A stretch of DNA of 58,462 nt, taken from the NCBI GenBank assembly GCA_043806935.1, contig JAZDGP010000003.1:1-58462 (forward strand), in the 5' to 3' direction. Positions 1-58,462 of the stretch are shown here, one piece after another (the first letter of the stretch is position 1; each line of letters begins with the position of its first letter). The DNA is from a bacterium (GTDB lineage Bacteria > Patescibacteriota > Patescibacteriia > JAZDGP01). The translations under genes were made by a program, and so were the position numbers. The notes under the pieces were generated by a model. That model was not told the origin of the DNA and made no database searches. It worked only from the letters and a program-made list of their open reading frames with translations.

Positions 1-34
1 TCCAATGCTGATTGCTATTATTTGGAATTAGTGT

Positions 35-77
35 AAAAAAATATTAAAGGAATGGACAATTTTGTTCATTCCTTTTT
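35..77 (-). terminator. Terminator-like hairpin downstream of mltG
   Basis: 9-bp stem aaaggaatg (46-54) / cattccttt (67-75) with a 12-nt loop. On the minus strand it is followed by a T-run (plus-strand A-run 35-41). Confidence 0.45.
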
Positions 78-119
78 ATAATTCTCATCCACCATATAGT
101 TTAACAATGGAACTAATAA

Positions 120-929
120 TCATTTCAAATACTTCTGTTTATTACTATTATGCTCTTCTAATGTCTTGCCGTAATGGACATTCCCCTCTCCATCAGTCAA
201 AAAGTACCAATACTCATTTGCTTGAGGATGCCAGGAAGCATTCATGGCGTTCATGCCTGGATTGGCAATCGGAGTGGGAGGCAATCCTTTGTACTTATAA
301 GTGTTATACGGAGAATCTGTTTGCAAATCTTTGGCAGTCAAAGAGGCTCTACCAGTATCAAGAATATAATTAAGGGTGGAATCAGATTCCAGACCGCGGC
401 CAACGTTCACTCGCTTCCAAAAGATATCAGCAACCATTGCCATGTCTCGCGGATGTCTCACTTCTTTTTCCAACACGCTAGCCATGACAATCAAATCGCC
501 AAAGAGTTTATCTTCCGCTGATCCGTCTGGCTCTCCCAAATTCTTTGTCTTATCTTTAAAGTTATTCAAGAATCGCTGTGCTACCACTTCCGGAGTGGTC
601 ACCGCGTAAAATCTATAAGTATCAGGAAACAGATACCCTTCCAAAGTCTTGGCAACGCGTAAGAATGGATAATCTGCCAGCCATTTATCAGGCCAATTTT
701 TACGATCCTTGTATTTCATGAACTCCGCTGATTGAAATAACTCCTTTTCTTCCAGCATCTTCCCCATATCAGCCATTGTCATTCCTTCAGGAAAGACAAT
801 CATTACTTCAGCTCTAAGCAATGGAGTTTGTGCCGCTCTCTCTTGTAAATAATATCCAAGGTAAGCAATCGCGGCCAGTAAAATAATTGCGAAGAAAATT
901 TTCTTTCTGCTGATCTGCCAAAGGTACAT
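120..929 (-). CDS. mltG: Endolytic murein transglycosylase MltG (YceG-like)
   Basis: N-terminal TM anchor (IFFAIILLAAIAYLGYYL) and the YceG hallmark block DSPYNTYKYKGLPPTPIANPG. Full-length 269-aa ORF. Confidence 0.9.
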   Translation of the reverse strand: MYLWQISRKKIFFAIILLAAIAYLGYYLQERAAQTPLLRAEVMIVFPEGMTMADMGKMLEEKELFQSAEFMKYKDRKNWPDKWLADYPFLRVAKTLEGYLFPDTYRFYAVTTPEVVAQRFLNNFKDKTKNLGEPDGSAEDKLFGDLIVMASVLEKEVRHPRDMAMVADIFWKRVNVGRGLESDSTLNYILDTGRASLTAKDLQTDSPYNTYKYKGLPPTPIANPGMNAMNASWHPQANEYWYFLTDGEGNVHYGKTLEEHNSNKQKYLK

Positions 930-972
930 ATTGCTTCTGAAAAACAGAGCTACAATAAATTTCCTTATAGTA

Positions 973-2550
973 CTAGCCGATCAGGCTTACGCCTGTCATC
1001 TCCTTTGGCTGCTCTAACCCCATGATACTAATTATAGTAGGAGCTATGTCAGCAAGGAAACCTGCTGGCGGAGCGTCCGCAAGGTCAGGACCAGCGTCCT
1101 GTATAGGCAGAGCTTTGCCTTTCCATTCCTTTTTAACAAAGAAACAAGGTACAGGCGTGGCTGAATGTTCCTTGTCAATCTCCCCTGTTTTCAAATTCTT
1201 CAGCCCTTCAGCGTTGCCGTGGTCGGCAGTAATAATCATCGTTCCATTTACTGTCAGTACCGCTTCGCACAATTCTTTAAGGCAATGATCAACAAACTCA
1301 ATCGCTTGGATGGTAGCTTTTAAATTGCCAGTATGAGCTACTAAATCAGGATTGGCGTAGTTAACAACAAGAAAATCATACTTCTCCAAACCCTTAATCG
1401 CTTTCTTGGTTAATTCCTTGGCAGACATCTCTGGTTTCTTGTCGTAACTAGGTACTTTAGGAGAAGCTACTAATTGGCGGTCCTCTCCGTTAAACGGCTC
1501 TTCCCTTCCGCCATTAAAGAAATATGTTACATGCGCGTACTTTTCAGTCTCCGCGATGTGTATTTGCTTCAGTCCAGCCTTACTTACGACTTCAGCCAGA
1601 ACGTTTTTTGGCTGGTATGGTTCATAAGCAACAACCACTGGCAATCCTTTTTCATACTCAGTCATGGTGGCAAAGAACAGTTTTTTGATAAATGGACGAT
1701 TGAATTTGGAGAATGATGGCAAGACAAAGGCTTGGGTTAACTGCCTGGCACGGTCGCTCCTGAAGTTAAAAAAGACCACGCTGTCATTATCTTCAATAGC
1801 TCCGATTGGAGTGTTATCCTTATCCACTATCATGAAAGGTTCCACTTGTTCGTCATATACTTGCTTCTTGTAGGATTCCAACAAAGCTTTTAAAGGATCA
1901 TTAGCAACATGGGAAGACTTTCCAGTCATTGCCAAATAAGACGCTTCAGTACGCTCCCAATGGCTGTCCCGATCCATGCCATAAAAACGTCCTGACACTG
2001 ACGCGATCTCCCCTAACCCTCCTGTGGATTTAACTACTTCGCGCAATTGTTTAATAAAATCCTTGCCGCTATCAAAAGGCATGTCACGCCCGTCCATGAT
2101 AGCGTGAGTAAAACATTTGTCTTTAGAAACTTTTAATTTCTTTGCTAAATCAATTAAAGCGAACAGATGGTTCTGGTGGCTATGGACTCCTCCTGGGCTC
2201 AAGCACCCTATAAAATGCAGATTCCCTCCTGTTTTTTTAATGTGCTCCACCGCTTCCGTTAACGCTTTGTTATCAAAAAAACTTTTGTCAGCCACGCTCT
2301 TGTCAATCCGTGGCAAAGGCTGGTAAAGAATCCTTCCGGTTCCAATGGTCAAATGCCCGACTTGTGAATTGCCAACCTCTCCCCAAGACAAGCCAGCTGC
2401 TTCCCCGCTTGCCTGCAATGTCACCACCGGATAATCCTTAACCAAAGAATCAATAAAAGGCTTTTTAGCCAATTCAATGGCATTGCCGTCATTCTTTGGA
2501 GCAACGCCGTAACCGTCAAGGATTGCCAAGACAACAGGCGGACGAGACAT
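973..2550 (-). CDS. gpmI: 2,3-bisphosphoglycerate-independent phosphoglycerate mutase
   Basis: 525 aa with an iPGM-type N-terminus VVLAILDGYGVAP and the C-terminal metal-site block ITADHGNAE. Its start shares nt 2550 with the eno stop (TAATG). Confidence 0.95.
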   Translation of the reverse strand: MSRPPVVLAILDGYGVAPKNDGNAIELAKKPFIDSLVKDYPVVTLQASGEAAGLSWGEVGNSQVGHLTIGTGRILYQPLPRIDKSVADKSFFDNKALTEAVEHIKKTGGNLHFIGCLSPGGVHSHQNHLFALIDLAKKLKVSKDKCFTHAIMDGRDMPFDSGKDFIKQLREVVKSTGGLGEIASVSGRFYGMDRDSHWERTEASYLAMTGKSSHVANDPLKALLESYKKQVYDEQVEPFMIVDKDNTPIGAIEDNDSVVFFNFRSDRARQLTQAFVLPSFSKFNRPFIKKLFFATMTEYEKGLPVVVAYEPYQPKNVLAEVVSKAGLKQIHIAETEKYAHVTYFFNGGREEPFNGEDRQLVASPKVPSYDKKPEMSAKELTKKAIKGLEKYDFLVVNYANPDLVAHTGNLKATIQAIEFVDHCLKELCEAVLTVNGTMIITADHGNAEGLKNLKTGEIDKEHSATPVPCFFVKKEWKGKALPIQDAGPDLADAPPAGFLADIAPTIISIMGLEQPKEMTGVSLIG

Positions 2551-3806
2551 TACCGTTTCAATTCACTGGCAATCTGGAGCAAACGGTTGTACTTCTCCAC
2601 CCGTTCTGACCGTGACAATGACCCAGCCTTTATGTACTCCGCTCCAACCGCCACAGCGAGATCAGAGATAAAAGTGTCCGCGGTCTCTCCTGACCGATGC
2701 GACACGATAATCTTATAACCATAGCGTTGTGCCAGTTTAATCGTAGCTAATGTTTCCGTCACTGTCCCAATCTGGTTGAGCTTGATTAAAATAGCGTTCC
2801 CAACCTTGCTTGCTATCCCTTTCTTTAACCTCGCTGGATTAGTAGCAAACAGATCGTCTCCAACTAGCATTATTTTCTTTCCCAGCTCTTTAGTTAACGT
2901 CTGCCAGTGTGTCCAATCATCTTCCGCTAACCCGTCCTCAATGGACAGTAACGGATACTTCCCAACCATCTCTTTCTGCCAATCCATTAATTTCTTGGCA
3001 GACAGTTTCTTGCCTCCAAAGAGATACGTCTTGCCGTTATAGAACTCAGAAGCAGCCATATCCATGGCTAACACTACCTCTTTCTTGTAGCCAGCTTTAA
3101 CGACCACATCAGCCAACAAAGCCAACGGACGTTCATTGTCCCCTAAAGCAGGAGCAAACCCACCTTCGTCCCCAACTGACGTAGAAAATCCCTGCTCCGC
3201 TAAAACCTTTTTCAATTTCCAAAACACTTCCACTCCTGCCCTTATCCGTTCGCTGAACTTCTGCTGTTTTGGTACGACCATGTACTCTTGGATGTCTAAA
3301 CCAGAGGAAGCGTGTACTCCTCCGTTAATGACGTTCATCATTGGGTAAGGCAGACGGCTAGGGTAAGGATACTTACCTAAATCAGCAAGGTAACGGTACA
3401 AAGGCAATTTCTTTTCCTGAGCAGCAGCTGCTACCACGGCCATAGACACCCCTAAAATGGCATTTGCTCCTAACTTCTTTTTATTCTTAGTGCCATCTAA
3501 TCCAACCATAGCGTAGTCTATTTCTTTCTGTGTTGTTGGCTTCTTGCCAACCAGCAATCTCCTGATCGGCCCATTGACATTAGCAACTGCTTTAAGCACA
3601 CCCTTGCCATTATACCTCTTTCCACCGTCTCTTAACTCCCAAGCTTCATGGCTGCCAGTGCTCGCTCCAGACGGCACCTTGGCAGTGCCAACCACACCGT
3701 CATATAAAATAACAGACACTTCCAACGTCGGATTGCCACGGGAATCTAAAATTTCCCTGGCTTGTATATTCTTAATCTTGGACACTCTCCAAAATAAAAG
3801 TTTCAT
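2550..3806 (-). CDS. eno: Enolase
   Basis: SKIKNIQAREILDSRGNPTLEV N-terminus and SHRSGETADTFISDLAV active-site block. The true start could be the in-frame GTG at 3785, since VSKIKNI matches usual enolase N-termini. Confidence 0.95.
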   Translation of the reverse strand: MKLLFWRVSKIKNIQAREILDSRGNPTLEVSVILYDGVVGTAKVPSGASTGSHEAWELRDGGKRYNGKGVLKAVANVNGPIRRLLVGKKPTTQKEIDYAMVGLDGTKNKKKLGANAILGVSMAVVAAAAQEKKLPLYRYLADLGKYPYPSRLPYPMMNVINGGVHASSGLDIQEYMVVPKQQKFSERIRAGVEVFWKLKKVLAEQGFSTSVGDEGGFAPALGDNERPLALLADVVVKAGYKKEVVLAMDMAASEFYNGKTYLFGGKKLSAKKLMDWQKEMVGKYPLLSIEDGLAEDDWTHWQTLTKELGKKIMLVGDDLFATNPARLKKGIASKVGNAILIKLNQIGTVTETLATIKLAQRYGYKIIVSHRSGETADTFISDLAVAVGAEYIKAGSLSRSERVEKYNRLLQIASELKR

Positions 3807-3824
3807 TAAAATAATTATAGCACA

Positions 3825-5000
3825 TTATCTTTTCAATGTCTTAATCCCCGGCAATTCCCTGCCAGACAGAAACTCCAGCATGGCTCCGCCTCCAGTGGAT
3901 AAAAAGCTAAAAGAATTGCCTGCTTTAAGCCTCCTAATCGCTTCCACAGTCTCTCCTCCGCCTGCCACCGCGTACGCTAGAGAATGAATAATAGCCCTAA
4001 CAAGATCATCCGTGCCTTTGGCAAAGGACGGTTTCTCACTGCACCCTAACGGTCCGTTCCATAACACCATCTTAGCAGTGCTAACAGCCTGCCATATCTT
4101 GTGAATAGTCTCTGGACCTATATCAACGACTAATTCTCTGGGACGGATGTCATTAGCAACACGCACTTCCGCTTCCCATGGACGATCTAAAGACTGTACA
4201 ACAACCACATCATCAGGAAGAATAACTTTCTTTGATTTCAATAACTGTTTAGCGGTCTTTAATTCGCTCTTTTCCACCAATGATTTTCCTGTTCTGAACC
4301 CCTTAGCTAGAAACAAAGTATTAGCTAAACCGCCAGTCAAGAAAACCACATCAAACTTCTTTATGATGTTCTCTATCACCTTGATCTTGGTGGAGATCTT
4401 GGCTCCGCCAAACACCGCCACTGCCGGATGGGACGGTTTGGTTAATAACTTTGTCAATTCCTTTACTTCCCGTTCCAGCCATAATCCAGCGTATGAAGGT
4501 AAAACCTTAGCTAAGCTGACAACTGAAGCAGCCACACGATGGCACACCGCAAAGGCGTCATTAACGTATACATCTCCGTACTTAGCCAGCTCTCTCGCAA
4601 ACCTGATGTCATTCTCTTCTTCTCCAGGATAGAATCTAAGATTCTCCAGCATGGCAACATGTCCGGACGGCAATTCATCTAACGCCAGCTTGGTTGCTTT
4701 TCCAAAAGCGTCATCTAACTTCATAATCTGCTGTCCTAATAATCTGCCCAACGCTTTAGCCACTGGATCCAAACGCAGGCTGTTTACAATCTTACCATCA
4801 GGACGCCCCAAATGCGTCAAGATAATCACCTTGGCTTTCTTGTCCAACAAATACTTCAAGGTTGGCAGTGACGCTTCCAAGCGGTAGCTCTCCGCTTTGC
4901 CAATCTCTCCGTTAGGCAATAATGGCACGTTTAGATCAAGGCGGAGCAATACCCGTTTGCCGCGCAAAGACCTTAATTTCCGTACACTTCGCAAAAGCAT
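3825..5000 (-). CDS. pgk: Phosphoglycerate kinase
   Basis: LRGKRVLLRLDLNVP N-terminal motif and C-terminal STGGGAMLEFL. At 391 aa it is not fused to tpiA. Confidence 0.95.
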   Translation of the reverse strand: MLLRSVRKLRSLRGKRVLLRLDLNVPLLPNGEIGKAESYRLEASLPTLKYLLDKKAKVIILTHLGRPDGKIVNSLRLDPVAKALGRLLGQQIMKLDDAFGKATKLALDELPSGHVAMLENLRFYPGEEENDIRFARELAKYGDVYVNDAFAVCHRVAASVVSLAKVLPSYAGLWLEREVKELTKLLTKPSHPAVAVFGGAKISTKIKVIENIIKKFDVVFLTGGLANTLFLAKGFRTGKSLVEKSELKTAKQLLKSKKVILPDDVVVVQSLDRPWEAEVRVANDIRPRELVVDIGPETIHKIWQAVSTAKMVLWNGPLGCSEKPSFAKGTDDLVRAIIHSLAYAVAGGGETVEAIRRLKAGNSFSFLSTGGGAMLEFLSGRELPGIKTLKR

Positions 5001-5043
5001 ATATGGCTACAGCTTAGCGCAAAATGATATATTTGGTAAGTTG

Positions 5044-5084
5044 ACGAAAAACAAAAAGTCTCTGGCGATTAGGCAAGAGACTTT
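5044..5084 (-). terminator. Rho-independent terminator after the 375-aa lipoprotein gene
   Basis: 9-bp stem aaagtctct (5055-5063) / agagacttt (5076-5084). On the minus strand it is followed by ttgtttttcg. Confidence 0.6.
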
Positions 5085-5102
5085 AAGCGGACTTATTCAA
5101 AA

Positions 5103-6230
5103 TTATAATCCATGACGGCCAAGCGGAGCAGTGGGCAAATATTTGATAGCAAAACCGTTGTTGTAATCCGCACTTGAAGTTCTGTGTCCAGCCGGATCTG
5201 ACTGATCGCTCCAAACAAAATCACCAGTAACACTGCCTGAAGCCGCACTTGCGCTGTTTGCCGTTACATCATTAACGATGTAAGTACTTATGCTTGCTCC
5301 GGTAAGAGATCCCGAAACGAATGTTCTCAATTCAAACTTTCCGTCACCAAGGGCTGGTATTTCTATTTCTCGCGACGCCGCTAGATTGATAACCACCACC
5401 CCGCCTGATGGAGAAGATGGCGGGACTATATCACTTGCCTGAGATACTAGATAAGGCGTTCCTGTGACATTCCACAAACTCCAATCTGTCGCAGCAGTGG
5501 AAACAACTACTCCAGACGCTACCACATTAAAGGTCAGTTTCTTGATACTAACAGCTCCTTTAGCGTCTGGTAACATCACAAAACGATAAATTGGCGTATT
5601 GGGTCCTAAGTTCCCTAATTGAGGATCAAAACCAGCAAGTAGAGAACCGACTTCCGGAATTGACTTGTAGAGCTTCATGTTTGGACCATCTAAATCATTT
5701 TTTACTACGGATGATCCTTTTATCCATACACCAGATGCGGACACGGCTTCTAAATCAACGTCACTGACAGAAGCGCCGGCATTCATACGGACAAAAAATT
5801 GTGTACCGCCCGAAACAGCTCCGCCACTGATAGATTTCAAATCAGCTTTAACAACAATCGTCTTCCAGCTATCTTTCGGTACAGCTATCTGTAAATCAGT
5901 AAACTTCGCAATGCCAGTGCCGTCCAAGTATACTTTATAAATATTAGCATCATCCAACAGCCAAACCGCGTCATAATTCTGTGCTGGAGAACCAGTGAAC
6001 TTCAATTTGGTGATTTTCATGTCTTCATTCCCAGCATAGAACTGATATTTAGCCATGATCACACCAGCGGAACCAGCCGTGATAATCTTTGGCGATGTCT
6101 CCCCATCAACAACAACCTTGCTTAACAAATATCCTTTTGTGTCGTCATCTGGGCCAGCAACATTTTTTTGACAGCCAATGAGAAACGCAAAAACTGTCAA
6201 GATAACTGCTGTAATTTTTATTCTATTCAT
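5103..6230 (-). CDS. Surface lipoprotein, paralog of the C-terminal third of the 1272-aa S-layer-like protein
   Basis: Signal peptide with lipobox LIGC and a strong SD (GGGAGG, 6239-6244) 8 nt upstream. It aligns by eye along its length with the C-terminus of CDS 49687-53505, for example AGSAGVIMAKYQFYAGNEDMKITKLKFT vs AGSTGVVMAKYRFFASNEDIKVTKLKFT, and the C-terminal 45 aa are nearly identical. Confidence 0.75.
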   Translation of the reverse strand: MNRIKITAVILTVFAFLIGCQKNVAGPDDDTKGYLLSKVVVDGETSPKIITAGSAGVIMAKYQFYAGNEDMKITKLKFTGSPAQNYDAVWLLDDANIYKVYLDGTGIAKFTDLQIAVPKDSWKTIVVKADLKSISGGAVSGGTQFFVRMNAGASVSDVDLEAVSASGVWIKGSSVVKNDLDGPNMKLYKSIPEVGSLLAGFDPQLGNLGPNTPIYRFVMLPDAKGAVSIKKLTFNVVASGVVVSTAATDWSLWNVTGTPYLVSQASDIVPPSSPSGGVVVINLAASREIEIPALGDGKFELRTFVSGSLTGASISTYIVNDVTANSASAASGSVTGDFVWSDQSDPAGHRTSSADYNNGFAIKYLPTAPLGRHGL

Positions 6231-6373
6231 CTTACTTACCTCCCTAAAAGTTTATTCTTGAAGTTAACAAACTACAAAAATAAACGGTTTTTATTAAATG
6301 TCCAACTTCTTGTTTTAACAAGCATATAAAACCTAGCAAAAAAAAAGGTTTTGTCAATAGCACCAAGTATTGG

Positions 6374-6382
6374 TTATCCACA
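6374..6382 (+). promoter_or_regulatory. Perfect DnaA-box 9-mer TTATCCACA (function unproven)
   Basis: Exact consensus in the rplA/lipoprotein intergenic region. It is paired with an inverted one-mismatch box, tgtggatat, at 6421-6429. Confidence 0.35.
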
Positions 6383-6456
6383 TTATGGCTAATATTAGCA
6401 AAGATCAATACATTATTGATTGTGGATATTTCTACTAATGGCTTATTTTGTAAAGA

Positions 6457-7137
6457 TTACACCCCCACAGCTATCCCAGGCCCCATGGTGGAACAGATGG
6501 TCACCTTCTTGAGGTATGTACCCTTAGACGTCTCTGGCTTCCCTTTCTTAACAGCTTCAAAAAGCGTAAGGAAATTCTCTTTTAACTGTTCGTTAGTAAA
6601 ACTAACTTTCCCTATCACCTGGTGGATGTTGGCTGTAGCGTCATTCTTAAAATTAACTCTTCCTTTCTTTAACTCGCCAATCGTCTTTCCCACGTCCATT
6701 GTAACTGTTCCAGTCTTAGGGTTTGGCATCAAACCCTTCTGCCCCAAAGTCTTTGCTATTGCGGCTAATGGCTTCATCATGTCAGGAGTGGCAACCGCTA
6801 CGTCAAAATCAGTCTTGCCAGTAGTTTTAATCTGGTTAATAAGATCATCTCCGCCAACCAAATCAGCTCCAGCTTCCCTTGCTTCCTTCTCTTTATCAGC
6901 TCCAACAAAAGCTGCTACTTTCAATTGCTTGCCTGTGCCATGAGGCAACACCACAGTTCCCCGCACCACCTGCTCCCCCTTGGCAGGATCAATACCAAGC
7001 CTGAAATGGACTTCCACGGAAGCGTCAAACTTGACTGGGCTCTCTTTTACAAGAACAAGCGCTTCATCCACTGGATAGGTTTTAGCGCGATCCAGTTTCT
7101 TAGTTAATTCTATCAATCTTTTTTGTACTTTCGCCAT
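6457..7137 (-). CDS. rplA: 50S ribosomal protein L1
   Basis: 226 aa with an L1-type N-terminus MAKVQKRLIELTKKLDRAKTYPVDEAL. It lies in the secE-nusG-rplK-rplA neighbourhood. Confidence 0.95.
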   Translation of the reverse strand: MAKVQKRLIELTKKLDRAKTYPVDEALVLVKESPVKFDASVEVHFRLGIDPAKGEQVVRGTVVLPHGTGKQLKVAAFVGADKEKEAREAGADLVGGDDLINQIKTTGKTDFDVAVATPDMMKPLAAIAKTLGQKGLMPNPKTGTVTMDVGKTIGELKKGRVNFKNDATANIHQVIGKVSFTNEQLKENFLTLFEAVKKGKPETSKGTYLKKVTICSTMGPGIAVGV

Positions 7138-7195
7138 AATAGTAATGGTTAAGAGGTAATAACGATCTTAAAGATCTCCCTCAATTGTTAATATA

Positions 7196-7636
7196 TTAAA
7201 CTTCGTCCCGTTCCCTTTTGACCAGACGCCAGTGAGTGAGATACAGAATCGCTCCAATTACCACATAAGGAACACTGTCCACCAGTCTCCGTTGCTGTTC
7301 TCTCTTTGGCTGTGTAGCGTCATATTCTTTCTGTTCCCGCTCCCAAGTCTGGTAATCTTTTTGCCACTTGCTTAAAGCTAGTTGTTCCTCATTAGACAGC
7401 TGTTTATTATCCTTGCACTTGTTAGCCACTTCTTGGCAACCAATAAAAGCTTCACCAGTCTTAGAATAAAAAGCTGGCTCTGGAGGACGGGACGGATAGG
7501 CTCTATCCAAATCAGGGAAGAACACCAGCCTCAAAGAAGCATTAAGAATCACTCCCAAAGAAATAGCGAACATGATGAGGCCGACAAAAGTCACCAGGTA
7601 AAGATAAATCGTTTTAATGACTGACTTCAAAGCCAT
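7196..7636 (-). CDS. Two-TM membrane protein inserted between rplK and rplA
   Basis: The ATG at 7636 is 1 nt after the rplK stop (TAATATG). Hydrophobic helices at both ends flank a charged, Lys/Glu/Gln-rich central loop. The track ORF starts 9 nt earlier at a TTG. Confidence 0.6.
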   Translation of the reverse strand: MALKSVIKTIYLYLVTFVGLIMFAISLGVILNASLRLVFFPDLDRAYPSRPPEPAFYSKTGEAFIGCQEVANKCKDNKQLSNEEQLALSKWQKDYQTWEREQKEYDATQPKREQQRRLVDSVPYVVIGAILYLTHWRLVKRERDEV

Positions 7637-7637
7637 A

Positions 7638-8060
7638 TTATTCAATGGTTACGCCCATCTGTCTGGCTGTGCCAGCAATGGATTTCATGGCTGCTTCCAA
7701 GGAACCAGCGTTCATGTCCACCATTTTCTTCTGGGCGATCTCTTTAACTTGAGATTTTGTTAATTTACCAACTTTCTCCGTGTTTGGCTTGCCAGACCCT
7801 TTCTGGATACCAGCCATTTTAATGATCAAAGCGGAGGCGGGAGGAGTTTTTAAAACAAAAGAAAACGACCTGTCTTCATAAACAGTAACCACCACTGGCG
7901 TGGTTTCTCCCGGATTGTTCTTAGTGGCGTCGTTAAACTGAGTGCAGAATTGCTGCATGTTAATGCCATGAGGGCCTAAAGCAGTTCCTACTGGAGGAGC
8001 AGGAGTGGCTTTAGTGCCAGGAATCACTAGCTTCACTTGTGCTTTAATCTTCTTAGCCAT
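7638..8060 (-). CDS. rplK: 50S ribosomal protein L11
   Basis: 140 aa beginning [39 protein letters not shown], a canonical L11 N-terminal domain. Confidence 0.95.
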
Positions 8061-8091
8061 ATGGTTTTACACTACCAAAAGAATAGAAAAC

Positions 8092-8637
8092 TTACAAGCG
8101 CTTAAGCTGTAATGAATCCAGCTCAACTGGCGTCTCACGCCCAAACATAGACAACAGCACCCTAACCTTCCCTCTTCCCTCGTCCACTGACGCTACCTTG
8201 CCTTCAAACTCTTTGAATGGCCCGTCAGTCACCCTGACTGGATCGCCTTCATGGAGATCAATGGTGTACCTAGGCTCTTCCACTCCCATCCGTTTCTGCA
8301 AGGACCGCACTTCCTCGTCAGCAATAGGAGTAGGCACTGTGCCTGTCCCGATAAACCCAGTCACATTGGGAGTGTTCCTGACAACGTACCAAGAATCGTC
8401 AGTGACAAGCATATTAACCAACACGTAACCAGGGAAAATCTTTTCCCTAACTGTCTTCCGCTTCCCGTTCTTAATCCTTATCTTAGTCTCAGTAGGCACC
8501 AGCACTTCAAAAATCTTATCTTCCATGTCCAAGGACTCAATACGTTGCCGCAGATTGCCAGCCACGTTCTCTTCGTATCCGGAGTAAGTATGAATCACGT
8601 ACCAGCGCCGTCCCTGGTCGCCTGTTTGCTTTGACAT
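8092..8637 (-). CDS. nusG: Transcription termination/antitermination factor NusG
   Basis: RWYVIHTYSGYEENV NGN motif and a KOW-like C-terminus (GDPVRVTDGPFKEFEGKV). The ATG at 8637 (MSKQTGDQ) is 1 nt after the secE stop; the longer track ORF would overlap secE. Confidence 0.9.
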   Translation of the reverse strand: MSKQTGDQGRRWYVIHTYSGYEENVAGNLRQRIESLDMEDKIFEVLVPTETKIRIKNGKRKTVREKIFPGYVLVNMLVTDDSWYVVRNTPNVTGFIGTGTVPTPIADEEVRSLQKRMGVEEPRYTIDLHEGDPVRVTDGPFKEFEGKVASVDEGRGKVRVLLSMFGRETPVELDSLQLKRL

Positions 8638-8638
8638 C

Positions 8639-8827
8639 TTAGTAATTATTAATAATGTACTGGAGTAGATTAGACAAAGCAAAATCCAGCACTCCTAAAA
8701 ACAAAGCTACCAGAGCTGAAATACCGACTACCAAGGCGGTATCCCTGACCACTTGCTTCTTTGACGGCCAAGAAACTTGTTTAAGCTCGTCAATAACCTC
8801 CCGGATGTAAAGAGTTAGACTATTCAT
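8639..8827 (-). CDS. secE: Preprotein translocase subunit SecE
   Basis: 62 aa with a single C-terminal TM and the motif EVIDELKQVSWPSKKQV. It sits immediately upstream of nusG. Confidence 0.8.
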   Translation of the reverse strand: MNSLTLYIREVIDELKQVSWPSKKQVVRDTALVVGISALVALFLGVLDFALSNLLQYIINNY

Positions 8828-8861
8828 GTTATAAAAGCTTTTTTAAAAGCCCTGGGGGGCT

Positions 8862-8870
8862 TTATCCACA
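8862..8870 (+). promoter_or_regulatory. Perfect DnaA-box 9-mer TTATCCACA (function unproven)
   Basis: Exact consensus 35 bp from the secE start codon, in the 99-bp intergenic region. Confidence 0.3.
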
Positions 8871-8885
8871 GTATGGAGTAATCTT

Positions 8886-8920
8886 AAACAAAAGTCAAAC
8901 CCCGCTGGCAGGCGGGGTTT
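8886..8920 (-). terminator. Rho-independent terminator after CDS 8927-9523
   Basis: 9-bp GC-rich stem aaaccccgc (8897-8905) / gcggggttt (8912-8920) with a 6-nt loop. The minus strand continues gacttttgttt. Confidence 0.7.
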
Positions 8921-8926
8921 TGGCTG

Positions 8927-9523
8927 TTACTTCTTCTTTTGGTCTGGAGCTGGCTGTTCAGGAGCTGGTTGAGCCGGCGCTTGAGACGCTGGCAACTGTC
9001 CAGTCTTAAACTTTATGATTGCCTGCACCACTTGCCCTTCGTCCTTCAGATCTTCAATAAACACCATTTGGCTCCGGTTGATCCTCATTTCATCCACCGG
9101 ACCATGCAGTTCATTTCCCAACTTAGCTAAGCTTAACTGTTGTCCTTGCTGCTGTTGCTGGGTTGGCTGTCCGCCTTGCTGAAGCGGCTGGACCACTTGC
9201 AAATAATAAACATCCTTGAGCACTACTGACACTCGCCCGTCTCTTAAAACCTTGCCAAAGTAAACTTGGCCATTGGTCAGAAAGACCGCTTGGTAGCCTG
9301 GCCTGGCGTTCACCCATGGAATTTGCCAGCCCATGTAGCTGAAAGCCCACCAGCCAAGAATTAATAAAATTACTACTGTCCAGCAAACCTTGTGGCAAAC
9401 TGGCATCATCTTTCCGCCGCGGCAATGCTGTCCGCAACAGCAGTCGTTCCCTGACGACATCATCGACTCCGTATCCATTGACTGTTCGTCAATAGCGGAA
9501 GCCAAATGGTTCATTTTAGGCAT
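8927..9523 (-). CDS. Single-pass membrane protein with a Cys-cluster N-terminus and Gln/Pro-rich regions
   Basis: Cytoplasmic CCCGQHCRGG...C...C, one TM (WTVVILLILGWWAFSYMGW), an ectodomain with a QQQQQGQQ tract and a PAQPAPEQPAPDQKKK tail. I recognise no family. Confidence 0.6.
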   Translation of the reverse strand: MPKMNHLASAIDEQSMDTESMMSSGNDCCCGQHCRGGKMMPVCHKVCWTVVILLILGWWAFSYMGWQIPWVNARPGYQAVFLTNGQVYFGKVLRDGRVSVVLKDVYYLQVVQPLQQGGQPTQQQQQGQQLSLAKLGNELHGPVDEMRINRSQMVFIEDLKDEGQVVQAIIKFKTGQLPASQAPAQPAPEQPAPDQKKK

Positions 9524-9576
9524 ACGTTATATACGTACTTAATGGTTAATTGCTTTTAGTATACACCAAACAAAAA

Positions 9577-9669
9577 TTAGAAGCCATAGGTGCCTATCCC
9601 CAGCCAGAGTATAACAGCTATCACCACGATAGCTACCACTAGACGCTGTATAAAACTACGCCGTTTCAT
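9577..9669 (-). CDS. Possible 30-aa TM mini-protein (below the ORF-track cutoff)
   Basis: My translation is MKRRSFIQRLVVAIVVIAVILWLGIGTYGF. The ATG lies 2 nt after the argS TGA stop. There is no other support. Confidence 0.3.
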   Translation of the reverse strand: MKRRSFIQRLVVAIVVIAVILWLGIGTYGF

Positions 9670-9671
9670 AA

Positions 9672-11372
9672 TCACATCCGTTCCACTGTCTGGATGCCCA
9701 ATAGCTCCAAACCAGACCGTAACACATTAGCTGCGGCCTTGCACAAAACCAGTCTTTGCCCCCTCATAGCACTATCTGTCTCCCCAAGCACTGGCAATTC
9801 ATGGTAAAACCCATTCACCTTGACCGCCAAGCAGTACAAATAATTAGCTAACAGATTTGGAAAACATTCCCCTCCTGCTCTGGCAATGGCTTCTGGAAAC
9901 TGGATCAATTCCCTGGCAATGGACAATTCAGTTGGTTGGTAATTGGCTACTTCAGCAGTCTCCCAACTCCCAGCTTTCTCCAAAATAGAATTAAGCCTGA
10001 CGTAAGTGTACTGGAGATACGCCGCGCTGTTGCCGCTAAAATCCAACATTTTGTTCCAATCAAAGGAGATGTCAGTTAAACGGTTCTGAGACAGGTCATT
10101 GTAAAATAAAGATCCAATCCCAACCGCTTCCGCTATTCTATCTTTATCAGGCAATTCAGGATTCTTCTCTTCAATAATCTTTTTTGCCCTACCAACAGCT
10201 TCGTCTATAATCTCCTTGAGCTTAATGACTTGTCCTTCCCTGGAAGAGAACTTCTGGCCAGATGAAGAGATTATCAAACCGGCTTTAACGTGCGCAAGCC
10301 CCACGCCAGGAGCGTAACCTAAAAGCTCGCTGGCTTTAAATAACTGCTGGAAATGGAGCGCTTGTTCATTACCGGTAACAATAATAATTTTATCAGGATG
10401 GTACGTTTCATATCGGTACTTCATTGTCGCCAAATCAGTGGTGGAATAAAGGTAAGCTTTGTCTGACTTCTGGATCAGGTAAGGCGGCAAATCATTGTCA
10501 GGATAAAAAATAACCATCGCTCCTTCGCTCTCCCTAGCCAATCCTTTAGCAACAGCGTCAGTTACCACCTCTGGCAGTATTTTGTTAAAAAAGCTTTCTC
10601 CAAGTTCCGTATCATGCTTCACTCCCAACCTATCGTACAAATAGTGGAACTCCTTCATGCTCTCTGCCACGAATTGTTGCCATAGCTTATTGTTAACTGG
10701 ATCGCCTGACTGTAGTGCTAAAGTCTCTCTTCTCGCGTCCGCTTCCCTGCTTGGATCGTCTTTGGCTTCCTGGTGCCATTTGACGTACAAATCTTCCAGC
10801 TCTTCCACTGCCAATTCTTTCACTGCTGTCCCGTACGTGCGCTTATACTGGTCCAACAATTTGCCAAACTGCGTTCCCCAGTCTCCTAAATGGTTATCCG
10901 CTATGACAGTATAACCAAGCTTCCTATACAGCTTGACCAAGCTCCACCCTATAAAAGTAGACCTAATATGCCCTACGTGCATGGACTTGGCGATGTTAGG
11001 AGAAGAGAACTCAATAACCGCAGTCTTACCCTTGCCTTCATCCAGACTGCCATATAAAAGATCATTAGCTATCTGTCGTACTTGTTTTCCTAAATACTCC
11101 TGCTGGTAATAAAAATTAATAAACCCTGGTCCAGCTGTATCAATACGACCAAAACAAGATGCTAATTCCTGGTCATCCCCCAACAAAGCTATAATCTCCT
11201 CAGCCACTGCCAATGGCTGCTTGCCAGCCTGTTTGGCAATTACCAACGCAAGATTGGTGGACCAATCTCCATTACCTTCTTCCGCAGGCTGTTCCACTTT
11301 CGCAGTCCCTAGCATTCCATACTGCTTGGCAATCTCCCCCAGCTTCTCTTTGATCTTTATGCTTTCCCGCAT
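9672..11372 (-). CDS. argS: Arginine--tRNA ligase
   Basis: Class I HIGH motif in SSPNIAKSMHVGHIRS and ArgRS-like overall length. I chose the ATG at 11372 (MRESIKIKEKL) because the track start at 11420 would overlap smpB. Confidence 0.9.
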   Translation of the reverse strand: MRESIKIKEKLGEIAKQYGMLGTAKVEQPAEEGNGDWSTNLALVIAKQAGKQPLAVAEEIIALLGDDQELASCFGRIDTAGPGFINFYYQQEYLGKQVRQIANDLLYGSLDEGKGKTAVIEFSSPNIAKSMHVGHIRSTFIGWSLVKLYRKLGYTVIADNHLGDWGTQFGKLLDQYKRTYGTAVKELAVEELEDLYVKWHQEAKDDPSREADARRETLALQSGDPVNNKLWQQFVAESMKEFHYLYDRLGVKHDTELGESFFNKILPEVVTDAVAKGLARESEGAMVIFYPDNDLPPYLIQKSDKAYLYSTTDLATMKYRYETYHPDKIIIVTGNEQALHFQQLFKASELLGYAPGVGLAHVKAGLIISSSGQKFSSREGQVIKLKEIIDEAVGRAKKIIEEKNPELPDKDRIAEAVGIGSLFYNDLSQNRLTDISFDWNKMLDFSGNSAAYLQYTYVRLNSILEKAGSWETAEVANYQPTELSIARELIQFPEAIARAGGECFPNLLANYLYCLAVKVNGFYHELPVLGETDSAMRGQRLVLCKAAANVLRSGLELLGIQTVERM

Positions 11373-11393
11373 CTGGTATAGTATACCAACAGT

Positions 11394-11840
11394 ATGCCAG
11401 TAATTGCCATTAACAAACAAGGGCTGCGCGAATATGAGGTTCTGGAGACGATCCAGGCTGGTATTGTGCTGTCTGGACCAGAGGTTAAGTCAACAAAGGC
11501 TGGGAATGTATCATTACGGGGTAGTTACGTGGATATTAAAGGCAACGGGGTTTATTTGATCAACTGCCACATCGCTTCGTATAAGACAGCCAAAGGCCAG
11601 CAGGTTGGCTATGTTCCTACCCATACTAGGAAACTATTGCTCCGTAACAAACAGATACTGGAATTGCAGGACAAGAAGAAAGCGTACGGAGCGACCATTA
11701 TCCCCCAGTCCGTTGAAACCAAAGGCAGTTTAGTCAAGGTTATGATCGCTCTAGCTAGAGGTTTAGGAAAACGGGACAAGAGGTTGAAGATCAAAAAGAA
11801 GGAAGTGGAACGGGAAATGCGGAGAGCTTTAAAACAGTAA
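11394..11840 (+). CDS. smpB: SsrA-binding protein SmpB
   Basis: 148 aa with YEVLETIQAGIVLSGPEVKS and a basic C-terminal tail. A tmRNA gene lies about 450 bp away. Confidence 0.9.
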   Translation: MPVIAINKQGLREYEVLETIQAGIVLSGPEVKSTKAGNVSLRGSYVDIKGNGVYLINCHIASYKTAKGQQVGYVPTHTRKLLLRNKQILELQDKKKAYGATIIPQSVETKGSLVKVMIALARGLGKRDKRLKIKKKEVEREMRRALKQ

Positions 11841-11872
11841 AACCGAGGTCTTGTTAGATCTCGGTTACTTTA
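11841..11872. terminator. Bidirectional terminator between smpB and the 92-aa ORF
   Basis: 9-bp stem within ccgaggtcttgttagatctcgg (11843-11864) with T/A-rich flanks on both strands. Confidence 0.6.
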
Positions 11873-11876
11873 ACAC

Positions 11877-12155
11877 TTATGATTGAACGAATGGGGTTTG
11901 AGAAAAAGTCTCTACTTTATCTAAAATTTTTTGAGCAGCCAAGTATACTCCGTTATGCTGAATTTCTTTATTAACTTCACAAATTAACTTAGAAACTATT
12001 TCTAACCCTTTCTCCAATTGTCCTTGCGCCACCTTCATCACTACTATCCCTTGAACGGGACTTGATATTTCTTCATCTGAATCTTGGATCTTTAAATCAA
12101 CAAAGTTGGAATGGTTAGGGCCTAAGACGACGATGAGTTTAAAAAATTTGTTCAT
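11877..12155 (-). CDS. Hypothetical 92-aa protein between smpB and ssrA
   Basis: Strong SD GGGAGGA 5 nt upstream of the ATG, and no TM segment. I recognise no family. Confidence 0.55.
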   Translation of the reverse strand: MNKFFKLIVVLGPNHSNFVDLKIQDSDEEISSPVQGIVVMKVAQGQLEKGLEIVSKLICEVNKEIQHNGVYLAAQKILDKVETFSQTPFVQS

Positions 12156-12253
12156 GATTTCCTCCCTTATTCTTTATTGTTTTGTCCACAACACTGTGTT
12201 GTGAATAGTACATGTCTACCATATCTAAAAATATCTGTCAACAAGTAATTAAT

Positions 12254-12280
12254 AAACAAAAAACACCTCTTACAAGGTGT
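12254..12280 (-). terminator. Rho-independent terminator of ssrA
   Basis: Minus-strand hairpin acacct-tgtaag-aggtgt followed by tttttgtttatt, directly after the tmRNA CCA end. Confidence 0.7.
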
Positions 12281-12281
12281 T

Positions 12282-12662
12282 TGGTGGAGATGGGGGGACT
12301 TACACCCCCGTCTTACCTGTCTGACAACAGCTTCTACCAACATAGTCCGTCTTATATTCTTACTGTTCAGACAAAGAAACGGACAACCGTCTGGCAGCGC
12401 AATCCGGATAATACGTTCCCAGTTGCCGGACATGGCTGGAAACGGCTCGCTGAATGGCACCCGGCTCCGGCATAGCGAGTATCCACCGGACGGATGGTCT
12501 TCACGTTAAGCGAAGACGGAAACCGGCTGGAGAACACGCAAGGCGTTCTTCAAGCTGGCGAAAACGTTTTTGACGTTTTTTGGTTTAGTAAGTTTTACGA
12601 GTTAACCGGCTCGGTTGGCAGCTAGTTGTCAAAGAACAGCGTAATCAATCTAGGACATCCCC
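12282..12662 (-). ncRNA. ssrA: tmRNA (SsrA), 381 nt
   Basis: The 5' GGGGATG pairs with the 3' CATCTCC-A-CCA, including a G3:U pair. T-arm is GGGGG-TGTAAGT-CCCCC. A PK1-like CCGAGCCGGTTAACTCGTAAAA resembles E. coli CCGAGGGGCGGTTGGCCTCGTAAAAA. The tag frame ends GTC TTC GCT TAA with the stop in the loop of hairpin GTCTTC...GAAGAC. Confidence 0.9.
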
Positions 12663-12674
12663 AAGCAGGCATTC

Positions 12675-12702
12675 ATTATACCTGTTAATAACTATTTGTC
12701 AA
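12675..12702 (-). promoter_or_regulatory. Sigma-70-type promoter of ssrA
   Basis: Minus strand reads TTGACA (12702-12697), a 16-nt spacer, then TATAAT (12680-12675), 12 nt before the mature 5' end. Confidence 0.6.
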
Positions 12703-12772
12703 TATAGCCTTTATCTTTTACAAAGTAATCTCTATACTAACATCATTAATTAATCATTAATCCTTTACTTCC

Positions 12773-13282
12773 ATTTCATTATCATTTCGCAAGAACGAAC
12801 AGGTTAGGTCTCCCCAGGTACGGTTGGTTGGGGAAACCGGAGAGCACACTGGCATAGTTTCCATCCAAGAAGCTCTGCAAAGAGCAAGGACAGCTGAACT
12901 AGACCTAATAGAAATCTCCCCCACCGCTACCCCGCCTGTCTGCAAGATCGCTGACTACGGCCAATTCCTGTACCAGAAGCAAAGAGAGATGCAGAAAGCT
13001 AAAGCAAAACAGAAAAAGACTGATATCAAGGTACTGAAGGTATCGTTGGGAATAGCACAAGGAGATCTCCAGCGGCAGGCAGACAAAGCCAGAGAATTCT
13101 TACAGGAAGGCCATAAGGTACGATTTGAAATGAGACTAAAGGGAAGGGAAAAGAGCAAGCCAGAACTGGCTAAACAACGAATGCAAGCTATTGTAGGCCA
13201 ATTATCTGATTTAGGGAGGCTGGACAGTCCTGTGGTGTTGCAGATGAGCGTGGTGTCATTTTCTGTCACACCTAAACGGTAG
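12773..13282 (+). CDS. infC: Translation initiation factor IF-3 with an ATT start codon
   Basis: The in-frame sequence upstream of the track start encodes RKNEQVRSPQVRLVGETGEHTGIVS, matching the conserved IF3 N-terminus. The frame opens after TAA at 12758-12760, and ATT at 12773 is the only near-cognate start in that interval. Confidence 0.85.
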   Translation: MSLSFRKNEQVRSPQVRLVGETGEHTGIVSIQEALQRARTAELDLIEISPTATPPVCKIADYGQFLYQKQREMQKAKAKQKKTDIKVLKVSLGIAQGDLQRQADKAREFLQEGHKVRFEMRLKGREKSKPELAKQRMQAIVGQLSDLGRLDSPVVLQMSVVSFSVTPKR

Positions 13283-13321
13283 GCTTGCAAAATAATAAGT
13301 CTTTTGGTAGTCTGGTACGGT

Positions 13322-13519
13322 ATGCCTAAATTAAAGACAGCTAAAGTCATTTCCAAACGGGTCAAAGTGACCAAAGGAAAGAAACTCCTGACCAAGACAG
13401 CTGGACAGGATCATTTTAACGCTAGAGAGCGTGGTAATACCACTAGGAACAAACGGCGACTAACGGAGCTGGCTAAGCCAGACTCTAAGCTGGCTAAAAT
13501 GTATTTACCTTATATTTAA
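13322..13519 (+). CDS. rpmI: 50S ribosomal protein L35
   Basis: 65 aa from MPKLKTAKVISKRVKVT, very basic, in the infC-rpmI-rplT order. Confidence 0.9.
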   Translation: MPKLKTAKVISKRVKVTKGKKLLTKTAGQDHFNARERGNTTRNKRRLTELAKPDSKLAKMYLPYI

Positions 13520-13522
13520 CAT

Positions 13523-13867
13523 ATGCCAAGAGTAAAGCGGGGTAAAACCCATCTAAAGCACCGTAAGAACATCCTGAAGGCCACCAAGGGCTTCAAGTGG
13601 GGCAGGAAGAGCAAGATCAAGCTGGCTAAGACCGCTGCCACCAAAGCTGGTGTGCATGCCTATGTGGATAGAAGGCTTAAGAAACGGATTGCCAGAGGCC
13701 TTTGGCAAGTAAGGATTAACGCTTCCTTACGGCCACTCGGAATGTCTTATTCCAAGTTCATGGGAAGCTTAAAGAAAGCTGGGATCAGCTTGGACAGGAA
13801 AGTGCTTGCCAGTCTGGCAGTAGAGCATCCTGAAGTGATAAAGAAGCTGGCAGAGCAGGTGAAGTAA
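13523..13867 (+). CDS. rplT: 50S ribosomal protein L20
   Basis: MPRVKRGKTHLKHRKNILKATKGF, a canonical L20 N-terminus. Confidence 0.95.
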   Translation: MPRVKRGKTHLKHRKNILKATKGFKWGRKSKIKLAKTAATKAGVHAYVDRRLKKRIARGLWQVRINASLRPLGMSYSKFMGSLKKAGISLDRKVLASLAVEHPEVIKKLAEQVK

Positions 13868-13895
13868 AAAAACAGAGGCTTTAGTCTCTGTTTTA
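13868..13895. terminator. Bidirectional terminator between rplT and the DUF4956 gene
   Basis: Stem aaacagag (13870-13877) / ctctgttt (13886-13893) with a T-run after it on the plus strand. Confidence 0.6.
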
Positions 13896-13906
13896 CTTTG
13901 TCTAAA

Positions 13907-14614
13907 TTAATACTCCACGTAATTTTCCGTGGACACCAAGGATACGCGGTCATATGATCCTTGAGCAGCCAAAGCATCCAATAATTTCTTCTCACTCCCC
14001 TTACCTGTCAACTTCACTCTATAGACCACTTCCAATAAATTCTGGTCTTCATAAACAGTGGTGAAATTATTTAAACTATACTCTTTGGCAACCGCGTTCA
14101 GCAAAGAATCCAGATCGCTTTTATCAAAAGAGTCTTTCTTAACCCTAATAGTCAAAAAATACTGGCTATTGGTGAACAAACCGTAATTAGCTCTGTTTAA
14201 ATAGTAAACGGCCAGAAGGCTCAATAAAGTGCCCACAATGGCAATATGGTAATTCTGGGTGCCTACCATCATGCCGACGGCTAAAGACAGAAAAAGGAAC
14301 ATAATATCCTTCGGATCTTTAATAGCGGTGCGAAAACGGATAATAGACAAAGCGCCTACCAATCCAAAGGCTCTAGCTAAATTGCTTCCAATGGTCAGCA
14401 TCACCAAAGCGGTAATAATCGCCAACACAACTAACGACACGACGAATGAAGAAGAATACGAGGTGCCGCTAAAGGTCTTCTGGTACACCCAAGACAGCAG
14501 CAGACCAAGTCCAAATGTCAAAACCACCACCAATACGACAGCTTCAACCGAAATACTGGAAGTCGTCATTTCTTGAAAAACTTTTTGTCCAATAGCCTGC
14601 AGATAATCATTCAT
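13907..14614 (-). CDS. DUF4956-type polytopic membrane protein
   Basis: Family-like block GALSIIRFRTAIKDPKDIMFLF and several TM helices. The ATG at 14614 is 1 nt after the VTC gene stop (TAATATG). Confidence 0.75.
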   Translation of the reverse strand: MNDYLQAIGQKVFQEMTTSSISVEAVVLVVVLTFGLGLLLSWVYQKTFSGTSYSSSFVVSLVVLAIITALVMLTIGSNLARAFGLVGALSIIRFRTAIKDPKDIMFLFLSLAVGMMVGTQNYHIAIVGTLLSLLAVYYLNRANYGLFTNSQYFLTIRVKKDSFDKSDLDSLLNAVAKEYSLNNFTTVYEDQNLLEVVYRVKLTGKGSEKKLLDALAAQGSYDRVSLVSTENYVEY

Positions 14615-14615
14615 A

Positions 14616-15320
14616 TTATTTCTGTGAGTTAAAAATAAGCTTAGACATGGCAAGTGTGTATTTGCTTAAGGCTCGCCGTTCCAAATTATATGTTCTAATA
14701 GCGTCAAGGAAATAAACTGGCAGCAAATGCTCGCACTTTATTTCCATGATCACTTGGTCACCCACCGGTCTGACCAATAACCCTTTAGTGTACAAGTCAT
14801 GATCCGCGGAGGCCCTAATATTAGAATCAAAGGATACCTTAAACTTAATAAATTTGTCCAGTAGCGATATACGGCTATAACGGACGACTGTTTGCGGAGT
14901 CAGACGGTACCACCGGAACATAAACCAAAGCTTGCGGAAAAATTTATCAGTAAAGGTGGAAGGAGAGGGATTGGAAAAATGGTTAATAACATTTGATATC
15001 ATGGCTGTTGGCAGTATTTCTCGTTCTTTGTAAATCTTATCAAACGGTTTGAGTTTTAATTCCATATAAACATCCTTGCCAGGCTCGTCCCCATAAGTCC
15101 GCAATCGAACTTTTTGCCGATCAGCAGTACCAGCTACCTTCTCGTGGTAGAAAGTCAATGTTGGGGAATCAAAATAAAGAGAACGGACAGTGTAAGGTTT
15201 GCTACCCACGTTAGGAGCGTCTAAGACGCAAAATTTAGAAAAATAAGACATCAGCTCAAAAGCGACATGTGAAGGCAATAAGTATTTATATTCAAACCTT
15301 GAAAATTTTAAATGTTTCAT
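14616..15320 (-). CDS. VTC-domain (triphosphate-tunnel, polyphosphate-polymerase-like) protein
   Basis: FSRFEYKYLL N-terminus, then YTVRSLYFDSP and RQKVRLRTYG...VYMELKLK, as in VTC/CYTH tunnel domains. Confidence 0.75.
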   Translation of the reverse strand: MKHLKFSRFEYKYLLPSHVAFELMSYFSKFCVLDAPNVGSKPYTVRSLYFDSPTLTFYHEKVAGTADRQKVRLRTYGDEPGKDVYMELKLKPFDKIYKEREILPTAMISNVINHFSNPSPSTFTDKFFRKLWFMFRWYRLTPQTVVRYSRISLLDKFIKFKVSFDSNIRASADHDLYTKGLLVRPVGDQVIMEIKCEHLLPVYFLDAIRTYNLERRALSKYTLAMSKLIFNSQK

Positions 15321-15325
15321 AAATA

Positions 15326-18300
15326 TTATCTGCTTACGTTAATTTGAGGATACCTACGAATCAATTCATTAGTGGGAATAGTTAGCAAAATAACGGATGA
15401 ATCGCTATCATGGTCAGAAACAGCCTTATTTTGCTCCATTGTTGAATTAATGTCAGTAAGAATACCGCCGCTCACAAATCTGCGTTTCTTCAAATACGCG
15501 TGCAAAGCCATACGATTGTTTTTAAAAACATTATTCACGGACACAGCTGTTGATCCGTCCTTTGACTGAATGCCAATATCACAACCTTCAAAAACGTTGT
15601 CAAAAATATAAATATGAGAAGATTCCCCCACGCTCACGCATTTGTCTCCAGATTTATTCACGGTATTCCCGTAAATCTTAGAGTTATCTGATGACACGTC
15701 AATTGAATCATTGCCATTGTCTTCAAACTGGTTGGAGAAAATCAGGCTTCCTGGCTTGGCAAAATCAAAATCAATAGCGTCGAAGCTATTTTTCTGAAAC
15801 AAAGATTTGGATATATTACAAATAGTATTCTTGCAGTTCAAACTGTCATCTCCTGTGTTCATTCGAAAAATTGAATTTGTCACAGTCAATTCCTTGGCCA
15901 TATGCGCGGTCAAGGATCCTGTGTATTCTTGTCCCATCAAATAAGCGCTCCCGCCTTTTTCAAAGACTGTATATTCAAACACGCCAGAGGATTCAGTCCC
16001 CCGCAACAGCACTACTCCCCACGGTTCCTTATCATCTTTCTCCGTTGTAAACCGTATCTGTTTGTCACTAGTCCCTTTCGCTATAATCGACCCATAGGAA
16101 ACCATGCTAACGGCTGGCTTAAACCGAATGACAGTGCCAGCCGGAATCCGCACTGTCACACCGGCTGGGATAAGAATATCTTCAGTCATGACTGGTGGAT
16201 TGTTACGGAATGTAAACAACGTTGGATCGCTTTTGTCTCTTTTAACAAAAGATTTATATTCTTTAGCGAACTTTTCTGGCGTTTGTTTACGCAATGCGTC
16301 ATACAGCTGTTCGTCATCCAAATCCACGCTCTCCAAACGTACATCAGTTAATTGCACTGTAGGATCAACAGTAACGTTAGGATGTAATTTCTTGACCACA
16401 AACGTTGAAGCATTCTTCACAACCGTCCCTTTTATCGCCACTTCAGTAAACGGACCTTCAGCCAACACCACCGTCCCTCTAATATTTTCAATCTGTCCGC
16501 CTTCAATCCTAGCCTTGGTCTCCAATAACCTGTAACAATTATCCAAATAATCACGGCAGGTAATACCACTCATAACAGCATAACTATCACTCATTGTTAC
16601 TCCAGTTTTGCCGCCGCTGAAATCAGTATTAATGACTTCCAACATGCAGTTATCACAACTAATATTGTCTAAATTCTTAGAAAAGTGGCTGTCATACACG
16701 CCGAGAAACACTAGATTCTCTCCAGACACGGCTCCTTGCTTATCATTAACTGTTCCGCTGATATTTGCAAATGCCACAACGCCACCAGCCTTAATCCACA
16801 TTCCAAACCAAGCTGGCAGATCTTCTTTATTAGAAAATACTACAGGGCGAACGGATGTCCCAGCCGCAATCACGACATCAGTAGTAATCTTGGCTAAAGG
16901 CCAGATCCGTAGCTCCACACCAGGCTCTAGCAACAACACCGCATTGTCTAGCACTAAATCCTCAGTTACTTCAAACCGCTGCCCTGCTGGCAGTATATAC
17001 GCTTTAGGGCGTTCTTTAACTAATTTGTCTACCAATGACTGGCGACTGCCAGTTAAACTAACGGCTTGGAGATAAGCTGGATGATTAAGAACATCTACTC
17101 CTCTCCCTGCCTGGTAACGGCTTATTGTCTTTTGATTCAATTCATTACCAATTATTGGCGGAGTATATTCTTGAAAAAACTCCCCTCTTGTTTCACTCAA
17201 CTTCGCTCCTTTATAAAACAAAGATACCATGTAATCTAACGGATATGGCCAAAGAGTTGGATCAATAGAACAGGTAAAATCAAAAACTGGATACAAATTA
17301 TTTGTCTGCACGCACTTACTAGAAATCACTTGTACATTCCATCCGTTAGGATCAAGTGTGATTGGTTCATGCTCGCTATCCATCGGATAGAGAAAATCAA
17401 CTGTTAATTTCTGCTTATATGGCTCATTAATTAATGGTTGAGTTGTAACTATAACCCGCGGATAAGGATCTTTCACCGCTTCAAGATTATCGCCGGTAAC
17501 AGCATTCTCCACGATGAACATAAGTTTATCAGCAGAAGGCATCTCTCCCTTGCCTTTCCAAACGTAATGGTAGAGATATGGCTCAGGAATCACTCTAATA
17601 CCATTCTTAGTCAAACTATAATCTCCTGGTTCGCTAACACGGACCATTTGGGCAGATATGATCCGTTCTTTATCCTGCCACCACGGAGGATTAACATTCA
17701 CCCACTGGTCAGTACAATTGACCGTACCGCAATAAATCGCCTGCAGCTTAACCGGAACATAAGTAGGATTCCACATTCCTAAATATGGATTTCTGTCTTG
17801 ATCAAAAAAATAGTTCCAATGGATCGACGCTAATCTTAACTGATTTTCTAAGTACCAATTTCTCACTTCAGCCCAACCGCGAATTCGTTCCACTGAAGCG
17901 CAATATCCGTTAATGTCTCCCGGAATATTCCACATATGAGTCGCTTGCAGCAAAGCTTTTCCAAAGTTAGGATAACGCCTGGCTTGGCCGCAACTGTAAT
18001 TATCAAAAAGATTTGAAATGATATTTGGTTCCAATATCTGTTTCCGCATTTTATTTAATTCCAGCAAATACTCATGTACAAACGTAGGATTGCGGAAAAA
18101 ATATCCAGATATGTAATTTAAATTGACAAACGGAGAATTATCCATGTCAATAAGGCCGCTTAAATCATACAGAACAGGATGCCAACGGACGTTTTTCTCT
18201 TTGTCTTGAGTGGCGGCAAATACTAAATTATGAGTATCCATATGGCTTGAACCAAAAACTGTATTAAGAGTCAAATACCGTAAATAATCAGGCAAGACAA

Positions 18301-19057
18301 ACTTTGTATTTAAACGATCTGGAATGGATTGAATATCTTTATCCACAGCCATCAAAAATGGCTGCAAGAGCTTTATAAATTCTCCTTTCAGATCTTTTAT
18401 TGATTTATTCCTTGTCTTCCATACACTGGTAAAAAACCGTTCCTGGCGATCTGGGGCATAACGCTGAGCCAAAGCTAGGTCCCGCCATTCCACATTGTCC
18501 TCTTCCCGGACAGTATTAAACAATCTATCTTCCCAAGAAATCATAATATCGTCCCGTTTTCCATTAATGTAAACTAATCTTGACGATGGAACGTAATCAG
18601 TAAACTGTCTGGCAATAGTGTATATAGCATGTTCAGTAAACACCTGAGCAAAACCAGTGACATATGGTAATAATGGGTAAACTTCCGAGCCAAGAGATTT
18701 TAAACGAAGATTATGGCCATTGTATTCCATTCGTAATGATCTTGAACCAAGTGCGTGGAAATGAGGAGAACATCGCCCAGACAACTTTACGCTAACCTTC
18801 CCTTTGCTTTGTATATCATAATAATCAATCCAATCAAAAGCGCCTGTGCCACAGCCCCACTCAGGCAACACTTGGGCGTCTAAATAACTGTCAATCAAAG
18901 ACGGTAACAGTGGTATATTTAGTGACTGAATTTGCCGAGACAGGCCGTTGATCCTGAAATAAACAAACAGTCCTATAAATAAAACTATAATAACTAATGG
19001 GGTGCGCAAGGAGCGAATGCGTAAATTAGACAAAAATTCCTTTGGTTTTTCTAACAT
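15326..19057 (-). CDS. Membrane-anchored CotH-like kinase domain fused to parallel beta-helix modules (1243 aa)
   Basis: N-terminal TM (LVIIVLFIGLFVYF). CotH-like block SSHMDTHNLVFAATQDKEKNVRWHPVLYDLSGL at 18152-18244. The C-terminal half has two beta-helix-like modules, for example NSFDAIDFDF...NGNDSIDVSSDNSKIYGNTVNKSGDKCVSVGESSHIYIFDNVF. The ATG at 19057 was chosen because the track start lies inside an upstream terminator hairpin. Confidence 0.7.
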   Translation of the reverse strand: MLEKPKEFLSNLRIRSLRTPLVIIVLFIGLFVYFRINGLSRQIQSLNIPLLPSLIDSYLDAQVLPEWGCGTGAFDWIDYYDIQSKGKVSVKLSGRCSPHFHALGSRSLRMEYNGHNLRLKSLGSEVYPLLPYVTGFAQVFTEHAIYTIARQFTDYVPSSRLVYINGKRDDIMISWEDRLFNTVREEDNVEWRDLALAQRYAPDRQERFFTSVWKTRNKSIKDLKGEFIKLLQPFLMAVDKDIQSIPDRLNTKFVLPDYLRYLTLNTVFGSSHMDTHNLVFAATQDKEKNVRWHPVLYDLSGLIDMDNSPFVNLNYISGYFFRNPTFVHEYLLELNKMRKQILEPNIISNLFDNYSCGQARRYPNFGKALLQATHMWNIPGDINGYCASVERIRGWAEVRNWYLENQLRLASIHWNYFFDQDRNPYLGMWNPTYVPVKLQAIYCGTVNCTDQWVNVNPPWWQDKERIISAQMVRVSEPGDYSLTKNGIRVIPEPYLYHYVWKGKGEMPSADKLMFIVENAVTGDNLEAVKDPYPRVIVTTQPLINEPYKQKLTVDFLYPMDSEHEPITLDPNGWNVQVISSKCVQTNNLYPVFDFTCSIDPTLWPYPLDYMVSLFYKGAKLSETRGEFFQEYTPPIIGNELNQKTISRYQAGRGVDVLNHPAYLQAVSLTGSRQSLVDKLVKERPKAYILPAGQRFEVTEDLVLDNAVLLLEPGVELRIWPLAKITTDVVIAAGTSVRPVVFSNKEDLPAWFGMWIKAGGVVAFANISGTVNDKQGAVSGENLVFLGVYDSHFSKNLDNISCDNCMLEVINTDFSGGKTGVTMSDSYAVMSGITCRDYLDNCYRLLETKARIEGGQIENIRGTVVLAEGPFTEVAIKGTVVKNASTFVVKKLHPNVTVDPTVQLTDVRLESVDLDDEQLYDALRKQTPEKFAKEYKSFVKRDKSDPTLFTFRNNPPVMTEDILIPAGVTVRIPAGTVIRFKPAVSMVSYGSIIAKGTSDKQIRFTTEKDDKEPWGVVLLRGTESSGVFEYTVFEKGGSAYLMGQEYTGSLTAHMAKELTVTNSIFRMNTGDDSLNCKNTICNISKSLFQKNSFDAIDFDFAKPGSLIFSNQFEDNGNDSIDVSSDNSKIYGNTVNKSGDKCVSVGESSHIYIFDNVFEGCDIGIQSKDGSTAVSVNNVFKNNRMALHAYLKKRRFVSGGILTDINSTMEQNKAVSDHDSDSSVILLTIPTNELIRRYPQINVSR

Positions 19058-19081
19058 AAAATCATCATAACAAACCAAGAG

Positions 19082-19115
19082 GAAAAAGCAAACCACCCCG
19101 ACTTGGGGTGGTTTG
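19082..19115 (-). terminator. Rho-independent terminator after the GY-repeat protein gene
   Basis: 11-bp stem caaaccacccc (19089-19099) / ggggtggtttg (19105-19115). The minus strand continues ctttttcc. Confidence 0.7.
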
Positions 19116-19135
19116 TCTTCTTACTATTAAAGATA

Positions 19136-20374
19136 TTAACGGTTAATGTATAGCTGGTAATCCTTGCTGTTCTTCCAAGCTGACCATGGTAATTTAGGAT
19201 GTACAGTCTTGCCTCCCCATTTTAATGCTTTAACAACTGCTTCAACCGGATAACCGCCATAGATGTAGGAATTGACTACAGTGCTCCAATTCTTTGCTGA
19301 AATCTTTATCTTTCCCTTTCCATACACCTTCTCTAATGCTGTTTTTAGTTCAACTGCCATCTGTTTCTCTTGAGCCAAGGACTTTAGTCTAGCTTTGCCA
19401 AAAGCGAATGTTCCTGATTTAAGGCTCAAACCGCCTGCTGGAGTGCTGATTCTTGCTTGATCAAATGCTGGATCATAGATAGCTAATGGGCTGGAAGTAA
19501 TGGCTGTTTCTCCTACAGCTGGAGTACCGCTCTGCCCACCGCTTATGTAAGCCCCACCGCCACCACCACTACTTGAGCCAGAAGATCCTGCTCTGGAAGC
19601 AGCAAATGTTGATGCGCTGGTCGTTGTAAATGAACAGATACTGCTAGAAACCGTACAGGTTGTCAATAATACAGTGGAACTATCAACTGCGGAATACTTA
19701 TAAACATTAAGTGTTTGGCCATTAAAGGAACTACCTACCGTCATAGTGAGAGTAATTGGCTGGCTAAACGTCAATCCTATATTTGATAGGCCATACTCTA
19801 AAGCCTCACCAATCTGATTCTGGCCGCTTGGCAGAGTAGTCAAGGTACCGCTAGCTGTTTGCCGTAATTGATTTAAGTTCATTGTTCCGCCTCCTGTCCT
19901 GGTAATCGTGGTACCTGACGGAATTGCCACTGAATAAGTTCCTGTGCTAGTGGTAGCCGAGAAAGTAATCGGGATATTGAATGTGGCGGCAGTGGCGGCA
20001 TCAACTGATCCAGTGATGCTTGCTAATCCAGCAGCAAAAATTGAAGCGATGGTGTCCCCAGTCGAATCTGTTACCGTAACTGTGGTAGTCGTATAACCAC
20101 CATCACCAGAAGTCGTTAACAGGAAACCATAACCGTAACCATAGCCATATTCTCCATCAAATGAGGCGGTATCCATCCGGTAGCTTAAAGCGGCAACTCC
20201 ATAACCATAGCCGTAACCATAACCATAGCCATAACCCCACCCCTCGTCACCTGTATTTCTGCTAAATTCAGCCAATACCTTACCACCGCCCATAAATAGA
20301 GAAACGATCAGCAATAATGAAACGTAAGCAAAGTAACCTTTTTCTTGAATGAACCCATTTAATGAACTTCCCAT
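19136..20374 (-). CDS. Secreted or anchored protein with Gly-Tyr repeats, a Thr/Ser-rich core and a conserved C-terminal module
   Basis: N-terminal hydrophobic segment, GWGYGYGYGYGYGYGV and EYGYGYGYGF repeats, a T/S-rich middle, the hinge GGGGGAYISGGQ, and C-terminal VVNSYIYGGYPVEAVVKALKWGGKTVHP. Confidence 0.7.
   Translation of the reverse strand: MGSSLNGFIQEKGYFAYVSLLLIVSLFMGGGKVLAEFSRNTGDEGWGYGYGYGYGYGYGVAALSYRMDTASFDGEYGYGYGYGFLLTTSGDGGYTTTTVTVTDSTGDTIASIFAAGLASITGSVDAATAATFNIPITFSATTSTGTYSVAIPSGTTITRTGGGTMNLNQLRQTASGTLTTLPSGQNQIGEALEYGLSNIGLTFSQPITLTMTVGSSFNGQTLNVYKYSAVDSSTVLLTTCTVSSSICSFTTTSASTFAASRAGSSGSSSGGGGGAYISGGQSGTPAVGETAITSSPLAIYDPAFDQARISTPAGGLSLKSGTFAFGKARLKSLAQEKQMAVELKTALEKVYGKGKIKISAKNWSTVVNSYIYGGYPVEAVVKALKWGGKTVHPKLPWSAWKNSKDYQLYINR
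20127..20240 (-). repeat. Two blocks of imperfect hexanucleotide (GGN TAY) repeats encoding (GY)n
   Basis: Plus-strand ccataaccgtaaccatagccatat (20127-20149) and ccataaccatagccgtaaccataaccatagccataacc (20199-20238). Confidence 0.9.
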
Positions 20375-20391
20375 GATGTTAAGTTTTTTAG

Positions 20392-20643
20392 TTAGTTTTT
20401 ATTATGTTCATTATAAACTATATTGTTCTGTTCTACAACAAGATGAGTTATCCACAGGTCAAAAATAATCATTAAAAACAATGTTCGTGCTAAAACCACT
20501 GTGAATTTAAAGAAAATAGCATCTAATCCCCAATATTTTACAGCTAATGCAAAAAATAAAGTCGCAACACCCCAAACTAAGATTGTCAATCTATTGTAAA
20601 ATCCAAATCCGTGATACCAATCAGATGTTTGTTTATATTCCAT
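20392..20643 (-). CDS. Small membrane protein (83 aa)
   Basis: Two to three hydrophobic helices. It overlaps the upstream gene by 11 nt and is part of the overlapping operon chain. Confidence 0.5.
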   Translation of the reverse strand: MEYKQTSDWYHGFGFYNRLTILVWGVATLFFALAVKYWGLDAIFFKFTVVLARTLFLMIIFDLWITHLVVEQNNIVYNEHNKN

Positions 20644-21493
20644 AACTGTCTTTATTTATTTGTTTAGTTAGCCGCAAATCTTCATCATGCATTGACCATA
20701 AGACATGGGTAATCCGCACAACTATTAAGTAGAACAACACTCTAGCCACTGTCTCAGCTGCTTTCAATTCTCCAACAGCCACAAGAACAGCCAGTGAAAT
20801 CAGCGCCAGAATCAACAATCGTGCCACCAACCGATCAAACCAAGGATAAACACGGTAACCAATAATAGCGCCTATGACCAACGTCTGCCACACAGATCGC
20901 GACCACCAGTACATTAGCAGTATCACTAACCAGACAAGACCATACCGCCGGCCAATCGGCAAAAACCATCGAATGAAGCGCGTAGCGCCTCTTTTTACCT
21001 GAACAATAATTATTTTAATAATCTCCGCTGATAATCTTCCAATCCTCCATACAAAACCAACAAAAATTATAATCGTGATTACTGTTCGTACTAAGAACCG
21101 TTTTAAAACAGACACAAAATCAAACCTAACCGCCTTAATCATTCTATAAAACCATTCACGCAACATAGACCATTTTGGCCATGCAAAACGCGGATTTATT
21201 AACTGTCTTAACAATTCACCTTTATTATTTCTTAACCATTCTATCCATCCACCGGCATACAGTTTAAAACCATGGCAAATCAGGCCTACTGTTTGCAAAA
21301 AACGAACCAAGCCAAATTGGCAATCACGGCCATAGCGCGCCAACAGCCACAGCCCAAACACAACTGCCACGTCCAACCACAGCCAACGGACAAGCCGGGA
21401 CTCGTCTAAAACAAAAGTGGACCCCAATACCAACAGCACCACGGTTCCCAAAACCATCGTGCCTGCCTGTAGTGAAGAATCCTTCTTATCCAT
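20633..21493 (-). CDS. Polytopic membrane protein (286 aa), unknown family
   Basis: Multiple Trp/Arg-rich TM helices. It overlaps the upstream GT4 gene by 8 nt. Confidence 0.55.
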   Translation of the reverse strand: MDKKDSSLQAGTMVLGTVVLLVLGSTFVLDESRLVRWLWLDVAVVFGLWLLARYGRDCQFGLVRFLQTVGLICHGFKLYAGGWIEWLRNNKGELLRQLINPRFAWPKWSMLREWFYRMIKAVRFDFVSVLKRFLVRTVITIIIFVGFVWRIGRLSAEIIKIIIVQVKRGATRFIRWFLPIGRRYGLVWLVILLMYWWSRSVWQTLVIGAIIGYRVYPWFDRLVARLLILALISLAVLVAVGELKAAETVARVLFYLIVVRITHVLWSMHDEDLRLTKQINKDSYGI

Positions 21494-22736
21494 TTGCTAA
21501 ACGAGCTGGTAAATAATCATACTTGCGCATATCCTGTTTTGGATCATCCAAGAACGCTGTAATTACATTATGCTCATATTCCGTAACTAACGGATTGTCA
21601 AACAGCTCAGCCAACTGACGATATTTATTTTTCTGTTCCTCTGTTGGTTCGTGTCTTAATGCGTCCACCACTTGCGCAACTAATAGATTAGCATCTCCTG
21701 GTTCACTATATTTTAAATAATCACCGTAAAGAGCATGCACTCCCCTGCTTTTGGTCGCTACAACAGGCTTCCGTTGGGAAAGGTAAATGATTATTTTTCC
21801 GCATTCAGCGGTGTCAGCGGTTGGAGTAAGCAAAAAAGGAGCGACACCGACATCAGCTAAATTAATATACTTGTATAAATCTTCATATGGCAACCACCCA
21901 ATAAACGTAAACCGTTCCATTAGTCCAATCTTCTGTATCCTTTGTTTCAACGACTCTACGTAATGTGGCAATCCCTTGCCAATCACCACGAACTGGACGT
22001 TCGGTATCTCTCCTACGATCCGAGGAGAAGCGTCAATCAAAGTCTCCAGACCGTCAATCATTGAGATGTCTCCAGCGTACATCACCACCTTCTTGCCTTC
22101 CAAACCGTATTGCTCTAACAATTTCTGGTCCTTCATCTCTGACACTGGAAACCTATTAATATAAATCCCATTAGGAATGGTAACACACTGTTCCGCACTC
22201 ACTCCAAGCCCAGCCATCAAATCCCGCTGAACTGGAGTATCAACGAACAGTAAATCCACTCTCCGCAATCCGATCCTTTCCAAAAACTTAATGATTGGAC
22301 AGACAAACCAAGCGAATGGATAACCAAAACTCTTATACAAATCATAATAAATGTCGTAAATGGAAGAAATAAAAGGAATATGCCGCTTCCATGGTATCAA
22401 TTGCAGCAACAAACCCATGTGCGTTTGTTCTCCACGGATATATCCTGGATTTTCCCTGCTTACATATCGCCATAACGCCACATACAGATTAGCCAAACCC
22501 AACAACCGCTGAAACAAAGAATATTGCTTTTTAAATCTATACTTGTATGTGAAGTAGTGAATCTTTGTTTCTATCTCCGCTGGGAAATGATCCTTGTTTT
22601 GAGGAGCGACAATATCAATCCGGTCGTAATGCTGGTAAAGGTGGCTGATGTACACCTGACAGCGATACGGACGATCATACGACGGGACAGCTGTCTCGTT
22701 AAACAACAGGATGTGACGGCGTTGAGTACTTTCCAT
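21486..22736 (-). CDS. Glycosyltransferase, GT4-like (GT-B fold)
   Basis: Length and the C-terminal half (VVMYAGDIS...VQFVVIGKG...ADVGVAPF...GKIIIYLSQRKPVVAT) fit the GT1/GT4 retaining family. Confidence 0.7.
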   Translation of the reverse strand: MESTQRRHILLFNETAVPSYDRPYRCQVYISHLYQHYDRIDIVAPQNKDHFPAEIETKIHYFTYKYRFKKQYSLFQRLLGLANLYVALWRYVSRENPGYIRGEQTHMGLLLQLIPWKRHIPFISSIYDIYYDLYKSFGYPFAWFVCPIIKFLERIGLRRVDLLFVDTPVQRDLMAGLGVSAEQCVTIPNGIYINRFPVSEMKDQKLLEQYGLEGKKVVMYAGDISMIDGLETLIDASPRIVGEIPNVQFVVIGKGLPHYVESLKQRIQKIGLMERFTFIGWLPYEDLYKYINLADVGVAPFLLTPTADTAECGKIIIYLSQRKPVVATKSRGVHALYGDYLKYSEPGDANLLVAQVVDALRHEPTEEQKNKYRQLAELFDNPLVTEYEHNVITAFLDDPKQDMRKYDYLPARLANG

Positions 22737-25605
22737 ACAAATATTCTCTTAATGATACTAGCAGTATAACGGCCAAATAATAAAAGAGGAAATAATAAGT
22801 GAAACGCCGCCACCAACTGTGAATCTCTACAGGCGCGAACACCAAACGCGAAACCTCTTCAGTTGTCTCCCCGTCTACCAAAAAATAATTATTGCCAAAA
22901 TCCATCAAGACTGGTAACTGGTCTGTCTGTCCTTTCAACCGCCAATTAGAGTCAGGCGGTTCCGCTAACTTCAACAAGCCTTGTTTTTGATCAGTTCCAC
23001 CTAATTTCAATTCAACAATGTTATCCGGCATTAGAATCCTGTAATCAATCTTTGACTCCGACACTGGCGCTACTTTTTCTTTTTTTAAACTAGCCAAAAA
23101 TTCATCCACAATTTTTTGTTTCTGCTGGTATAGTCCTTCAGGGACAACAGCAAAATCAGTTATTGCGTTAAAACCGTTTGAATTGATCAGCTCCAGTTTT
23201 TGCCCTGCAATATTCTTTGCGTCATACGAGCCAAGGTACGTCCAATAAAAATCGCTCTGCTTGCTCTCTGTTGAAATCAGCACACCTTCGCCAAACACAC
23301 CGCCACGTAACGTAATCGCTTGTTTGCCAGGCTGCCGGAACGTCTTAAGGTACACCCTTGCCCTCCCGTTAACCGTTGGCATTTCAGAAACCATAAATTG
23401 CTGAATGGCTTTTTTCTCATCTGTTCTTAGGAATCTGCCGCTTGCAAACCCAGGATCAAAACCGTAAAAACGCATATAATAAGGAATCCAGAGATGGGAA
23501 GAAAGAAAATCCTCTAACCATTGCGACACCAGTCCGTCTGTTGTTCGACGTGGACGTATCATATAAGGCCGCATTGTGTCTAGCGCTAAAATAAAATCAT
23601 CATTACCTTTGCCGTTAGCATAATAAACAGCGTTGAAATAACTTTTAAAAGAAGTTATCATGTGTTCAGGGATAGTAAAATATTCTGGGAACAACACAGT
23701 GCCTGTAGTCGGAATCACTTTACGAAATTCACTGCCAAACGATCCAAAATACACGCCAACCTTAGAAAGTTTATTAACATAGCCGTCTGCCTCCTTATTT
23801 TCATACACAGTCAGCTGTCCAAACCGAGCTACTGGCTGGAAACGGTCGTTATTGGCAAAAAACAGAACATGTTGGTCATATCTCTGTCTGTCCACCTCAT
23901 TGCCGTCAATTACAATGAACCTAATATTTAAATTACGCAGCAAGTAAGCTGTCTCTGCGGGATCAGCATGGCCAGTTTCAATTTGTGCTTTAAGATAGTG
24001 ATACAGAAAACCATGCGTGGCGGTCATGGGAATAAAAACCTTTCCTTCAGCGATCCAGACGCTTGGGTGTGGCAATAATTGGTTATCATCTCCTCCAGCA
24101 GGGCTCCATTGGGCATCAAGATAATACGAGTAATCCCACGACGGCAGCCAGAGCACCCTTGCTCCTTGATCAATTTCTGATCTGCGTCCATTCATGTAAG
24201 CGACCGCTGTTTCATATTCCTGAGGAATACGCCTACCATTTATTAGATTAAAAAATTCTTTATTAGCTAAAATCGTAGTGGAGACCAATGGCAATAAAAT
24301 TAACACCGCCATGATGGTAGATCGTTTTGTCACAAAATTATAAAATCTGCTAGTAGCAACACGAACATCAGATCTCCTAGCCAGACGTTGAACGACGTAT
24401 CCATAGCAAACCATGGCGCTAAATGTAATAATCGACATGTAAAAATAAGAATCTTTCACTACCCATCCTGCTTTGGCGAACACTGCATTATTAGCCAAAG
24501 CTGTTTCCAATCCAAACTCGTGGACTGAAGAAACAAAAAGCAACCCAATGGTAAATAAAATAGCGAAGCCAAAAATTCTTTTCCAGCTATCAGCCCGTGT
24601 CTTTAATGCCATAACCACTATTACAGCTCCTACACCCAAAGCCACAAACACATAAAGCAACGGGTAAGAACTTTCAAACAACTGGTCAAAATTATAATAA
24701 CTAGTTCCAAGTAAATTATTAAGAAAACTTGCCCGTTTGGCCAAAAATCGCAACACGCTAGCAGTGGTAGCCGTCTCCCATCCGGCGCGCAATTCCACTT
24801 CTTGCCCGAACATCGCCACTAACAAATAAACAGCTAACGGAAGATAAACCACAACCATTGCTAACACGTATACGAAAAATCTCCACCATACAGCCAGAAA
24901 CTTCTTATACCTAACCCATAGCCAATACAAAAGCAGCCAACCGATCACCAAAGTGTTAATCAAAATGTAATGTGGTGAAATATTGGAAAAAAACAGCACT
25001 ACCGCCAAAAGAATAGAATAAAGCAATTTCCTCCAAATACGGCTTTGGTTAATCATCTGGTAAACGCAAATAACTACCCATGGTAGCAGCGCGTACCCAA
25101 CCAAGATTGACCAATGTACGATCTTAAGAAAAAAATAGAATGAAAAAGCGTACCCTACTCCACCAGCAATCGCCCCCCAATAAGGATAATCGCCATTTTC
25201 CTCTTTTGATAATATCTTAACCAGCCGGTAAATCCCGTATGAACTCAAAACAATCAACGCAAAGAAAAAAACAAGCTGGGCTATCCGCGTTGACGGAAAC
25301 AGCTTCAACAAGTTAATGACGGGCATCAACGATATATAATAGTAATTATTGTTGCCAAATTGGTAGTTAAATAAACTATCTGTATTATTACCAAGCAACG
25401 CGACATTGCTATGCATCCGAAAATCCTCAAACTCCAACAGCCCTCCGCCAAACACCAAATTCTGGAAAAAATAAAGATACCCGGCGATGTCTAAAAGCAA
25501 CAACGCCACGACTGGAGCCCACGGCCGCGACCAGAATGGACGAATATAATTAATTAATGCTCGTATCATGTTTATTCTTCTTGGCGATAATAAAACAGCT
25601 GTCAT
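22699..25605 (-). CDS. Large GT-C-like (YfhO/AftD-like architecture) integral membrane glycosyltransferase candidate
   Basis: About 430 aa of tightly packed TM helices, a roughly 500-aa soluble domain and a final C-terminal TM helix (YYFLFYYLAVILLVSL). There is an alternative start at 25569 (MIRALINYIRPF). It shares ALLPW-type motifs with CDS 29434-31152. Confidence 0.55.
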   Translation of the reverse strand: MTAVLLSPRRINMIRALINYIRPFWSRPWAPVVALLLLDIAGYLYFFQNLVFGGGLLEFEDFRMHSNVALLGNNTDSLFNYQFGNNNYYYISLMPVINLLKLFPSTRIAQLVFFFALIVLSSYGIYRLVKILSKEENGDYPYWGAIAGGVGYAFSFYFFLKIVHWSILVGYALLPWVVICVYQMINQSRIWRKLLYSILLAVVLFFSNISPHYILINTLVIGWLLLYWLWVRYKKFLAVWWRFFVYVLAMVVVYLPLAVYLLVAMFGQEVELRAGWETATTASVLRFLAKRASFLNNLLGTSYYNFDQLFESSYPLLYVFVALGVGAVIVVMALKTRADSWKRIFGFAILFTIGLLFVSSVHEFGLETALANNAVFAKAGWVVKDSYFYMSIITFSAMVCYGYVVQRLARRSDVRVATSRFYNFVTKRSTIMAVLILLPLVSTTILANKEFFNLINGRRIPQEYETAVAYMNGRRSEIDQGARVLWLPSWDYSYYLDAQWSPAGGDDNQLLPHPSVWIAEGKVFIPMTATHGFLYHYLKAQIETGHADPAETAYLLRNLNIRFIVIDGNEVDRQRYDQHVLFFANNDRFQPVARFGQLTVYENKEADGYVNKLSKVGVYFGSFGSEFRKVIPTTGTVLFPEYFTIPEHMITSFKSYFNAVYYANGKGNDDFILALDTMRPYMIRPRRTTDGLVSQWLEDFLSSHLWIPYYMRFYGFDPGFASGRFLRTDEKKAIQQFMVSEMPTVNGRARVYLKTFRQPGKQAITLRGGVFGEGVLISTESKQSDFYWTYLGSYDAKNIAGQKLELINSNGFNAITDFAVVPEGLYQQKQKIVDEFLASLKKEKVAPVSESKIDYRILMPDNIVELKLGGTDQKQGLLKLAEPPDSNWRLKGQTDQLPVLMDFGNNYFLVDGETTEEVSRLVFAPVEIHSWWRRFTYYFLFYYLAVILLVSLREYLYGKYSTPSHPVV

Positions 25606-26491
25606 GGCCGCGAGTGATCATCTCCACCACAGTCAACAAAGCAATACACATATTACTTAAAAGAAAATTTAACTTCAAGCCGTACCTTCCGGACAAATAC
25701 AAATAAACGCTGCTGGACAAACTGCCGGAATTATACAACTTACTTTTCACAATCTGGTAACCTGCTTTTTCCAACAAGAAACATAAAGACCGCTGGTTAA
25801 AAAGGTACAAATGCCTAGGAGCGTCTAAAGACGACCAATGCTCATGAAACACCCGTAACAGCCAAGAATCGCTGGACGGCACGGCTAATGCCAACACACC
25901 GCCATCTTTTAACACTCTATTGATCCCCCTCAAATACCGTAATGGATCATCCAGGTGTTCAAAGACATGCCAAGCCCTAACAATATCAAAAGATCCTGTT
26001 TCCAGCTCCTCTAACGAACAAAACATCTTCAAGCTATTAGTTTTCCCTCTTGCTACAGCCAGCTCGGAAAACTCCACTCCGCATGCTTCAACTTTGTCTG
26101 AACCAACAATTCTAAGCACTGTTCCGGCTCCACATCCAAAATCCAAAAACTGAACATTTCCTCTAGGATAACCACCGATTGTGCTCCAACCGCTGACGCC
26201 GTCTTGAAACCCGATATTTAACCAAGACAATAATCTGTAGATTAACAACCGAACCTTATAAAAAACGTTTAACGACCCGGAATAGGAGTAATAATCATCC
26301 TGGTAAAAAGCGGAGATTGCTTCAGGTGTTGGTAATGGTTCAATAACGCCAACACCGCACTGCTGACAGCGCGTGTACTGATAACTCCCACCTTGCTTTG
26401 ACCTGTAATCAGGAGCAACTATCCAATCAATCCACTGTCTACCACCGCAAATCCTGCAAGCAGATGTCTCCCGCGCAACCTCACTTATCAT
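25550..26491 (-). CDS. Class I SAM-dependent methyltransferase with an N-terminal zinc ribbon
   Basis: CRICGG...CQQCG pairs followed by the SAM motif FLDFGCGAGTVL. Confidence 0.75.
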   Translation of the reverse strand: MISEVARETSACRICGGRQWIDWIVAPDYRSKQGGSYQYTRCQQCGVGVIEPLPTPEAISAFYQDDYYSYSGSLNVFYKVRLLIYRLLSWLNIGFQDGVSGWSTIGGYPRGNVQFLDFGCGAGTVLRIVGSDKVEACGVEFSELAVARGKTNSLKMFCSLEELETGSFDIVRAWHVFEHLDDPLRYLRGINRVLKDGGVLALAVPSSDSWLLRVFHEHWSSLDAPRHLYLFNQRSLCFLLEKAGYQIVKSKLYNSGSLSSSVYLYLSGRYGLKLNFLLSNMCIALLTVVEMITRGHDSCFIIAKKNKHDTSIN

Positions 26492-27209
26492 TTTGAAACA
26501 CCATAATCATCCCCTCCGCCATTCTCCGCCAATAGCGTGATACCAACCTATTGATCAAAAACTTTTCAAAATGGCAGTAGCTGCTACGTTCAATAATTTT
26601 GAATCCATAGTGGGCAGCCATTTCTGTTAAAGCATCCTCGGTAAATATCCTCAAATGGCCAACCGCTAAACTGGAACTGATGCCAAATAAACGATAAAAC
26701 TCTTTGCGTCCAAACATACGTTCCCGAAAAGACACTTCCATTGGAAACGGCAACCAGCCAAACAAAACAAAAAGCCGATTGTACCAAGAGACAAGGTTAG
26801 GAGTGGTAATAATTAACGATCCTCCTGGCTTCAAAACTCTCCGGCATTCAAGAAAAAAATTATCCACGTCGTACAAATGTTCAATTACTTCTCCAGCAAG
26901 CACTATATTAAATCGGTTATCATCATAACTCAGCCGATTATTAATATCCTCCACTCTAAATTCGTAGGAATATTGGTTCTTAGCTAATTGAATCGCTTCA
27001 TTAGAAATGTCCATCCCTTCAAACAGCACTCCTGGAAAATGTTGAACGTAGTGCTGAAGCAATTCACCACTTCCGCAACCAATCTCCAACACTCTCTGGC
27101 CAGAATGGCTATACCGATTTAATAAGCTTTTAATTTTTTTAACACGGTCGACATCATATTCCTCCAACGGTTTGCGGTATCCTTCTTTGTAAAAATCAGC
27201 GAGAGCCAT
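26481..27209 (-). CDS. Class I SAM-dependent methyltransferase
   Basis: SAM motif VLEIGCGSGELL plus the post-I acidic residue, then VLKPGGSLIITTPN. Confidence 0.8.
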   Translation of the reverse strand: MALADFYKEGYRKPLEEYDVDRVKKIKSLLNRYSHSGQRVLEIGCGSGELLQHYVQHFPGVLFEGMDISNEAIQLAKNQYSYEFRVEDINNRLSYDDNRFNIVLAGEVIEHLYDVDNFFLECRRVLKPGGSLIITTPNLVSWYNRLFVLFGWLPFPMEVSFRERMFGRKEFYRLFGISSSLAVGHLRIFTEDALTEMAAHYGFKIIERSSYCHFEKFLINRLVSRYWRRMAEGMIMVFQNDK

Positions 27210-28410
27210 ATAATTGTTTATATAATTGATACGTCTTTTCTGTAACTTTTGGCATTGATCGATATTCAGCCAATGCTTTCATTTTACTTTGAGCAGATGC
27301 TATTTCTCCTTTGAAATACTGGCCTAGTTTTGTTGCTAAGCTATCAGCGGTTTGTCGGAACACGATCTCCGGTATCTGAATATCCTCAGCTAAAGCGTCA
27401 CTCACCAAGAAATCAGCTCCATACGCCAAGGAAAAGGCCAGCGGACCGCTGGTACCCATATACACTGAATAAGGTATAACACACACATCACTGGCTCCAT
27501 AATACACCGATATTTCTTCTTCTCCTACAAACCCAACCCACCGATATTGGCCATTAGGAATAACAGCAACCGCGCGTTCCTGCAACGTATTATAAAACGA
27601 CTGATAGGGTTTGTCATTCTTTAAATTAGGATTCATACCGCCAGCTATGATCAAAAAAGCTTTGGGGTTGTTAACAGTATATTTGGCAAATCCATCAATT
27701 AAGAGCGGCAAACCTTTATAACCTGAGATAAAGCCAAAAAATAAACAGATATGGCCGTCTAACGGCAATTTCAGTTGCTGTCGCGCTTCCTCTCGCGGAG
27801 CCATTTTAATTGTCTGCTCAACGTAGTGATTGATAACCTCCACTCGCTCCGCAGGCACTCCGTAATCCTCCACCATTGTCCTGCGGAAACTGGTTTCGTG
27901 CACCACCACCTTTTGCGATAAAACAGTTACTAATTTATAAATGACGTAAAAAGCTGACTTAATCATCCAAATTGGCAATCTGGTGTTATTACTGCGTACA
28001 AACTCGTCGTCAATAAAATTCAAAGACACAACCCCATGAACCGTTGTAATAACCGGTATCTTTTTCAATCTCAAATAAACGTAAACTAAAAACAAAAATA
28101 CCGAACTGATCTGCCCTCCATACAATCTTAATTCATGTTGGATATGGACCAAATCTGGACGTAATTGACGCAACTGGTTTATCAGCTGAAAAGGAAATTT
28201 CCAGCCTTTTTGCCAGCAATGGCGCACTTCAACATTATCTTTCAGACGATATGTTTCTTCTCCACGGTACATATTCGCCAAAAAGTAAACTTGGTCATTT
28301 GATTGGAAAGGAACATTCGATATCATGTTCTTGGAATACAAATCTGGGCCTCCAGTGCGTGGAATATTTTGATCAGGTGGAAAAATGCAGGAAATAAACA
28401 CTAATTTCAT
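27196..28410 (-). CDS. Glycosyltransferase, GT4-like
   Basis: GT-B-type layout with the start MKLVFISCIFPPD and C-terminal FLIIAGG...ASDVCVIPY. Confidence 0.7.
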   Translation of the reverse strand: MKLVFISCIFPPDQNIPRTGGPDLYSKNMISNVPFQSNDQVYFLANMYRGEETYRLKDNVEVRHCWQKGWKFPFQLINQLRQLRPDLVHIQHELRLYGGQISSVFLFLVYVYLRLKKIPVITTVHGVVSLNFIDDEFVRSNNTRLPIWMIKSAFYVIYKLVTVLSQKVVVHETSFRRTMVEDYGVPAERVEVINHYVEQTIKMAPREEARQQLKLPLDGHICLFFGFISGYKGLPLLIDGFAKYTVNNPKAFLIIAGGMNPNLKNDKPYQSFYNTLQERAVAVIPNGQYRWVGFVGEEEISVYYGASDVCVIPYSVYMGTSGPLAFSLAYGADFLVSDALAEDIQIPEIVFRQTADSLATKLGQYFKGEIASAQSKMKALAEYRSMPKVTEKTYQLYKQLYGSR

Positions 28411-29315
28411 AATCGTTCCAACATCTTTAACGTATGCTCATACACGGTATCCACTAGCACTCTGTCAATGCATTGCGGTTGATGATAACAATTTGGTTTA
28501 TATGAACAGAAACAAGGAGCTTCTTTATCATATAATTTTACCATTCGCCCATAATCATGAATTTCCATTGGAGAGGTCGGCCCAAAAATCGCCACTACTT
28601 TTTTTTGTAAAGCCAACGCTAAATGCATTGCCAAAGTGTCTCCGCAGACAATCACCCGGCTATCATTAATATCGCTTAGATATTCCAACAACCCGGCCCG
28701 TTTAGTAAAAACAACAACCGGTATGCCACGTTCTTTCAATTTATCATACAACTGGTCATAACCGGACCATCTTTTTGTCGGCCACCGCTCTCCTCCAGCC
28801 CATCTCTCTACCCCAACCGCATACTTGGTTTCCCTGCTCAAATTAACTCCCAACTGGTACTCCTGATCAGTAAACGGTAAACTAAACATTTCGTACAAAT
28901 ATTCTTGGAACGTTCTATTGTTTTGTTTTTTTAACTCATCAGCTTTCTCTTTGCCATGTCTTGAAATCAAACTCATATCAAACCATCCTTTACCATGATC
29001 GGTATATTTCACTTCATTGGTAATTTCATCAACATACACCCCTACCAATGAATGCCGTTTAACTTTCTGCACCAATTGTAAAACTGGTAATTCTTCATCA
29101 AGAGATATTACTAAATCAAAATACTGACCTAAAAGCCGTTGGTGGTCATAATCATCACCAAACCGGTAAACACATTTAAGATAGGGATTAAGGCATAACA
29201 ATTCATAACTGCTTGGGGAAGTCAGCCAATGAGCATCACCTTTAATAGCCGGCAATAAAGCCGTTGTCCTTACTACATCGCCCAATGCTCCTAATTTTAC
29301 AATCAACACTTTCAT
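28407..29315 (-). CDS. Glycosyltransferase family 9 (heptosyltransferase-like)
   Basis: MKVLIVKLGALGDVVRTTALLPAIK N-terminus and GDTLAMHLALALQKKVVAIFGPTSP, matching the GT9 DSGPMHLAAALGxPxVALFGPTxP block. Confidence 0.75.
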   Translation of the reverse strand: MKVLIVKLGALGDVVRTTALLPAIKGDAHWLTSPSSYELLCLNPYLKCVYRFGDDYDHQRLLGQYFDLVISLDEELPVLQLVQKVKRHSLVGVYVDEITNEVKYTDHGKGWFDMSLISRHGKEKADELKKQNNRTFQEYLYEMFSLPFTDQEYQLGVNLSRETKYAVGVERWAGGERWPTKRWSGYDQLYDKLKERGIPVVVFTKRAGLLEYLSDINDSRVIVCGDTLAMHLALALQKKVVAIFGPTSPMEIHDYGRMVKLYDKEAPCFCSYKPNCYHQPQCIDRVLVDTVYEHTLKMLERL

Positions 29316-29395
29316 TGCTAAATATGCAATTTAATTATTATTATATTCCCTAGGTTACAATAAAAAACAAATAAAAACAAGAAAAAAAATTCTGG

Positions 29396-29423
29396 TTGAC
29401 TATATTTCTTTTTCCACTACAAT
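29396..29423 (+). promoter_or_regulatory. Sigma-70-type promoter for CDS 29434-31152
   Basis: TTGACT (29396-29401), a 16-nt spacer, then TACAAT (29418-29423). There are only 10 nt between the -10 and the ATG, so the leader is very short or absent. Confidence 0.5.
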
Positions 29424-29433
29424 ATCCATACTT

Positions 29434-31152
29434 ATGAATCCATTCAAAAAGCTAGTAGAACACTTTCAAACCCATCCTGCAAATTATCTTTCTATTTTAC
29501 CAGCTCTGTTTCTCCTAAGCGGTTTCTGGTTTATCCCTGGTTATATACAACTGCTAGATCTAACCGTGGGTCCTGCTCTTGCTTCTAAGGCACAAGGATT
29601 CACAGGCTTTGATTATCTGCTCCACTGGCTGGCAATGGCTGGTGTTTTAGAAACAGGCCAAAAAGTCATACTCGTTGTTGTGCTCTGGCTTGCCACCCTA
29701 GGCTGCTACCGTCTCCTTGATAAATACCCAAGCTGGACTAAAATCAGCGGTTCCCTGCTCTACATCATCAATCCATTCGTCTATTACAGGATGATCACAG
29801 GGCAGATCAATGTGATAATCATTCTAGCTCTCCTACCATGGGCATTACGTTACATTATTGCTCTGTTGGAGACATCAAACACAAAAAATTGTTTGCGTGT
29901 CGGAGTCATCACTGCCGCCATGGGGCTATTCGCTCCACATGGGCTGCTTATACTAGCAATTATCTACGCGATCGCTTTTATTGCCTATTTATGGAAAACG
30001 CCAACATGGCAAAAAAAATTATTCTCCCTTCCTTACCTTTTAATCATATTAGCGGCTGTCTTAATGGTAAACAGCTTTTGGATCATTCCCGCGATCCAAG
30101 GAAAGGGATACGTGGGGGAATATTTGACCGATATCTCCCACCCAATCCAAAACACTATCTACCAAACGATTACGGACTCAAACTGGGGATTGGGCTACAA
30201 CGTACTGGGACTATACGGATTCTGGGCTGAAAACAACTTTTTCAACTTAAGCAATAAATCGTTCGCTCCTTGGTGGCCATATCTATTGCCCATCATACTA
30301 TTCGTTATTATTCTTGGAGCACTATCCACATGGAAACAGTACCGTGAATTTTCCTCCTCGCGTAAAACCTTAATCGTAGTATTAAGTTCTGCCGCTCTCC
30401 TCGGCTTCTTTTTGTCCTTAGGAATAGCCTCGCCGCTCACCAAATCCCCTATGGAATGGCTTTACAGGCACTTTGTCCCGCTCCAAGGTTTTAGAGACTC
30501 TCATAAATTTTTAGTTATCACCATTATTGGCTACGGATATTTCTACGCTGCCGGATTGGAATATCTGGCAAAAAAAACAGAAATTATCAACAGATGGAAA
30601 TTATCAGGGGCGGTATTGGGAATCGGTATCCTTATACCGTTCCTATACACTCCAGGAGTCTTTGGAAACTTCCACGGCGTGGTCCAGCCAGCGGTATTCC
30701 CGCAAAGCTGGGCAACAGTGCAAACATTTCTTAATAATGACCAAACGGATTACCGCGTGCTTGTATTTCCATGGCATCAATACCAAAGCTACGCTTTTCT
30801 CAACAACAAAAAAGTAGCCAACTTAGCTACCGTCTTCTTTAACAATAATCTTATCGTAGGCGACAATGTGGAATTTGGGGTGTACTCCACTTCCAGACGT
30901 AAAGAATCAAAGATAACTGACTTGTTTCTAGTTCTCCCTAACGACAAGAAAGAAAAAATGGCAACCACCATGGCTTATAATCTCAACGTAAAGTACATAA
31001 TCCTTACCAAAGAAGTCGACTGGAATACCTATCTCTGGCTTGACAAAGCGGATGGTTTGGAAAAAGTGTTTGACTCTAAAGAAATTTCTCTCTACGAAAA
31101 CAAAAGATGGAAGACCAATAACAGCCGGGTAATTAATCAACAGCCTGATTAA
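29434..31152 (+). CDS. GT-C-like integral membrane protein (572 aa), smaller paralog of CDS 22699-25605
   Basis: About 400 aa of TM helices plus a roughly 170-aa C-terminal soluble domain. Its 3' end overlaps the convergent FkbM gene by 20 bp. Confidence 0.5.
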   Translation: MNPFKKLVEHFQTHPANYLSILPALFLLSGFWFIPGYIQLLDLTVGPALASKAQGFTGFDYLLHWLAMAGVLETGQKVILVVVLWLATLGCYRLLDKYPSWTKISGSLLYIINPFVYYRMITGQINVIIILALLPWALRYIIALLETSNTKNCLRVGVITAAMGLFAPHGLLILAIIYAIAFIAYLWKTPTWQKKLFSLPYLLIILAAVLMVNSFWIIPAIQGKGYVGEYLTDISHPIQNTIYQTITDSNWGLGYNVLGLYGFWAENNFFNLSNKSFAPWWPYLLPIILFVIILGALSTWKQYREFSSSRKTLIVVLSSAALLGFFLSLGIASPLTKSPMEWLYRHFVPLQGFRDSHKFLVITIIGYGYFYAAGLEYLAKKTEIINRWKLSGAVLGIGILIPFLYTPGVFGNFHGVVQPAVFPQSWATVQTFLNNDQTDYRVLVFPWHQYQSYAFLNNKKVANLATVFFNNNLIVGDNVEFGVYSTSRRKESKITDLFLVLPNDKKEKMATTMAYNLNVKYIILTKEVDWNTYLWLDKADGLEKVFDSKEISLYENKRWKTNNSRVINQQPD

Positions 31153-31960
31153 CAAACAATAGATCAACAGCTTCTATAATTTCAGTTTCTTTGAAAATAC
31201 GGCCGACTGAAATTAGTTTTAATTGAGGAGCTATTTGTTGAAGCAGACCCATGACTGACAAAAAGTTGCCATCTGATGGCCGGTCGACACTTATCTCTAA
31301 AATCAGGTATCGTGACTTTGCAATGATCTCTGAACTTGCAACAAAAACATCGTATTCAGTACCTTCTACGTCAATTTTGAGCAAATCAATATGTGGTTCG
31401 TTGTTAATTTCTGATATTTGAGACAGGCGACGACCGCTGACATTGTAGGCAACCGCGCCTGATGAGTCGTTTCTTGGATGGAGAAAAACGCTAGCAACCA
31501 AGCTAGTTTCTTTTGGTAAATACATTTCAAAAGACTGTTTGGTGGCTACGGCGCAATTAAAAATATCTTTTTTGGCGTTTAATTGTAATAGAGAGAACGA
31601 CTTTGACATTGGTTCTATGCTATATACTGTCTTGGCATGCAGATAAATTTTGGCGAATAAATTGAATTGCCCGATGTTAGCGCCGATATCAACAATAACA
31701 CTATTAGGAGCAATGCACTTGTGTAAAAAAGAATTATCAACAAAGACACTCTGGAGAAAAGCCAATCCAAAAATTTCATCATAATAGTAATTAACGCCAA
31801 ATATTTTTACATTGGTAATTCCAGGTTGTATGCCAAAGAGAACGTTTTTGCAAAGCAAAAAATATTTCTTACAAATGAAAGACAATTTTTGCCATAGCGG
31901 CAAAGAAAGTTTTAAAAAGCTGTAATCGAGTCGGAGAGAACGAATAATAAATTTCAACAT
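31133..31960 (-). CDS. FkbM-family methyltransferase
   Basis: VIVDIGANIGQFNLFA and LLKIDVEGTEYDVF blocks typical of the FkbM (Methyltransf_21) family. Confidence 0.8.
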   Translation of the reverse strand: MLKFIIRSLRLDYSFLKLSLPLWQKLSFICKKYFLLCKNVLFGIQPGITNVKIFGVNYYYDEIFGLAFLQSVFVDNSFLHKCIAPNSVIVDIGANIGQFNLFAKIYLHAKTVYSIEPMSKSFSLLQLNAKKDIFNCAVATKQSFEMYLPKETSLVASVFLHPRNDSSGAVAYNVSGRRLSQISEINNEPHIDLLKIDVEGTEYDVFVASSEIIAKSRYLILEISVDRPSDGNFLSVMGLLQQIAPQLKLISVGRIFKETEIIEAVDLLFVNQAVD

Positions 31961-32019
31961 GATCGCATTAATTATGCTTATTCTTTCGTTAAAATGATAA
32001 ATGGTCTTTCAGCTAATAA

Positions 32020-33003
32020 CTATCCTAAATCATCCTTCTTGGAAAAACAAGATTGGTTATCAAAATGGTGGCTTTGTTTACGCACTACAAACAAAGGACG
32101 ATTCATCACTTCCCGATGGATGTTTCCGATATAAAGAGCTATCAGACCAAGACAGATAAGCACGATACCAATTAGAAACAGATTAAAAACAGCGAGAAAA
32201 GCAGTGCCAGTAATCTTTAAATTTAACATATCATCCAGAATAAACCGCTCTATGAGCATAAATAAACCCATAAACCCGGAAATAACAGTGATTATAATCC
32301 CTAAATAACCAGCTAACCGCAATGGAAATAAACTATGGCTTACAAAACTAGAGCTCGCTAATCTCACCAGCTTAACAAAGCTATATCCAGCTTCTCCATC
32401 TAACCGTTTGCAAGCTTTAAAACGTACAAAAGCTTGAGGGAACCCCAACCAATCTAATAATCCCCTAGTCATACGCTCACGTTCAGTAAATCTGTTAAAC
32501 ACATTAACTACCGTACGGTCCAAAAGACGATAATCAGTTCCTCTAGGAATCATATGGGTCTCTCCAATCGCTTCCATAATCTTATAAAACAGCCATGACC
32601 CTGTTCGTTTAATATATCCCTCCCCCTGGTTCTTTTCTCTCACTCCCACTACCACCTTATGGCCTTCTTCCCACTTCCTGATGAATTCAGTTAGTAGTTC
32701 CACAGGATGTTGGAGATCAGCGTCAATCATCACCACAGCGTCTCCCTGAGCGTACTGCAATCCAGCGGTCGTAGCGATCTCTTTGCTAAAATTCCTAGAG
32801 AATTGTAGATATTTCACTTTATCATCCTGTTTAGCCAATTGTTCTATCATTATTAAGCTGTTATCAACACTGCCGTCATCCACAAAAATAATCTCGTGGT
32901 CGTAATTTAACAACTGTCCTAACACCTGTTTTAACTGTTGGTAAAGCGCTGGAAGGTTTACTTCCTCGTTATAAACCGGCACGATAATCGAAATCAATTT
33001 CAT
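32020..33003 (-). CDS. GT2 polyprenyl-phosphate sugar synthase (GtrB/CsbB/ArnC-like)
   Basis: MKLISIIVPVYNEE, DDGSVD and DADLQHP motifs plus two C-terminal TM helices. Confidence 0.8.
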   Translation of the reverse strand: MKLISIIVPVYNEEVNLPALYQQLKQVLGQLLNYDHEIIFVDDGSVDNSLIMIEQLAKQDDKVKYLQFSRNFSKEIATTAGLQYAQGDAVVMIDADLQHPVELLTEFIRKWEEGHKVVVGVREKNQGEGYIKRTGSWLFYKIMEAIGETHMIPRGTDYRLLDRTVVNVFNRFTERERMTRGLLDWLGFPQAFVRFKACKRLDGEAGYSFVKLVRLASSSFVSHSLFPLRLAGYLGIIITVISGFMGLFMLIERFILDDMLNLKITGTAFLAVFNLFLIGIVLICLGLIALYIGNIHREVMNRPLFVVRKQSHHFDNQSCFSKKDDLG

Positions 33004-33013
33004 GCTCTCTACC

Positions 33014-34306
33014 TTAATCTAAATCAACTTTTTGTTCAACCCCTGTTCGTTGCCAGAGTGTACGCATCCCTATGATCAACAACAGCACGGTGATTATAGA
33101 TGTTATTGTCAACATAGAAACAAAATCAGCAATGGTTGTTGGATGATACGCAGATGGAACAATAAACAAAAATAACTGCAGAACAGCAATGGTCGCAATT
33201 GCTGCAACTCCCCACCAGACGTGACGAGCTACATACAGCGAAGCGGTAACAGTCGCTACTGCCAACAAACCCATAAAAAAAGCTACTTCAGTCATCACGC
33301 TGGCTGCTAAAGAAAATTTGTCGCCATATAAATAATGCAATAATTGCTGTCCAAACAACCATGTGCCAACCACGCCTAATAACACCAATGCCCCGACTGC
33401 CAGTAATCCACGCCTAGCGATCCAACGTTCTTCCGCCGGTCCGGCAACGCTAAACATTGGATAAAGCACCACACCGAACGCCGCGCTGATGTACAACACG
33501 GCTTTGCCAAACAAAGAAATAACGGCATAAGCGCCAACATCAGACGGTATAGCTAACCTAGCCAGAAAAACATCATTGCTCGTCAACCATGTGATTGCCA
33601 CTAATGAACATGTTGCTAAACCGGAATGTTTCCACAAACGCGGACATTTGACTGAAACGTCTTCTGCCTTAGGTAAATCATTAGATACTATCTGCCAAAG
33701 CAACGGCAGTATTATAATATTCTCAATCAGCAAAGCAAAAAACAGTTCTTGCGTTCCTAATCCCTTTAGTCCAACTACGATATAAGCGATCACTACCTTT
33801 ACTAGCGCATCGCCAACGCCAACCATCGCATATAATCTCCAACGTCCCAACCCTTGGGCAATTGCGCGCAAAATCGCCACCCAGCCAGCTGTGACTACAA
33901 CAAACGCCATAATGGTAAAAACAATTGGACCGCCCAATATAAACCAATGCTGCGCAACCAATGAAACGGCAATAACTGTTGCCACGATTGCCAATCCAGT
34001 CTGGAGTGAAACGATTTTTAAAGCGTTTAAAAAAGAACGTAATTTAACAGGATTATTTTTTTTATAGTCAGCGGCAAAATGAGTAGCTGTTATGCTCAAT
34101 CCAGCTGGCAAAACCAACAAGGTAGAATAGATGGCCCAGAGCGTTTCAAAATCCCCAAACTCGCCAACCGCCATATATTTAGCAAGCACTAAATGCATGG
34201 CGTACGCTGCCACTCCGCTCATCACCACTGCCGCTAACGGCCAATGGACATTAGACAACCAACCCCAAGAAGCCTTAAATGAACTCAACCGTACTTGAAA
34301 AGACAT
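33014..34306 (-). CDS. Polysaccharide/oligosaccharide flippase-like (MOP/Wzx-type) membrane protein
   Basis: About 12 TM helices across 430 aa, within the glycan locus. Start set at the ATG at 34306 (MSFQVRLSS). Confidence 0.55.
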   Translation of the reverse strand: MSFQVRLSSFKASWGWLSNVHWPLAAVVMSGVAAYAMHLVLAKYMAVGEFGDFETLWAIYSTLLVLPAGLSITATHFAADYKKNNPVKLRSFLNALKIVSLQTGLAIVATVIAVSLVAQHWFILGGPIVFTIMAFVVVTAGWVAILRAIAQGLGRWRLYAMVGVGDALVKVVIAYIVVGLKGLGTQELFFALLIENIIILPLLWQIVSNDLPKAEDVSVKCPRLWKHSGLATCSLVAITWLTSNDVFLARLAIPSDVGAYAVISLFGKAVLYISAAFGVVLYPMFSVAGPAEERWIARRGLLAVGALVLLGVVGTWLFGQQLLHYLYGDKFSLAASVMTEVAFFMGLLAVATVTASLYVARHVWWGVAAIATIAVLQLFLFIVPSAYHPTTIADFVSMLTITSIITVLLLIIGMRTLWQRTGVEQKVDLD

Positions 34307-34342
34307 GAACAAAGTATAACTGAAATTATAATAAAAACACAC

Positions 34343-34370
34343 TTGTCTTTCCTAAGAATTCCGCTATACT
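34343..34370 (+). promoter_or_regulatory. Sigma-70-type promoter for tRNA-Asp
   Basis: TTGTCT (34343-34348), a 16-nt spacer, then TATACT (34365-34370), 12 nt before the tRNA 5' end. The geometry matches the ssrA promoter. Confidence 0.5.
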
Positions 34371-34382
34371 GATTCCGTCCTT

Positions 34383-34459
34383 GGACCGGTAGTTCAGTTG
34401 GTTAGAATGCTCCCCTGTCACGGGAGAGGTCGCGGGTTCGAATCCCGTCCGGTCCGCCA
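34383..34459 (+). tRNA. tRNA-Asp (anticodon GUC), CCA encoded
   Basis: Cloverleaf GGACCGG / GTTC-AGTTGGTTA-GAAT / CTCCC-CTGTCAC-GGGAG / GCGGG-TTCGAAT-CCCGT / CCGGTCC-G-CCA. Confidence 0.95.
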
Positions 34460-34754
34460 GTTAAAATCTTGCAAACCAGAAAAAATTGTCTCGCTCGGTA
34501 GTCAATTTGTATTGTTTTTAGGAAGAAAACGAAAATAATTTATCAATAAGGACAAAAGAAGCAGTTTAATACTACAGCTATTGACGTGTTAAATAAACTA
34601 TGTTATTATTTAAATACAATATACACTTAAATCATACCTTGACATAAGAGAGTGCAGAAAAATGCAGACGGCTTCAGAATAATTGGCTAATCCTAGCCAT
34701 AAATTCTCTTGAATCCTACTATTTTTCTACAGTCTCAAGTAAAGGAGGTAACAA

Positions 34755-35183
34755 ATGGACAAATCACTTAATCAAAATCGAATTTTTGAGCTCGGGAAAA
34801 TTTATCTCCAGTGGTTGAACACATGGAATTTCGTCAGCGACAAGTGGGTGATGACCGGACTTAGTGAAACAAAACGCTTGCTTGGACTACTGGCACATAA
34901 ATGTCCTCTGTGCCAAATGAATACTCATTACTACATGATTCTCTGCCAGGCAAAAGATGCCGATGGGAATCCAATCGGTAAACAACAAATATTGCCGCAT
35001 TACACCAAGAGTGGATTCTTTCCGGGAATGATAGAGCCACTTGGAAAGCTAAATTTCGGTATATGCCCCACCGGACACGAAACCGCAAAAATTTATGTGA
35101 ATTGTAATGGTGGGGACGGTTCTTGGGGTGATCTTGTTCATCAGTTCAATGGGAACGAGATATCACAAATCGCACGTCCCTAG
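34755..35183 (+). CDS. Hypothetical Cys/His-containing protein (142 aa)
   Basis: Good SD (AAGGAGG) 7 nt upstream, CPLC...C...CPTGH pattern, and a terminator follows. I recognise no family. Confidence 0.55.
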   Translation: MDKSLNQNRIFELGKIYLQWLNTWNFVSDKWVMTGLSETKRLLGLLAHKCPLCQMNTHYYMILCQAKDADGNPIGKQQILPHYTKSGFFPGMIEPLGKLNFGICPTGHETAKIYVNCNGGDGSWGDLVHQFNGNEISQIARP

Positions 35184-35200
35184 CTTAATCATTTCGAGTT

Positions 35201-35236
35201 TGCCAGTTCTCCATAAAACTGGCATTTTTCTTTTTT
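35201..35236 (+). terminator. Rho-independent terminator
   Basis: Stem tgccagtt (35201-35208) / aactggca (35217-35224) followed by tttttctttttt. Confidence 0.7.
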
Positions 35237-35310
35237 CCGACAATTTACCGCCAAAATACAAAATTATTTACAATGATTTTGTAAATTAAATTAAACTATT
35301 AACGTTCTAC

Positions 35311-36129
35311 TTACCCCTCGCTATAAAGTGAGGGTTTTGTATTTTTCATCCTCCACAGCCACCCAATTGCTAATACAATTACCACAAGACTGACCCATTG
35401 CGGTAGACGTAATCCCAACCAAGCAGGAGTGTTGTCTATTCGTATAAACTCAATACAGAACCTTCCTACACTGTACCAAGCCAAATAATAGGCAAACACA
35501 GCTCCCTTGCCCTTACGAGCCAACAGAGGCTCTATAATGGCTAATAAAGCCACTCCAATAACATTCCAGAGGAATTCATACAAAAAGGCTGGATGGAAGT
35601 AGGAAAAGCCTTCATAGCCAAAGGGACGATGCTGTAGATCAATGGGAATACCCCATTGCTTGTTAGTAGACAACCCAAACAGCTCCTGGTTAAACCAATT
35701 GCCCCAGCGCCCGATTGCTTGCCCCAACAGCAAAGCAGGACTGAACCAATCCGCTACTGCCAAAAACTTGTCTTTTCCTGCCTTCCACCAAGCAGCCAGC
35801 GCTCCAGCCAAGATACCGCCATGGATTGCTAATCCCCCTTCCCACACTTTAATAATCTCTCCTGGATTTGAAAAATAAAACACTGGATTAACAAACAGCA
35901 CTTCGTAGATTCTAGCTCCAGCAAGTCCAGCCACAAAGACAATGAGAACAAAGTCAATCGTCTGGTCCCATGTCCAATTAACTTCAAGAAATTTACGTTT
36001 CCTGAAAGCAATCACTGCCAGAGCAGCAGTCAGAGCCACTAAGTACATAATGCCGTACCAATGAATAGACAAAGATCCCCACTGCCAGAGAGTGGCATTG
36101 GGGATATAATCTCGCAAGAAGTTTCCCAT
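35311..36129 (-). CDS. lgt: Prolipoprotein diacylglyceryl transferase
   Basis: IHWYGIMYLVA, GGLAIHGG and GRWGNWFNQELFG motifs. Its start shares nt 36129 with the upstream stop. Confidence 0.9.
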   Translation of the reverse strand: MGNFLRDYIPNATLWQWGSLSIHWYGIMYLVALTAALAVIAFRKRKFLEVNWTWDQTIDFVLIVFVAGLAGARIYEVLFVNPVFYFSNPGEIIKVWEGGLAIHGGILAGALAAWWKAGKDKFLAVADWFSPALLLGQAIGRWGNWFNQELFGLSTNKQWGIPIDLQHRPFGYEGFSYFHPAFLYEFLWNVIGVALLAIIEPLLARKGKGAVFAYYLAWYSVGRFCIEFIRIDNTPAWLGLRLPQWVSLVVIVLAIGWLWRMKNTKPSLYSEG

Positions 36130-36713
36130 TACCTTGGACCGCCTAGCAACCCCTGGACAATCTTAGGCAACTCCTGCCAATTACTAACCTCTTTTCCATT
36201 GACAAAGAAAGTGGGCGTGGAATTAACTCCGCGATCTTCCCCTTCTTTCATATCTTCTTTCACTACTTTCTTCTTAGCTTTGGAATCAAGGCAGTTATCA
36301 AACTTCTGCTGGTCTAAACCAACCGCGATTGCGTAACGTTTAAGATCAGGGTTAAACAAAACGGTTTGATTATCAAACAACATATCATGATACTGCCAGA
36401 ACTTCCCTTGGTCATTAGCGCACTCGCTTGCTAAGGCGGCGTTAAAAGCGTTCTGATGCACAGACGTCAAGGGGAAATGTCTATACCAAACGCTAACTTT
36501 ATCCCCAAACTTATCCAATTCCGGCTTAAGCGCACGGAAAGCCGCTCCGCAAGCAGGACATTGGAAGTCAGAAAACTCCTCCACCTTGATTGACGCTTCC
36601 GGATTAGTGACTGGCCGTGGAGAGACAATCTCTGGATAATCAGGAACAGTATTAAACTTCCAGATTACCAACCCAGCAATTACAATAACCGCGGCAATAA
36701 TCCAATGCTTCAT
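36129..36713 (-). CDS. Membrane-anchored DsbA-family thiol:disulfide oxidoreductase
   Basis: N-terminal TM and the thioredoxin-fold motif FSDFQCPACG. Confidence 0.8.
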   Translation of the reverse strand: MKHWIIAAVIVIAGLVIWKFNTVPDYPEIVSPRPVTNPEASIKVEEFSDFQCPACGAAFRALKPELDKFGDKVSVWYRHFPLTSVHQNAFNAALASECANDQGKFWQYHDMLFDNQTVLFNPDLKRYAIAVGLDQQKFDNCLDSKAKKKVVKEDMKEGEDRGVNSTPTFFVNGKEVSNWQELPKIVQGLLGGPR

Positions 36714-37441
36714 TATTTCTTCAAAAGAGCGTCCACCAAACCCTTAAATTGCTCATATGGCAAAGCGCCAGACACCAGTTGGCCGTTAATAAACGTGCCT
36801 GGAGTCCCTCTTACTCCTTTTTGAGATCCTTCCTGGAAATCAGCTTCTACTTTGGCCGCGATCTTCTGGTCAACTAGACAGCTCTGGAACTTAGTAATGT
36901 TTAAGTTGTTCTCTTTGGCAAGCTGTTCAAAATACGGTTGTCCTAACTTGTCCTGGTTGGCAAAAAAGGAATCATAAAACTTCCAAAAAGTATCAGCCTT
37001 CTGCTGGGCGGCGCACTCGCTGGCAATAGCTGCCGGCCGTGCCTGAGCATGGAGGCTGTCCAAAGGGAAATGCTTATACACAAACCTGATCTTGCCTTCA
37101 TATTCTTTTAACAACTGCGTGATAGTAGGCGCGAAACGAGAGCAGAACGGGCATTGGAAATCAGAAAACTCCACCATGGTAATAGGAGCGTTCCACGTCC
37201 CTTGCCAGTGGTCTGACTTAACAATGTCAAACTTAGCATTGACCGGCGCTTGCTCCTCTGGCAGCTGCGCCTCTGGCTGGTTAGGTTTAGCACCTGCCAC
37301 GGCGCTAGGGGGAGCCTGGCGTCCTAGAAACACCCCTAGCATGACCACGAAGCCTACAGTGCACAACACCAGCACTGCCGCCACTATACCAAGAGTAAAA
37401 CTCTGTTTGGAGGAAAAGTTATCAAAAAAAGATTTTTCCAT
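36713..37441 (-). CDS. Membrane-anchored DsbA-family thiol:disulfide oxidoreductase (tandem paralog)
   Basis: N-terminal TM, a Pro/Ala/Gln linker and the motif FSDFQCPFCS. TAATG junction with the next gene. Confidence 0.8.
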   Translation of the reverse strand: MEKSFFDNFSSKQSFTLGIVAAVLVLCTVGFVVMLGVFLGRQAPPSAVAGAKPNQPEAQLPEEQAPVNAKFDIVKSDHWQGTWNAPITMVEFSDFQCPFCSRFAPTITQLLKEYEGKIRFVYKHFPLDSLHAQARPAAIASECAAQQKADTFWKFYDSFFANQDKLGQPYFEQLAKENNLNITKFQSCLVDQKIAAKVEADFQEGSQKGVRGTPGTFINGQLVSGALPYEQFKGLVDALLKK

Positions 37442-37518
37442 TAGATAAATTAATTAATAAATAAGACTGGTATATCTTAGCAAGAACACGCTCCTTTGCA
37501 AAGTGGCGGGTTAAAAAA

Positions 37519-37644
37519 CTACTGGCCGCAAGAACATTTAGACAATACTTCTTTGCAATCAAAGCATTGTTCTTCCATAGCGGCATTGCATTGATCGCAC
37601 ATTGGTCCCTGCCCCTCTGATTCGCAGTGAGGACATTTCATCAT
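37519..37644 (-). CDS. Unlisted 41-aa Cys-rich mini-protein (zinc-ribbon-like)
   Basis: My translation is MMKCPHCESEGQGPMCDQCNAAMEEQCFDCKEVLSKCSCGQ, with pattern CxxC-8-CxxC-7-CxxC-6-CxC. The ATG overlaps the TGA of the upstream dehydrogenase gene (ATGA). Confidence 0.45.
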   Translation of the reverse strand: MMKCPHCESEGQGPMCDQCNAAMEEQCFDCKEVLSKCSCGQ

Positions 37645-38648
37645 AGACGGCCACCTCCTTTCCTCTTCTTTTCCCATGCTTCCGGATTAACTATATTATC
37701 TGGCTGGCGTCCACGGAATACATCCACTACAGCCTGACAGGCCAATCTAGCCATCTCTTCTCTGGCTTCCTTTGTGGCTGACGCGATATGCGGCGTTACC
37801 ACCGCGTTGGGCAGACGTTTCAGAAGCGGATGAATCTTTGACTCGTGTTCAAACACGTCAATGCCAGCGGCAAACAATTTTTTCTTTAATAAAGCTTTTG
37901 CCAACGCTTCCTCATCCACAACCGCTCCTCTAGCCGTGTTAATTAAAATAGCTGTTGGTTTCATCATCGCCAATTGCTTGGCTCCGATCAGATGGCGGGA
38001 TGATGTTAAAAGCGGCACATGGAGAGACACTATATCAGCTGTACGCAAAGCTTCATCCAAAGGCATCCGTCGTGCGCCTAATTCTCTTTCCGCTTCCTCA
38101 TTTATTCGTTCGTCCACATACACGATCTTCATATCAAATCCATTTTTCAAACGTTTAGCTGTCTGAAACCCAATCCTTCCCATCCCTATAATCGCCACTG
38201 TTTTCCCTTTTAATTCCATACCGATCATTAAACCAGGATCCCAGCCTTTGTACTTGCCAGAGACGATGTAACGGTCAGCTTCCACGATCCTACGCGCGCA
38301 CGTAAGAATAAGCGCGACCGCGTAATCAGCGACTGTTTCAACTAAGACACCAGGGGTATTAGTAACTGGAATGCCTAACTTCGTGGCTAACGGAATGTCA
38401 ATATTGTCATAACCAACCGCGTAGTTGGAAACAATCTTTAAGTTTGGATTGACAGCAAAAAAATCAGCGTCCACTTTATCTACTAATTGTGTAATCACAG
38501 CGTCAGCTCCTTTAACGCCAGCAAACAGCTCCCGCCTATTTAACTGCCGATCATGGGAATTAATCCGCACATCAAAACTACGCAACAAGCGCATTCCTGC
38601 TTCAGGAATATTACGAGTAATAAATACCACTCTAGACTGTTCTCTCAT
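37641..38648 (-). CDS. D-isomer-specific 2-hydroxyacid dehydrogenase (glyoxylate/hydroxypyruvate reductase or glycerate dehydrogenase-like)
   Basis: NAD motif GMGRIG and catalytic blocks INTARGAVVDE and TPHIASAT. Confidence 0.85.
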   Translation of the reverse strand: MREQSRVVFITRNIPEAGMRLLRSFDVRINSHDRQLNRRELFAGVKGADAVITQLVDKVDADFFAVNPNLKIVSNYAVGYDNIDIPLATKLGIPVTNTPGVLVETVADYAVALILTCARRIVEADRYIVSGKYKGWDPGLMIGMELKGKTVAIIGMGRIGFQTAKRLKNGFDMKIVYVDERINEEAERELGARRMPLDEALRTADIVSLHVPLLTSSRHLIGAKQLAMMKPTAILINTARGAVVDEEALAKALLKKKLFAAGIDVFEHESKIHPLLKRLPNAVVTPHIASATKEAREEMARLACQAVVDVFRGRQPDNIVNPEAWEKKRKGGGRL

Positions 38649-38653
38649 GGTAT

Positions 38654-39568
38654 TTACTTGCCTTTACCAACACTGCCAAACAACTTAATTTTCTTTTTAG
38701 CTGTTTCATACGTTAATTGTTTTGCTTCCCCTAAGGCTTCCCGCGGGTCAAGAGAGGAAGGATTTTTTTGTAAAGCTTTTCTTAATCCCGTCATAAACGC
38801 CAGCCTTAAATCAGAGTCTATGTTAATTTTAGCTACTCCTAATTTAATCGCCTTCCTAATAGCGCTGTCTGGCACTCCTTGAGCATTCCCCAGCTTTGCA
38901 CCCCACCGTTCCGCTAATGTCACGTCACTACGTCTGACTCCAGAAGCTCCATGAAGCACTAACGGAATCTTAACAACCTGGGCAATCCGTTCTAATCGTT
39001 TAAAATCCAGCTTTGGCTTTCCTTTGAACTTATACGCCCCATGGGCAGTGCCAATCGCTACAGCAAGACTATCACAGCCAGTGGCTTTAACAAACTCTCT
39101 GGCTTGATGGGGATCAGTTAAATAATCGTCAGCTGAAACAAAATCCTCCATGCCGCGAATAGTGCCCAACTCCGCTTCCACCGCTATCCCATGACGATGA
39201 GCAAGGCTTACAATCTTTTTAGTGTTTTTTACATTCTGCTGGTATGGCAAAGAGGAACCGTCATACATAACGGAACAATATCCCGCTTTAATCGCCTGTT
39301 CCACTAAAGACAATTCCTTTCCATGATCCAAATGCAAAACAACCGGCACTGAAACTTGCTCCGCGGCCACGGTAATCATCGCCAGTAAGTTATCCAACCC
39401 AGCGTATGATATCGCTCCAGCGGATGTCTGTACAAAGACTGGGGAACGCGAATCTTCAGCAGCCTGAAGCACTGCCAACACGGTCTCTAAATTCTGCACG
39501 TTAAGAGCAGGTACCGCGTACCATTCTTTCTGCGCTTTCCGCAATACTGCCAGGCTATCCGCTAACAT
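38654..39568 (-). CDS. fba: Class II fructose-bisphosphate aldolase
   Basis: VPVVLHLDHG, EAELG and LVLHGASG blocks typical of class II (FbaA/KbaY-type) aldolases. Confidence 0.85.
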   Translation of the reverse strand: MLADSLAVLRKAQKEWYAVPALNVQNLETVLAVLQAAEDSRSPVFVQTSAGAISYAGLDNLLAMITVAAEQVSVPVVLHLDHGKELSLVEQAIKAGYCSVMYDGSSLPYQQNVKNTKKIVSLAHRHGIAVEAELGTIRGMEDFVSADDYLTDPHQAREFVKATGCDSLAVAIGTAHGAYKFKGKPKLDFKRLERIAQVVKIPLVLHGASGVRRSDVTLAERWGAKLGNAQGVPDSAIRKAIKLGVAKINIDSDLRLAFMTGLRKALQKNPSSLDPREALGEAKQLTYETAKKKIKLFGSVGKGK

Positions 39569-39600
39569 GCCATTATTGTAGCACAGACGCTGTCTATCTT

Positions 39601-40365
39601 TTACTTCAACTTGTAGTTGATATTCATTTCAATCACTACCTTGAGCTGGCCAGGCGTAATGCTCATTGGACCAACAGGGCCTGCTCCGCCCTTGCCATCC
39701 ATAAACAACGGCTGCTCTGGCGTGGAAACGATATTCTCCCACCAGCCTACAATCTCTCCCAACCGTACGCCAGTTGCACGCGCCATTTCCTTGGCTTTAA
39801 CCTTTGCGTCAGCCACTGCCTTAAGCCTTGCTTCCTGTTTCACTTTTTCCAAATCTTTCACAGAAAAAGTAATGCCTGACACTTGGTCAACTCCAACTTT
39901 AGTTGTTTCTTCAATCACTTTGCTGACCATTAACGCATTTTTATCTATGCCATAAACATTTACTGATATCTGCTGGAATACCAAATAACCGTCAATAACA
40001 GGATTGTTGTTCTTATCATAGTTGTACTGCGGAGACAAATTATATGCCGTCACCGCGGTATCTTCCTTAGCAACGCCTAAACTTTGTAGTTTATTCATAA
40101 CAGCCAAAGCTTTTACTGTATGAGCTTTATACGCTTCAGCCGCTCCTTTTTCGTCCTTAGTGTTAATCGCCAAAACAACAGTCGCCATATCCGACGATAA
40201 CTGCGCTTCACCACGTCCAATCACATTCACTTGGTACTGTGGATAATTAACGATCCTATCTCTTAAAATCGCTACTAGCACGATAGCAGTCAAAGCCAGC
40301 ACTGTTAAAGCAACCAACAACTGCCAAAAAGGCTTGGTTGGTTTTATTTCTTTTGTTTTTGCCAT
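39601..40365 (-). CDS. SIMPL/DUF541-domain envelope protein
   Basis: N-terminal TM, then VNVIGRGEAQLSSDMATVVLAI and C-terminal ITPGQLKVVIEMNINYKL, as in the SIMPL (BP26-like) family. Confidence 0.7.
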   Translation of the reverse strand: MAKTKEIKPTKPFWQLLVALTVLALTAIVLVAILRDRIVNYPQYQVNVIGRGEAQLSSDMATVVLAINTKDEKGAAEAYKAHTVKALAVMNKLQSLGVAKEDTAVTAYNLSPQYNYDKNNNPVIDGYLVFQQISVNVYGIDKNALMVSKVIEETTKVGVDQVSGITFSVKDLEKVKQEARLKAVADAKVKAKEMARATGVRLGEIVGWWENIVSTPEQPLFMDGKGGAGPVGPMSITPGQLKVVIEMNINYKLK

Positions 40366-40420
40366 TTTATTAAAGGTTAATAATGGTTATAGTATACCCC
40401 CAAATCAAAAACAAAACAAA

Positions 40421-40810
40421 CTAATAACGATAACGGCGGTCTGGTTTCTTTCTGCGATACGGCTCTATGGTCGCTGGAGGGACAACTTCGCCGACAGCAT
40501 ACTTGAAACCAAGAACTTCACCAAGAGACAGTTCTTGCCAAGGATCATTGACTGTAGTACGACGGAACACTCTTACGTACGTTCCCAATGCTTGAGTGTT
40601 ATAAAGAAACTCATCCTCCCGAAACAAGTCCGTGGGATTCTCTGAAATATCTGGCCTCTGGTAGCGTTCAAAACGAGTCTGGCCACGCTCACCTTCCACC
40701 ACAAGCACGTCTTTGATAATGCCATTTTCAGTTGTCTCAATATTCTCTTCCACCACATTGCCCTTAGCTTTTACCCGCTCCACTAACCGTTTCCATTCAA
40801 TATTAGTCAT
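40421..40810 (-). CDS. Hypothetical 129-aa soluble protein with a basic C-terminal tail
   Basis: ORF only; the tail reads YRRKKPDRRYRY. I recognise no family. Confidence 0.45.
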   Translation of the reverse strand: MTNIEWKRLVERVKAKGNVVEENIETTENGIIKDVLVVEGERGQTRFERYQRPDISENPTDLFREDEFLYNTQALGTYVRVFRRTTVNDPWQELSLGEVLGFKYAVGEVVPPATIEPYRRKKPDRRYRY

Positions 40811-40857
40811 ACTATTGGATTTTATAGCATTTCTGGTAAGATAGACAAGTGTTTCAC

Positions 40858-40932
40858 GGCCTCATCGTCTAATGGTTAGGACGGATGGTTCTCAGCCATC
40901 AAATCGGGGTCCGATTCCCCGTGGGGCTACCA
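40858..40932 (+). tRNA. tRNA-Glu (anticodon CUC), CCA encoded
   Basis: Cloverleaf GGCCTCA / GTCT-AATGGTTA-GGAC / GATGG-TTCTCAG-CCATC / CGGGG-TCCGATT-CCCCG / TGGGGCT-A-CCA. Positions 1:72 form a G:U pair. Confidence 0.85.
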
Positions 40933-40940
40933 AACAACAC

Positions 40941-40970
40941 ACAAGGCGGATTACTCCGCCTTGTTTTGTG
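40941..40970. terminator. Bidirectional terminator between tRNA-Glu and the giant adhesin gene
   Basis: 10-bp stem acaaggcgga (40941-40950) / tccgccttgt (40955-40964), loop ttac, with T-runs on both strands. Confidence 0.75.
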
Positions 40971-40980
40971 TCTACAATGT

Positions 40981-43900
40981 CTACCGTTTTGCTCCGCTAT
41001 AAGCAACAGCTCGTACAATATCCCAATGGTTAGCTGATGTAGGCGCGTAACCGAATATCGCCTTAAATGATTTAGCAGCTGCCTTTTCTGAATTAAGATT
41101 CCGCTGGCTAGGGCGCAAACCATAAGTCATCACCACCACGGCCGCGTCGTCCTTGGCATTGGTACGGCTTGGAACACGCTTATAAATCTTCTTAAACGTG
41201 CCTTCAGCTTGTTTTTCAGCAGTCGTCGCTTTTACGCTCGGCCACCGTCCATTGGAAATCTTCACCACATCCAGCCAATCGTCAGTATTAGACGGCCATT
41301 TGCCGTACACTGCCTTATAGCTGTTAACCACGCCTGCGCGCTCTCCAGCTCCTAGCACTTTAGTGGTTGACGTGCCACTTGTTACAAATTGTTCAATAGC
41401 GTTCTGTACGGAAGAAGAAACACTGGTTTTGCCTACGATCTTCTTTGTTAACGATGATACTGAACTGACGTAAGCGCTCTTGTCCATTATAAATCCTGCT
41501 TCCACTGCCAATTCCGCCACACTGCTTGGCGCCGCCGATACTGATGATGGCGTACTCACAGCCGGTGTCGTGGTAACAGTCGTCTGTTGGCTACCTGACT
41601 GCCCTGCTGTCTGTCCTCCAGTGATAAACGCTCCTCCGCCTCCACCTGTTACTACAGTAGCGCTTGTAGTCGCTGACACAGCGCTAGACGCCGCTGACTC
41701 GCCATTGCTGTTAATAGCTGTGATCTTGTAGTAATAAGCTGTGCTGGCGCTTAAGCTGCTATCAGTGTAAGAGGTGGTGGAACCGGATGACACTGTAGGC
41801 TCTGTTCCAACACGGCTAAAGGTGCCGTTAGAGGAAGTGCTGCGGTAAAGATCATAACTAGTTGCTCCGCTCACTTGTGTCCAGCTTAAGGTAATCTGGC
41901 TGCTACTGGCAGCGCTGCCTGCCAAACCGCTTGGAGTGGAAGGCGCCGAAGCGTCAGTGGAAACAATAGGAGCGTATAGGGAGAAGTGGTCTGTTGGAGC
42001 GGAGATGACCACACTGGCCACGCCAGACAAATCTTCCGCGGGATCAGTCACTACATCGCCATCGCTATCTTTATAAGTAATACTGCTGGCTAAAGTGGAC
42101 CAGTTAGCGGATGATTCATCCCAGTACGCCATTGTTAATTTATTAACTTCCGCTTCAGTGTTAATGGAACTGTCGCTAGCTGACGCGACTGCCGCCAATT
42201 CAGCTACTGTAAATTCTTTCTCCACAGTCACTGAATCGTTAAGATTAGTAATGGGATTGCCTGACGCGTCAGTAGCTTTAATTTCAGAGGCTTTTCCTCC
42301 AACCGGCCTCGCTGATCCAGTCTCACGCACGTTATTAGTCTCTTTTGCCGACAGGTTGCTGGCTGAAGTGGAAGTTCCTAACGCGTTAGCTGGAATGTTT
42401 AATCTAATACCAGATGTTAAATCTTCTAGGGTACCGCCATTAGCCGGAGTGATTGGTTTGCTCTTAGGCGGATTAAGAGCGAACGTGGCGTTCAGACCGA
42501 TATTCTTGCTAATCACTGAACCGCCAGTCACGTCAATTGGGTTGCTGGCAAAAGGAGTTTCCGCGTATCCTTCCGCTACCGCGAATACCCGCCAAACACC
42601 GCTGGACACAGGAAGAACGTAATTGCCGTTAGCGTCAGCCTGCGTGCCTGAGTAACCTCCTCCTTGCTTCTCAGCCCTCACAAAAGCGCTAGCCGCTCCA
42701 GCTTCTCCAATTTTCACTTGGCCGGAAATAGTTGTTGAGGCAGCTCCCATTGTCAATGTCTGTCCAATCAGATCAGCGTCAATAACTGAAGCGTTGACAG
42801 AAAACGAACTGGCTTCACGGAAGTACCCAGGCTTCATAGCGTTAACCAAATACGCGCTACTTGCATTCGGAACTTTTAACGTAACAGTGCCGTTGCTGGC
42901 TGTTTTTTGGCCAATGTGAATGCCGGATGTCGGGTTAACCATTTCCACCCAAGCGTCACGTATTGGATTAGTGCCGTCAGTTACAGTTCCGGAAACAGTA
43001 CGCAGTGTCGGCAAAGTAATAGTCAAGCTCTCATTGCCATCAACTGTCACGATGCCTGTGGTGGAGTTATATGTAGTGCCATCTCCTCCAGCAATGTTTC
43101 CTGGAGTCAAAAACATACCAGGCATGCCGACTTGCACTTTGTAACCGCCGTCTTGCGTGGACAATGATGATACTGTCCCATTAGTCACTTCAGCGTGAGA
43201 CCGTTGTCCATTAACAGACACTAAGTCAACAAACATTTTATCAACAGAAGAGGAAACAGTGATCGCAACTGTCCTAACGTTAGCGACAGTGAAATCTTTA
43301 TTGCTCACATCATTCGCGACATCAAAAGCAGCTAGTGGCGGAAGTTCTCCAACACTTGGGATAAACGCCCGAGCAATATAGCCATTGCCAGCTGGTACTC
43401 TTACTGAATACGTGCCATCAACGCCGGTGATTGCCTCGTTAAAATTATTATTGCCCATCACCCTGACAAATACTCCGCTTGCCGGAGAACCTCCGGAAGT
43501 TACTGTGCCTGACACACTGTAGAAAGTGCCAGTGGCAGTCGGAGTGAAGTTAATGTTGGAAGCGCTGCTGCCGTTGATGACTACTGTCTGTTCGCTCAAT
43601 TGTCCATACTGTGGCACGAAAGAACCGACTTTCCATGTTCCGTTTGACACGTACAAAGTATACGATCCAGACGAATTGGCATTAGCGTTAGCATTGCCAG
43701 GCCCGTCAGTGCGGTAAGCGTAGACTGACGCTCCTTGAATAACATTAGTGCCGTCAGTCACCTTGCCGCTAATAGTGTAATCCGGTTTAGCTACTTTCAG
43801 GACAAAAGCGGTGGCAGCTGCTGCGGGCGTAATGGCTGTGGTCGCTCCATCAAGCAACAGATAAGTAGAGGAATCAGAGGTAACCATAACTGGCACTTCT

Positions 43901-46900
43901 TTAGATGGAGGCATACCTGGCAAGAAAGCGCCTACAATGTAGCTGCCATCAGCAACATTCAAGGTGAAAGCTCCAGCAGTATCAGTCTGGGCATGCGTGC
44001 CAAATCCGCCAGTCGGAGAATAAGCATACACTTCAGCGTTAGCCATTACTTTATTACCGCTATCCTTCACAACGCCATTAATAGTCTTGGAAGTGGTGGC
44101 TAAAGTAAACACCAATATTCCATCATTGGCAGTGGCGCTTGATTCTGTAATCGTCGCTCCGTCCACCTGTATATCAACAGGTTTTGGCATTATATAATTA
44201 GGCGCTGGTGGCGGACCGCCAGCCGGACCTTTAGGCATTTGTGGCCCTACTCCCACAAACCACCGACCGTTCCCTAAATTAATAGTGAAATTCTCTGGGT
44301 TATCAGCGTCAGCGTCCAATGTGACTTGTTTTACCTTAAAGCCATTAGGGGAACCTGCAAATATATCCAACGGTTCATTGGCCGGGCCACTAATTCTCAC
44401 CGTTACATTCGTACCGCCAGTAGACGCGTTGCTCAAGCTGAAACTAAACGTCGTGGCGCCGTTCACAACCACCCGTTCCGGACTGCCTTTGCCGTTAAAA
44501 TCAGCGTTGCTTGTGGAAACAGTTTGATCAGTAAATAAGTAATATTCGCCGTTAACCAGGTTGGTAAATGAGTAACTAGCTGTCGCTCCACCGCTAAAAT
44601 TAGCGCTTGTGGTTTCCAAAGGGCCAGTCATCGGAGACATTAAGTACACTTTCATGGTGCCTGTGCCGTTATTACTAGTGGCTGTAATAGTGCCGCCCAA
44701 ACTGCTAGATCCTGACGCTTGTATAAAGAACGGCGTGGAAGATAAAGACTCTACGACCGTGGAACTATCTTTTGTCTTCACATCAACTGTGTAGCCGGAA
44801 GTGTTGAAATCTTTAGGCACAGTGGAATTTTTAATGCCAGCGATATCAATTGTCAGAAAATCATGTCCGTCTGAATTAGTAGCTCCATTAAGATACACGG
44901 TCACGGTTCTGGAAGCTGTATTAACCACAATACCGTCATCCGCGAGTCCCCCTTGCGCGGTTCCCGTGTCGTCGCTGTTAGCGCTGCCTGCGCAAGTTTT
45001 GCCGTTGTTGACTGACGAAGAACACTTAAATTTCACGGTGCCAGACCCAGGGCCGTTAAGATCGCTCCGCATCGGGCTGTTGATATCCTGTTTTGCTCCA
45101 GACACGTCAAAGCCAGTCGGGAAAGTCAGCACTATTGTGCCTCCAGACGGAATTTGCCTAGAGATCGGCAACCTAACGCCGTAAATAGTGGTCTGGCCAG
45201 CCATCATGTTAAATGGACGAACTTCAACCGGCGGAGCAAAACCAAAAGTGGTACTGGAGAAATTGGTTGGAATAAATCCGCCGCCAGAGCCAAAAGCACT
45301 ATCTGATACAGCCATTGGACCAAGCGCTCCTTTGGTAGTAGCGCTGTTTTGGATCACTGACCTGGCTGATTTGCCAGTAGACGGCAGAGTATTGCCGGAT
45401 AAATCTTTAGCTATGTTATCACCGCTCTCATCCAGTGACAGATACAAATCTTTGCCAACTGCCACCGCTAAACCCAACCCTTGGATAGTAACCGTATTGG
45501 TAGAACCGTCGTAATTGAATTGGGCGTTAGAAATGTCCACAATCGTGCCAGCACTATCTGGATTAAATCCAACGTCTCCGTACTTAATCACGTCATAGAC
45601 CGTTGGGTTAAGAACACTGTTCGGCCAATTAATACTATCAGTCACCTTTGCGGCATTCATTGGTTCACTAAAAGTAAGAGCTATCGCGTAATCATCTCCG
45701 TTCATAAATGACACTGCCGGAGCAGCAGAATCAGCAGCGCCAGTGGTAAAGATCCGACTGACCGCGGTAGCCACTGCCACTCCAGTCAAAGACTGCGCTC
45801 CAGTCGTTATGTTAATAGTATAAGTAGTGTTTGGATTTAAAGCGCTCTTTGGAATAAAGAACGCCTGACGTTCCAATGGACGGTACTCCACACTGCCGTT
45901 AATGGCAGTGGAACCTACTGACACGTAGAACGTGCTACTTGTGATAGTAGATGGGTTGATATCACGGCTAAAGCCAATGTTAATCGCTCCAATATTTACA
46001 GGCACGTCAGTGGCTCCGCTATCAGGGAAAGAACCTTGTACGATCGGAGCTGTGGAGTCAGTAGAAGTGCCTACTTTGAATTCACTCATAAACATAGGGT
46101 TAGACGCCTGATCAGGCGGCGATATTGCAATGCCATTGGCTGCTTTAGCTCCGCCCAAGACTTTCAACCGATAGCTAGTACTCGCTGCAAACTGCCCGCT
46201 GTTAAACCCGCTCTTTAAAGTAACAGTCGCTGTTAATTTACTGGATCCTAAAGTGACAGTGTCAATTGCTAATGAGGTTACATCAGTCTCGGTTATGCCG
46301 GAAACACTGTAGAGTTTCACATAATCTTTAAGCAAATAAATGCCTCCGTCATCAGCCATGACGTCAGAAAAATCAATCACCAACTTAGTGTTACGAGGGA
46401 CGTCAAATGATCCTGGCGGCGGAGTCGTTCCTTTGACATGCGGAGGTACAAAAGCGCCAGCGCCAAAAGTACCGCCTCCGGAAAAACCACCAGTAGTAGA
46501 ATTAAACCCAATAAAATTAGCTGTTGAATTAGTAGTGAACGTAAACGCATAACTTCCGTCAGGTTGGTTGCCTTGTATGGAATTACCTGCCGTGTCCGTA
46601 ACATTGGAAGACACAACCACCGCTATGGTTTTATTATCGCCAAAGGTATTAGTGCCGCTAAATGACCAAACAGCCATATTGGATTCAGGTGGCACGCCTG
46701 GAATATTCGGGTTGCTTGAATAATACGCCCAGCTGCCTTTACTGGAGGTGATATCAACCAATTCGCCTGTAGACGCGTCATTTACTTTAAGGTTGCCGAT
46801 TGCTGTTGCTGCTGACTGGCTCATTGCCTTATCAAACACGACGAATATTTTGAAGTTGGAATCACCGCCTGGGATGCCAGACATACCATCCATAGGGCCG

Positions 46901-49491
46901 TTAAACTTAACTCTCGGTTTAGTAATATCTCCCCCAGAACCGCCAGAAAATCCTTGGCTTAATTGGAATCCAATACCTGTCGCTCCAGCTGGTAAACCGC
47001 CAATCTGACGATCACCATACCCGTCTTTAATCGCAACTATATCGTAAGTACCAGCAGTCAAACCACTCAAAGTATACGTACAGTTGCTGTCATTGGACGA
47101 CGTAGTGTAAAAACTAGTGCCTTCAGCAAATACGGTAGCTTGCCTCACTCCAGTACTGCAAATATTAGACGAATCTTTAACAGTGCCCGCAATAGAGCTA
47201 GCTCCAACTGCTACAGTAGCTAATTCGAACGGAGTGTTGCTTGGTCCTTTAAACATCGCTGTATTGCTGCCATCAGACGCTTGGAGGAAATAACGTACAA
47301 TCGATCCTACCGCTCCAACCGCCTCTGACGGAATAGTATAACGATAATAACCGCTTCCAATAGACGTACCAGTCACTTCCGTGGTCGGAGTGCAATCGCT
47401 GCCTGCGCAGTATAACAATTTAGCGCTTAAGGCTGGACTGGTTGTGGAGGTAGCTACGTTATCAAAAACACGTGCGAAAACGTTAAGTGCAGATGATTCA
47501 GCTGCTCTGAAAATCGGACGATGCATAATGTTCGGCGGAATAGTGTCTGTCACTGACGCTGTGGTAGTAAATCCTCTCACTGGCGTGCTTTCTAAAGCAG
47601 TAGCTGAACCCAAAGAAGACGTGGTTTGTTCCGCGTATGTTCTCACCATCCAGTAATACGTAGTATTCGGAGCAAGCTGAGCTGGCTGGGTAAGAATCAA
47701 GAAATTGCCGGCTCCATACCCAATATTACACATACCTGGATCGCAATGACTGCCATTACCTGACACATACTTTGGAAAAGCATAATCCCACAAAGCTGTG
47801 CCTGAAAAATCAGATGTTGATTTAATAGTTATCCTGTATGAATTAACTGAACCGCTGGAACTTGGATTAAAAGTAAAGAATGGCGGCAAAGGCATACTGG
47901 TAGCGCCATCGCTAGGAGCCAACAAGGTTAGACCGCTGCTGCCTCCACCAAAAACCGTAAAACCGCTTGGAATAGTAACTGTTTCACTGCCAGTAGTAAC
48001 TCTCACATCCCTACTACCAGCTGACGCTCCTCCACCAACAGCCAAAGTAAATGTAAGGTTTGTAGCGCTGGAAGATGCCACGCCAGACACAACCAAACTA
48101 GTATCATTTGATCCGCTGGATAAAAATTGTACAGTACTAGAAACACTAAAATGTGTGTTAACGCCAGTAATGGTTACCAAAAAACTGGAACCGCCGATAG
48201 CCCCACCAGCTGGAATAACACCAGTAATCCCTGGCACTCCCCCGCCTCCTGAAGGAGCGATATTAATAGAAAACATCCTATTGCCAACCTTTGGCGTGCC
48301 TATGGTGCTATCCGTAACAGTAACACCAACCATATAGCTACCCGGCACATTGGCAATAGTGCCAGTCAGCTTGCCAGCGCTAGTCAAAGTCAATCCTAAT
48401 GTTGTTAAAAGACCAGTATCCCCTTCACTGGTAGCTGTCCACGTATATGGTTCAGTACCATTGGAAGCAACAAAAGTAACTAACGGAGAACCGCTTGTAT
48501 ACGCAGTGCCAACTGTTGTTGATGGTATTGACGGCGTGGTAATCCCCAATGGGCTACTTATACCAACCGTATCTGTGCCAATCGCTTCTCCTGACATAGC
48601 GGCTATCTTATTGCTCCCAGCCGCGATCGTGGCTGGCGTACCGTCAAAATCTTCCGCACTCAAAGCCGCTGACATTGTCAAAATTGCGAAATCCTGCCCT
48701 GCAGTGTGGCTAATAACGCTAATTGTTTGCGCGCTGCCTCCACCATCCACATAAGTAAATGGATCTGACGTGCTAACAAAAACAATACTGCCTCCCCCAA
48801 CTTTTTGGACTGGACGATTAAATCGCACATTCAAGGTTGGGCTGCCAACAGAACCTGATACACTGACAATTTCTGGCGAAGTGGCATCCACCCTGACTTC
48901 ATTAGCAGAGAAGTTACTTGACGGACCATTACCATCCGTGGTGGTTACACCATTACTTGGAATTGTAACCATAATCCGATCGTCATTAGAAGCTGTACCA
49001 GATGTTCTAACAGTTACATAAAAAACAACCGCCGAACCATTAGTCAACGAAACCGGCGTGGCTGGAATTAAGGTAACGGCATTACTTGTAAATACTGGTG
49101 CTGGTTCACTAGCTAATGCAATTGGCTCGTCAAAAGGATCAAAAGAGCCGGCAGTAGGACCAGCGTCATTATATAAAGCTACTCCTGAACTGCCATTAGT
49201 AGCCAAAGAGGCAAGATCAGAGGTGGCAAAGCCAGCACCGCTGAAACTAGCTGTAACACTGGTCAATGTTTGGCCAACCTGGCTGGCAGTAACAGACAGT
49301 TTCACCAAAGCGATTGGTGAAGAATTGACTGAAATTGGAGCACCAGGGAAGTTGCCATTAATAAGCCCAGATGTGCTTACTGCTAGACTCATTGCTGCTT
49401 GAACTGGCAACGGCAAAAAAGCCGTTATGCCCATGGACCAAAAAATAGTGGCCACTATGGTCATAACCGGCAGAAACTTTTTTCTTAGCAT
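40981..49491 (-). CDS. Giant (2836 aa) multidomain cell-surface adhesin-like protein
   Basis: Signal peptide (...LPLPVQA). Several SbsA/Big_5-like Ig modules, for example DSTAPIVQGSFPDSGATDVPVNIGAINIGFSRDINPSTI. At least six CarboxypepD_reg-like modules, for example ISGKVTDGTNVIQGASVYAY. Also a He_PIG-like module, an IPT-like module, one FN3 (ITLSWTQVSGATSYDLYRS...YYYKITAINSNGES), a Gly5 hinge and a triple-repeat C-terminal module. Confidence 0.85.
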   Translation of the reverse strand: MLRKKFLPVMTIVATIFWSMGITAFLPLPVQAAMSLAVSTSGLINGNFPGAPISVNSSPIALVKLSVTASQVGQTLTSVTASFSGAGFATSDLASLATNGSSGVALYNDAGPTAGSFDPFDEPIALASEPAPVFTSNAVTLIPATPVSLTNGSAVVFYVTVRTSGTASNDDRIMVTIPSNGVTTTDGNGPSSNFSANEVRVDATSPEIVSVSGSVGSPTLNVRFNRPVQKVGGGSIVFVSTSDPFTYVDGGGSAQTISVISHTAGQDFAILTMSAALSAEDFDGTPATIAAGSNKIAAMSGEAIGTDTVGISSPLGITTPSIPSTTVGTAYTSGSPLVTFVASNGTEPYTWTATSEGDTGLLTTLGLTLTSAGKLTGTIANVPGSYMVGVTVTDSTIGTPKVGNRMFSINIAPSGGGGVPGITGVIPAGGAIGGSSFLVTITGVNTHFSVSSTVQFLSSGSNDTSLVVSGVASSSATNLTFTLAVGGGASAGSRDVRVTTGSETVTIPSGFTVFGGGSSGLTLLAPSDGATSMPLPPFFTFNPSSSGSVNSYRITIKSTSDFSGTALWDYAFPKYVSGNGSHCDPGMCNIGYGAGNFLILTQPAQLAPNTTYYWMVRTYAEQTTSSLGSATALESTPVRGFTTTASVTDTIPPNIMHRPIFRAAESSALNVFARVFDNVATSTTSPALSAKLLYCAGSDCTPTTEVTGTSIGSGYYRYTIPSEAVGAVGSIVRYFLQASDGSNTAMFKGPSNTPFELATVAVGASSIAGTVKDSSNICSTGVRQATVFAEGTSFYTTSSNDSNCTYTLSGLTAGTYDIVAIKDGYGDRQIGGLPAGATGIGFQLSQGFSGGSGGDITKPRVKFNGPMDGMSGIPGGDSNFKIFVVFDKAMSQSAATAIGNLKVNDASTGELVDITSSKGSWAYYSSNPNIPGVPPESNMAVWSFSGTNTFGDNKTIAVVVSSNVTDTAGNSIQGNQPDGSYAFTFTTNSTANFIGFNSTTGGFSGGGTFGAGAFVPPHVKGTTPPPGSFDVPRNTKLVIDFSDVMADDGGIYLLKDYVKLYSVSGITETDVTSLAIDTVTLGSSKLTATVTLKSGFNSGQFAASTSYRLKVLGGAKAANGIAISPPDQASNPMFMSEFKVGTSTDSTAPIVQGSFPDSGATDVPVNIGAINIGFSRDINPSTITSSTFYVSVGSTAINGSVEYRPLERQAFFIPKSALNPNTTYTINITTGAQSLTGVAVATAVSRIFTTGAADSAAPAVSFMNGDDYAIALTFSEPMNAAKVTDSINWPNSVLNPTVYDVIKYGDVGFNPDSAGTIVDISNAQFNYDGSTNTVTIQGLGLAVAVGKDLYLSLDESGDNIAKDLSGNTLPSTGKSARSVIQNSATTKGALGPMAVSDSAFGSGGGFIPTNFSSTTFGFAPPVEVRPFNMMAGQTTIYGVRLPISRQIPSGGTIVLTFPTGFDVSGAKQDINSPMRSDLNGPGSGTVKFKCSSSVNNGKTCAGSANSDDTGTAQGGLADDGIVVNTASRTVTVYLNGATNSDGHDFLTIDIAGIKNSTVPKDFNTSGYTVDVKTKDSSTVVESLSSTPFFIQASGSSSLGGTITATSNNGTGTMKVYLMSPMTGPLETTSANFSGGATASYSFTNLVNGEYYLFTDQTVSTSNADFNGKGSPERVVVNGATTFSFSLSNASTGGTNVTVRISGPANEPLDIFAGSPNGFKVKQVTLDADADNPENFTINLGNGRWFVGVGPQMPKGPAGGPPPAPNYIMPKPVDIQVDGATITESSATANDGILVFTLATTSKTINGVVKDSGNKVMANAEVYAYSPTGGFGTHAQTDTAGAFTLNVADGSYIVGAFLPGMPPSKEVPVMVTSDSSTYLLLDGATTAITPAAAATAFVLKVAKPDYTISGKVTDGTNVIQGASVYAYRTDGPGNANANANSSGSYTLYVSNGTWKVGSFVPQYGQLSEQTVVINGSSASNINFTPTATGTFYSVSGTVTSGGSPASGVFVRVMGNNNFNEAITGVDGTYSVRVPAGNGYIARAFIPSVGELPPLAAFDVANDVSNKDFTVANVRTVAITVSSSVDKMFVDLVSVNGQRSHAEVTNGTVSSLSTQDGGYKVQVGMPGMFLTPGNIAGGDGTTYNSTTGIVTVDGNESLTITLPTLRTVSGTVTDGTNPIRDAWVEMVNPTSGIHIGQKTASNGTVTLKVPNASSAYLVNAMKPGYFREASSFSVNASVIDADLIGQTLTMGAASTTISGQVKIGEAGAASAFVRAEKQGGGYSGTQADANGNYVLPVSSGVWRVFAVAEGYAETPFASNPIDVTGGSVISKNIGLNATFALNPPKSKPITPANGGTLEDLTSGIRLNIPANALGTSTSASNLSAKETNNVRETGSARPVGGKASEIKATDASGNPITNLNDSVTVEKEFTVAELAAVASASDSSINTEAEVNKLTMAYWDESSANWSTLASSITYKDSDGDVVTDPAEDLSGVASVVISAPTDHFSLYAPIVSTDASAPSTPSGLAGSAASSSQITLSWTQVSGATSYDLYRSTSSNGTFSRVGTEPTVSSGSTTSYTDSSLSASTAYYYKITAINSNGESAASSAVSATTSATVVTGGGGGAFITGGQTAGQSGSQQTTVTTTPAVSTPSSVSAAPSSVAELAVEAGFIMDKSAYVSSVSSLTKKIVGKTSVSSSVQNAIEQFVTSGTSTTKVLGAGERAGVVNSYKAVYGKWPSNTDDWLDVVKISNGRWPSVKATTAEKQAEGTFKKIYKRVPSRTNAKDDAAVVVMTYGLRPSQRNLNSEKAAAKSFKAIFGYAPTSANHWDIVRAVAYSGAKR

Positions 49492-49571
49492 GTTAATAAT
49501 GTTAATCCCTAAACTTAGGGTTAGTTATTTAATTGCTTTTATTATAAACCTAAATGCTTTAAAGATACACC

Positions 49572-49580
49572 TGTGGATAA
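49572..49580 (-). promoter_or_regulatory. Perfect DnaA-box 9-mer (TTATCCACA on the minus strand) next to the putative adhesin promoter
   Basis: Plus strand reads tgtggataa. On the minus strand the box ends 3 nt upstream of the -35 position of a TATAAT -10 element (49546-49541). Confidence 0.3.
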
Positions 49581-49589
49581 CTTCACAAA

Positions 49590-49624
49590 TACAAAACTAC
49601 CCCGCCCTGCAAAGGACGGGGTAG
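49590..49624 (-). terminator. Rho-independent terminator after the S-layer-like gene
   Basis: Stem ctaccccg (49597-49604) / cggggtag (49617-49624) plus extra GC pairs. The minus strand continues ttttgtatttg. Confidence 0.75.
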
Positions 49625-49686
49625 TTGGCCGGTTGCCTAAGACATTCTTAGGTTTCCTTCAACGTTATGGCAACTAATCTTAAAGA

Positions 49687-52600
49687 TTAGAGGCCTTGAC
49701 GAGTGAAGGTGTCAGTCGGCAGGTTCTTCACCAAGAATCCGTTGTTGTAATCCGCGCTAGAGGTCGTGTGGCCAGTAGTATCGGATTGGTCGGAGAAGAT
49801 GAAGTCGCCAGTGACTGAACCGGAAGCGGCATTCGCGGCGCTAGTAGCAGTGGTGTTGATAATACTTGTGCTCAAGGCTGCGCCAGTCAAGCTTCCGCTG
49901 ACATTAGCGCGCACTTCAAACACTTTCATACTACCAGCAGCCACTTCTATTTCGCGAGCAGCCGCTAGGCTGATGATCAACGTGCCTCCAGTAGTCGCTA
50001 CCGGAGCCGTGATATCGGCTGTAGCGGACTGGGTGGTCGGGCTGGAAGAAACATCAACCAAGCTGTAGTCAGCAGCGGCAGTAGTTACTGCCACATCGCT
50101 GGCCGAAACGTTGAAGGAGACTTTCTTAACAGTCACATCCCCCTTCGCGTCAGCCGTCACCGTGAAGCGGTAGATCGGAGCGTTCGCGCCAGTGATGATG
50201 GTAGAACCAATACCATTAGTGGTTGTCTGGATGGTCGGAGCGGACTTGTACAGCTTATGGGTCGCGCCAGCAGTATCAGAAGCGACCACTGAAGTGCCAG
50301 TCAGCCGAGTGCCAGAACCAACACCAATGGCTTCAGCGGTGGTGGAAGTGCCGGCGTTCAAGGTTACGGCAAATCCGGTACCGCCAGAAACCGCGCCGCC
50401 AGACACGTACTTGAGATCAGCCTTAACGGTAATCGTCTTGTACGAATCCTTTGGAACAGTAATGGTCAACCCATCAAACTGAGCCACGCCGGAGCTGTCA
50501 ATGGTGAGCGGCTGGGTAGCACCCTTGCCGCCTTGGCCATAGACATCGCTGCCGTCAACAAGCCACAAACCAAGATAGTTGGCAGCCGGAGCGGCAGTGA
50601 ACTTCAGCTTAGTAACCTTGATATCCTCGTTTGAAGCGAAGAACCGGTACTTAGCCATCACAACGCCAGTGGAACCAGCGACTTTAACAGCTGCTTGGCT
50701 TTCAGTGTCAGTAGGAGCGGCCGAAGCAGTCAAGGAGCCGGAACCAACAACAGTCACAGCCACGGTTGGGCTGGTTTCCGCGTTCACGCTCGCGGTCGGA
50801 CCGGAAACGGAAGCGGTATTGCCTTGGGTATCCCGAGCAACCACGTTGGTTGAGTAATTAGTACCAGAACCAGTGGTGCCGGAACCAGCCAGTAAGTCAA
50901 AGGCTAACCGATAGCTGTAGAAGGTGCCGATGTTGTTGTTAATCGCAGTGTTGGAGATGTCAGCGCGCGCCAACAAAGTCTTGGTAGAACCAGACGGAAT
51001 GTTGAATAACAGGTTGTCAAACATGACAGTACCGTTGGAATTGACAGACTCAACATCTCCAATTGCTAACCCAGTGCCAGAGTCAAACAACTGCATGGAC
51101 GCAATGCGCTCATAAAGCGCAACTGCTGTGGCAGTGCCAGCGTCATCAGCGCTAGTACAGTCAACGTTAGTATCAGTACCGCCGCTGTCATAATCAGCTG
51201 AAGAACCGTTAGCACAGAGAGCGATTCCGACGCCTCCGATGTACCCATGTAGCTTCAAACTAGTCATGGTAGCATCAGCGCCAGAACCGGCTCGCAGGTT
51301 AATGCCAAGGAAATTCTTAGCCAAAGAACCACGAGTATAGGACTGGCTGGTCGGGTTGCCTGACAGAGACACGGTCAGAGCGGCTGCCCGGACAGTGTGC
51401 TGGTTGCCAACCAAAGAGGTAGCAGGCACGATGTCAGAGGCAGTCAAGTTAAGACCAGTGTCCAAGTTCCGGACATAAGTGGCTGAAAGAGCACTTAAGG
51501 TCGCTTTGATTGTCGCATCAGCAGTAATGGTGTTAGCGATATTCGCGGTGATCTTAAGGTTCGCCACTTGTCCAGCGACAAAGCTGTACGGACCAGACAA
51601 GGTAATGGTCTGGCTTGAATTAATGCCTATACCGGACAGGTCAGTCGGACCAAAGAGCAAAGCACCTGTATCCGCGTTGCTGATCTTCACGTTAGTGAAG
51701 TTAGCGGAACCAGAGCCATCCACTAAATCTACTGTTGAGGCATCACCATCCAAGGTAACAGATACCTGACGAACTTCAATGTTCGCCTGGGCAGCCATTT
51801 TACCAGTCCACAACACTACGTCAGTTTGGTTCTTAGCCAAATCAGCCGAGGTTGGGCCAGTGAAGGTGGTCGTGATCTGCGCGCCGCTTAAGGTAATGAG
51901 ATGGGATGTAGCAACGCCAGACGATGTGTACGTGCTGTTAGTGACAGACACGCCAAAACCGTAGGTATTGCCAACCGCGTACAGATCAGTTGACTGATCC
52001 AGGTACAGGTTGATAGTCGTGCTCACCCGAGCTTGCAAGCCAATGTCAGCGTACACCTCAAAAATGCGAGTATCGCCTTTGGCCAGCGTGAACGGGGTGC
52101 TGAACACGAAGTTGACTAAGTTGTTGGCGTCAATGCCAGTGGCAGAGGCTACAACCGTGCCGCCTTGCTTAAGCTTAAGGTTCATCAATTGAGTTTTCTC
52201 AATGGAACCAGCTTGATACAAGGTAATCCGCTTGACAGTGATGTCTTCAGCGGAGCCAGCTCCTAATTGGAAGGCGCTGATCGCGCGGTCCAAGTCACCG
52301 ATCTTAGCCGAGGTGTAAGAACCTGACTTAGTAACAGTGACGGTTCCCGCGGCAGCGGATGAGTAACTCATCATGTTGCCACGGACCGGGAAGGTACCAG
52401 CGACTGAAACAGGACCAACAACGTCAGAAGCAGCCACTACTTCCAAGGAATCAACGTTGCCGGAGATGCCTGTGGAAGCCATGTCAGCTGACACGGTGAT
52501 CACTTTGGTGCTATTAGCGGCGATACTCAAATTGAGCCCGCTGAAAGTAGCAGTATTGGAGCTGGAGTTAATGGTACGACCAAGAGTCAACCGCAGATTA

Positions 52601-53505
52601 CCGTCATACAGGTAAACGTTGTTGAAGTCAGTGGTCGCGCCAGCGCCAATCCGGTGAAGCACGATCGAGTTGATCTTGGTGCTCTGGGCGCCAGTGGCCA
52701 AGCGGATGTTCAAGAACGGCACATTAGAAGCGCCGGATGGAACGACCGCGGATGCCGGACTGGTTGAGTCCAAAGAAATGGTTACTGCCCCTTCGGTAGA
52801 AGTGCTACCGGAGCCTGAGCTACCGCCAGCGCTAACCTCCAGGCTGTAATCAGCTAATTTGGAGGTAACGGAAGAACCGTTAGAATAACTAATGCTGGAC
52901 GGAGCGGTCACCACGTATGCTTGGTTGAAATTGTTAGCAGTGAAGCCGTCCGAGGTAACCGGGCGCTTCGCGCTATTTTCAACCATGTAGATTGTCGGAT
53001 CACCAGCGTAGGTGACCAACTGGCCATCAACGTAGCCAGCGGAAGCAATCTCGCTGCCAATGGAGTAGTTGCTGACAAAGAAAGCGTCAGGCAAATCCAC
53101 GACCATTGAAGCCCAATTGCTGCCGTACATGGTGCGGGCAATATCTTCTGATTTAACCCAGTGGAGCACGCCGGTCTTTCCGACCACGTACACCTTGGGA
53201 TCAGTGGTAACTTTCACTAACTTCGTGCCAGGGCGCACAACCGCGTTCTTTGCGAGCGGATAGGATTGGAGCTCGCTCAAAGAAACGGTCTGAACGCTGG
53301 AGAAGTCCTTGTACCAGCTGAAATACACTGAAGAAGTCGGGAAAACATACCGCTTGCCTCCTGAAAGGAGGTAAAGGGCAGAATCTCCCGCGTGCTTGAT
53401 CAGTGAACCGTCAGTAGCTGCCTTGGCAGGAGTAAAACCCCCAACCACGGTCATGACTACCATAACGGACAGAGCTGAAACAAACAGTTTGCGTAAAGTA
53501 GACAT
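49687..53505 (-). CDS. S-layer-like surface protein (1272 aa) built from repeated beta-sandwich modules
   Basis: Start at the ATG at 53505 gives a signal peptide MSTLRKLFVSALSVMVVMTVVGGFTPAKA. It has three N-terminal repeats of about 55 aa, about seven repeated modules, only two Cys, Ala/Thr/Ser/Gly/Val richness and a C-ending codon preference. The 61-codon upstream extension in the track ORF is not protein-like. Confidence 0.8.
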   Translation of the reverse strand: MSTLRKLFVSALSVMVVMTVVGGFTPAKAATDGSLIKHAGDSALYLLSGGKRYVFPTSSVYFSWYKDFSSVQTVSLSELQSYPLAKNAVVRPGTKLVKVTTDPKVYVVGKTGVLHWVKSEDIARTMYGSNWASMVVDLPDAFFVSNYSIGSEIASAGYVDGQLVTYAGDPTIYMVENSAKRPVTSDGFTANNFNQAYVVTAPSSISYSNGSSVTSKLADYSLEVSAGGSSGSGSTSTEGAVTISLDSTSPASAVVPSGASNVPFLNIRLATGAQSTKINSIVLHRIGAGATTDFNNVYLYDGNLRLTLGRTINSSSNTATFSGLNLSIAANSTKVITVSADMASTGISGNVDSLEVVAASDVVGPVSVAGTFPVRGNMMSYSSAAAGTVTVTKSGSYTSAKIGDLDRAISAFQLGAGSAEDITVKRITLYQAGSIEKTQLMNLKLKQGGTVVASATGIDANNLVNFVFSTPFTLAKGDTRIFEVYADIGLQARVSTTINLYLDQSTDLYAVGNTYGFGVSVTNSTYTSSGVATSHLITLSGAQITTTFTGPTSADLAKNQTDVVLWTGKMAAQANIEVRQVSVTLDGDASTVDLVDGSGSANFTNVKISNADTGALLFGPTDLSGIGINSSQTITLSGPYSFVAGQVANLKITANIANTITADATIKATLSALSATYVRNLDTGLNLTASDIVPATSLVGNQHTVRAAALTVSLSGNPTSQSYTRGSLAKNFLGINLRAGSGADATMTSLKLHGYIGGVGIALCANGSSADYDSGGTDTNVDCTSADDAGTATAVALYERIASMQLFDSGTGLAIGDVESVNSNGTVMFDNLLFNIPSGSTKTLLARADISNTAINNNIGTFYSYRLAFDLLAGSGTTGSGTNYSTNVVARDTQGNTASVSGPTASVNAETSPTVAVTVVGSGSLTASAAPTDTESQAAVKVAGSTGVVMAKYRFFASNEDIKVTKLKFTAAPAANYLGLWLVDGSDVYGQGGKGATQPLTIDSSGVAQFDGLTITVPKDSYKTITVKADLKYVSGGAVSGGTGFAVTLNAGTSTTAEAIGVGSGTRLTGTSVVASDTAGATHKLYKSAPTIQTTTNGIGSTIITGANAPIYRFTVTADAKGDVTVKKVSFNVSASDVAVTTAAADYSLVDVSSSPTTQSATADITAPVATTGGTLIISLAAAREIEVAAGSMKVFEVRANVSGSLTGAALSTSIINTTATSAANAASGSVTGDFIFSDQSDTTGHTTSSADYNNGFLVKNLPTDTFTRQGL

Positions 53506-53873
53506 TTTATTCTGGTTAATTGTGTTGCTGAAGCGAGTGCTCGCTTTATGCCGCCAAACGATAAATCCTGACCTCACGCGCCCGGGACGGTCTAACCGTC
53601 TGCCGACCTTTATGGCTACCGTGAGTTCAGGCGCCTGGACAACAATAATTGCGCCCTCATTTCTCCAACAAGCGAATAAATTGGGCAATCATGCTCTGTC
53701 TAGAAGCACTTTCGCCTTGTCAAGGATCAATCTGCGTAATCTTACGCTGATTGTCCCCTCTCCAATTAAGGAGAGGTACAAACTGCCACCCAGCTCGTCG
53801 TTTACATTAACGACTGCTTCGGATGACAGGCCTGGTTCCTCATGTTTCAAAGAACCAAACCCGCGACCCGAAG

Positions 53874-54923
53874 TTATTCTTGTGGCGCTGGAGCCACTGG
53901 CTGATCCACCGGATTCTTTACTTCATTTTTACTTTGATCTGAAGTTCCATCCACTTGAAGAATAGGGACTACCGGCGTCGCTGATTCAGCTTTGCTAACC
54001 TGCTGTTCAGAAACAACCGCTAAATCCTGCACTTCAATTACCTTAGCGAGCGCGCCTGACAAATCATCTTTAGCAATCAGCCGTTCAGCCTCGTTTAATA
54101 CCGCGTCCGCCTGCTTAGAAACACTCTTAGCTGTTGATAACTGCCCGTTAACTTGATTGCTTAACGCCGCAATCCGCAACTTAATGGATTCTACTTGCTC
54201 CTTTTGGTTGGCAATCCGAGCCGTCAATTGATCCTTTAATGATTGCTTATCAGTGCCAGCGCTGGCAATAATTCCCAAGGCCTTGCTGGAACTATTTAAG
54301 CTTGCCTGAATAGTTTCCGATACTGCCACTGCAACTGCCGGCGCGGCTGTTGGACTCTTCCTTAACTGGGCAAGAACCGTTGAAGTAGCCAATGCCTGAC
54401 TGTTTAACTTTTCAGCCAACTTTAACAGATGGTTATTCGCGTCTCCAGCTGCTATTGCCACCTCCAAACTATTCTTAGCAGCCTCGACCTCAGATTTCAA
54501 ACTGCGTACAGCCACCTGCACTACAGAACTCGGCAATCGGCTAATCTTGTCATAAGCGGCTAAATCGCCAAGCTCGGCCAACCGCCGATCAGCAAACCGT
54601 AAATGAAGCTCCGCTTCCCTTTCCGTTGACCAAGCAAACGCCAACATGGTCCGTTCAATGCCGATCTTCAATCCATAGAGCGGGCTGCCGGGAAGGCTCT
54701 GGTTGCTAGCTGCGACTGTACCAATACCGCCAACTAAAAGAATTATTGCGACTATACTACTGACTGCCAAACGAAAACCACGGATAACCACAACCGCTGC
54801 TGGCCTTGGCTGATATGACACTACTTCAGCGAGCAACCGCTGCTTCAAACGCAAAGCAACCGTTGGATCCATCTGGATCCTCGGATCATTGAAATAGGTC
54901 TTTAATTCACTGGCGAATTGCAT
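53874..54923 (-). CDS. Single-pass anti-sigma-factor-like membrane protein (DUF5667-like ectodomain)
   Basis: It starts 4 nt after the sigma gene. It has a short cytoplasmic N-terminus, one TM (VSSIVAIILLVGGIGTVAA), LPGSPLYGLKIGIERT followed by a long helical ectodomain, and a low-complexity tail. There is no HxxxCxxC zinc motif. Confidence 0.6.
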   Translation of the reverse strand: MQFASELKTYFNDPRIQMDPTVALRLKQRLLAEVVSYQPRPAAVVVIRGFRLAVSSIVAIILLVGGIGTVAASNQSLPGSPLYGLKIGIERTMLAFAWSTEREAELHLRFADRRLAELGDLAAYDKISRLPSSVVQVAVRSLKSEVEAAKNSLEVAIAAGDANNHLLKLAEKLNSQALATSTVLAQLRKSPTAAPAVAVAVSETIQASLNSSSKALGIIASAGTDKQSLKDQLTARIANQKEQVESIKLRIAALSNQVNGQLSTAKSVSKQADAVLNEAERLIAKDDLSGALAKVIEVQDLAVVSEQQVSKAESATPVVPILQVDGTSDQSKNEVKNPVDQPVAPAPQE

Positions 54924-54927
54924 TTAT

Positions 54928-55578
54928 TTATAAATTAATCTGTTCTCTTAACGTTTGTACTGCCCGATGAAGCAATACCTTAACAGCGTTCTTTGACTTA
55001 TCCAGCACTTCCGCGATCTCACTAACTTTCAGATCATGTCCATACCGTAACAACAATGCTTCCCGATATTCATCCTTAAGCGTACGGAACGCTTGGTTGA
55101 TCTTCATCACCCTTTCCTTACGTTCCAAAGCGTCAACCAACAATGTCGGAGCGTCAACTATCAGCCGTTCATCAATCACTTCCAAATCAATCATTCCTTC
55201 TTCTCCTTCAATCGTTACATCCAGCGATACGGTTTGGACTGACAACTTACGGAAATGATCGGCAATCAGCCTCCTAGCCACCTGATAAATAAAAGCCATC
55301 AAGTGTTTGATCTCCGTACCTTTAACTACTGCTTCCCAAACCCGCAAGAACGTATCGTGCGTCAAATCCTCAGCCACCTGGATATTCCCAACCCTATAAT
55401 AGAGAAAACGATAAATCGGTTGGTGAAAACGATCCCATATTTCACTATATGTTCTGGTAAGTTGTTCACTATCTCCACTTTCTTGGGCTACCCGCAAACC
55501 GCGGTTAAGCTTGATTACCAGCCACTTATCCGCAATCGGACGAATGGCTTGGCCCAATATTTGTTTAGGTGCGTTCAT
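54928..55578 (-). CDS. ECF-type RNA polymerase sigma-70 family factor
   Basis: Region 2 (IYRFLYYRVGNIQVAEDLTHDTFLRVWE) and region 4 HTH (EYREALLLRYGHDLKVSEIAEVLDKSKNAVKVLLHRA), with no region 3. Confidence 0.85.
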   Translation of the reverse strand: MNAPKQILGQAIRPIADKWLVIKLNRGLRVAQESGDSEQLTRTYSEIWDRFHQPIYRFLYYRVGNIQVAEDLTHDTFLRVWEAVVKGTEIKHLMAFIYQVARRLIADHFRKLSVQTVSLDVTIEGEEGMIDLEVIDERLIVDAPTLLVDALERKERVMKINQAFRTLKDEYREALLLRYGHDLKVSEIAEVLDKSKNAVKVLLHRAVQTLREQINL

Positions 55579-55585
55579 GTAATAA

Positions 55586-55611
55586 GACGGGAATAAGACA
55601 AAAAGGTTACA
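55586..55611 (-). promoter_or_regulatory. ECF-type promoter candidate (TGTAAC-N16-CGTC) for the sigma gene
   Basis: Minus strand reads TGTAAC (55611-55606), a 16-nt spacer, then CGTC (55589-55586), leaving 7 nt before the ATG at 55578. Confidence 0.4.
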
Positions 55612-55653
55612 TTTTTAAAAAAGACCCTTACAGGCACTAAGCCCCTATCTTAC

Positions 55654-55682
55654 CTTATATTCTTAAAAAAATCCATAGGCAA
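55654..55682 (-). promoter_or_regulatory. Sigma-70-type promoter candidate upstream of the sigma gene
   Basis: Minus strand reads TTGCCT (55682-55677), a 17-nt spacer, then TATAAG (55659-55654). Confidence 0.35.
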
Positions 55683-55706
55683 AATTTGGCTAACTTAAGC
55701 CTTTAG

Positions 55707-55715
55707 TTATACACA
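55707..55715 (+). promoter_or_regulatory. DnaA-box variant TTATACACA (E. coli R2 type)
   Basis: One mismatch from the consensus, 17 bp upstream of the -35 of the HTH gene promoter. Confidence 0.2.
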
Positions 55716-55731
55716 ACCAATGGTCAAATGG

Positions 55732-55759
55732 TTGACAAACTACCCTAGTTGTCTATAAT
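55732..55759 (+). promoter_or_regulatory. Consensus sigma-70 promoter of the HTH gene
   Basis: TTGACA (55732-55737), a 16-nt spacer, then TATAAT (55754-55759). Confidence 0.6.
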
Positions 55760-55820
55760 GAAAGTGTACACTAGTGTAGAAGTTCATAATCGAAAGTGTA
55801 CACTAGTGTAGAAGTTCATA
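55760..55820 (+). promoter_or_regulatory. Two tandem 29-bp direct repeats, each with a 12-bp perfect palindrome (candidate operators)
   Basis: GAAAGTGTACACTAGTGTAGAAGTTCATA occurs identically at 55760-55788 and 55792-55820, a 32-bp period. Each copy contains TACACTAGTGTA. Both lie between the -10 element and the start codon at 55830. Confidence 0.6.
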
Positions 55821-55829
55821 TTAAAACCA

Positions 55830-56129
55830 ATGGATAAATCCCCTGTCAGACTCACAGTATCAGAAGCAGCTAAACTGTTTGGCGTAACTGGCAAAACAGT
55901 TCGTGATGCCATTAAAAATGGAGATATAAAATACCTTGTTGTCCAAGGCAGGTACAAAATCAGTTTTCCATCTCTGGTTGAATGGTCTCAAAAATCTATG
56001 CGCAGAAAGAATAAACTGGAAACAGAAGGAATTGGCCAATACATAGGACACTGGAAGATGACTAACAAAAAATATTCCCCAAATCCTGCCCTGCTCTCTG
56101 ACACCCAAGATAACAATACTGCTTCCTAA
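55830..56129 (+). CDS. Excisionase/MerR-superfamily helix-turn-helix DNA-binding protein (99 aa)
   Basis: LTVSEAAKLFGVTGKTVRDAIKNGDIKYLVVQGRYKISFPSLVEW matches the excisionase-family HTH pattern. Confidence 0.7.
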   Translation: MDKSPVRLTVSEAAKLFGVTGKTVRDAIKNGDIKYLVVQGRYKISFPSLVEWSQKSMRRKNKLETEGIGQYIGHWKMTNKKYSPNPALLSDTQDNNTAS

Positions 56130-56143
56130 GCAGTATTTTATTT
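56118..56143. terminator. Bidirectional terminator hairpin spanning the HTH gene stop
   Basis: Stem actgctt (56118-56124) / aagcagt (56128-56134) followed by attttattt. Confidence 0.5.
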
Positions 56144-56941
56144 AACCACTCCTTTTATCGCTTCTTCCAACACATTAGCTGGTATAACCGTAGTCTGTCC
56201 ATTACTCTCCCCATTCGTCAATCCCACCAACTGCCCATTGCTATCCACAACTAACTGTCCGTTATCAAAACCAAACTGCCGCAAGCTATACGGCATAATT
56301 TCCAACCGTCCATTCACTAACCGTCCAGTCGCTTCCACAACAGCCATGACCGGCTGGTCATACTGGCTGGCCAAAACAGCAGAACTGCCAAGCCTGTCCA
56401 CAACCAATAAATCCTCCCCAGCGACAATTGGTTCTGTCCTAAAACTAACCACTGCCATATCATCCAATGGCAGACGGATCATAGCCAACAACCCAGATCC
56501 AGACCTTACTTCTTCCACAGCCACTACCACCCTATTGTTAACCACAGCTACCACTTTCTTACCTTTATAACCATCAGCAACGACTGCCGCCACCCAACCA
56601 TCGCTAGTCACTACCACTCCAGTGCCAATAGATTCTGTTCGTAATAAATTATTAATAGTCGTTCCAACAGGCACCAAGGTTACAATGTTGCCAACTGTTC
56701 CTTGCCCAACCGCCTGCCTTCTCCCCACTGTCAGGCCAGTTCCAACTGTCCACTGCCCTCTTTGGTTATCTATGCTCATCTTTGGCAAAAACTCAGTCAA
56801 AGCCCACCAGCCAGCTACTGCTCCAGCTATCAAAGAAATAATGACGTTAAACACTATAAACGACCATGACAATGACAATGTATTGTCTTTGTCTTCAAAA
56901 AAAGCTTTGGGATCGCGATTATAAATAGTTGGTTGAGTCAT
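56138..56941 (-). CDS. Membrane-anchored trypsin/HtrA-like (S1C) domain protein apparently lacking the catalytic triad
   Basis: One TM, then GTGVVVTSDGWVAAVV (compare GSGfiisxdGyivTNxHV), GLLAMIRL (compare DlAllkv) and FDNGQLVVDSNGQLVGL (compare GNSGGPLvnxxGevvGi). His, Asp and Ser are all replaced in my by-eye alignment. Confidence 0.55.
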   Translation of the reverse strand: MTQPTIYNRDPKAFFEDKDNTLSLSWSFIVFNVIISLIAGAVAGWWALTEFLPKMSIDNQRGQWTVGTGLTVGRRQAVGQGTVGNIVTLVPVGTTINNLLRTESIGTGVVVTSDGWVAAVVADGYKGKKVVAVVNNRVVVAVEEVRSGSGLLAMIRLPLDDMAVVSFRTEPIVAGEDLLVVDRLGSSAVLASQYDQPVMAVVEATGRLVNGRLEIMPYSLRQFGFDNGQLVVDSNGQLVGLTNGESNGQTTVIPANVLEEAIKGVVK

Positions 56942-56950
56942 AAGCAGGCA

Positions 56951-57586
56951 TTATAACCACGGACTGGTAATCCACGCAACTGCCACTGCTCCCCCGCTTA
57001 TTACCACCATCCAACCAAGCCACCGTCTATTAACAGCTCCTACTGCCGGCCACAACAGCACTCCGCCAGCAGACAACGCCCAACCAGCAGTGATAGTAAT
57101 GGCAGCAGTGGTAAAACTCACTGGCAAAAAGTACACTGTTATTGCTAACACCAAAGCTATTACCACTACCGTTAACCACTCAATGCTCAAAAACCAAGAT
57201 CTACGTAGTTGTAAATCTCCAGCTGCCATTGGCTGTAATGCTTCCAGTCTAAACGCGTTAGCAGCCAAAGACCAAGTAACAACCAAAAGAGCTAATAGCC
57301 AAATAAGCGCCAGCACCCACCATGGCCATTGGGAATACAAATGAAAAGCTAAAATCGCTTGAATAGCCAAAAATAAAGCGGCTGCTTCCGCTCCAACCAA
57401 ACTGACAATCCCCTCCACCCGTTCCATATGCCGCGTTGCCAACCAATGAAACACAGCTCCAGCAACACCAACAACTACTACTACCAACCTAGCCCACCAG
57501 CCGTCTGCCACCATTACTGCCCCTACAATGGCTGCCAATAAGACAACCACGCTAAGCCAACGTAAAATTCTTGCTGGCCATTCCAT
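56951..57586 (-). CDS. Polytopic Trp/Ala/Val-rich membrane protein (211 aa)
   Basis: Six or more hydrophobic helices. The ATG is 1 nt after the gap TGA stop. Confidence 0.55.
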   Translation of the reverse strand: MEWPARILRWLSVVVLLAAIVGAVMVADGWWARLVVVVVGVAGAVFHWLATRHMERVEGIVSLVGAEAAALFLAIQAILAFHLYSQWPWWVLALIWLLALLVVTWSLAANAFRLEALQPMAAGDLQLRRSWFLSIEWLTVVVIALVLAITVYFLPVSFTTAAITITAGWALSAGGVLLWPAVGAVNRRWLGWMVVISGGAVAVAWITSPWL

Positions 57587-57587
57587 A

Positions 57588-58462
57588 TCAGCCAGTAATC
57601 ACCGCTGCTAACTCAACCAACCTGTTTGCATATCCCCATTCATTATCATACCAAGCTACAATTTTCACTAAATCGCCGTCCACTACTTGAGTAAGGGAAA
57701 GATCAACAACAGCGGAAGCTGGATTCCCTTTAAAATCACTGGATACAAGCGGCAGATCCGTTACTTCTAAAATTCCCTTATACCGTGGAGATTGAGATGC
57801 TTTCACAAACGTATCATCGACTTCTTGCTTTGTCACCTTTCGCTTAACTACAAACGTGATATCAGCTAAAGACACAATGGACACTGGCACCCGTATGGAC
57901 AAACCGTCAAACAAACCCTTAAGTTCAGGAATCACTTCCGTGGTCGCTAACGCGGCTCCAGTAGTCGTAGGCACCAGATTCTCCCCAGCCGCCCTAGCTC
58001 TACGCAAATCCTTATGCGGACCATCTACCAAAGCCTGGTCAGCTGTATAAGCGTGGATTGTGGTCATAACAGCCTTAGCCACCCCAAACGCATCCTGTAA
58101 GACAGCTGCTATTGGACTAATGCAGTTAGTAGTGCATGAAGCGTTAGAAACAACATTAGAACCAGTGGGATGGTCAGTATTCACTCCCTTCACCACCGTA
58201 GGAACTCCATCTTCCGCTGGAGCGGAGATTATCACCTGCTTCGCGCCAGCCGTAATATGCCTTTCCGCTTGTTCCAGTGTTCTAAACTTCCCAGTGCACT
58301 CTAAAACTACGTCCACGCCTAATTTCTTCCATGGCAAAAAGTTAGGTTCTTTTTCAGAAAACACTGGCAAATCTTTTCCATCAACAGTCAAAATAGTGTC
58401 TTTAGCCGATATCTCTCCAGCATAAGTGCCATAAATACTATCGTACTTAAGCAAATGAGCGA
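57588..58462 (-). CDS. gap: Glyceraldehyde-3-phosphate dehydrogenase (5' end outside the window)
   Basis: SNASCTTNC active site and WYDNEWGY C-terminal block. The frame stays open to the window edge (AHLLKYDS), so the track Met at 58454 is an internal TTG. Confidence 0.95.
   Translation of the reverse strand, partial: AHLLKYDSIYGTYAGEISAKDTILTVDGKDLPVFSEKEPNFLPWKKLGVDVVLECTGKFRTLEQAERHITAGAKQVIISAPAEDGVPTVVKGVNTDHPTGSNVVSNASCTTNCISPIAAVLQDAFGVAKAVMTTIHAYTADQALVDGPHKDLRRARAAGENLVPTTTGAALATTEVIPELKGLFDGLSIRVPVSIVSLADITFVVKRKVTKQEVDDTFVKASQSPRYKGILEVTDLPLVSSDFKGNPASAVVDLSLTQVVDGDLVKIVAWYDNEWGYANRLVELAAVITG

Follow-up and report, generated by a model that had tools for sequence, protein, structure and literature searches.

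The closest described counterpart of the locus studied here is a set of accessory genes in Gram-positive Pel loci, where cotH, a polyphosphate polymerase gene and a DUF4956 gene (with DUF4832) occur together (PMC7112168, Whitfield et al. 2020). The same trio forms SIR_1594-1592 in the S. intermedius Pel locus (PMC12345266), and is also present in C. perfringens NELoc-2. Its CotH protein is predicted to be secreted and is fused to FN3, while its DUF4956 protein is described as an MgtC-like transmembrane domain plus ACT. The mBio Pel paper did not find trio synteny outside Pel loci. In S. intermedius, deletion of the DUF4956 gene or the CotH gene alters Pel level and aggregation, with the former raising Pel and the latter shifting it the other way, whereas deletion of the VTC gene has no reported aggregation defect (PMC12345266). 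These are the sole genetics available, and they argue against a strict linear dependence of the trio parts. The authors of the Pel papers suggested regulation by phosphorylation. A first-pass annotation of the DNA examined here knew of no assigned function for the trio; the trio was already described in Pel loci, but the literature indeed assigns it no function.

Each component also has better-characterized relatives. In the yeast VTC complex (3g3q, 7ytj, 8i6v), a soluble catalytic tunnel domain is paired with a membrane component bearing conserved basic residues, and the channel is lined by Lys/Arg needed for translocation. The complex used for the cryo-EM structure carried R264A/R266A/E426N. 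Bacillus CotH, a spore-coat Ser/Thr kinase (5jd9/5jda; B. subtilis D228, D251), acts on spore-coat proteins. MgtC, SapB and YhiD combine about five transmembrane helices with an ACT-like domain at the C-terminus; the known role of the MgtC family is that of regulators and not of channels. Fam20-type secretory-pathway kinases share an atypical kinase fold and have as substrates secreted proteins or glycans outside the cytosol, with ATP supplied by import into the Golgi lumen. We know of no donor-supply partner like VTC/DUF4956 for these kinases, and their likeness to the CotH-like protein described below is a functional analogy only.

Organization of the locus

We analysed a 58,462-nt stretch of DNA (the window) from a probable Patescibacteria MAG. 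Three co-directional genes, termed g1 to g3, encode a CotH-like protein, a VTC protein and a DUF4956 protein (Table 1). As in the Pel loci of Gram-positive hosts, the three Pfam families are contiguous and adjoin polysaccharide genes; the gene order here is CotH-VTC-DUF4956, and the window yielded no Pel families. The g1 stop codon (TAA, 15328-15326) is followed by 5 nt and the g2 ATG at 15320, and the g2 stop codon (TAA, 14618-14616) by 1 nt and the g3 ATG at 14614 (TAATATG), in agreement with the first-pass annotation. Such spacing is ordinary for an operon; the arrangement goes beyond chance because it is conserved across phyla, not because of the spacing.

Hairpins with T-runs bound the trio at both ends, also as first annotated. 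The upstream hairpin, whose T-run reaches about 19080, is the terminator of the preceding gene, which encodes a 412-aa GY/Ser/Thr-rich protein. Terminator-like sites across the region are as numerous as in shuffled sequence, and their number is not significant; these two are credible because they are placed at gene ends and, for the upstream hairpin, because of its stem strength. A g1 start at GTG 19096 was rejected. The hairpin overlaps this codon and the public protein is 1243 aa long, so we place the start at ATG 19057. That public protein (P0034 / MFH1145416.1) is identical to g1 and is named at NCBI only as 'right-handed parallel beta-helix repeat-containing protein'.

Table 1. Features of the trio and its boundaries
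Feature	Position	Strand	Description	Basis
g1	15326..19057	-	1243-aa membrane-anchored protein; CotH-like domain, beta-sandwich, two beta-helix modules	ORF list, Pfam, family alignment
g2	14616..15320	-	234-aa soluble VTC (triphosphate-tunnel) domain protein; NCBI name 'polyphosphate polymerase domain-containing protein'	
g3	13907..14614	-	235-aa DUF4956 membrane protein	
Upstream terminator	19089..19115	-	5' boundary of trio; 11 pairs, 7 GC, tail CTTTTTCCTC	
Bidirectional terminator	13869..13894	both	3' boundary of trio, between g3 and convergent rplT	hairpin + T-run
g1 transmembrane anchor	18941..19003	-	aa 19-39, N-terminal	hydropathy
g1 CotH-like domain	18026..18904	-	aa 52-344, divergent, atypical kinase fold	Pfam, hhalign
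g1 catalytic-loop and metal-site motif	18152..18250	-	SSHMDTHNLVF...VLYDLSGL	family alignments
g1 beta-sandwich	17468..17824	-	aa ~412-530, after kinase-like domain	AF2 strands, pLDDT mostly above 85
g1 first beta-helix module	16358..16990	-	aa ~690-900	self-match, family conservation
g1 C-terminal beta-helix module	15329..16267	-	aa 931-1243	Pfam Beta_helix and NosD, jackhmmer, alignment
g3 transmembrane helices	14192-14548	-	aa 23-141, five predicted	AF2 model
g3 ACT-like domain	13928-14167	-	aa ~150-229, C-terminal	AF2, Foldseek

Conservation of the trio

The conserved synteny that the first-pass annotation had called for was found across phyla. We counted 48 VTC loci with 3.5 kb or more of flank on either side: DUF4956 neighbours VTC in 44, CotH lies within 1.2 kb in 38, and 36 hold all three. 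The reverse search from DUF4956 found VTC directly upstream in all six loci. VTC and DUF4956 form an almost obligate gene pair that CotH joins in about 80% of loci; the pair stands without nearby CotH in 8 of the 48 full loci (about 20% of pairs). The VTC type of g2 occurs at no fewer than 383 species-level loci. The trio spans at least six phyla, being found in SAR11, Planctomycetota, Proteobacteria, Clostridia, Patescibacteria and a Nanoarchaeota MAG. Two different CotH lineages accompany the pair, and in Firmicutes the partner is a canonical CotH without the g1-type beta-helix. In a Kryptonia/Ignavibacteria variant, the pair comes after a GT2-MshEN synthase and an HlyD-like protein.

Structure of the three proteins

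The first-pass description of g1 as N-terminally anchored holds, with one hydrophobic helix preceded by positive residues K4, K6, R13, R15 and R18. The positive-inside rule and the near invariance of four ectodomain cysteines (C356, C386, C443 and C448) predict an N-in/C-out topology with the rest of g1 outside the cytoplasm. Two DsbA-like genes are present within the window.

Pfam CotH matches g1 at 24.4 bits (cut-off 23.8; range 24.4-27.8 bits), over the C-terminal half of the model only, and recognises 4 of 10 g1-family members. Because this match is weak, the assignment needed profile-profile support. This came from hhalign, both against the CotH region of VTC-linked CotH+beta-helix proteins (96.6%, E 5.4e-10) and against canonical CotH including B. 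cereus 5jd9 (94.1%, E 1.2e-7); the CotH-like region of the first-pass annotation is convincingly recovered at this 94-97% level. The g1 CotH-domain profile gave no match to 5jd9. Foldseek with the AF2 model of g1 returned kinase folds only as weak matches (TM at most 0.33), with CotH absent from the top 50.

The motif peptide, previously placed at 18152-18244, extends to 18250. Its residues H272, N277 and D298 are invariant across the g1-family alignment, and the three positions are invariant or nearly so across the whole CotH+beta-helix clade. Compared with Bacillus CotH, g1 keeps the HN Asn (N277) and the D251-type Asp (D298), whereas H272 aligns in the profile alignment with the catalytic-loop Asp (D228). 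In the g1-family alignment, the KKSxR motif of the N-lobe has not been kept. Kinase competence had been doubted on account of the Ser in YDLS, but this doubt was misplaced: in the beta-helix clade, too (consensus WDPxGW), only the first Asp of WDxD, D298, is invariant and the second lacks conservation, and the real deviation is the His. The CotH domain of g1 may be a pseudokinase. In contrast to both Bacillus CotH and the FN3-fused CotH of Pel loci, the far more divergent g1 is fused to two beta-helix modules; it also differs from the spore-coat kinase in being membrane-anchored and predicted extracytoplasmic.

Both of these modules had been recognised in the first reading. Pfam Beta_helix detects the C-terminal one (1.3e-9). 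The first is not detected by Pfam but matches the second (BLASTP 1e-4, 22% over 136 aa) and is conserved in the g1-family alignment; it is an extra copy specific to the Patescibacteria-type family of 1213-1349 aa. The C-terminal module is the part of g1 common to the ~750-1100-aa CotH proteins of other phyla, with jackhmmer domain matches that reach about 1e-108 in a small ORF set. Its invariant residues are D1071, D1093, D1096, D1098, D1117, D1120, D1138, K1139, S1142, G1144, E1145, K1166, D1167 and K1190. A weak match to alpha-1,3-glucanase 5zru (E 0.008) is its only PDB sequence match.

In line with the soluble VTC domain first proposed, Pfam VTC covers g2 over its full length (8.6e-29) and hydropathy identified no hydrophobic segment. 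The g2-family profile matches Vtc4 best in the PDB (3g3q, 5.9e-18), followed by Vtc2 (6.2e-8) and Vtc3 (2.4e-6). Across 21 homologues, R8, E10, K12, R72, R74, K89, E193, K195, S219 and K220 are invariant. By residue count along the profile alignment, K12 corresponds to K200 of the homologous yeast Vtc4 domain, R72/R74 to R264/R266, K89 to K281, E193 to E426 and S219/K220 to S457/K458. All seven checked Vtc4 residues are thus kept, including the tunnel Lys, Arg and Glu on which the first-pass reading depended. Judged by sequence, g2 is a cytoplasmic, polyphosphate-polymerase-like VTC-type tunnel protein with the catalytic residue set of Vtc4. The Thr of Vtc4 (RxTxK) is replaced in bacterial VTC proteins by an invariant Glu (RxExK), which is closer to the hydrolytic CYTH motif. 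Unlike the yeast protein, g2 lacks both an SPX domain and a fused channel of the 3-TM (DUF202-type) kind; its membrane partner is a separate five-helix protein.

That partner, g3, is a polytopic DUF4956 protein as annotated (Pfam 4e-16), with a weak, sub-threshold MgtC match. An amphipathic helix precedes the five predicted transmembrane helices (AF2 pLDDT 84). The ACT-like domain, predicted to be cytoplasmic, retrieves ACT domains and the MgtC C-terminal domains 7qa5 and 2lqj in Foldseek, and JGI names g3 homologues 'YhiD-like'. While resembling MgtC, SapB and YhiD in architecture, g3 has its own invariant motif (LARAFGLVGALSIIRFRTxxKD), and obligate pairing with VTC belongs to DUF4956 and is not a known feature of MgtC. 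Within the DUF4956 alignment, R93, R95 and K99 are invariant and R81 nearly so; the invariant cluster is predicted to sit at the cytoplasmic end of helix 3. By analogy with the Lys/Arg-lined yeast channel, these residues could be counted for export.

Functional interpretation

The first-pass annotation had suggested a split bacterial analogue of VTC. Predicted topologies fit such a model, with g1 outside, g2 soluble and g3 polytopic; it is an analogy only, because the MgtC-like g3 is not related to the 3-TM channel domain of VTC. As a tentative and by no means assured reading, we propose that g2 makes a phosphate donor, g3 exports it and g1 transfers it to a surface glycan or glycoprotein. In this scheme g2 would work at the inner membrane face, turning nucleoside triphosphate into a donor that is either polyphosphate or a short phosphoanhydride, and a g3 oligomer would carry it across the membrane, analogous but not homologous to the VTC channel. 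The g1 ectodomain, without ATP outside the cell, would draw on this donor, and its Asp-rich beta-helix would hold the acceptor, a surface polysaccharide or glycoprotein that is phosphorylated or receives phosphate chains. Because a conserved His replaces the catalytic Asp, this transfer may follow a chemistry other than that of Bacillus CotH. The Vtc4 residue set of g2, the conserved synteny and the changes in Pel level and aggregation on deletion of the S. intermedius DUF4956 or CotH gene speak for the scheme. Several observations count against the scheme: the high divergence of the g1 CotH domain and this His, the CYTH-like Glu of g2, the regulatory character of the MgtC family, the pairs without nearby CotH, and the S. 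intermedius VTC deletion, which is without a reported aggregation defect while the other two deletions have one.

The pairs without CotH could instead mean that surface polyphosphate is itself the product, which we consider rather unlikely. VTC and DUF4956 would then be a self-sufficient synthase and exporter decorating the envelope or matrix, where the polymer binds cations or cross-links cationic polymers such as Pel, and CotH/beta-helix would be an optional addition that serves to anchor, trim or transfer the chain and not a kinase consuming it. The invariance of the VTC-DUF4956 core, the Kryptonia/Ignavibacteria arrangement and the loss of the catalytic Asp in the beta-helix clade agree with this, and an Asp-rich beta-helix could bind metal-bridged polyanions. 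Nevertheless, the presence of CotH in about 80% of loci, and in two lineages, argues for a tight functional link to the pair; the metal site keeps its HN and D residues without exception, as an active phosphotransferase should, and the S. intermedius VTC deletion, with no reported phenotype, weighs here too. The opposite Pel shifts of the DUF4956 and CotH deletions look regulatory, and the Pel-paper authors suggested that phosphorylation has a regulatory role. The trio would then be a regulatory module and not a donor supply: VTC a tunnel-fold phosphohydrolase or a sensor of triphosphate or polyphosphate, DUF4956 an MgtC-like regulator of membrane energetics or phosphate signalling whose ACT-like domain reads a small molecule, and CotH a protein kinase or binding protein tuning polysaccharide export. 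The MgtC resemblance of g3 and the RxExK Glu point the same way. We regard this as unlikely, given that the whole Vtc4 polymerase residue set is kept, that the g2 profile is far closer to catalytic Vtc4 than to inactive Vtc2/Vtc3, and that a kinase outside the membrane still requires a phosphoryl donor.

It is more doubtful still that g1 is a glycan-processing beta-helix enzyme (hydrolase, lyase or epimerase) with a catalytically dead CotH-like scaffold, linked to VTC/DUF4956 by shared regulation in a polysaccharide locus and not by shared chemistry. Conservation within g1 is highest in the C-terminal beta-helix, which has an invariant acidic ladder that includes a GDD motif; its sole PDB sequence match is a glucanase, and the CotH domain is divergent with its N-lobe motifs lost. 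A dead scaffold is at odds with the conservation of H272, N277 and D298, and the Firmicutes CotH proteins without beta-helix argue that CotH, not the beta-helix, is the common denominator with VTC-DUF4956.

A conserved envelope module

Compared with what was described for Pel loci, three points are new. The trio is widespread outside those loci, CotH is fused in most versions to a conserved beta-helix rich in Asp, and in the alignment of the CotH+beta-helix clade that includes g1 the Bacillus CotH catalytic-loop Asp aligns with a conserved His. According to the gene tables inspected, most neighbouring genes encode glycosyltransferases, epimerases, methyltransferases, acyltransferases, teichoic-type phosphotransferases and a NAGPA phosphodiester glycosidase, and trio loci usually lie inside glycan-synthesis loci. 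The module occurs even in the small genomes of SAR11, Patescibacteria and the Nanoarchaeota MAG, which a structural envelope function would fit better than fine regulation. In the present genome, g1 to g3 represent a conserved cell-envelope module of three components, set within a locus for surface-glycan biosynthesis.

Gene organization and surroundings of the trio

The trio comprises genes for a CotH-like protein with two beta-helix modules (g1), a VTC tunnel-domain protein (g2) and a DUF4956 membrane protein (g3). In the ORF call for the window, these three minus-strand ORFs occupy 13907-19096. Coordinates of the trio and its neighbours are collected in the table. The first-pass annotation had described a tightly packed cluster with gaps of 5 and 1 nt and a terminator at each end, and both the junction sequences and the hairpins with T-runs on either side agree with this description. 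The span that it gave for a CotH peptide, 18152-18244, was wrong and should read 18152-18250. Since the 5' hairpin overlaps the GTG at 19096, the start of g1 is placed at the ATG at 19057. The public g1 protein is 1243 aa long and identical to the ORF read from this ATG. No Shine-Dalgarno sequence is visible ahead of the ATG (window 19057-19090), and the end of a TATGAT hexamer lies 6 nt upstream of it. No sigma-70 promoter was found for the trio: promoter-like matches were at the level of shuffle expectation, and the upstream terminator lies only ~30 nt from the ATG. It is possible that g1 begins with a leaderless transcript or is reached by terminator read-through.

Features of the trio and its neighbourhood in the window
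Feature	Coordinates	Strand	Remarks
smpB and full-length tmRNA gene	11394-12662	+ (smpB), - (tmRNA)	adjoining; tmRNA 100 bits; just upstream of infC-rpmI-rplT
Hairpin + T-run, 3' side of trio	13869-13894	both	
g3, DUF4956 membrane protein	13907-14614	-	235 aa
g2 stop TAA	14618-14616	-	1 base, then g3 ATG at 14614; junction TAATATG
g2, VTC tunnel-domain protein	14616-15320	-	234 aa
g1 stop TAA	15328-15326	-	5 bases, then g2 ATG at 15320
g1, CotH-like and beta-helix protein	15326-19057	-	1243 aa; P0034 / MFH1145416.1
Hairpin + T-run, 5' side of trio	19115-19089		overlaps GTG at 19096
Upstream 412-aa protein	19136-20374	-	
Surface-glycan locus	20633-34342		
2836-aa protein	40981-49491		Big_5, CarboxypepD_reg, fn3
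1333-aa protein	49687-53688		after the 2836-aa protein; no Pfam match

Other genes in the window include infC-rpmI-rplT, tmRNA, smpB, those for L11, L1 and NusG, glycolytic genes and genes for DUF5671 and DUF5667 proteins. Lgt and two DsbA-like proteins are also encoded. The nearest homologues of g1, g2 and g3 are annotated as "Patescibacteria group". The gene directly upstream of the trio encodes a 412-aa protein that combines a hydrophobic N-terminal segment with GYGYGYGY repeats and extended regions rich in Ser, Thr and Gly; it had no match in Pfam or NCBIfam. Because Bacillus CotH phosphorylates Ser-rich repeat proteins, this protein could by analogy be a substrate of the CotH domain. It is not conserved beside the trio in related Patescibacteria loci. 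The surface-glycan locus that follows encodes two GT4, one GT9-like and one GT2 glycosyltransferase, two class-I methyltransferases and one FkbM methyltransferase, together with proteins of 286, 968, 572 and 442 aa that lack Pfam matches. Further along, G+C climbs to 0.52 at the gene for the 1333-aa protein, against ~0.42 in the surrounding window.

Two other assignments were tried and rejected. No Pel family occurs among the Pfam matches of the neighbouring window genes, four of which had no Pfam match so that a very divergent Pel protein is conceivable, and membership of a Pel locus (contiguity with pelDEA(DA)FG) was rejected on this basis. Anti-phage defence was rejected because none of the three proteins had a PADLOC match at E <= 0.01.

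The VTC protein and its tunnel residues

The g2 protein matches Pfam VTC (PF09359) at 8.6e-29, with 101 bits against a cut-off of 23 and coverage of profile positions 2-234 of 235. The VTC domain fills the 234 aa and hydropathy shows no hydrophobic segment, as expected of the soluble tunnel domain originally proposed. As a single sequence g2 had no match in the PDB and a profile was needed; a profile of 21 homologues recovered Vtc4 (3g3q, 5.9e-18), Vtc2 (6.2e-8) and Vtc3 (2.4e-6). By residue count in the profile alignment, K12 of g2 corresponds to K200 of Vtc4, R72/R74 to R264/R266, K89 to K281, E193 to E426 and S219/K220 to S457/K458. The tunnel Lys, Arg and Glu residues on which the proposal depended are therefore all present, and every Vtc4-equivalent tunnel residue is invariant among the 21 homologues. 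R8, E10, Y43, S47, Y49, D51, R68, K70, Y76, E87, K98, R150, D165 and K195 are invariant as well. The alignment shows that g2 retains, at equivalent positions, the Vtc4 catalytic residue set. The cryo-EM yeast VTC complex bore the mutant combination R264A/R266A/E426N, and Vtc2 is an inactive subunit in yeast.

The N-terminal strand reads RxExK in prokaryotic VTC proteins versus RxTxK in Vtc4, with E10 of g2 at the position of T198. RxExK is closer than RxTxK to the ExExK of hydrolytic CYTH enzymes. The eukaryotic VTC complex has an SPX sensor and a fused C-terminal 3-TM channel domain, whereas g2 has neither, and we therefore describe g2 as a VTC-domain protein and not as a VTC-complex subunit. 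VTC is regarded as the eukaryotic polyphosphate polymerase. To our knowledge, no VTC-domain protein from a prokaryote has had its function tested, and a literature search found no polyphosphate-synthesis assay for a bacterial VTC protein.

The DUF4956 membrane protein

The g3 protein matches Pfam DUF4956 (PF16316) at 4e-16. Homologues of this family fall into more than 3300 clusters, some of which also match MgtC, and carry the JGI name YhiD-like. Against MgtC itself (PF02308) g3 scores 19 bits versus a cut-off of 31.4, and against NCBIfam PRK09977 it scores 29 bits versus 214. Judged by these profile scores, g3 is related to the MgtC family proper without belonging to it. The AF2 model of g3 (pLDDT 84) has an amphipathic N-terminal helix followed by five TM helices (23-47, 55-74, 78-95, 101-118 and 122-141), and a C-terminal domain of beta-alpha-beta-beta-alpha-beta topology for which Foldseek returned ACT domains and the MgtC C-terminal domains 7qa5 and 2lqj. 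The strongest conservation lies in LARAFGLVGALSIIRFRTxxKDxxD, where R93, R95 and K99 are invariant; R81 is nearly invariant. If the ACT-like domain is cytoplasmic, R93, R95 and K99 would sit at the cytoplasmic end of helix 3.

The Pfam match and the five predicted helices uphold the initial description of g3 as a polytopic DUF4956 membrane protein. The accompanying proposal of a split VTC stands in part: a separate membrane protein is indeed encoded beside the tunnel gene, but g3 is unrelated to the VTC 3-TM channel domain.

A putative, divergent CotH-type domain joined to two beta-helix modules

Hydropathy places a single TM helix at the N-terminus of g1 with five basic residues ahead of it, which predicts an N-in/C-out anchor. 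The ectodomain Cys residues of the g1 family are nearly invariant and agree with this topology. Pfam assigns Beta_helix/NosD close to the C-terminus, and its CotH match reaches 24.4 bits with the C-terminal half of the model only; NCBI annotation overlooks the CotH-like domain. Two beta-helix modules are present and mutually related (BLASTP 1e-4), so that both the membrane anchor and the paired modules of the first-pass annotation hold. In the AF2 model, a beta-sandwich follows the kinase-like domain. The C-terminal beta-helix is the part of g1 most conserved with other phyla and carries an invariant ladder of D1071, D1093, D1096, D1098, D1117, D1120, D1138-K1139, S1142, G1144-E1145, K1166-D1167 and K1190. 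By sequence it matches only an alpha-1,3-glucanase in the PDB, and that weakly (E 0.008). The N-terminal 637 aa have only 18 relatives in an exhaustive phmmer search of 1.84 billion representative proteins, and ~10 of these are proteins of 1213-1349 aa with the architecture of g1.

Recognition of the CotH domain required profile comparisons. Pfam CotH (PF08757) is marginal, with 24.4-27.8 bits against a cut-off of 23.8 in four of ten g1-family members. As a single sequence g1 had no match in the PDB, and the g1-family profile returned only noise (ferritin, antiholin) and did not match the CotH crystal structure 5jd9. Alignment of the g1 family by hhalign to the CotH region of 37 VTC-linked proteins gave 96.6% (E 5.4e-10, 268 columns), and to canonical CotH including 5jd9 gave 94.1% (E 1.2e-7, 313 columns). 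The CotH region of the VTC-linked proteins matches B. cereus CotH 5jd9 over its full length at 3.5e-36. The AF2 model of the g1 N-terminal region (pLDDT 78, pTM 0.83) gave weak kinase-fold matches in Foldseek, led by CtkA (1.1e-3) and followed by aminoglycoside, choline and O-mannose kinases, with TM <=0.33; weak MHC-like matches were also returned. CotH was absent from the top 50 matches, so that Foldseek gives no confirmation of the fold. From the profile alignments we conclude that g1 bears a putative, very divergent CotH-type domain. The original CotH assignment is accordingly supported by hhalign and remains marginal in Pfam.

The catalytic loop was aligned with hmmalign and hhalign; a full-length MAFFT alignment of CotH+beta-helix proteins misplaced g1 in this region. 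All g1-family members share H272, N277 and D298. N277 aligns to the Asn of the HN motif and D298 to the leading Asp of WDYD, while HMMER, MAFFT and hhalign agree in placing H272 opposite the Asp of B. cereus NFDGFVHN. The same His occupies the catalytic-loop Asp position in the beta-helix clade of VTC-linked CotH+beta-helix proteins (consensus HxDxxHN). D274, two residues past H272, is variable in the g1 family. In B. subtilis CotH, D228 and D251 are sites of inactivating mutations, and D228Q is inactive. The 23-residue spacing suggests that the NFD Asp is D228 and the first WDYD Asp is D251. The catalytic-loop Asp is missing from g1, where H272 stands at the presumed D228 position. Doubt about kinase competence had earlier been attached to the second Asp of the WDxD block, which is Ser in g1 (YDLS), but this Asp is unconserved across the beta-helix clade (WDPxGW). 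Of the N-lobe motif RGx...KKSxR, g1 retains G94 and S107; the Lys and Arg positions vary in the g1 family, which has an invariant K120/S124/E125 block instead of KKSxR. With an N-lobe that appears degenerate and His in place of Asp, the CotH domain of g1 may be a pseudokinase or may carry out another chemistry.

A subgroup of clostridial VTC-linked CotH proteins (L079, L084, L065, L075 and L033) keep the Asp in NYD and have Ser for the HN Asn (…GLSTYLY…). Two VTC-linked CotH lineages therefore differ from Bacillus CotH at different catalytic-loop positions, the clostridial one by Asn to Ser and the beta-helix clade by Asp to His.

Conservation of the trio across genomes

Look-ups of single VTC homologues in Patescibacteria, a Nanoarchaeota MAG and one other bacterium gave a gene for a large protein followed by VTC and DUF4956, with glycan genes around them. 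Two peptide patterns from a 10-sequence alignment were then searched in a single genome for each GTDB species, and VTC loci of the g2 type were found in at least 383 species representatives. The best 80 of the 383 loci include SAR11, Planctomycetota, Ignavibacteria, Gamma- and Deltaproteobacteria, Acidobacteriota, KSB1 and Clostridia. Purpose-built HMMs were searched against all ORFs of these loci, and synteny was counted at the 48 whose flanks are at least 3.5 kb long on both sides. DUF4956 lies within 300 nt of VTC at 44 of the 48 loci, a CotH protein lies within 1.2 kb at 38, and all three families are present at 36. A C-terminal beta-helix of the g1 type is found on 34 of the 38 CotH proteins, and Pfam detects CotH in 39 and Beta_helix in 40 of 42 large neighbours. 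With DUF4956 as the starting point, VTC is directly upstream at all six loci and CotH is present at four. Adjacent co-directional triads occur in Patescibacteria, the Nanoarchaeota MAG, Bacteriovoracales, Clostridium, SAR11 and Planctomycetota; the clostridial partner is a canonical CotH fused to other domains (Flg_new, LTD, CHB_HEX_C). Chance adjacency is ruled out by these counts (36/48), and the synteny extends over many phyla. The VTC-DUF4956 pairing is near-obligate, CotH is a frequent partner and the context is that of glycan loci.

Individual loci vary in composition. SAR11 (Pelagibacterales) are among the most streamlined free-living bacteria, and four SAR11 loci (L006, L009, L010 and L021) have CotH+beta-helix and VTC genes with an Asn/Lys-rich ORF of 329-350 aa, without a Pfam match, downstream of VTC. 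DUF4956 is ~1 kb upstream of CotH in L006 and L009, and none is seen in the shorter flanks of L010 and L021. Kryptonia/Ignavibacteria-type loci without CotH (L091, 1752-7672; L022, L007, L030, L051) carry the VTC-DUF4956 pair after a GT2 synthase with c-di-GMP-type MshEN, a 527-aa protein and a HlyD-like protein of ~356-370 aa. In Clostridium culturomicium (L088, 9275-15121) the order is VTC-DUF4956-CotH, the CotH protein carrying LTD, CHB_HEX_C and Fn3_assoc. A NAGPA phosphodiester glycosidase gene lies ~1.3 kb downstream, and genes for Glyphos_transf (a teichoic-type glycerophosphotransferase), PIG-L and an acyltransferase lie upstream; by their annotation these neighbours point to phosphodiester-linked glycan chemistry. 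On a contig encoding a 1215-aa g1 homologue (L086, 8221-8957), the VTC gene is split in the ORF call into pieces of 115 and 129 aa, either because a frameshift has made it a pseudogene or because the assembly contains an error.

This module has been described before. Genes for CotH, a "poly-phosphate polymerase", DUF4956 and DUF4832 are accessory genes contiguous with pelDEA(DA)FG, in Pel loci of streptococci, clostridia and bifidobacteria (Whitfield et al. 2020, PMC7112168). In S. intermedius, deletion of SIR_1592 (DUF4956) or SIR_1594 (CotH) halves aggregation in artificial sputum medium and alters Pel levels; no defect is reported for deletion of SIR_1593 (VTC), and the authors state that they saw no such synteny beyond Pel loci (PMC12345266). 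In NELoc-2 of C. perfringens, VTC genes adjoin cotH, and a membrane-protein gene comes after each of them. A literature search found no biochemical function assigned to the trio proteins. The triad is thus already published and uncharacterised, and the trio here is a Patescibacteria-type variant in which the beta-helix is duplicated and CotH has diverged strongly. New in comparative terms are how widely the triad occurs beyond Pel loci, the predominance of proteins that join CotH to an Asp-ladder beta-helix, the presence of His where the catalytic Asp would be and the obligate VTC-DUF4956 core.

Possible mechanism and its alternatives

The predicted arrangement places the VTC protein in the cytoplasm, DUF4956 in the membrane and CotH outside. 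A kinase-fold enzyme outside the membrane has no ATP and needs a phosphoryl donor. For this reason, and because the sole co-encoded cytoplasmic enzyme is a polyphosphate-polymerase homologue and the sole membrane protein between the two has invariant basic residues like the yeast VTC channel, we tentatively favour a donor-supply model. The VTC protein would make a phosphoanhydride donor, most simply polyphosphate; DUF4956 would conduct it across the membrane; and the CotH ectodomain would spend it on a glycan or glycoprotein held by the beta-helix. That surface polyphosphate is instead the end product seems to us rather unlikely. The S. intermedius VTC deletion without a reported phenotype counts against donor supply, as does the extra tunnel-motif Glu, which resembles hydrolytic enzymes. 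MgtC relatives are known as regulators and not as channels, which also counts against it; we consider it unlikely that the trio is a regulatory module. The apparently degenerate CotH N-lobe and the His-for-Asp exchange weigh against donor supply too, and the notion that g1 processes glycans and carries its kinase domain only as a dead scaffold strikes us as quite improbable.

Donor supply could take a more specific form, which we regard as doubtful: a prokaryotic split VTC, with polyphosphate powering a His-type CotH-fold enzyme outside. A soluble Vtc4-like polymerase would dock on an MgtC-like DUF4956 oligomer and thread polyphosphate across the cytoplasmic membrane, and the CotH-fold enzyme with its Asp-rich beta-helix would phosphorylate or polyphosphorylate surface glycans or glycoproteins. 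If true, this would give prokaryotes their first demonstrated VTC-type polyphosphate polymerase and DUF4956 its first function. It would also explain in general how cells drive phosphotransfer beyond the cytoplasm, where ATP is lacking, in organisms ranging from SAR11 to Patescibacteria and DPANN-type archaea.

Even if the chemistry proves ordinary, these results correct the literature, in which the synteny was described as limited to Pel loci. A cytoplasmic synthase and membrane partner encoded beside a kinase-fold protein offer a concrete, testable answer to the donor problem. The trio reaches from surface-glycan loci of the abundant SAR11 to host-dependent, small-genome Patescibacteria and a Nanoarchaeota MAG, and it is also found in Pel loci of streptococcal pathogens. 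Since the module sits in surface-glycan and Pel loci, what it makes is likely to shape the cell surface and the biofilm matrix.

Follow-up and report, generated by a model that had tools for sequence, protein, structure and literature searches.

Introduction

The Agl pathway of N-glycosylation in Haloferax volcanii employs GT2 and GT4 enzymes, the methyltransferase AglP, the Dol-P-mannose synthase AglD, the Wzx-like AglR, the Dol-P-Man-dependent AglS and the GT-C oligosaccharyltransferase AglB. In the Gtr-type pathways a polyprenyl-P-sugar donor is flipped and then used by a GT-C enzyme (PMC11127046), and the pentofuranose side chain of Citrobacter youngae involves a polyprenyl-P-ribose synthase, a MATE-family flippase and a GT136 GT-C enzyme with a CBM (PMC11127046). 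An aftD - mmpA - mtrP locus is present in the Mycobacteriales (bioRxiv 10.64898/2026.07.31.741767; PMC8698533), and MmpA was first proposed to be a 'trehalose lipid delivery protein' in corynebacteria (PMC8698533).

Here we describe a gene cluster of about 15 kb that shares elements with each of these systems. It lies within a 58-kb stretch of DNA, referred to below as the window, whose lgt, tmRNA and bacterial ribosomal protein genes identify it as bacterial; the source is an uncultivated bacterium, probably of the Patescibacteria type.

Results

The cluster is arranged as three transcription units: one long operon on the minus strand, a single gene divergent from it, and a second, convergent operon. 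As a preliminary description of this DNA had noted, eight minus-strand genes overlap in series from 29315 down to 20392 (by 4, 14, 11, 56, 38, 8 and 11 nt in that order), and the series runs into the gene for a GY-repeat protein (19136–20374, minus strand) after a gap of 17 nt. In the database call the large GT-C gene starts at M13 (position 25569) and encodes 956 aa, which reduces the 56-nt overlap to 20 nt. A GC-rich intrinsic-terminator-like hairpin with a T-run at 19115–19089 on the minus strand, with an 11–13 bp stem containing 7 GC pairs and followed by CTTTTTCC on that strand, is the strongest terminator-like site within 19000–35400. The long unit most probably extends through the GY-repeat gene as far as this hairpin, and the true left border of the locus is therefore at about 19089 rather than 20392. 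The right border is marked by a tRNA-Asp(GTC) gene (34383–34459, plus strand; ARAGORN, Rfam). No priming phosphoglycosyltransferase, polymerase, ligase, LCP enzyme or ABC exporter was found across the whole window, and there are no nucleotide-sugar synthesis genes within the locus.

The divergent gene had been assigned a consensus promoter, and the 118-nt divergent intergenic region does contain the promoter-like sequence TTGACT-16-TACAAT (29396–29423, plus strand), a match to the consensus at 10 of 12 positions. However, this is weak evidence for a promoter because the AT-rich sequence here yields many such matches, 59 being found against 40.7 expected. Just 10 nt separate the end of the -10 element from the ATG at 29434, allowing a leader of about 4 nt or shorter, and the mRNA would therefore be nearly leaderless.

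Pfam and NCBIfam agree on the cytoplasmic enzymes listed previously (GT9, two GT4s, two class-I SAM methyltransferases and one FkbM-family methyltransferase, making three methyltransferases) and on the GT2 considered below. The first gene of the long operon (28407–29315, minus strand) encodes a GT9-family GT-B glycosyltransferase of 302 aa (Pfam Glyco_transf_9, 47.5 bits, cutoff 22), the match being limited to residues 216–264. The NCBIfam heptosyltransferase I, II and III models match this protein far under their equivalog cutoffs and a PDB sequence search gave no match. Motifs read from the sequence are 'LGALGDVV' near the N-terminus and 'GDTLAMHLALAL...FGPT' towards the C-terminus, where there is also a CxCx5Cx6C cluster. 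It is followed by a cytoplasmic GT4 glycosyltransferase of 404 aa with no predicted TM segments (27196–28410, minus strand; Glyco_transf_4 44.9 bits, Glycos_transf_1 37.6 bits), and a second cytoplasmic GT4 of 416 aa is encoded further along the operon (21486–22736, minus strand; Glyco_trans_1_4 57.8 bits, Glycos_transf_1 48.6 bits).

Two class-I SAM methyltransferases, of 242 aa (26481–27209, minus strand; Methyltransf_23 78.2 bits, Methyltransf_11 70.2 bits) and 313 aa (25550–26491, minus strand; Methyltransf_23 87.1 bits), lie between the first GT4 gene and the large GT-C gene. The smaller reaches no NCBIfam equivalog cutoff. In the larger there are two CxxC pairs in the N-terminal part and a single TM-like hydrophobic segment (residues 271–289) in the C-terminal part, and its gene lies directly upstream of the large GT-C gene and overlaps with it. 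The FkbM-family enzyme of 275 aa (31133–31960, minus strand; Methyltransf_21 60.2 bits; TIGR01444 70.4 bits, cutoff 37.7) is the product of the last gene in the convergent operon, the end of which overlaps the 3' end of the divergent gene by 20 nt.

Upstream of it, the convergent operon encodes a GtrB-type GT2 polyprenyl-phosphate hexosyltransferase of 327 aa with C-terminal TM helices (32020–33003, minus strand). This protein, earlier described as GtrB/CsbB-like, is a full-length GtrB homologue, aligning over residues 4–307 with Synechocystis GtrB (sll0501, PDB 5EKP; 231 bits, E 1.6e-67) with retention of the 'IDADLQ' motif; the PDB search also returned ArnC at 126 bits. In NCBIfam the best match is PgfS (227 bits, cutoff 500), followed by ArnC (144 bits), both under their equivalog cutoffs.

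The adjoining gene (33014–34306, minus strand), called as 430 aa with the same end coordinate as given earlier, encodes a protein with about 10–12 TM segments that has no direct match in Pfam, NCBIfam or the PDB and no word-level homologue. Using hhalign it aligns over 365 columns (95.9% probability, E 5e-9) with proteins encoded upstream of gtrB in three related loci, L091, L092 and L003, two of which match Pfam Polysacc_synt (Wzx type; E 9e-16). The family profile also aligns with E. coli RfbX and WzxC (81%, E 1e-5); with the controls Wzy and WcaJ there was no match. The proposed flippase is thus upheld as a divergent Wzx/PST-type protein of the MOP superfamily and a conserved neighbour of gtrB. 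A GtrA/GtcA-type flippase was considered and rejected on the hhalign result and the Polysacc_synt matches of the syntenic proteins.

Both large membrane proteins had been described as GT-C enzymes of a YfhO-like kind. The GT-C fold is borne out by AF2 models and Foldseek, with AftD the top match for each, and so is the Asp in the first outer loop; the YfhO-like identity is rejected, as neither protein has a Pfam YfhO match and both fall in the AftD/MmpA branch. The divergent gene (29434–31152, plus strand) encodes the smaller, a 572-aa protein resembling MmpA and the N-terminal part of AftD. It matches NCBIfam MmpA (NF053599) at 121 bits (E 5e-35), below the cutoff of 210, and Pfam GT-C_AftD at a sub-threshold 15.7 bits (E 0.004, cutoff 26). 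The best 23 Foldseek matches of its model (pLDDT 86) are all GT-C enzymes, led by AftD (TM 0.62). D42 in the first outer loop is kept in all 14 sequences, and N113, P114, R119, H169, R354, K358 and W447-H448 are invariant in the family. Residues D41 and K361 are essential in AftD (bioRxiv 10.1101/2019.12.22.885152) and occupy positions that appear similar to those of D42 and K358, by positional analogy rather than residue-level alignment. Among the homologues of the 572-aa protein is one from a Woesearchaeota MAG.

The larger GT-C protein (22699–25605, minus strand) is AftD-like and has 968 aa, or 956 aa from the probable start at 25569. In its AF2 model, of moderate confidence (pLDDT 71, pTM 0.76), about 10–11 TM helices are accompanied by an outer alpha/beta domain and a CBM-like beta-sandwich, and the chain ends in a TM anchor. 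The top three Foldseek matches are AftD (6w98, E 2.8e-10), with PglB and AftA next. The CBM assignment is based on CBM6/35-like Foldseek matches spanning about 108 aa, and this domain suggests that the acceptor is a glycan rather than a protein. D61 in the first outer loop is invariant in 16 of 16 sequences. The family is small, with 18 matches, the query included, among 1.84 billion representatives. When the two GT-C families are compared by hhalign (98.8%, E 6e-17), the 968-aa and 572-aa proteins are, on these profiles, distant paralogues.

The remaining genes of the long operon have no match in Pfam. The 286-aa polytopic membrane protein (20633–21493, minus strand) has at least four hydrophobic segments, is encoded by a gene that overlaps those on either side by 8 and 11 nt, has no Pfam or NCBIfam match even at E<=10, and is not similar to the small membrane proteins of related loci L002, L004 and L088. 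A putative orphan gene, identified as an ORF, would encode 83 aa with two TM-like hydrophobic segments (20392–20643, minus strand) and has no Pfam or NCBIfam family match. The 412-aa GY-repeat protein, encoded by the last gene of the operon, has an N-terminal hydrophobic segment indicative of a secreted or anchored protein, and Thr/Ser-rich stretches (S+T 24.3%; 24 S/T in the richest 50 aa), with no match in Pfam. Its S+T content of about 24% is shared by proteins of 2836 aa and 1333 aa in the window. The 412-aa protein is a candidate product or acceptor of the locus.

No close relative of the locus was found in the databases searched, and synteny was assessed among very distant relatives with <=30% identity. 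Within that scope the gene content recurs in metagenomic loci, as two sets: a methyltransferase with a large and a small GT-C, and Wzx with GtrB. L001 has the order MT-975aa-MT; L002 has GT2, GT4, GT4 and MT-716aa followed by a 556-aa GT-C, where the 716-aa protein matches the 968-aa family at 99.3%; L086 has Wzx-GtrB-GT4-...-MT-1235aa-506aa; and L088 has 1040aa-265aa-549aa-...-GT2-...-MT. A methyltransferase gene immediately upstream of the large GT-C is thus also seen in L001, L002 and L086. In L003 a 573-aa GT-C adjoins a 446-aa flippase homologue, GT2s and FkbM fragments, and there is a homologue of the 313-aa methyltransferase (E 1.3e-22).

Discussion

On balance, and with modest confidence, we favour a model in which the locus makes a methylated cell-envelope glycoconjugate, by cytoplasmic assembly and methylation followed by extracytoplasmic glycosylation fed by polyprenyl-P-hexose. 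Inside the cell, the GT9-like enzyme and the two GT4 enzymes, all GT-B, would use nucleotide sugars to assemble an oligosaccharide, either lipid-linked or lipid-anchored, and the SAM methyltransferases would add methyl groups to some of the sugars in it. Meanwhile, the GtrB-type GT2 would load a hexose, the presumed donor sugar, onto polyprenyl phosphate at the inner membrane face, and the Wzx/PST-type protein would flip a lipid-linked sugar outward, this being most likely the product of GtrB and possibly the oligosaccharide. Outside, the AftD-like and MmpA-like GT-C enzymes may take the polyprenyl-P-sugar as donor and extend or decorate an acceptor, with the CBM-like domain of the 968-aa enzyme holding the glycan. 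We infer this order of steps, and that the acceptor is probably a glycan, either polysaccharide or lipoglycan, and not bare protein. The three-component Gtr logic proposed previously is retained insofar as a GtrB GT2, a flippase and GT-C enzymes are present, but the locus is more than a simple decoration system because three cytoplasmic GT-B enzymes are also encoded.

A possible, though rather unlikely, alternative is protein O-glycosylation, in which GtrB and the flippase, together with one or both of the GT-C enzymes, add sugars directly to the Ser/Thr-rich regions of secreted proteins. In streptococci, GtrB and a GT-C enzyme together add glucose to disordered regions rich in Ser and Thr (PMC12041528; PMC5856776), and acceptors would be at hand in the 412-aa protein, whose gene closes the operon ahead of the terminator, and in the giant Ser/Thr-rich proteins of the window. 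Surface-protein or sortase genes also adjoin the related loci L004, L086 and L003. PgfS is the top NCBIfam match of the GT2, although its score is far under the model cutoff. However, the GT-C enzymes are outside the protein-acting YfhO, PMT and PglL families and their AftD/MmpA matches belong to glycan or glycolipid pathways, the CBM-like domain speaks for an acceptor that is a carbohydrate, and simple monosaccharide transfer leaves the three cytoplasmic GT-B enzymes without a role.

It is improbable that two or three independent systems are adjacent by chance, for example a cytoplasmic GT9/GT4/methyltransferase pathway with the large GT-C beside a separate Wzx-GtrB-FkbM system with the small GT-C that decorates a different polymer, say a teichoic-acid-like one. 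The split over three transcription units would fit such an arrangement, as would the absence of GT9 from every related locus examined and the occurrence of the Wzx-GtrB pair alone on L091 and L092, though both contigs are too short to display the wider context. Nevertheless large GT-C, small GT-C, methyltransferase, GT2 and GT4 genes are found together in L002, L086 and L088, and in L086 Wzx-GtrB is in one co-directional string with the methyltransferase and both GT-C genes. It is very doubtful that the GT-C-like proteins lack catalytic activity and serve as membrane scaffolds or in lipid delivery. A role of this sort was the first proposal for corynebacterial MmpA, the best named family for the 572-aa protein: the paper that gave MmpA its name found no catalytic motif and suggested anchoring (PMC8698533). 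Against such a role here, the first-outer-loop Asp is invariant in both families along with polar R119, H169, R354, K358 and H448, a GtrB donor synthase and flippase are encoded next door, MmpA is itself reported to be glycosyltransferase-like by Foldseek (2026 preprint, bioRxiv 10.64898/2026.07.31.741767), and no mycolate or trehalose-lipid genes are among the scanned ORFs of the window.

The glycoconjugate locus that we favour can be compared with several known systems. With the Gtr systems (GtrA/GtrB/Gtr* of Shigella and Salmonella; CsbB/GtcA/YfhO for teichoic acids) it shares a GtrB-type GT2, an adjoining flippase gene and a GT-C with an outer-loop Asp, but a 430-aa Wzx/PST-type protein takes the place of the small GtrA/GtcA-type flippase, the GT-C enzymes are two paralogues outside the Gtr*/YfhO families, and three cytoplasmic GT-B enzymes and three methyltransferases are added. 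As in Citrobacter youngae, a MOP-superfamily flippase replaces GtrA and a GT-C carries a CBM, which binds the acceptor polysaccharide in Citrobacter (PMC11127046); the donor synthase here is, however, a GtrB-type GT2 and not a phosphoribosyltransferase, the flippase is Wzx/PST-type and not MATE-type, and the GT-C family differs. Streptococcal O-glycosylation (GtrB with PgtC2; PgfS with PgfM1) likewise combines a GtrB-like GT2 and a GT-C with Ser/Thr-rich extracytoplasmic proteins, nearby in our case, whereas PgtC2 belongs to the YfhO family, which has no match here, and the present system has many more enzymes.

The Agl pathway of Haloferax volcanii resembles the locus in its cytoplasmic glycosyltransferases, sugar methyltransferase, DPM1/GtrB-like synthase, Wzx-like flippase and outward-facing transferases. 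However, an AglB/STT3-family oligosaccharyltransferase is absent here, the Foldseek similarity being fold-level only, and the window is bacterial.

With the aftD - mmpA - mtrP locus of the Mycobacteriales, and with arabinan/lipoglycan assembly in which GT-C enzymes draw on polyprenyl-P-sugar donors, the present locus shares a large AftD-like GT-C with a carbohydrate-binding beta-sandwich, a small protein of the MmpA type homologous to the AftD N-terminal TM module, and a SAM methyltransferase and predicted soluble glycosyltransferase in the neighbourhood, but the scores here are far sub-cutoff (MmpA 121 against 210 bits; GT-C_AftD 15.7 against 26 bits). The host is not an actinobacterium, no mycolate pathway is evident and the TmaT acyltransferase was not found here. 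At its C-terminus the 968-aa protein has a single TM helix where AftD has a five-helix ACP-binding bundle, and it has one clear CBM-like unit, not three. The overall design of the cluster is already known, but its two principal membrane enzymes are related very distantly to mycobacterial AftD and MmpA.

Two membrane enzymes of the GT-C fold

The preliminary description assigned this window an envelope glycan locus with two GT-C/YfhO-like enzymes, and structure prediction followed by Foldseek comparison bears out the GT-C fold for both large membrane proteins, one of 968 aa (22699–25605, minus strand) and one of 572 aa (29434–31152, plus strand). The likeness to YfhO did not hold, as PF09586 is matched neither by the 572 aa protein at E<=0.01 nor by the 968 aa protein at E<=10, and membership of that family was rejected. 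Hydropathy gives 8 and 10 segments in the two proteins, and their AlphaFold2 models each have about 11 predicted TM helices plus an alpha/beta domain, in line with the GT-C superfamily, in which an N-terminal polytopic module of about 8–13 TM segments precedes an extracytoplasmic domain. The 572 aa model, built with an alignment of its relatives (pLDDT 86, pTM 0.86), has GT-C enzymes as all of its best 23 PDB matches, with AftD at the top (E 3e-8, TM 0.62) and then STT3, AglB, PglB, DPY19, AftA and ArnT. The model of the 968 aa protein (pLDDT 71) has a predicted outer alpha/beta domain, a beta-sandwich region that matches CBM6/CBM35-type modules, and one TM helix at the C-terminus. AftD structures take the first three places among its PDB matches (E 2.8e-10), ahead of PglB and AftA.

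Both proteins are distant from anything named. The nearest database relatives of the 572 aa protein (17 proteins) share no more than 30% identity with it. It aligns over nearly its full length with the NCBIfam MmpA model NF053599 at 121 bits (E 5e-35; cutoff 210) and matches Pfam PF11847 (GT-C_AftD) below threshold (E 0.004, 15.7 bits against a cutoff of 26). The 968 aa protein scores 25 bits with the MmpA model and has no Pfam match. When 1.84 billion representative proteins were scanned in full with HMMER, only 18 hits came back for it including the query, the best at 26% identity, and a word-index homologue search with this protein and with the 430 aa flippase described below returned the queries alone. 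PDB sequence and profile searches gave nothing meaningful for either GT-C family, the flippase, GT9 or P0005. By hhalign the 968 aa protein is a distant paralogue of the 572 aa family (98.8%, E 6e-17, residues 99–605). Both GT-C proteins are homologous to the AftD/MmpA family, and by curated thresholds neither counts as a member.

A conserved Asp in the first extracytoplasmic loop had been proposed as a check on catalytic capacity, and one is present in each family: D42 (LLD, directly after TM1) in all 14 members of the 572 aa family that cover the region, and D61 (EDFR) in 16 of 16 sequences of the 968 aa family. The 572 aa family also has invariant N113, P114, R119, H169, R354, K358 and W447-H448. 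In AftD the essential residues are K39, D41, E251, K361 and D474 (bioRxiv 10.1101/2019.12.22.885152); D42 and K358 lie at positions similar to those of D41 and K361, a likeness of position and not of residue-level alignment.

Donor synthase and flippase

The GT2 protein (32020–33003, minus strand), previously called GtrB-like, aligns over its full length with Synechocystis GtrB 5EKP (231 bits, E 1.6e-67, residues 4–307), and its next PDB match is ArnC. It has an IDADLQ motif identical to that of 5EKP, a GT-A domain with DxD, hydropathic TM segments at the C-terminus (225–297) and a Pfam Glycos_transf_2 score of 112.9 bits. Scores for orthology to named enzymes fall short of the cutoffs (PgfS, 227 bits against 500; ArnC, 144 against 529). 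The protein is thus a GtrB-type polyprenyl-phosphate glycosyltransferase, for which these scores define no sugar specificity.

The position upstream of gtrB is occupied by a 430 aa protein (33014–34306, minus strand; length and coordinates of the database gene call), for which neither the Pfam and NCBIfam profiles nor PDB structures give a direct match. A metagenome search with the window GtrB found relatives in two loci, L091 (49% identity) and L092 (54%), each with a polytopic gene of about 427 aa directly upstream of gtrB whose product matches Pfam Polysacc_synt PF01943 (E 9e-16) and Polysacc_synt_3. The 430 aa protein aligns with these two and with a syntenic 446 aa protein of locus L003 (hhalign 95.9%, E 5e-9, 365 columns), and the resulting four-sequence profile matches E. 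coli RfbX and WzxC (81%, E 1e-5), and gives no match to the controls Wzy and WcaJ. A profile of two sequences alone gave no signal with RfbX/WzxC, and the link arose only once the gtrB-adjacent proteins of L091 and L092 were added; it is therefore transitive, passing through syntenic proteins of which two match PF01943. In locus L086 a Pfam-recognised Polysacc_synt gene likewise precedes gtrB, whose product scores 370 bits with the window GT2. The earlier call of a flippase is thus supported through syntenic relatives, although its probable type is Wzx/PST and not GtrA: no ORF of the locus matches profiles of the small GtrA family (about 120 aa, 4 TM). Because of its conserved adjacency to gtrB, the GtrB product is the suggested cargo of the flippase.

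Soluble enzymes

The three methyltransferases of the preliminary description are confirmed by Pfam and NCBIfam as two class-I SAM enzymes and one of the FkbM family (31133–31960, minus strand; PF05050, 60.2 bits against 22.7; TIGR01444, 70.4 bits against 37.7), as are the two GT4 enzymes. One of the class-I enzymes (313 aa; 25550–26491, minus strand) has two CxxC pairs at its N-terminus and a hydrophobic segment at its C-terminus. GT9 (28407–29315, minus strand) matches Pfam PF01075 at 47.5 bits (gathering score 22), with only the C-terminal nucleotide-sugar-binding part aligned. Against all NCBIfam LPS heptosyltransferase equivalog models it scores far below the cutoffs, and the window showed no further LPS genes; we rejected an LPS-core role on these grounds. 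No soluble enzyme of the locus (GT9, GT4 or methyltransferase) reaches an equivalog-level NCBIfam model, so that their substrates cannot be named.

The C-terminus of GT9 (residues ~276–291) bears a Cys cluster, CFCSYKPNCYHQPQC. Classical LPS heptosyltransferases are not known to have such a cluster; it might serve as a metal site of the kind described for autotransporter heptosyltransferases.

Gene order, borders and base composition

Eight minus-strand genes run from 29315 down to 20392, as previously described, with overlaps of 4, 14, 11, 56, 38, 8 and 11 nt, and the GY-repeat, Thr-rich gene (412 aa; 19136–20374, minus strand) follows after a gap of 17 nt. The database gene call of the large GT-C protein begins at M13 (956 aa), which shrinks the 56 nt overlap to 20 nt. 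Just 3' of the GY-repeat gene lies a terminator-like hairpin (19115–19089, minus strand; stem of 11–13 bp, 7 GC pairs, T-run), the strongest such site of the region, and from its placement the unit is best read as nine genes, from 29315 to 19136.

The operon and the 572 aa gene are separated by a divergent intergenic region of 118 nt, to which a consensus promoter had been ascribed. The sequence TTGACT-16-TACAAT is indeed present at 29396–29423, but it is a consensus match only, and such matches are frequent (59 promoter-like matches found in this region against 40.7 expected). Only 10 nt lie between the end of the -10-like hexamer and the ATG at 29434, which would leave the mRNA with almost no leader. 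An evident Shine-Dalgarno sequence is also lacking at 29396–29436 (plus strand), and this suggests that the transcript of the 572 aa gene is leaderless or nearly so. The 572 aa and FkbM genes converge, and their 3' ends share 20 nt (31133–31152), such that their transcripts would be mutually antisense there. No terminator-like hairpin was reported where they meet, the nearest candidate (31280–31268) being within the FkbM gene.

The GC content of the locus (19136–34342) is 41.1%, against 44.2% in the left flank (left of 13900) and 46.9% in the right flank, and a tRNA-Asp gene (34383–34459) forms the right border. The low GC content and adjoining tRNA gene are compatible with horizontal acquisition.

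The window is chromosomal bacterial DNA, with mltG, iPGM, eno, pgk, L1, L11, nusG, argS, infC, L20, lgt, fba, gap, two DsbA-like genes and a tmRNA gene (12282–12662, minus strand; Rfam RF00023, 100 bits, full length) that ARAGORN did not report. The ribosomal protein genes for L11 and L1 have a DUF5671 gene (7196–7645, minus strand) between them, and at 53874–55578 (minus strand) a gene for an ECF-type sigma factor precedes one for a DUF5667 protein. Both domains are common in genomes of the Candidate Phyla Radiation; with the 44% Lgt match to a Patescibacteria MAG described below, they point tentatively to Patescibacteria. A 198 aa ORF (8927–9523, minus strand) has a Cys-rich N-terminal stretch (CCCGQHCRGG...C..VC), then a hydrophobic segment, and no Pfam match.

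Downstream of the terminator (13907–19096, minus strand) lie a gene for a 1256 aa protein that combines a CotH kinase-like with a right-handed beta-helix domain and then VTC-domain and DUF4956 genes, in what looks like a module separate from the glycan operon. The GTG start of the 1256 aa ORF (19096) falls inside the hairpin, and its true start is probably further downstream. At 40981–53688 (minus strand) are genes for two giant Ser/Thr-rich proteins of 2836 aa and 1333 aa (~24% S+T), probably surface proteins; the larger begins with a signal-like sequence and contains CarboxypepD_reg, Big_5 and fn3 domains, and the smaller has no Pfam domain.

Recurrence of the gene content in distant loci

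Conservation of synteny in relatives had been named as a further check. No close relative was found in the collections searched, but the gene content recurs at long range. The best Lgt match among 185,579 species genomes is in the Patescibacteria MAG (44% identity), where lgt is adjoined by a thioredoxin-like gene and by no glycan locus. The best homologue of the 968 aa protein (975 aa) lies in the metagenomic locus L001, between two methyltransferase genes and followed by an RGP-like glycosyltransferase gene. L002 has GT2, two GT4 and acetyltransferase genes, then a methyltransferase gene overlapping that for a 716 aa protein (99.3% to the 968 aa family), then a 556 aa small GT-C. In L003 a 573 aa small GT-C gene diverges from that of the 446 aa flippase homologue, with GT2s, FkbM fragments and a homologue of the 313 aa methyltransferase. 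L086 combines Wzx, GtrB, GT4, a GT2-pyruvyltransferase fusion, a methyltransferase, a 1235 aa GT-C-like protein (phmmer E 5.7e-14 with the 572 aa protein), a 506 aa small GT-C and a sortase, and L088 has a 1040 aa protein (hhalign 92.5% to the 968 aa family), a 549 aa small GT-C, a GT2 and a methyltransferase. Pairwise BLASTP of the L086 and L088 large proteins against the 968 aa protein is not significant.

Two gene pairs recur: a methyltransferase immediately 5' of the large GT-C, and Wzx immediately 5' of GtrB. Particular to the window among the loci compared are GT9 and two membrane proteins, of 286 aa (20633–21493, minus strand) and 83 aa (20392–20643, minus strand). The 286 aa protein has no similarity to the comparably placed small membrane proteins of L002, L004 and L088, and both remain orphans.

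The RGP gene of L001 (4309–5451; PF03214, reversibly glycosylated polypeptide/UDP-arabinopyranose mutase-like) stands beside the methyltransferase-GT-C-methyltransferase string, which may indicate that this relative uses a pentose or furanose as donor sugar.

Discussion

From the observed folds, families, conserved residues, operon layout and recurrent gene content we infer a donor, a cargo, an order of steps and a kind of acceptor, and consider it somewhat probable that the locus works in two stages, with cytoplasmic assembly and methylation followed by extracytoplasmic hexose transfer by the GT-C enzymes. In the cytoplasm, GT9 and the two GT4 enzymes would assemble an oligosaccharide on a lipid, which the methyltransferases would methylate, while GtrB would make polyprenyl-P-hexose. 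The Wzx-type protein would flip a lipid-linked sugar, and outside the cell both AftD/MmpA-type GT-C enzymes would move hexose onto the acceptor, with the CBM-like domain of the 968 aa enzyme perhaps binding glycan. The adjacent GtrB-type synthase and flippase suggest that the GT-C donor may be polyprenyl-phosphate-linked. The window has no priming phosphoglycosyltransferase, polymerase, ligase, ABC exporter or nucleotide-sugar gene.

An acceptor of another kind is possible, though we think it unlikely: the locus might carry out protein O-glycosylation of Ser/Thr-rich proteins, named as plausible acceptors in the preliminary description. There is direct streptococcal precedent in GtrB with PgtC2 and PgfS with PgfM1 (PMC12041528, PMC5856776), and both the GY-repeat, Thr-rich gene within the operon and the share of S+T (~24%) in three large proteins would fit; against this, a glycan acceptor is indicated both by the family of the GT-C enzymes and by the CBM-like domain. 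It is quite improbable that the systems are independent and merely adjacent, a reading weakened by the gene content of L086 and L002. Least credible is that the MmpA-like GT-C is a non-catalytic scaffold, given its invariant Asp, the adjoining donor machinery and the description of MmpA as glycosyltransferase-like (bioRxiv 10.64898/2026.07.31.741767).

If the two-stage reading is right, it shows assembly of a decorated surface glycan in a deep-branching, uncultivated bacterium of reduced genome, and surface glycans of this sort likely matter for host attachment and for phage or immune recognition. Three points are of interest: the rarity of the 968 aa family, the conserved methyltransferase–large GT-C pair, which suggests that methylation is coupled to outer-face glycosylation in an undescribed way, and the link of an MmpA-like protein to a GtrB/Wzx donor module. 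That a small MmpA-like protein is encoded beside the GtrB synthase and flippase speaks for MmpA-type proteins as glycosyltransferases and against a passive role in lipid delivery, a claim testable in corynebacteria, and the locus places the MmpA/AftD branch of GT-C enzymes in a setting outside the actinobacteria. In this locus the trio of two GT-C enzymes and a methyltransferase adjoins the GtrB synthase and Wzx-type flippase. We raise as a doubtful conjecture that a CBM-bearing large GT-C like AftD, a small one like MmpA and an adjacent SAM methyltransferase constitute an ancient, widely scattered module for extracytoplasmic glycan or lipoglycan elaboration, common to Mycobacteriales and deep-branching uncultivated lineages; were this true, MmpA-type proteins would be genuine polyprenyl-P-hexose-dependent glycosyltransferases, and this Patescibacteria-like organism would make a methylated lipoglycan-like surface polymer.

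In its logic the locus works like the three-component Gtr and CsbB-YfhO systems and like the variant in which a MOP flippase serves pentofuranose addition (PMC11127046), and its GT-C enzymes resemble those of the aftD-mmpA-mtrP neighbourhood of Mycobacteriales (bioRxiv 10.64898/2026.07.31.741767). By curated thresholds or defining architectures it is outside the Gtr, YfhO, AftD and MmpA families. In AftD the GT-C module is joined by three CBMs and, at the C-terminus, by a five-helix bundle that binds ACP (bioRxiv 10.1101/2019.12.22.885152); the 968 aa model departs from that architecture, with just one beta-sandwich region that is clearly CBM-like and one TM helix at its C-terminus. MmpA (Rv0226c) shares homology with AftD in the latter's N-terminal membrane module (PMC8698533), and no acyltransferase domain, such as that of TmaT in the aftD-tmaT-mmpA-mtrP locus, was found in the locus or the window ORFs scanned. 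This is a real and coherent envelope-glycan locus, a very divergent member of a class whose logic is already known.

Follow-up and report, generated by a model that had tools for sequence, protein, structure and literature searches.

The gene at 49687-53505 (minus strand) of an ultra-small bacterium of the Patescibacteria probably encodes a major, very highly expressed cell-surface protein, most likely an S-layer or S-layer-like envelope subunit. It lies in a window of 58,462 nt, the whole stretch of DNA analysed here, and its product is 100% identical to a 1272-aa MAG protein annotated as "hypothetical" at NCBI. A signal peptide, an anchor-like module, a chain of beta-sandwich modules and an expression signature suggest the S-layer label, which is plausible, and the protein is the best candidate for this cell's surface-layer protein. 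Sec export and signal-peptide cleavage would precede anchoring to the cell wall through the N-terminal triple repeat, with about six beta-sandwich modules reaching outward and perhaps packing into a surface array. We propose that production of the protein in such large amounts has placed its synonymous codons under selection, favouring C-ending codons for Phe, Tyr, Asn, Asp, His and Ile together with AAG, GGT/GGC, GCT and CGC, and avoiding A-ending codons, ATA, GGA/GGG and AGR, while a paralog of presumably low abundance and the neighbouring genes would stay with the AT-leaning usage of the genome.

Architecture of the protein and its family

The coding sequence, taken from the ORF list, runs from an ATG at 53505 to a stop codon at 49687-49689. 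It starts with a Sec-type signal peptide (aa 1-29, 53419-53505, minus strand), recognised by eye, with cleavage predicted between MSTLRKLFVSALSVMVVMTVVGGFTPAKA and the following A, and its n-region, h-region and A-x-A pattern are kept in the family consensus (...ASAA). This agrees with an earlier note on this DNA, which had also described a protein extremely rich in Ala, Thr, Ser, Gly and Val (11.9, 12.3, 12.3, 9.7 and 9.4%, respectively) with only two Cys, counted here at positions 764 and 783. Its charge is slightly acidic (89 D+E versus 73 K+R). At least 553 relatives, nearly all of the same length, occur in species-representative genomes, the closest being 38% identical; across hundreds of species, length (1170-1490 aa) and architecture are highly uniform, and the alignments span the full length. 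The protein falls into none of the sequence families of Pfam, NCBIfam or the PDB, and by sequence it matches none of the S-layer families or anchor domains (SLH, CWB2, SLAP) described so far: SLH (PF00395) was missing from the window protein (E <= 0.01) and from 32 family members (E <= 1), and CW_binding_2 (PF04122) from both.

The best-conserved part of the family is the N-terminal module, a putative cell-wall anchor of three repeats of about 55-60 aa (from about 52815 or 52861 to 53418, minus strand; aa 30 to about 215-230). The three repeats of about 55 aa that had been claimed for 52815-53418 hold up, as R1 and R3 align with z 6.1 and R2 and R3 with z 3.8 (the R1/R2 alignment is not significant), and an AlphaFold model with pLDDT 90 consists of three similar beta-beta-beta-alpha units. 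The best fold matches in the PDB are weak and involve the periplasmic repeats of EccB1 and EccB5 of type VII secretion (3x3n, 4kk7, 7nps; E 1e-3, probability 0.9, TM 0.25), with 10-14% identity and a different arrangement of the repeats. EccB repeats have themselves been likened to the wall-binding fold of phage PlyCB. The wall-binding domain of the endolysin LysIME-EF1 (6ist) is another weak fold match, with 66 aligned columns and 20% identity. The module is reused, at either terminus, in other proteins, namely three subtilases (Peptidase_S8), fn3/Ig-domain proteins and a Kelch protein, in which the peptidoglycan-binding domain PG_binding_1 follows it immediately. Such a spread over subtilases and beside PG_binding_1 is as expected of a wall anchor, and the 1272-aa protein is probably attached to the wall in this way.

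A comparable situation exists in Clostridioides difficile, where a three-repeat anchor is common to the S-layer subunit SlpA and to other secreted wall proteins of the Cwp group, including proteases; the reuse on three Peptidase_S8 and on Ig/fn3-domain proteins recalls it, and SLH and CWB2 anchors are both distributed over various secreted proteins. However, the protein studied here lacks PF04122, its repeats are unrelated to CWB2 in sequence and each is smaller, and nothing points to a cleavage into two subunits after translation as in SlpA. The SLH-anchored S-layer proteins, such as Sap and EA1 of Bacillus anthracis, SbsB of Geobacillus, and SlpA of Thermus, share the overall design, with a Sec signal, three N-terminal tandem repeats of about 55 aa and a large beta-rich assembly region, and those of Bacillota, Thermus and Deinococcus likewise have very few Cys and a slightly acidic charge. 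They do match PF00395, whereas the 1272-aa protein and the 32 family members do not, and SLH repeats are helical, in contrast to the beta-beta-beta-alpha units predicted here.

The remainder of the protein (aa 236-1272, 49690-52800, minus strand) was modelled as strands only (pLDDT 87), with low confidence for the Cys764-Cys783 loop. Repeated beta-sandwich-like modules had been noted by eye, and the all-beta model and a recurring "...F..l.f.ip.g.tK.i.v.aDi" motif bear them out; their number comes to about six instead of the seven first counted, on the basis of this motif (four copies by pattern search, two by eye) and of dips in model confidence. A C-terminal WSD.S..H...D motif closing the last module is nearly invariant in the family. 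The last two modules (aa 927-1272, 49690-50727, minus strand, bounds from BLASTP and local alignment) are paralogous to a 375-aa protein encoded at 5103-6230 (minus strand), which has a lipoprotein-type signal (LIGC), ordinary codon usage and 51% identity to residues 933-1272 over 344 aa (BLASTP, E 1e-102). An lgt gene is also present in the window (35311-36129).

Foldseek with the beta region returned only generic multi-Ig chains. The S-layer glycoprotein csg of Haloferax volcanii (PDB 7ptp), which also has about six Ig-like beta-sandwich domains, appeared at rank 31 (E 7e-12); this protein is archaeal and, unlike the 1272-aa protein, has a C-terminal anchor, and with a TM-score of only 0.13-0.16 it is a match of the generic multi-Ig kind; alpha-2-macroglobulin, PrgB or integrins match at least as well. 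The protein could be abundant at the surface and form no lattice, as a wall-anchored fibre, an adhesin or a host-attachment protein of an epibiotic cell, a reading that we regard as the less likely one but take seriously. Adhesins are just as typically built from chains of Ig-like domains, the S-layer match ranks below the chains of PrgB, integrin and alpha-2-macroglobulin, and the putative N-terminal anchor is shared with non-structural proteins such as subtilases. In addition, Patescibacteria are often episymbionts, and their surface proteins have been proposed to contact hosts. On the other side stands the uniform length and architecture of the family, since the number of repeats in adhesins is usually variable. 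Moreover, cryo-electron tomography of groundwater CPR cells (Luef et al. 2015) reportedly revealed a periodic surface layer, which needs a subunit. Codon usage, described below, also speaks to this point.

Codon usage in the window and across orthologous loci

Within the window, the gene has a GC3 of 0.570, a C3 of 0.36 and an A3 of 0.10, compared with 0.33-0.60, 0.08-0.30 and 0.17-0.36, respectively, in the 43 other genes. Its C3 and A3 are the most extreme among the 44 genes, and its GC3 is second only to that of rplT (0.60), the window median being near 0.43. The greater GC content seen by eye in the earlier note was recovered (0.527 for the CDS versus 0.36-0.50 in the adjoining 1-kb windows), as was the sharp difference in codon usage from the in-window paralog: TTC accounts for 0.68 of Phe codons versus 0.21 in the paralog, AAC for 0.74 of Asn versus 0.29, TAC for 0.69 of Tyr versus 0.33, AAG for 0.74 of Lys versus 0.38, and ATC for 0.52 of Ile versus 0.38. 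Over 178 identical aligned residues, 71 codons end in G or C in the 1272-aa gene and in A or T in the paralog, and 20 show the reverse (p 7e-8). Even the Phe counts reported for the last 45 codons (4 TTC and 0 TTT versus 0 and 2) were reproduced exactly. When C-ending and T-ending codons were pooled for Phe, Tyr, Asn, Asp, His and Ile (ATC versus ATT), the gene differed from the rest of the window with an odds ratio of 3.4 (p 6e-23). Since the adjacent 2836-aa protein, also rich in Thr, Ser, Ala, Gly and Val judging by its translation, has a GC3 of 0.41, this bias is not an effect of amino acid composition.

The earlier note had left two explanations standing, very high expression and recent horizontal acquisition, and had reasoned that ribosomal protein genes resembling the paralog would favour foreign origin. 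The C-ending fraction of five pooled ribosomal/translation genes (rplA, rplK, rplT, infC and nusG, the first three being the ribosomal protein genes of the window) is 0.49, i.e., intermediate between the 1272-aa gene (0.61) and the rest of the window (0.32), and above the paralog (0.34), which these genes do not resemble. These genes differ from the rest of the window with an odds ratio of 2.1 (p 2e-5), and they shift in the same direction as the 1272-aa gene for Asn, Tyr, Asp, Lys, Phe, Ile and Ser-TCC. Over all 59 codons, the correlation between the two sets of shifts is weak (Pearson 0.09, Spearman 0.25) because the choices for Pro, Arg and Gly differ: CCG makes up 66% of Pro codons and CGC/CGG 79% of Arg codons in the 1272-aa gene, whereas the ribosomal genes favour CCT/CCA and AGR.

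The wider comparison set consisted of 62 orthologous loci of Patescibacteria in other genomes, in which neighbouring genes have a GC3 ranging from 0.28 to 0.86 and the fetched flanks contain no ribosomal protein genes. The C-ending fraction for Phe, Tyr, Asn, Asp, His and Ile is higher in the ortholog than in the neighbour mean in 61/62 loci (median z +2.3) and is the highest of all genes of the locus in 39/62; AAG usage exceeds that of the neighbours in every locus (62/62). The bias is hence kept in the orthologs relative to their own neighbours, irrespective of base composition. It is lower in the syntenic sigma factor and DUF5667 genes (see below), each in 54/55 loci, and in secondary paralogs (8/9 comparisons for C-ending codons, 9/9 for AAG). 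The codon axis of the family has the form of classic translational selection, as an increase is seen for TTC, AAC, AAG and GGT in 98% of loci, for ATC in 95% and for GCT and CGC in 94%, while ATA, GGA, GGG, AGT, CCC and CGG fall. The window gene follows this axis with a rho of 0.68, except that CGG, CTG and GAG are up in the window gene and down in the axis. Derived only from the other genomes and then applied to the 44 window genes, the axis places the 1272-aa gene first (z +4.3), rplK second and rplT third. This rank above the ribosomal protein genes, together with the first rank in 39/62 loci, would be more readily expected of a bulk structural protein than of an adhesin.

The same data bear on recent acquisition, i.e., entry of the gene from a GC-richer donor with too little time to drift to host codon usage. 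Such an origin would account for a GC3 well above the window median, for CCG, CGG, CTG and GAG choices that fit neither the window ribosomal genes nor the family axis, and for the native usage of the in-window paralog. However, the relative bias is common to nearly all orthologs although their genomes differ widely in GC, so that acquisition would have to have occurred repeatedly and independently, each time with a donor that used more C-ending codons. The shift is also mostly from T to C with avoidance of A, without a general rise in GC, as G3 is only 0.21 (other genes 0.12-0.37, most of them higher); the nearest homolog shares only 38% identity; and the gene sits within a conserved gene order whose two other members are native in codon usage, with no mobile-element gene, integrase or flanking tRNA at its borders. 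We therefore consider recent acquisition very improbable: a bias shared by the orthologs, absent from neighbours and paralogs and ranked with rplK and rplT on an independent axis cannot be explained by recent transfer into this genome, and the comparison of codon usage supports very high expression instead. An old orthologous replacement of the 1272-aa gene is possible. A genomic island was considered and rejected, the atypical usage ending at the CDS borders and the flanks being native, syntenic in about 70 loci, and devoid of integrase or tRNA borders.

A cause unrelated to translation, such as mutation biased locally or by transcription, or selection for a structured or stable mRNA, is likewise very improbable. 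The 1272-aa gene is the only one of the window with C > G on the coding strand, and the GC skew of the plus strand becomes positive at 49-53 kb; heavy transcription can bias mutation by itself, and the leader is structured. Yet the set of preferred and avoided codons matches canonical translational selection, with rplK and rplT sharing its direction, and deamination of the non-template strand during transcription would give T over C, opposite to what is observed. Furthermore, the bias is found at third positions and is uniform along all 3.8 kb of the gene. Translational selection on a highly expressed gene remains the preferred reading.

Conserved gene order, terminator and leader hairpin

Two conserved neighbours lie upstream on the same strand: an ECF-type sigma-70 family factor of 216 aa (54928-55578, minus strand; Pfam Sigma70_r2 and r4_2) and a DUF5667 protein of 349 aa with one predicted membrane helix (53874-54923, minus strand; PF18915, E 9e-13). 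Orthologs of the 1272-aa gene are nearly always found downstream of both, with synteny in about 70 loci; the DUF5667 gene occupies the same place in most orthologous loci, and both partner genes have native, unbiased codon usage in the window and in other loci. This linkage suggests that the sigma factor and the membrane DUF5667 protein may regulate the 1272-aa gene, the latter possibly as an anti-sigma factor. A gene under ECF control would be expected to have a promoter with a GGAAC-like -35 and a CGTC-like -10 element, and the partner an anti-sigma domain; Pfam recognised no such domain in the DUF5667 protein, and no GGAAC/TGAAC or TTGACA motif was found at a consistent position in the family leaders.

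S-layer genes are typically monocistronic and end at a strong terminator, their 5' leaders are long and structured, and their codon usage is that of top-expressed genes; the SLH S-layer genes in particular can be likened to the 1272-aa gene in these respects. Here, the transcript would appear to be a separate unit with a structured, family-conserved leader. The strong terminator previously claimed was identified by a terminator scan and in the sequence, 61 nt past the stop codon (49595-49626, minus strand), with a 14-bp stem including 8 GC pairs, a loop of 4 and a T-rich tail. Upstream, an intergenic region of 368 nt (53506-53873, minus strand), within the 147-788 nt (median 263) seen for orthologs, would hold the leader, which the earlier note had described as long, and/or the promoter; no sigma-70-like site was found within it, and no clear Shine-Dalgarno sequence precedes the ATG at 53505.

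This region contains a putative leader RNA hairpin (53567-53631, minus strand), a divergent copy of a family-wide element. Its fold (-30.4 kcal/mol, z -1.6) comprises P1 (CCUGA-CUCACG/CGUGAG-UCAGG) and P2 (GACGG-UUAGA-CCGUC), and its 5' bulge holds AAAGGUCGG, with the motif AAGGTCG at 53610-53604. AAGGTCG is present in 54 of 56 leaders (55 orthologous loci and the window). Neither the window leader nor six orthologous loci gave a match at the gathering score of Rfam 15, with chance-level matches only at E <= 10. A covariance model of the family element (R2) matched 51 loci, each time just upstream of the ortholog, with 95% of cells paired and compensatory changes at 15/15 pairs; the window copy scores 14.8 bits (E 0.24), which is not significant alone. 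We know of no counterpart in SLH S-layer systems to the synteny with an ECF sigma factor and DUF5667 or to a leader hairpin carrying AAAGGUCGA.

The leaders of Lactobacillus slpA and E. coli ompA also place a stable stem-loop in a long 5' UTR ahead of a very abundant envelope protein, as proposed here, and this stem-loop is thought to prolong the life of the mRNA. In contrast to those leaders, the family hairpin has a specific 9-nt bulge, AAAGGUCGA, which is nearly invariant over the examined loci while the two helices covary, and this combination suggests that a partner recognises the sequence and that the hairpin is more than a stabilising element.

A conserved family of probable surface proteins and its architecture

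The open reading frame at 49687-53505(-), whose ATG lies at 53505, encodes a 1272-aa product that is identical to a protein of a metagenome-assembled bacterium annotated as 'hypothetical protein' at NCBI. This product is rich in Thr (12.3%), Ser (12.3%), Ala (11.9%), Gly (9.7%), and Val (9.4%), contains two Cys (residues 764 and 783) and, in its mature form, carries 89 Asp and Glu versus 73 Lys and Arg. Scanning a single genome per species yielded at least 553 relatives, and 80 loci were fetched from this set with their flanks. Full-length relatives number in the hundreds (1170-1490 aa, 31-38% identity; one listed match covers only 12% of the query) and, where named, are attributed to Patescibacteria or Uhrbacteria. 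Sequence searches of Pfam, NCBIfam, and the PDB gave no relative of the protein or of its 32-member profile; fn3_5 was matched in just 6 of these 32 members, and tests for SLH and CWB2 membership placed the protein in neither family.

The 375-aa protein encoded at 5103-6230(-) is a true paralog, as the earlier note had proposed, with 51% identity over 344 aa corresponding to residues 933-1272 (E = 1e-102). Its signal is of the lipoprotein type (…FLIGC), and an lgt gene is present elsewhere in the window. Close to the C-terminus (49690-49830(-) and 5106-5240(-)), a motif of the form F(V/I)WSD.SD...H..SS.DY/W.N varies hardly at all within the family and persists in the short lipoprotein paralog; a common site for interaction or metal binding may be involved.

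The most conserved part of the family is its N-terminal module. AlphaFold models residues 30-235 as three beta-beta-beta-alpha units (pLDDT 90, pTM 0.83, 119-sequence alignment), which agree with the pairwise similarity of the repeats (z of 6.1 for the first and third, 3.8 for the second and third) and thus bear out the N-terminal triple repeat first seen by eye. Its fold matches in the PDB are weak: the periplasmic repeats of EccB come first (E = 1e-3, probability 0.9, TM ~0.25), followed by a chain of the enterococcal endolysin LysIME-EF1 (6ist), and a viral fold library returned mostly uncharacterised phage proteins along with weak endolysin matches. A profile of the module, run on every ORF of the 82 loci, located repeats 1-2 C-terminally in three Peptidase_S8 subtilases, at one or the other end of fn3/Ig-domain proteins, and, in a Kelch-repeat protein, immediately before PG_binding_1 (ORFs at L052:14041-15666, L020:13666-15303, L061:6624-8369, L005:6239-10681, L006:7824-9440, and L077:2092-3462, the L numbers denoting loci from other genomes). 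The SLH and CWB2 wall anchors are distributed in this way: one small module occurs, at the N- or the C-terminus, both on the main surface protein and on various secreted enzymes. By analogy with this distribution, the module is probably a mobile wall anchor, for which Pfam has no entry; such a reusable part would permit the wall-attached proteome of Patescibacteria to be listed.

Residues 236-1272 are modelled as all-beta (pLDDT 87). Repeated beta modules are indeed present in this region, of 130-220 aa each, and their number is about six rather than the roughly seven previously estimated; this count is based on a recurring motif (four copies by pattern search, two by eye) and on dips in model confidence. 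The paralog is the counterpart of the last two modules. Foldseek matches are generic Ig-like chains only (alpha-2-macroglobulin, PrgB, integrins, ciliary proteins), with a Haloferax S-layer protein at rank 31; since all are generic multi-Ig chains, they do not separate an S-layer protein from an adhesin, and the modelled fold is compatible with the former.

Codon usage and its explanation

The gene had drawn attention by its C-ending codons, and this skew holds over the complete sequence: GC3 is 0.570, C3 0.36, and A3 0.10, versus 0.33-0.60, 0.08-0.30, and 0.17-0.36, respectively, in the other 43 genes of the window, among which rplT alone has a higher GC3. Pooled C- versus T-ending codons (Phe, Tyr, Asn, Asp, and His, plus ATC versus ATT for Ile) amount to 177/111 here and 1025/2211 in the rest of the window (OR 3.4, p = 6e-23), and the bias is even along the whole gene. 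The contrast with the paralog is equally clear, the spot codon counts of the earlier note being exact: fractions in the gene and in the paralog are 0.68 and 0.21 for TTC, 0.74 and 0.29 for AAC, 0.69 and 0.33 for TAC, 0.74 and 0.38 for AAG, 0.52 and 0.38 for ATC, and 0.03 and 0.29 for ATA. At 178 identical aligned residues, G or C at the third position of the gene faces A or T in the paralog 71 times, and the reverse is true 20 times (p = 7e-8). Amino-acid composition does not account for the bias, because the adjacent 2836-aa protein, similarly rich in Thr, Ser, Ala, Gly, and Val judging by its translation, has ordinary usage (GC3 0.41, C-ending fraction 0.35).

Selection for high expression and recent horizontal acquisition had both been put forward to explain this skew, with the ribosomal protein genes of the window as arbiter. 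Together, rplA, rplK, rplT, infC, and nusG have a C-ending fraction of 0.49, versus 0.32 in the rest of the window, 0.34 in the paralog, and 0.61 in the gene itself (OR 2.1, p = 2e-5 for these five genes versus other window genes), and they have in common with it a preference for AAC, TAC, GAC, AAG, and TCC. Other choices of the gene are not theirs, namely CCG, which makes up 66% of its Pro codons, and CGC plus CGG, which make up 79% of its Arg codons with AGR being absent; over all codons, the two sets of shifts correlate weakly (Spearman 0.25). The comparison hence leans toward expression and, taken alone, does not settle the matter.

The orthologous loci are more decisive. A complete ortholog with six or more neighbouring genes is present in 62 loci, whose neighbours span a GC3 of 0.28 to 0.86; the C-ending fraction of the ortholog exceeds the neighbour mean in 61 (median z +2.3) and is the highest of all genes of the locus in 39, and AAG is preferred over AAA more strongly than in the neighbours in every one of the 62. 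Averaging the log-ratio of codon usage between ortholog and neighbours gives a family axis on which TTC, AAC, AAG, and GGT are raised in 98% of loci, ATC in 95%, GCT and CGC in 94%, and TAC in 92%, and on which ATA, GGA, GGG, AGT, CCC, and CGG fall in at least 94%, a pattern that translational selection classically produces. Usage in the window gene agrees with this axis (Spearman 0.68) and, when the 44 window genes are scored with these external weights, the gene comes first (z +4.3), before rplK (2nd), rplT (3rd), and rplA (12th). Each of the two upstream genes shows a weaker bias than the ortholog in 54 of 55 loci, and secondary paralogs of the same loci do so in 8 of 9 comparisons for C-ending codons and 9 of 9 for AAG. 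Ribosomal or glycolytic genes with which to check the axis were absent from the 82 fetched loci. Because the bias tracks the family across genomes of all base compositions and ends at gene borders, recent horizontal acquisition is disfavoured, and selection for high expression very probably explains the skew, as codon adaptation of the ordinary kind seen in genes for very abundant proteins. CCG, CGG, CTG, and GAG are up in the window gene and neutral or down on the axis; this excess of CCG, CGC plus CGG, CTG, and GAG, which the ribosomal genes of the window do not display, may stem from a tRNA pool particular to the lineage or from an old replacement.

Two ORFs of the window with no family match, at 8927-9523(-) (198 aa) and 19136-20374(-) (412 aa), rank 4th and 5th of 44 on the axis and may encode further abundant proteins.

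Flanking genes and a structured leader

Among the loci L001-L082 for which upstream sequence is available, about 70 carry a gene for an ECF-type sigma factor, then a DUF5667 gene, and then the ortholog, all in one orientation; the window has this order too, its first two genes occupying 53874-55578(-). The DUF5667 protein of the window is a predicted single-pass membrane protein, in which a short N-terminal stretch leads into one hydrophobic helix and a long, helical external part follows. Searches recognise no anti-sigma domain in it, although its layout is that of an anti-sigma factor. The two genes look like a sigma/anti-sigma pair dedicated to the surface protein.

The strong terminator described downstream of the gene is confirmed at 49626-49595(-), with a 14-bp stem, 8 GC pairs, and a T-run. 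The secreted 2836-aa protein, encoded immediately downstream (40981-49491(-)) with ordinary codon usage, has Big_5, CarboxypepD_reg, and fn3 domains and ends with about three repeats of ~35 aa (…YKAVYGKWPS..DDW…, …FKKIYKRVPS…, …FKAIFGYAPTS..HW…) and may constitute an anchor of another kind; sequences related to parts of this protein are found after the ortholog in one locus only, L079.

The intergenic space 5' of the gene is 368 nt long in the window and 147-788 nt (median 263) in the orthologs. AAGGTCG occurs in 54 of 56 leaders (55 loci and the window), usually as AAAGGTCGA and typically ~110 nt 5' of the start codon. In minimum-energy folds, a helix, P1, encloses a 10-13-nt 5' bulge bearing this motif, and a hairpin, P2, follows directly and stacks on P1; the bulge sequence AAAGGUCGA is near-invariant in the leader hairpins of orthologous loci (examples are L014:9848-9893, L025:9858-9909, and L047:9911-9955). 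As MAFFT alignments of the leaders were out of structural register, a covariance model was instead seeded from four in-register sequences and iterated once. Run on both strands of 1.57 Mb, it matches 51 loci (E <= 0.1); all matches are on the coding strand and directly 5' of the ortholog wherever the position of the latter is recorded. Standard pairs fill 95% of cells, a share that drops to 61% on shuffling and to 33-46% if partners are displaced by 1-3 columns, each of the 15 pairs displays compensatory changes, and double-change cells number 287 versus 82 expected; pairing is inflated by the fitting of the alignment to the model, and these controls still leave a wide margin. The occurrence of any helix enclosing the motif in the minimum-energy fold was dropped as a statistic, being non-discriminating (46/54 real leaders versus 60% of shuffles).

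Other conserved blocks, UCCUGACGGGCGGGGGA ... GCCCGCUCGUGU ... AUCCUCGCCA, lie upstream of the hairpin (L008:8149-8294, L009:9820-9965, and L060:9816-9960, among others) with variable hairpins inserted between them, which suggests a larger multi-helix leader RNA. In many loci, RNAalifold also pairs GGCGGGGG with UCCUCGCC over a long range upstream, a pairing devoid of covariation evidence since both sides are invariant. The window copy (53567-53631(-), motif at 53610-53604) has the 9-mer, the P2 hairpin, a 12-bp P1, and an extra inner 3-bp helix; the upstream blocks are not recognisable there. This hairpin is divergent, its covariance score of 14.8 bits being non-significant (E = 0.24) and lower than that of a chance match inside a gpmI-like gene (973-2550), with a fold z of -1.6; it was assigned by its conserved 9-mer, position, and matching architecture.

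Rfam 15 has no family matching this element and gives no support for the known riboswitches considered (c-di-AMP, ykkC, and ZTP types). A scan of the window leader found no sigma-70-like promoter, and no consistently placed ECF-like motif was found in the leaders. AAGGTCG could be read as an ECF -10 element, but the covarying P1 strand upstream of it would then go untranscribed, and this was rejected as the main reading. The leader is most likely a stabilising or processing 5' structure with a putative sequence-specific protein partner.

In most orthologs, the last 40 nt before the AUG contain a small hairpin (e.g., ACCC-nnnn-GGGU) ending 4-8 nt upstream. No clear Shine-Dalgarno sequence is found in most orthologs or in the window (AACCAGAAUAAA-AUG, 53506-53545(-)), which is odd for a gene presumed to be very heavily translated.

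A candidate S-layer subunit

The gene appears similar in function and layout to a Gram-positive-type S-layer gene: its product has a signal peptide, three putative anchoring repeats at one terminus, a large beta region that would serve in assembly, and few Cys, and the gene itself has the codon usage of a top-expressed gene, a structured leader, and a strong terminator; the chances that the protein is an S-layer subunit proper are about even. Literature searches on S-layer proteins of Patescibacteria and their expression, and on leader RNAs of the candidate phyla radiation, returned nothing specific to this family; one preprint states that S-layer proteins were identified in Patescibacteria and no more than that. 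Nothing in the literature searched describes this family, and its putative anchor module, sigma/DUF5667 partners, and leader RNA likewise appear to be undescribed.

Tentatively, and as a whole less likely than not, the family could be the S-layer subunit of a large Patescibacteria branch (records of Uhrbacteria, Falkowbacteria, and the Parcubacteria group) accompanied by three undescribed parts. The triple-repeat module, also present on subtilases, would be a new wall anchor in the role of SLH or CWB2; the dedicated pair of an ECF sigma factor and a membrane DUF5667 protein, whose genes invariably lie directly upstream, could sense the status of the envelope or S-layer and set subunit synthesis; and the AAAGGUCGA bulge of the new leader RNA would be a binding or processing site uncoupling very high output of the surface protein from low output of the regulators. 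If so, codon-usage selection would act in tiny, presumably slow-growing cells.

A large part of bacterial diversity lies within Patescibacteria (the candidate phyla radiation). What is known of their cell envelope, the surface at which they meet host cells, comes almost entirely from images. One conserved family of ~1250 residues is likely to be their bulk surface protein, which gives proteomics, antibody or cryo-ET labelling, and structural studies a defined protein to pursue. Its codon signature hints at translational selection in very small genomes and could mark highly expressed genes in genomes without expression data, and the sigma/DUF5667 pair and covarying leader RNA are putative regulatory parts, open to testing, that are missing from current databases. 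Should the protein prove ordinarily abundant, the finding would shrink to an unexplained but conserved codon skew.

Rfam places a tmRNA gene at 12282-12662(-) of the window (100 bits), which ARAGORN does not report. Public records of the Patescibacteria-type locus (L006, L009, L013, L014, L019, and others, as well as L064, L074, and L076) in many cases bear the title 'uncultured Gammaproteobacteria bacterium', and a few are named as MAGs of Methylomirabilis, Acutalibacteraceae, or Halanaerobium; mislabelling or mis-binning of the contigs is the probable cause.
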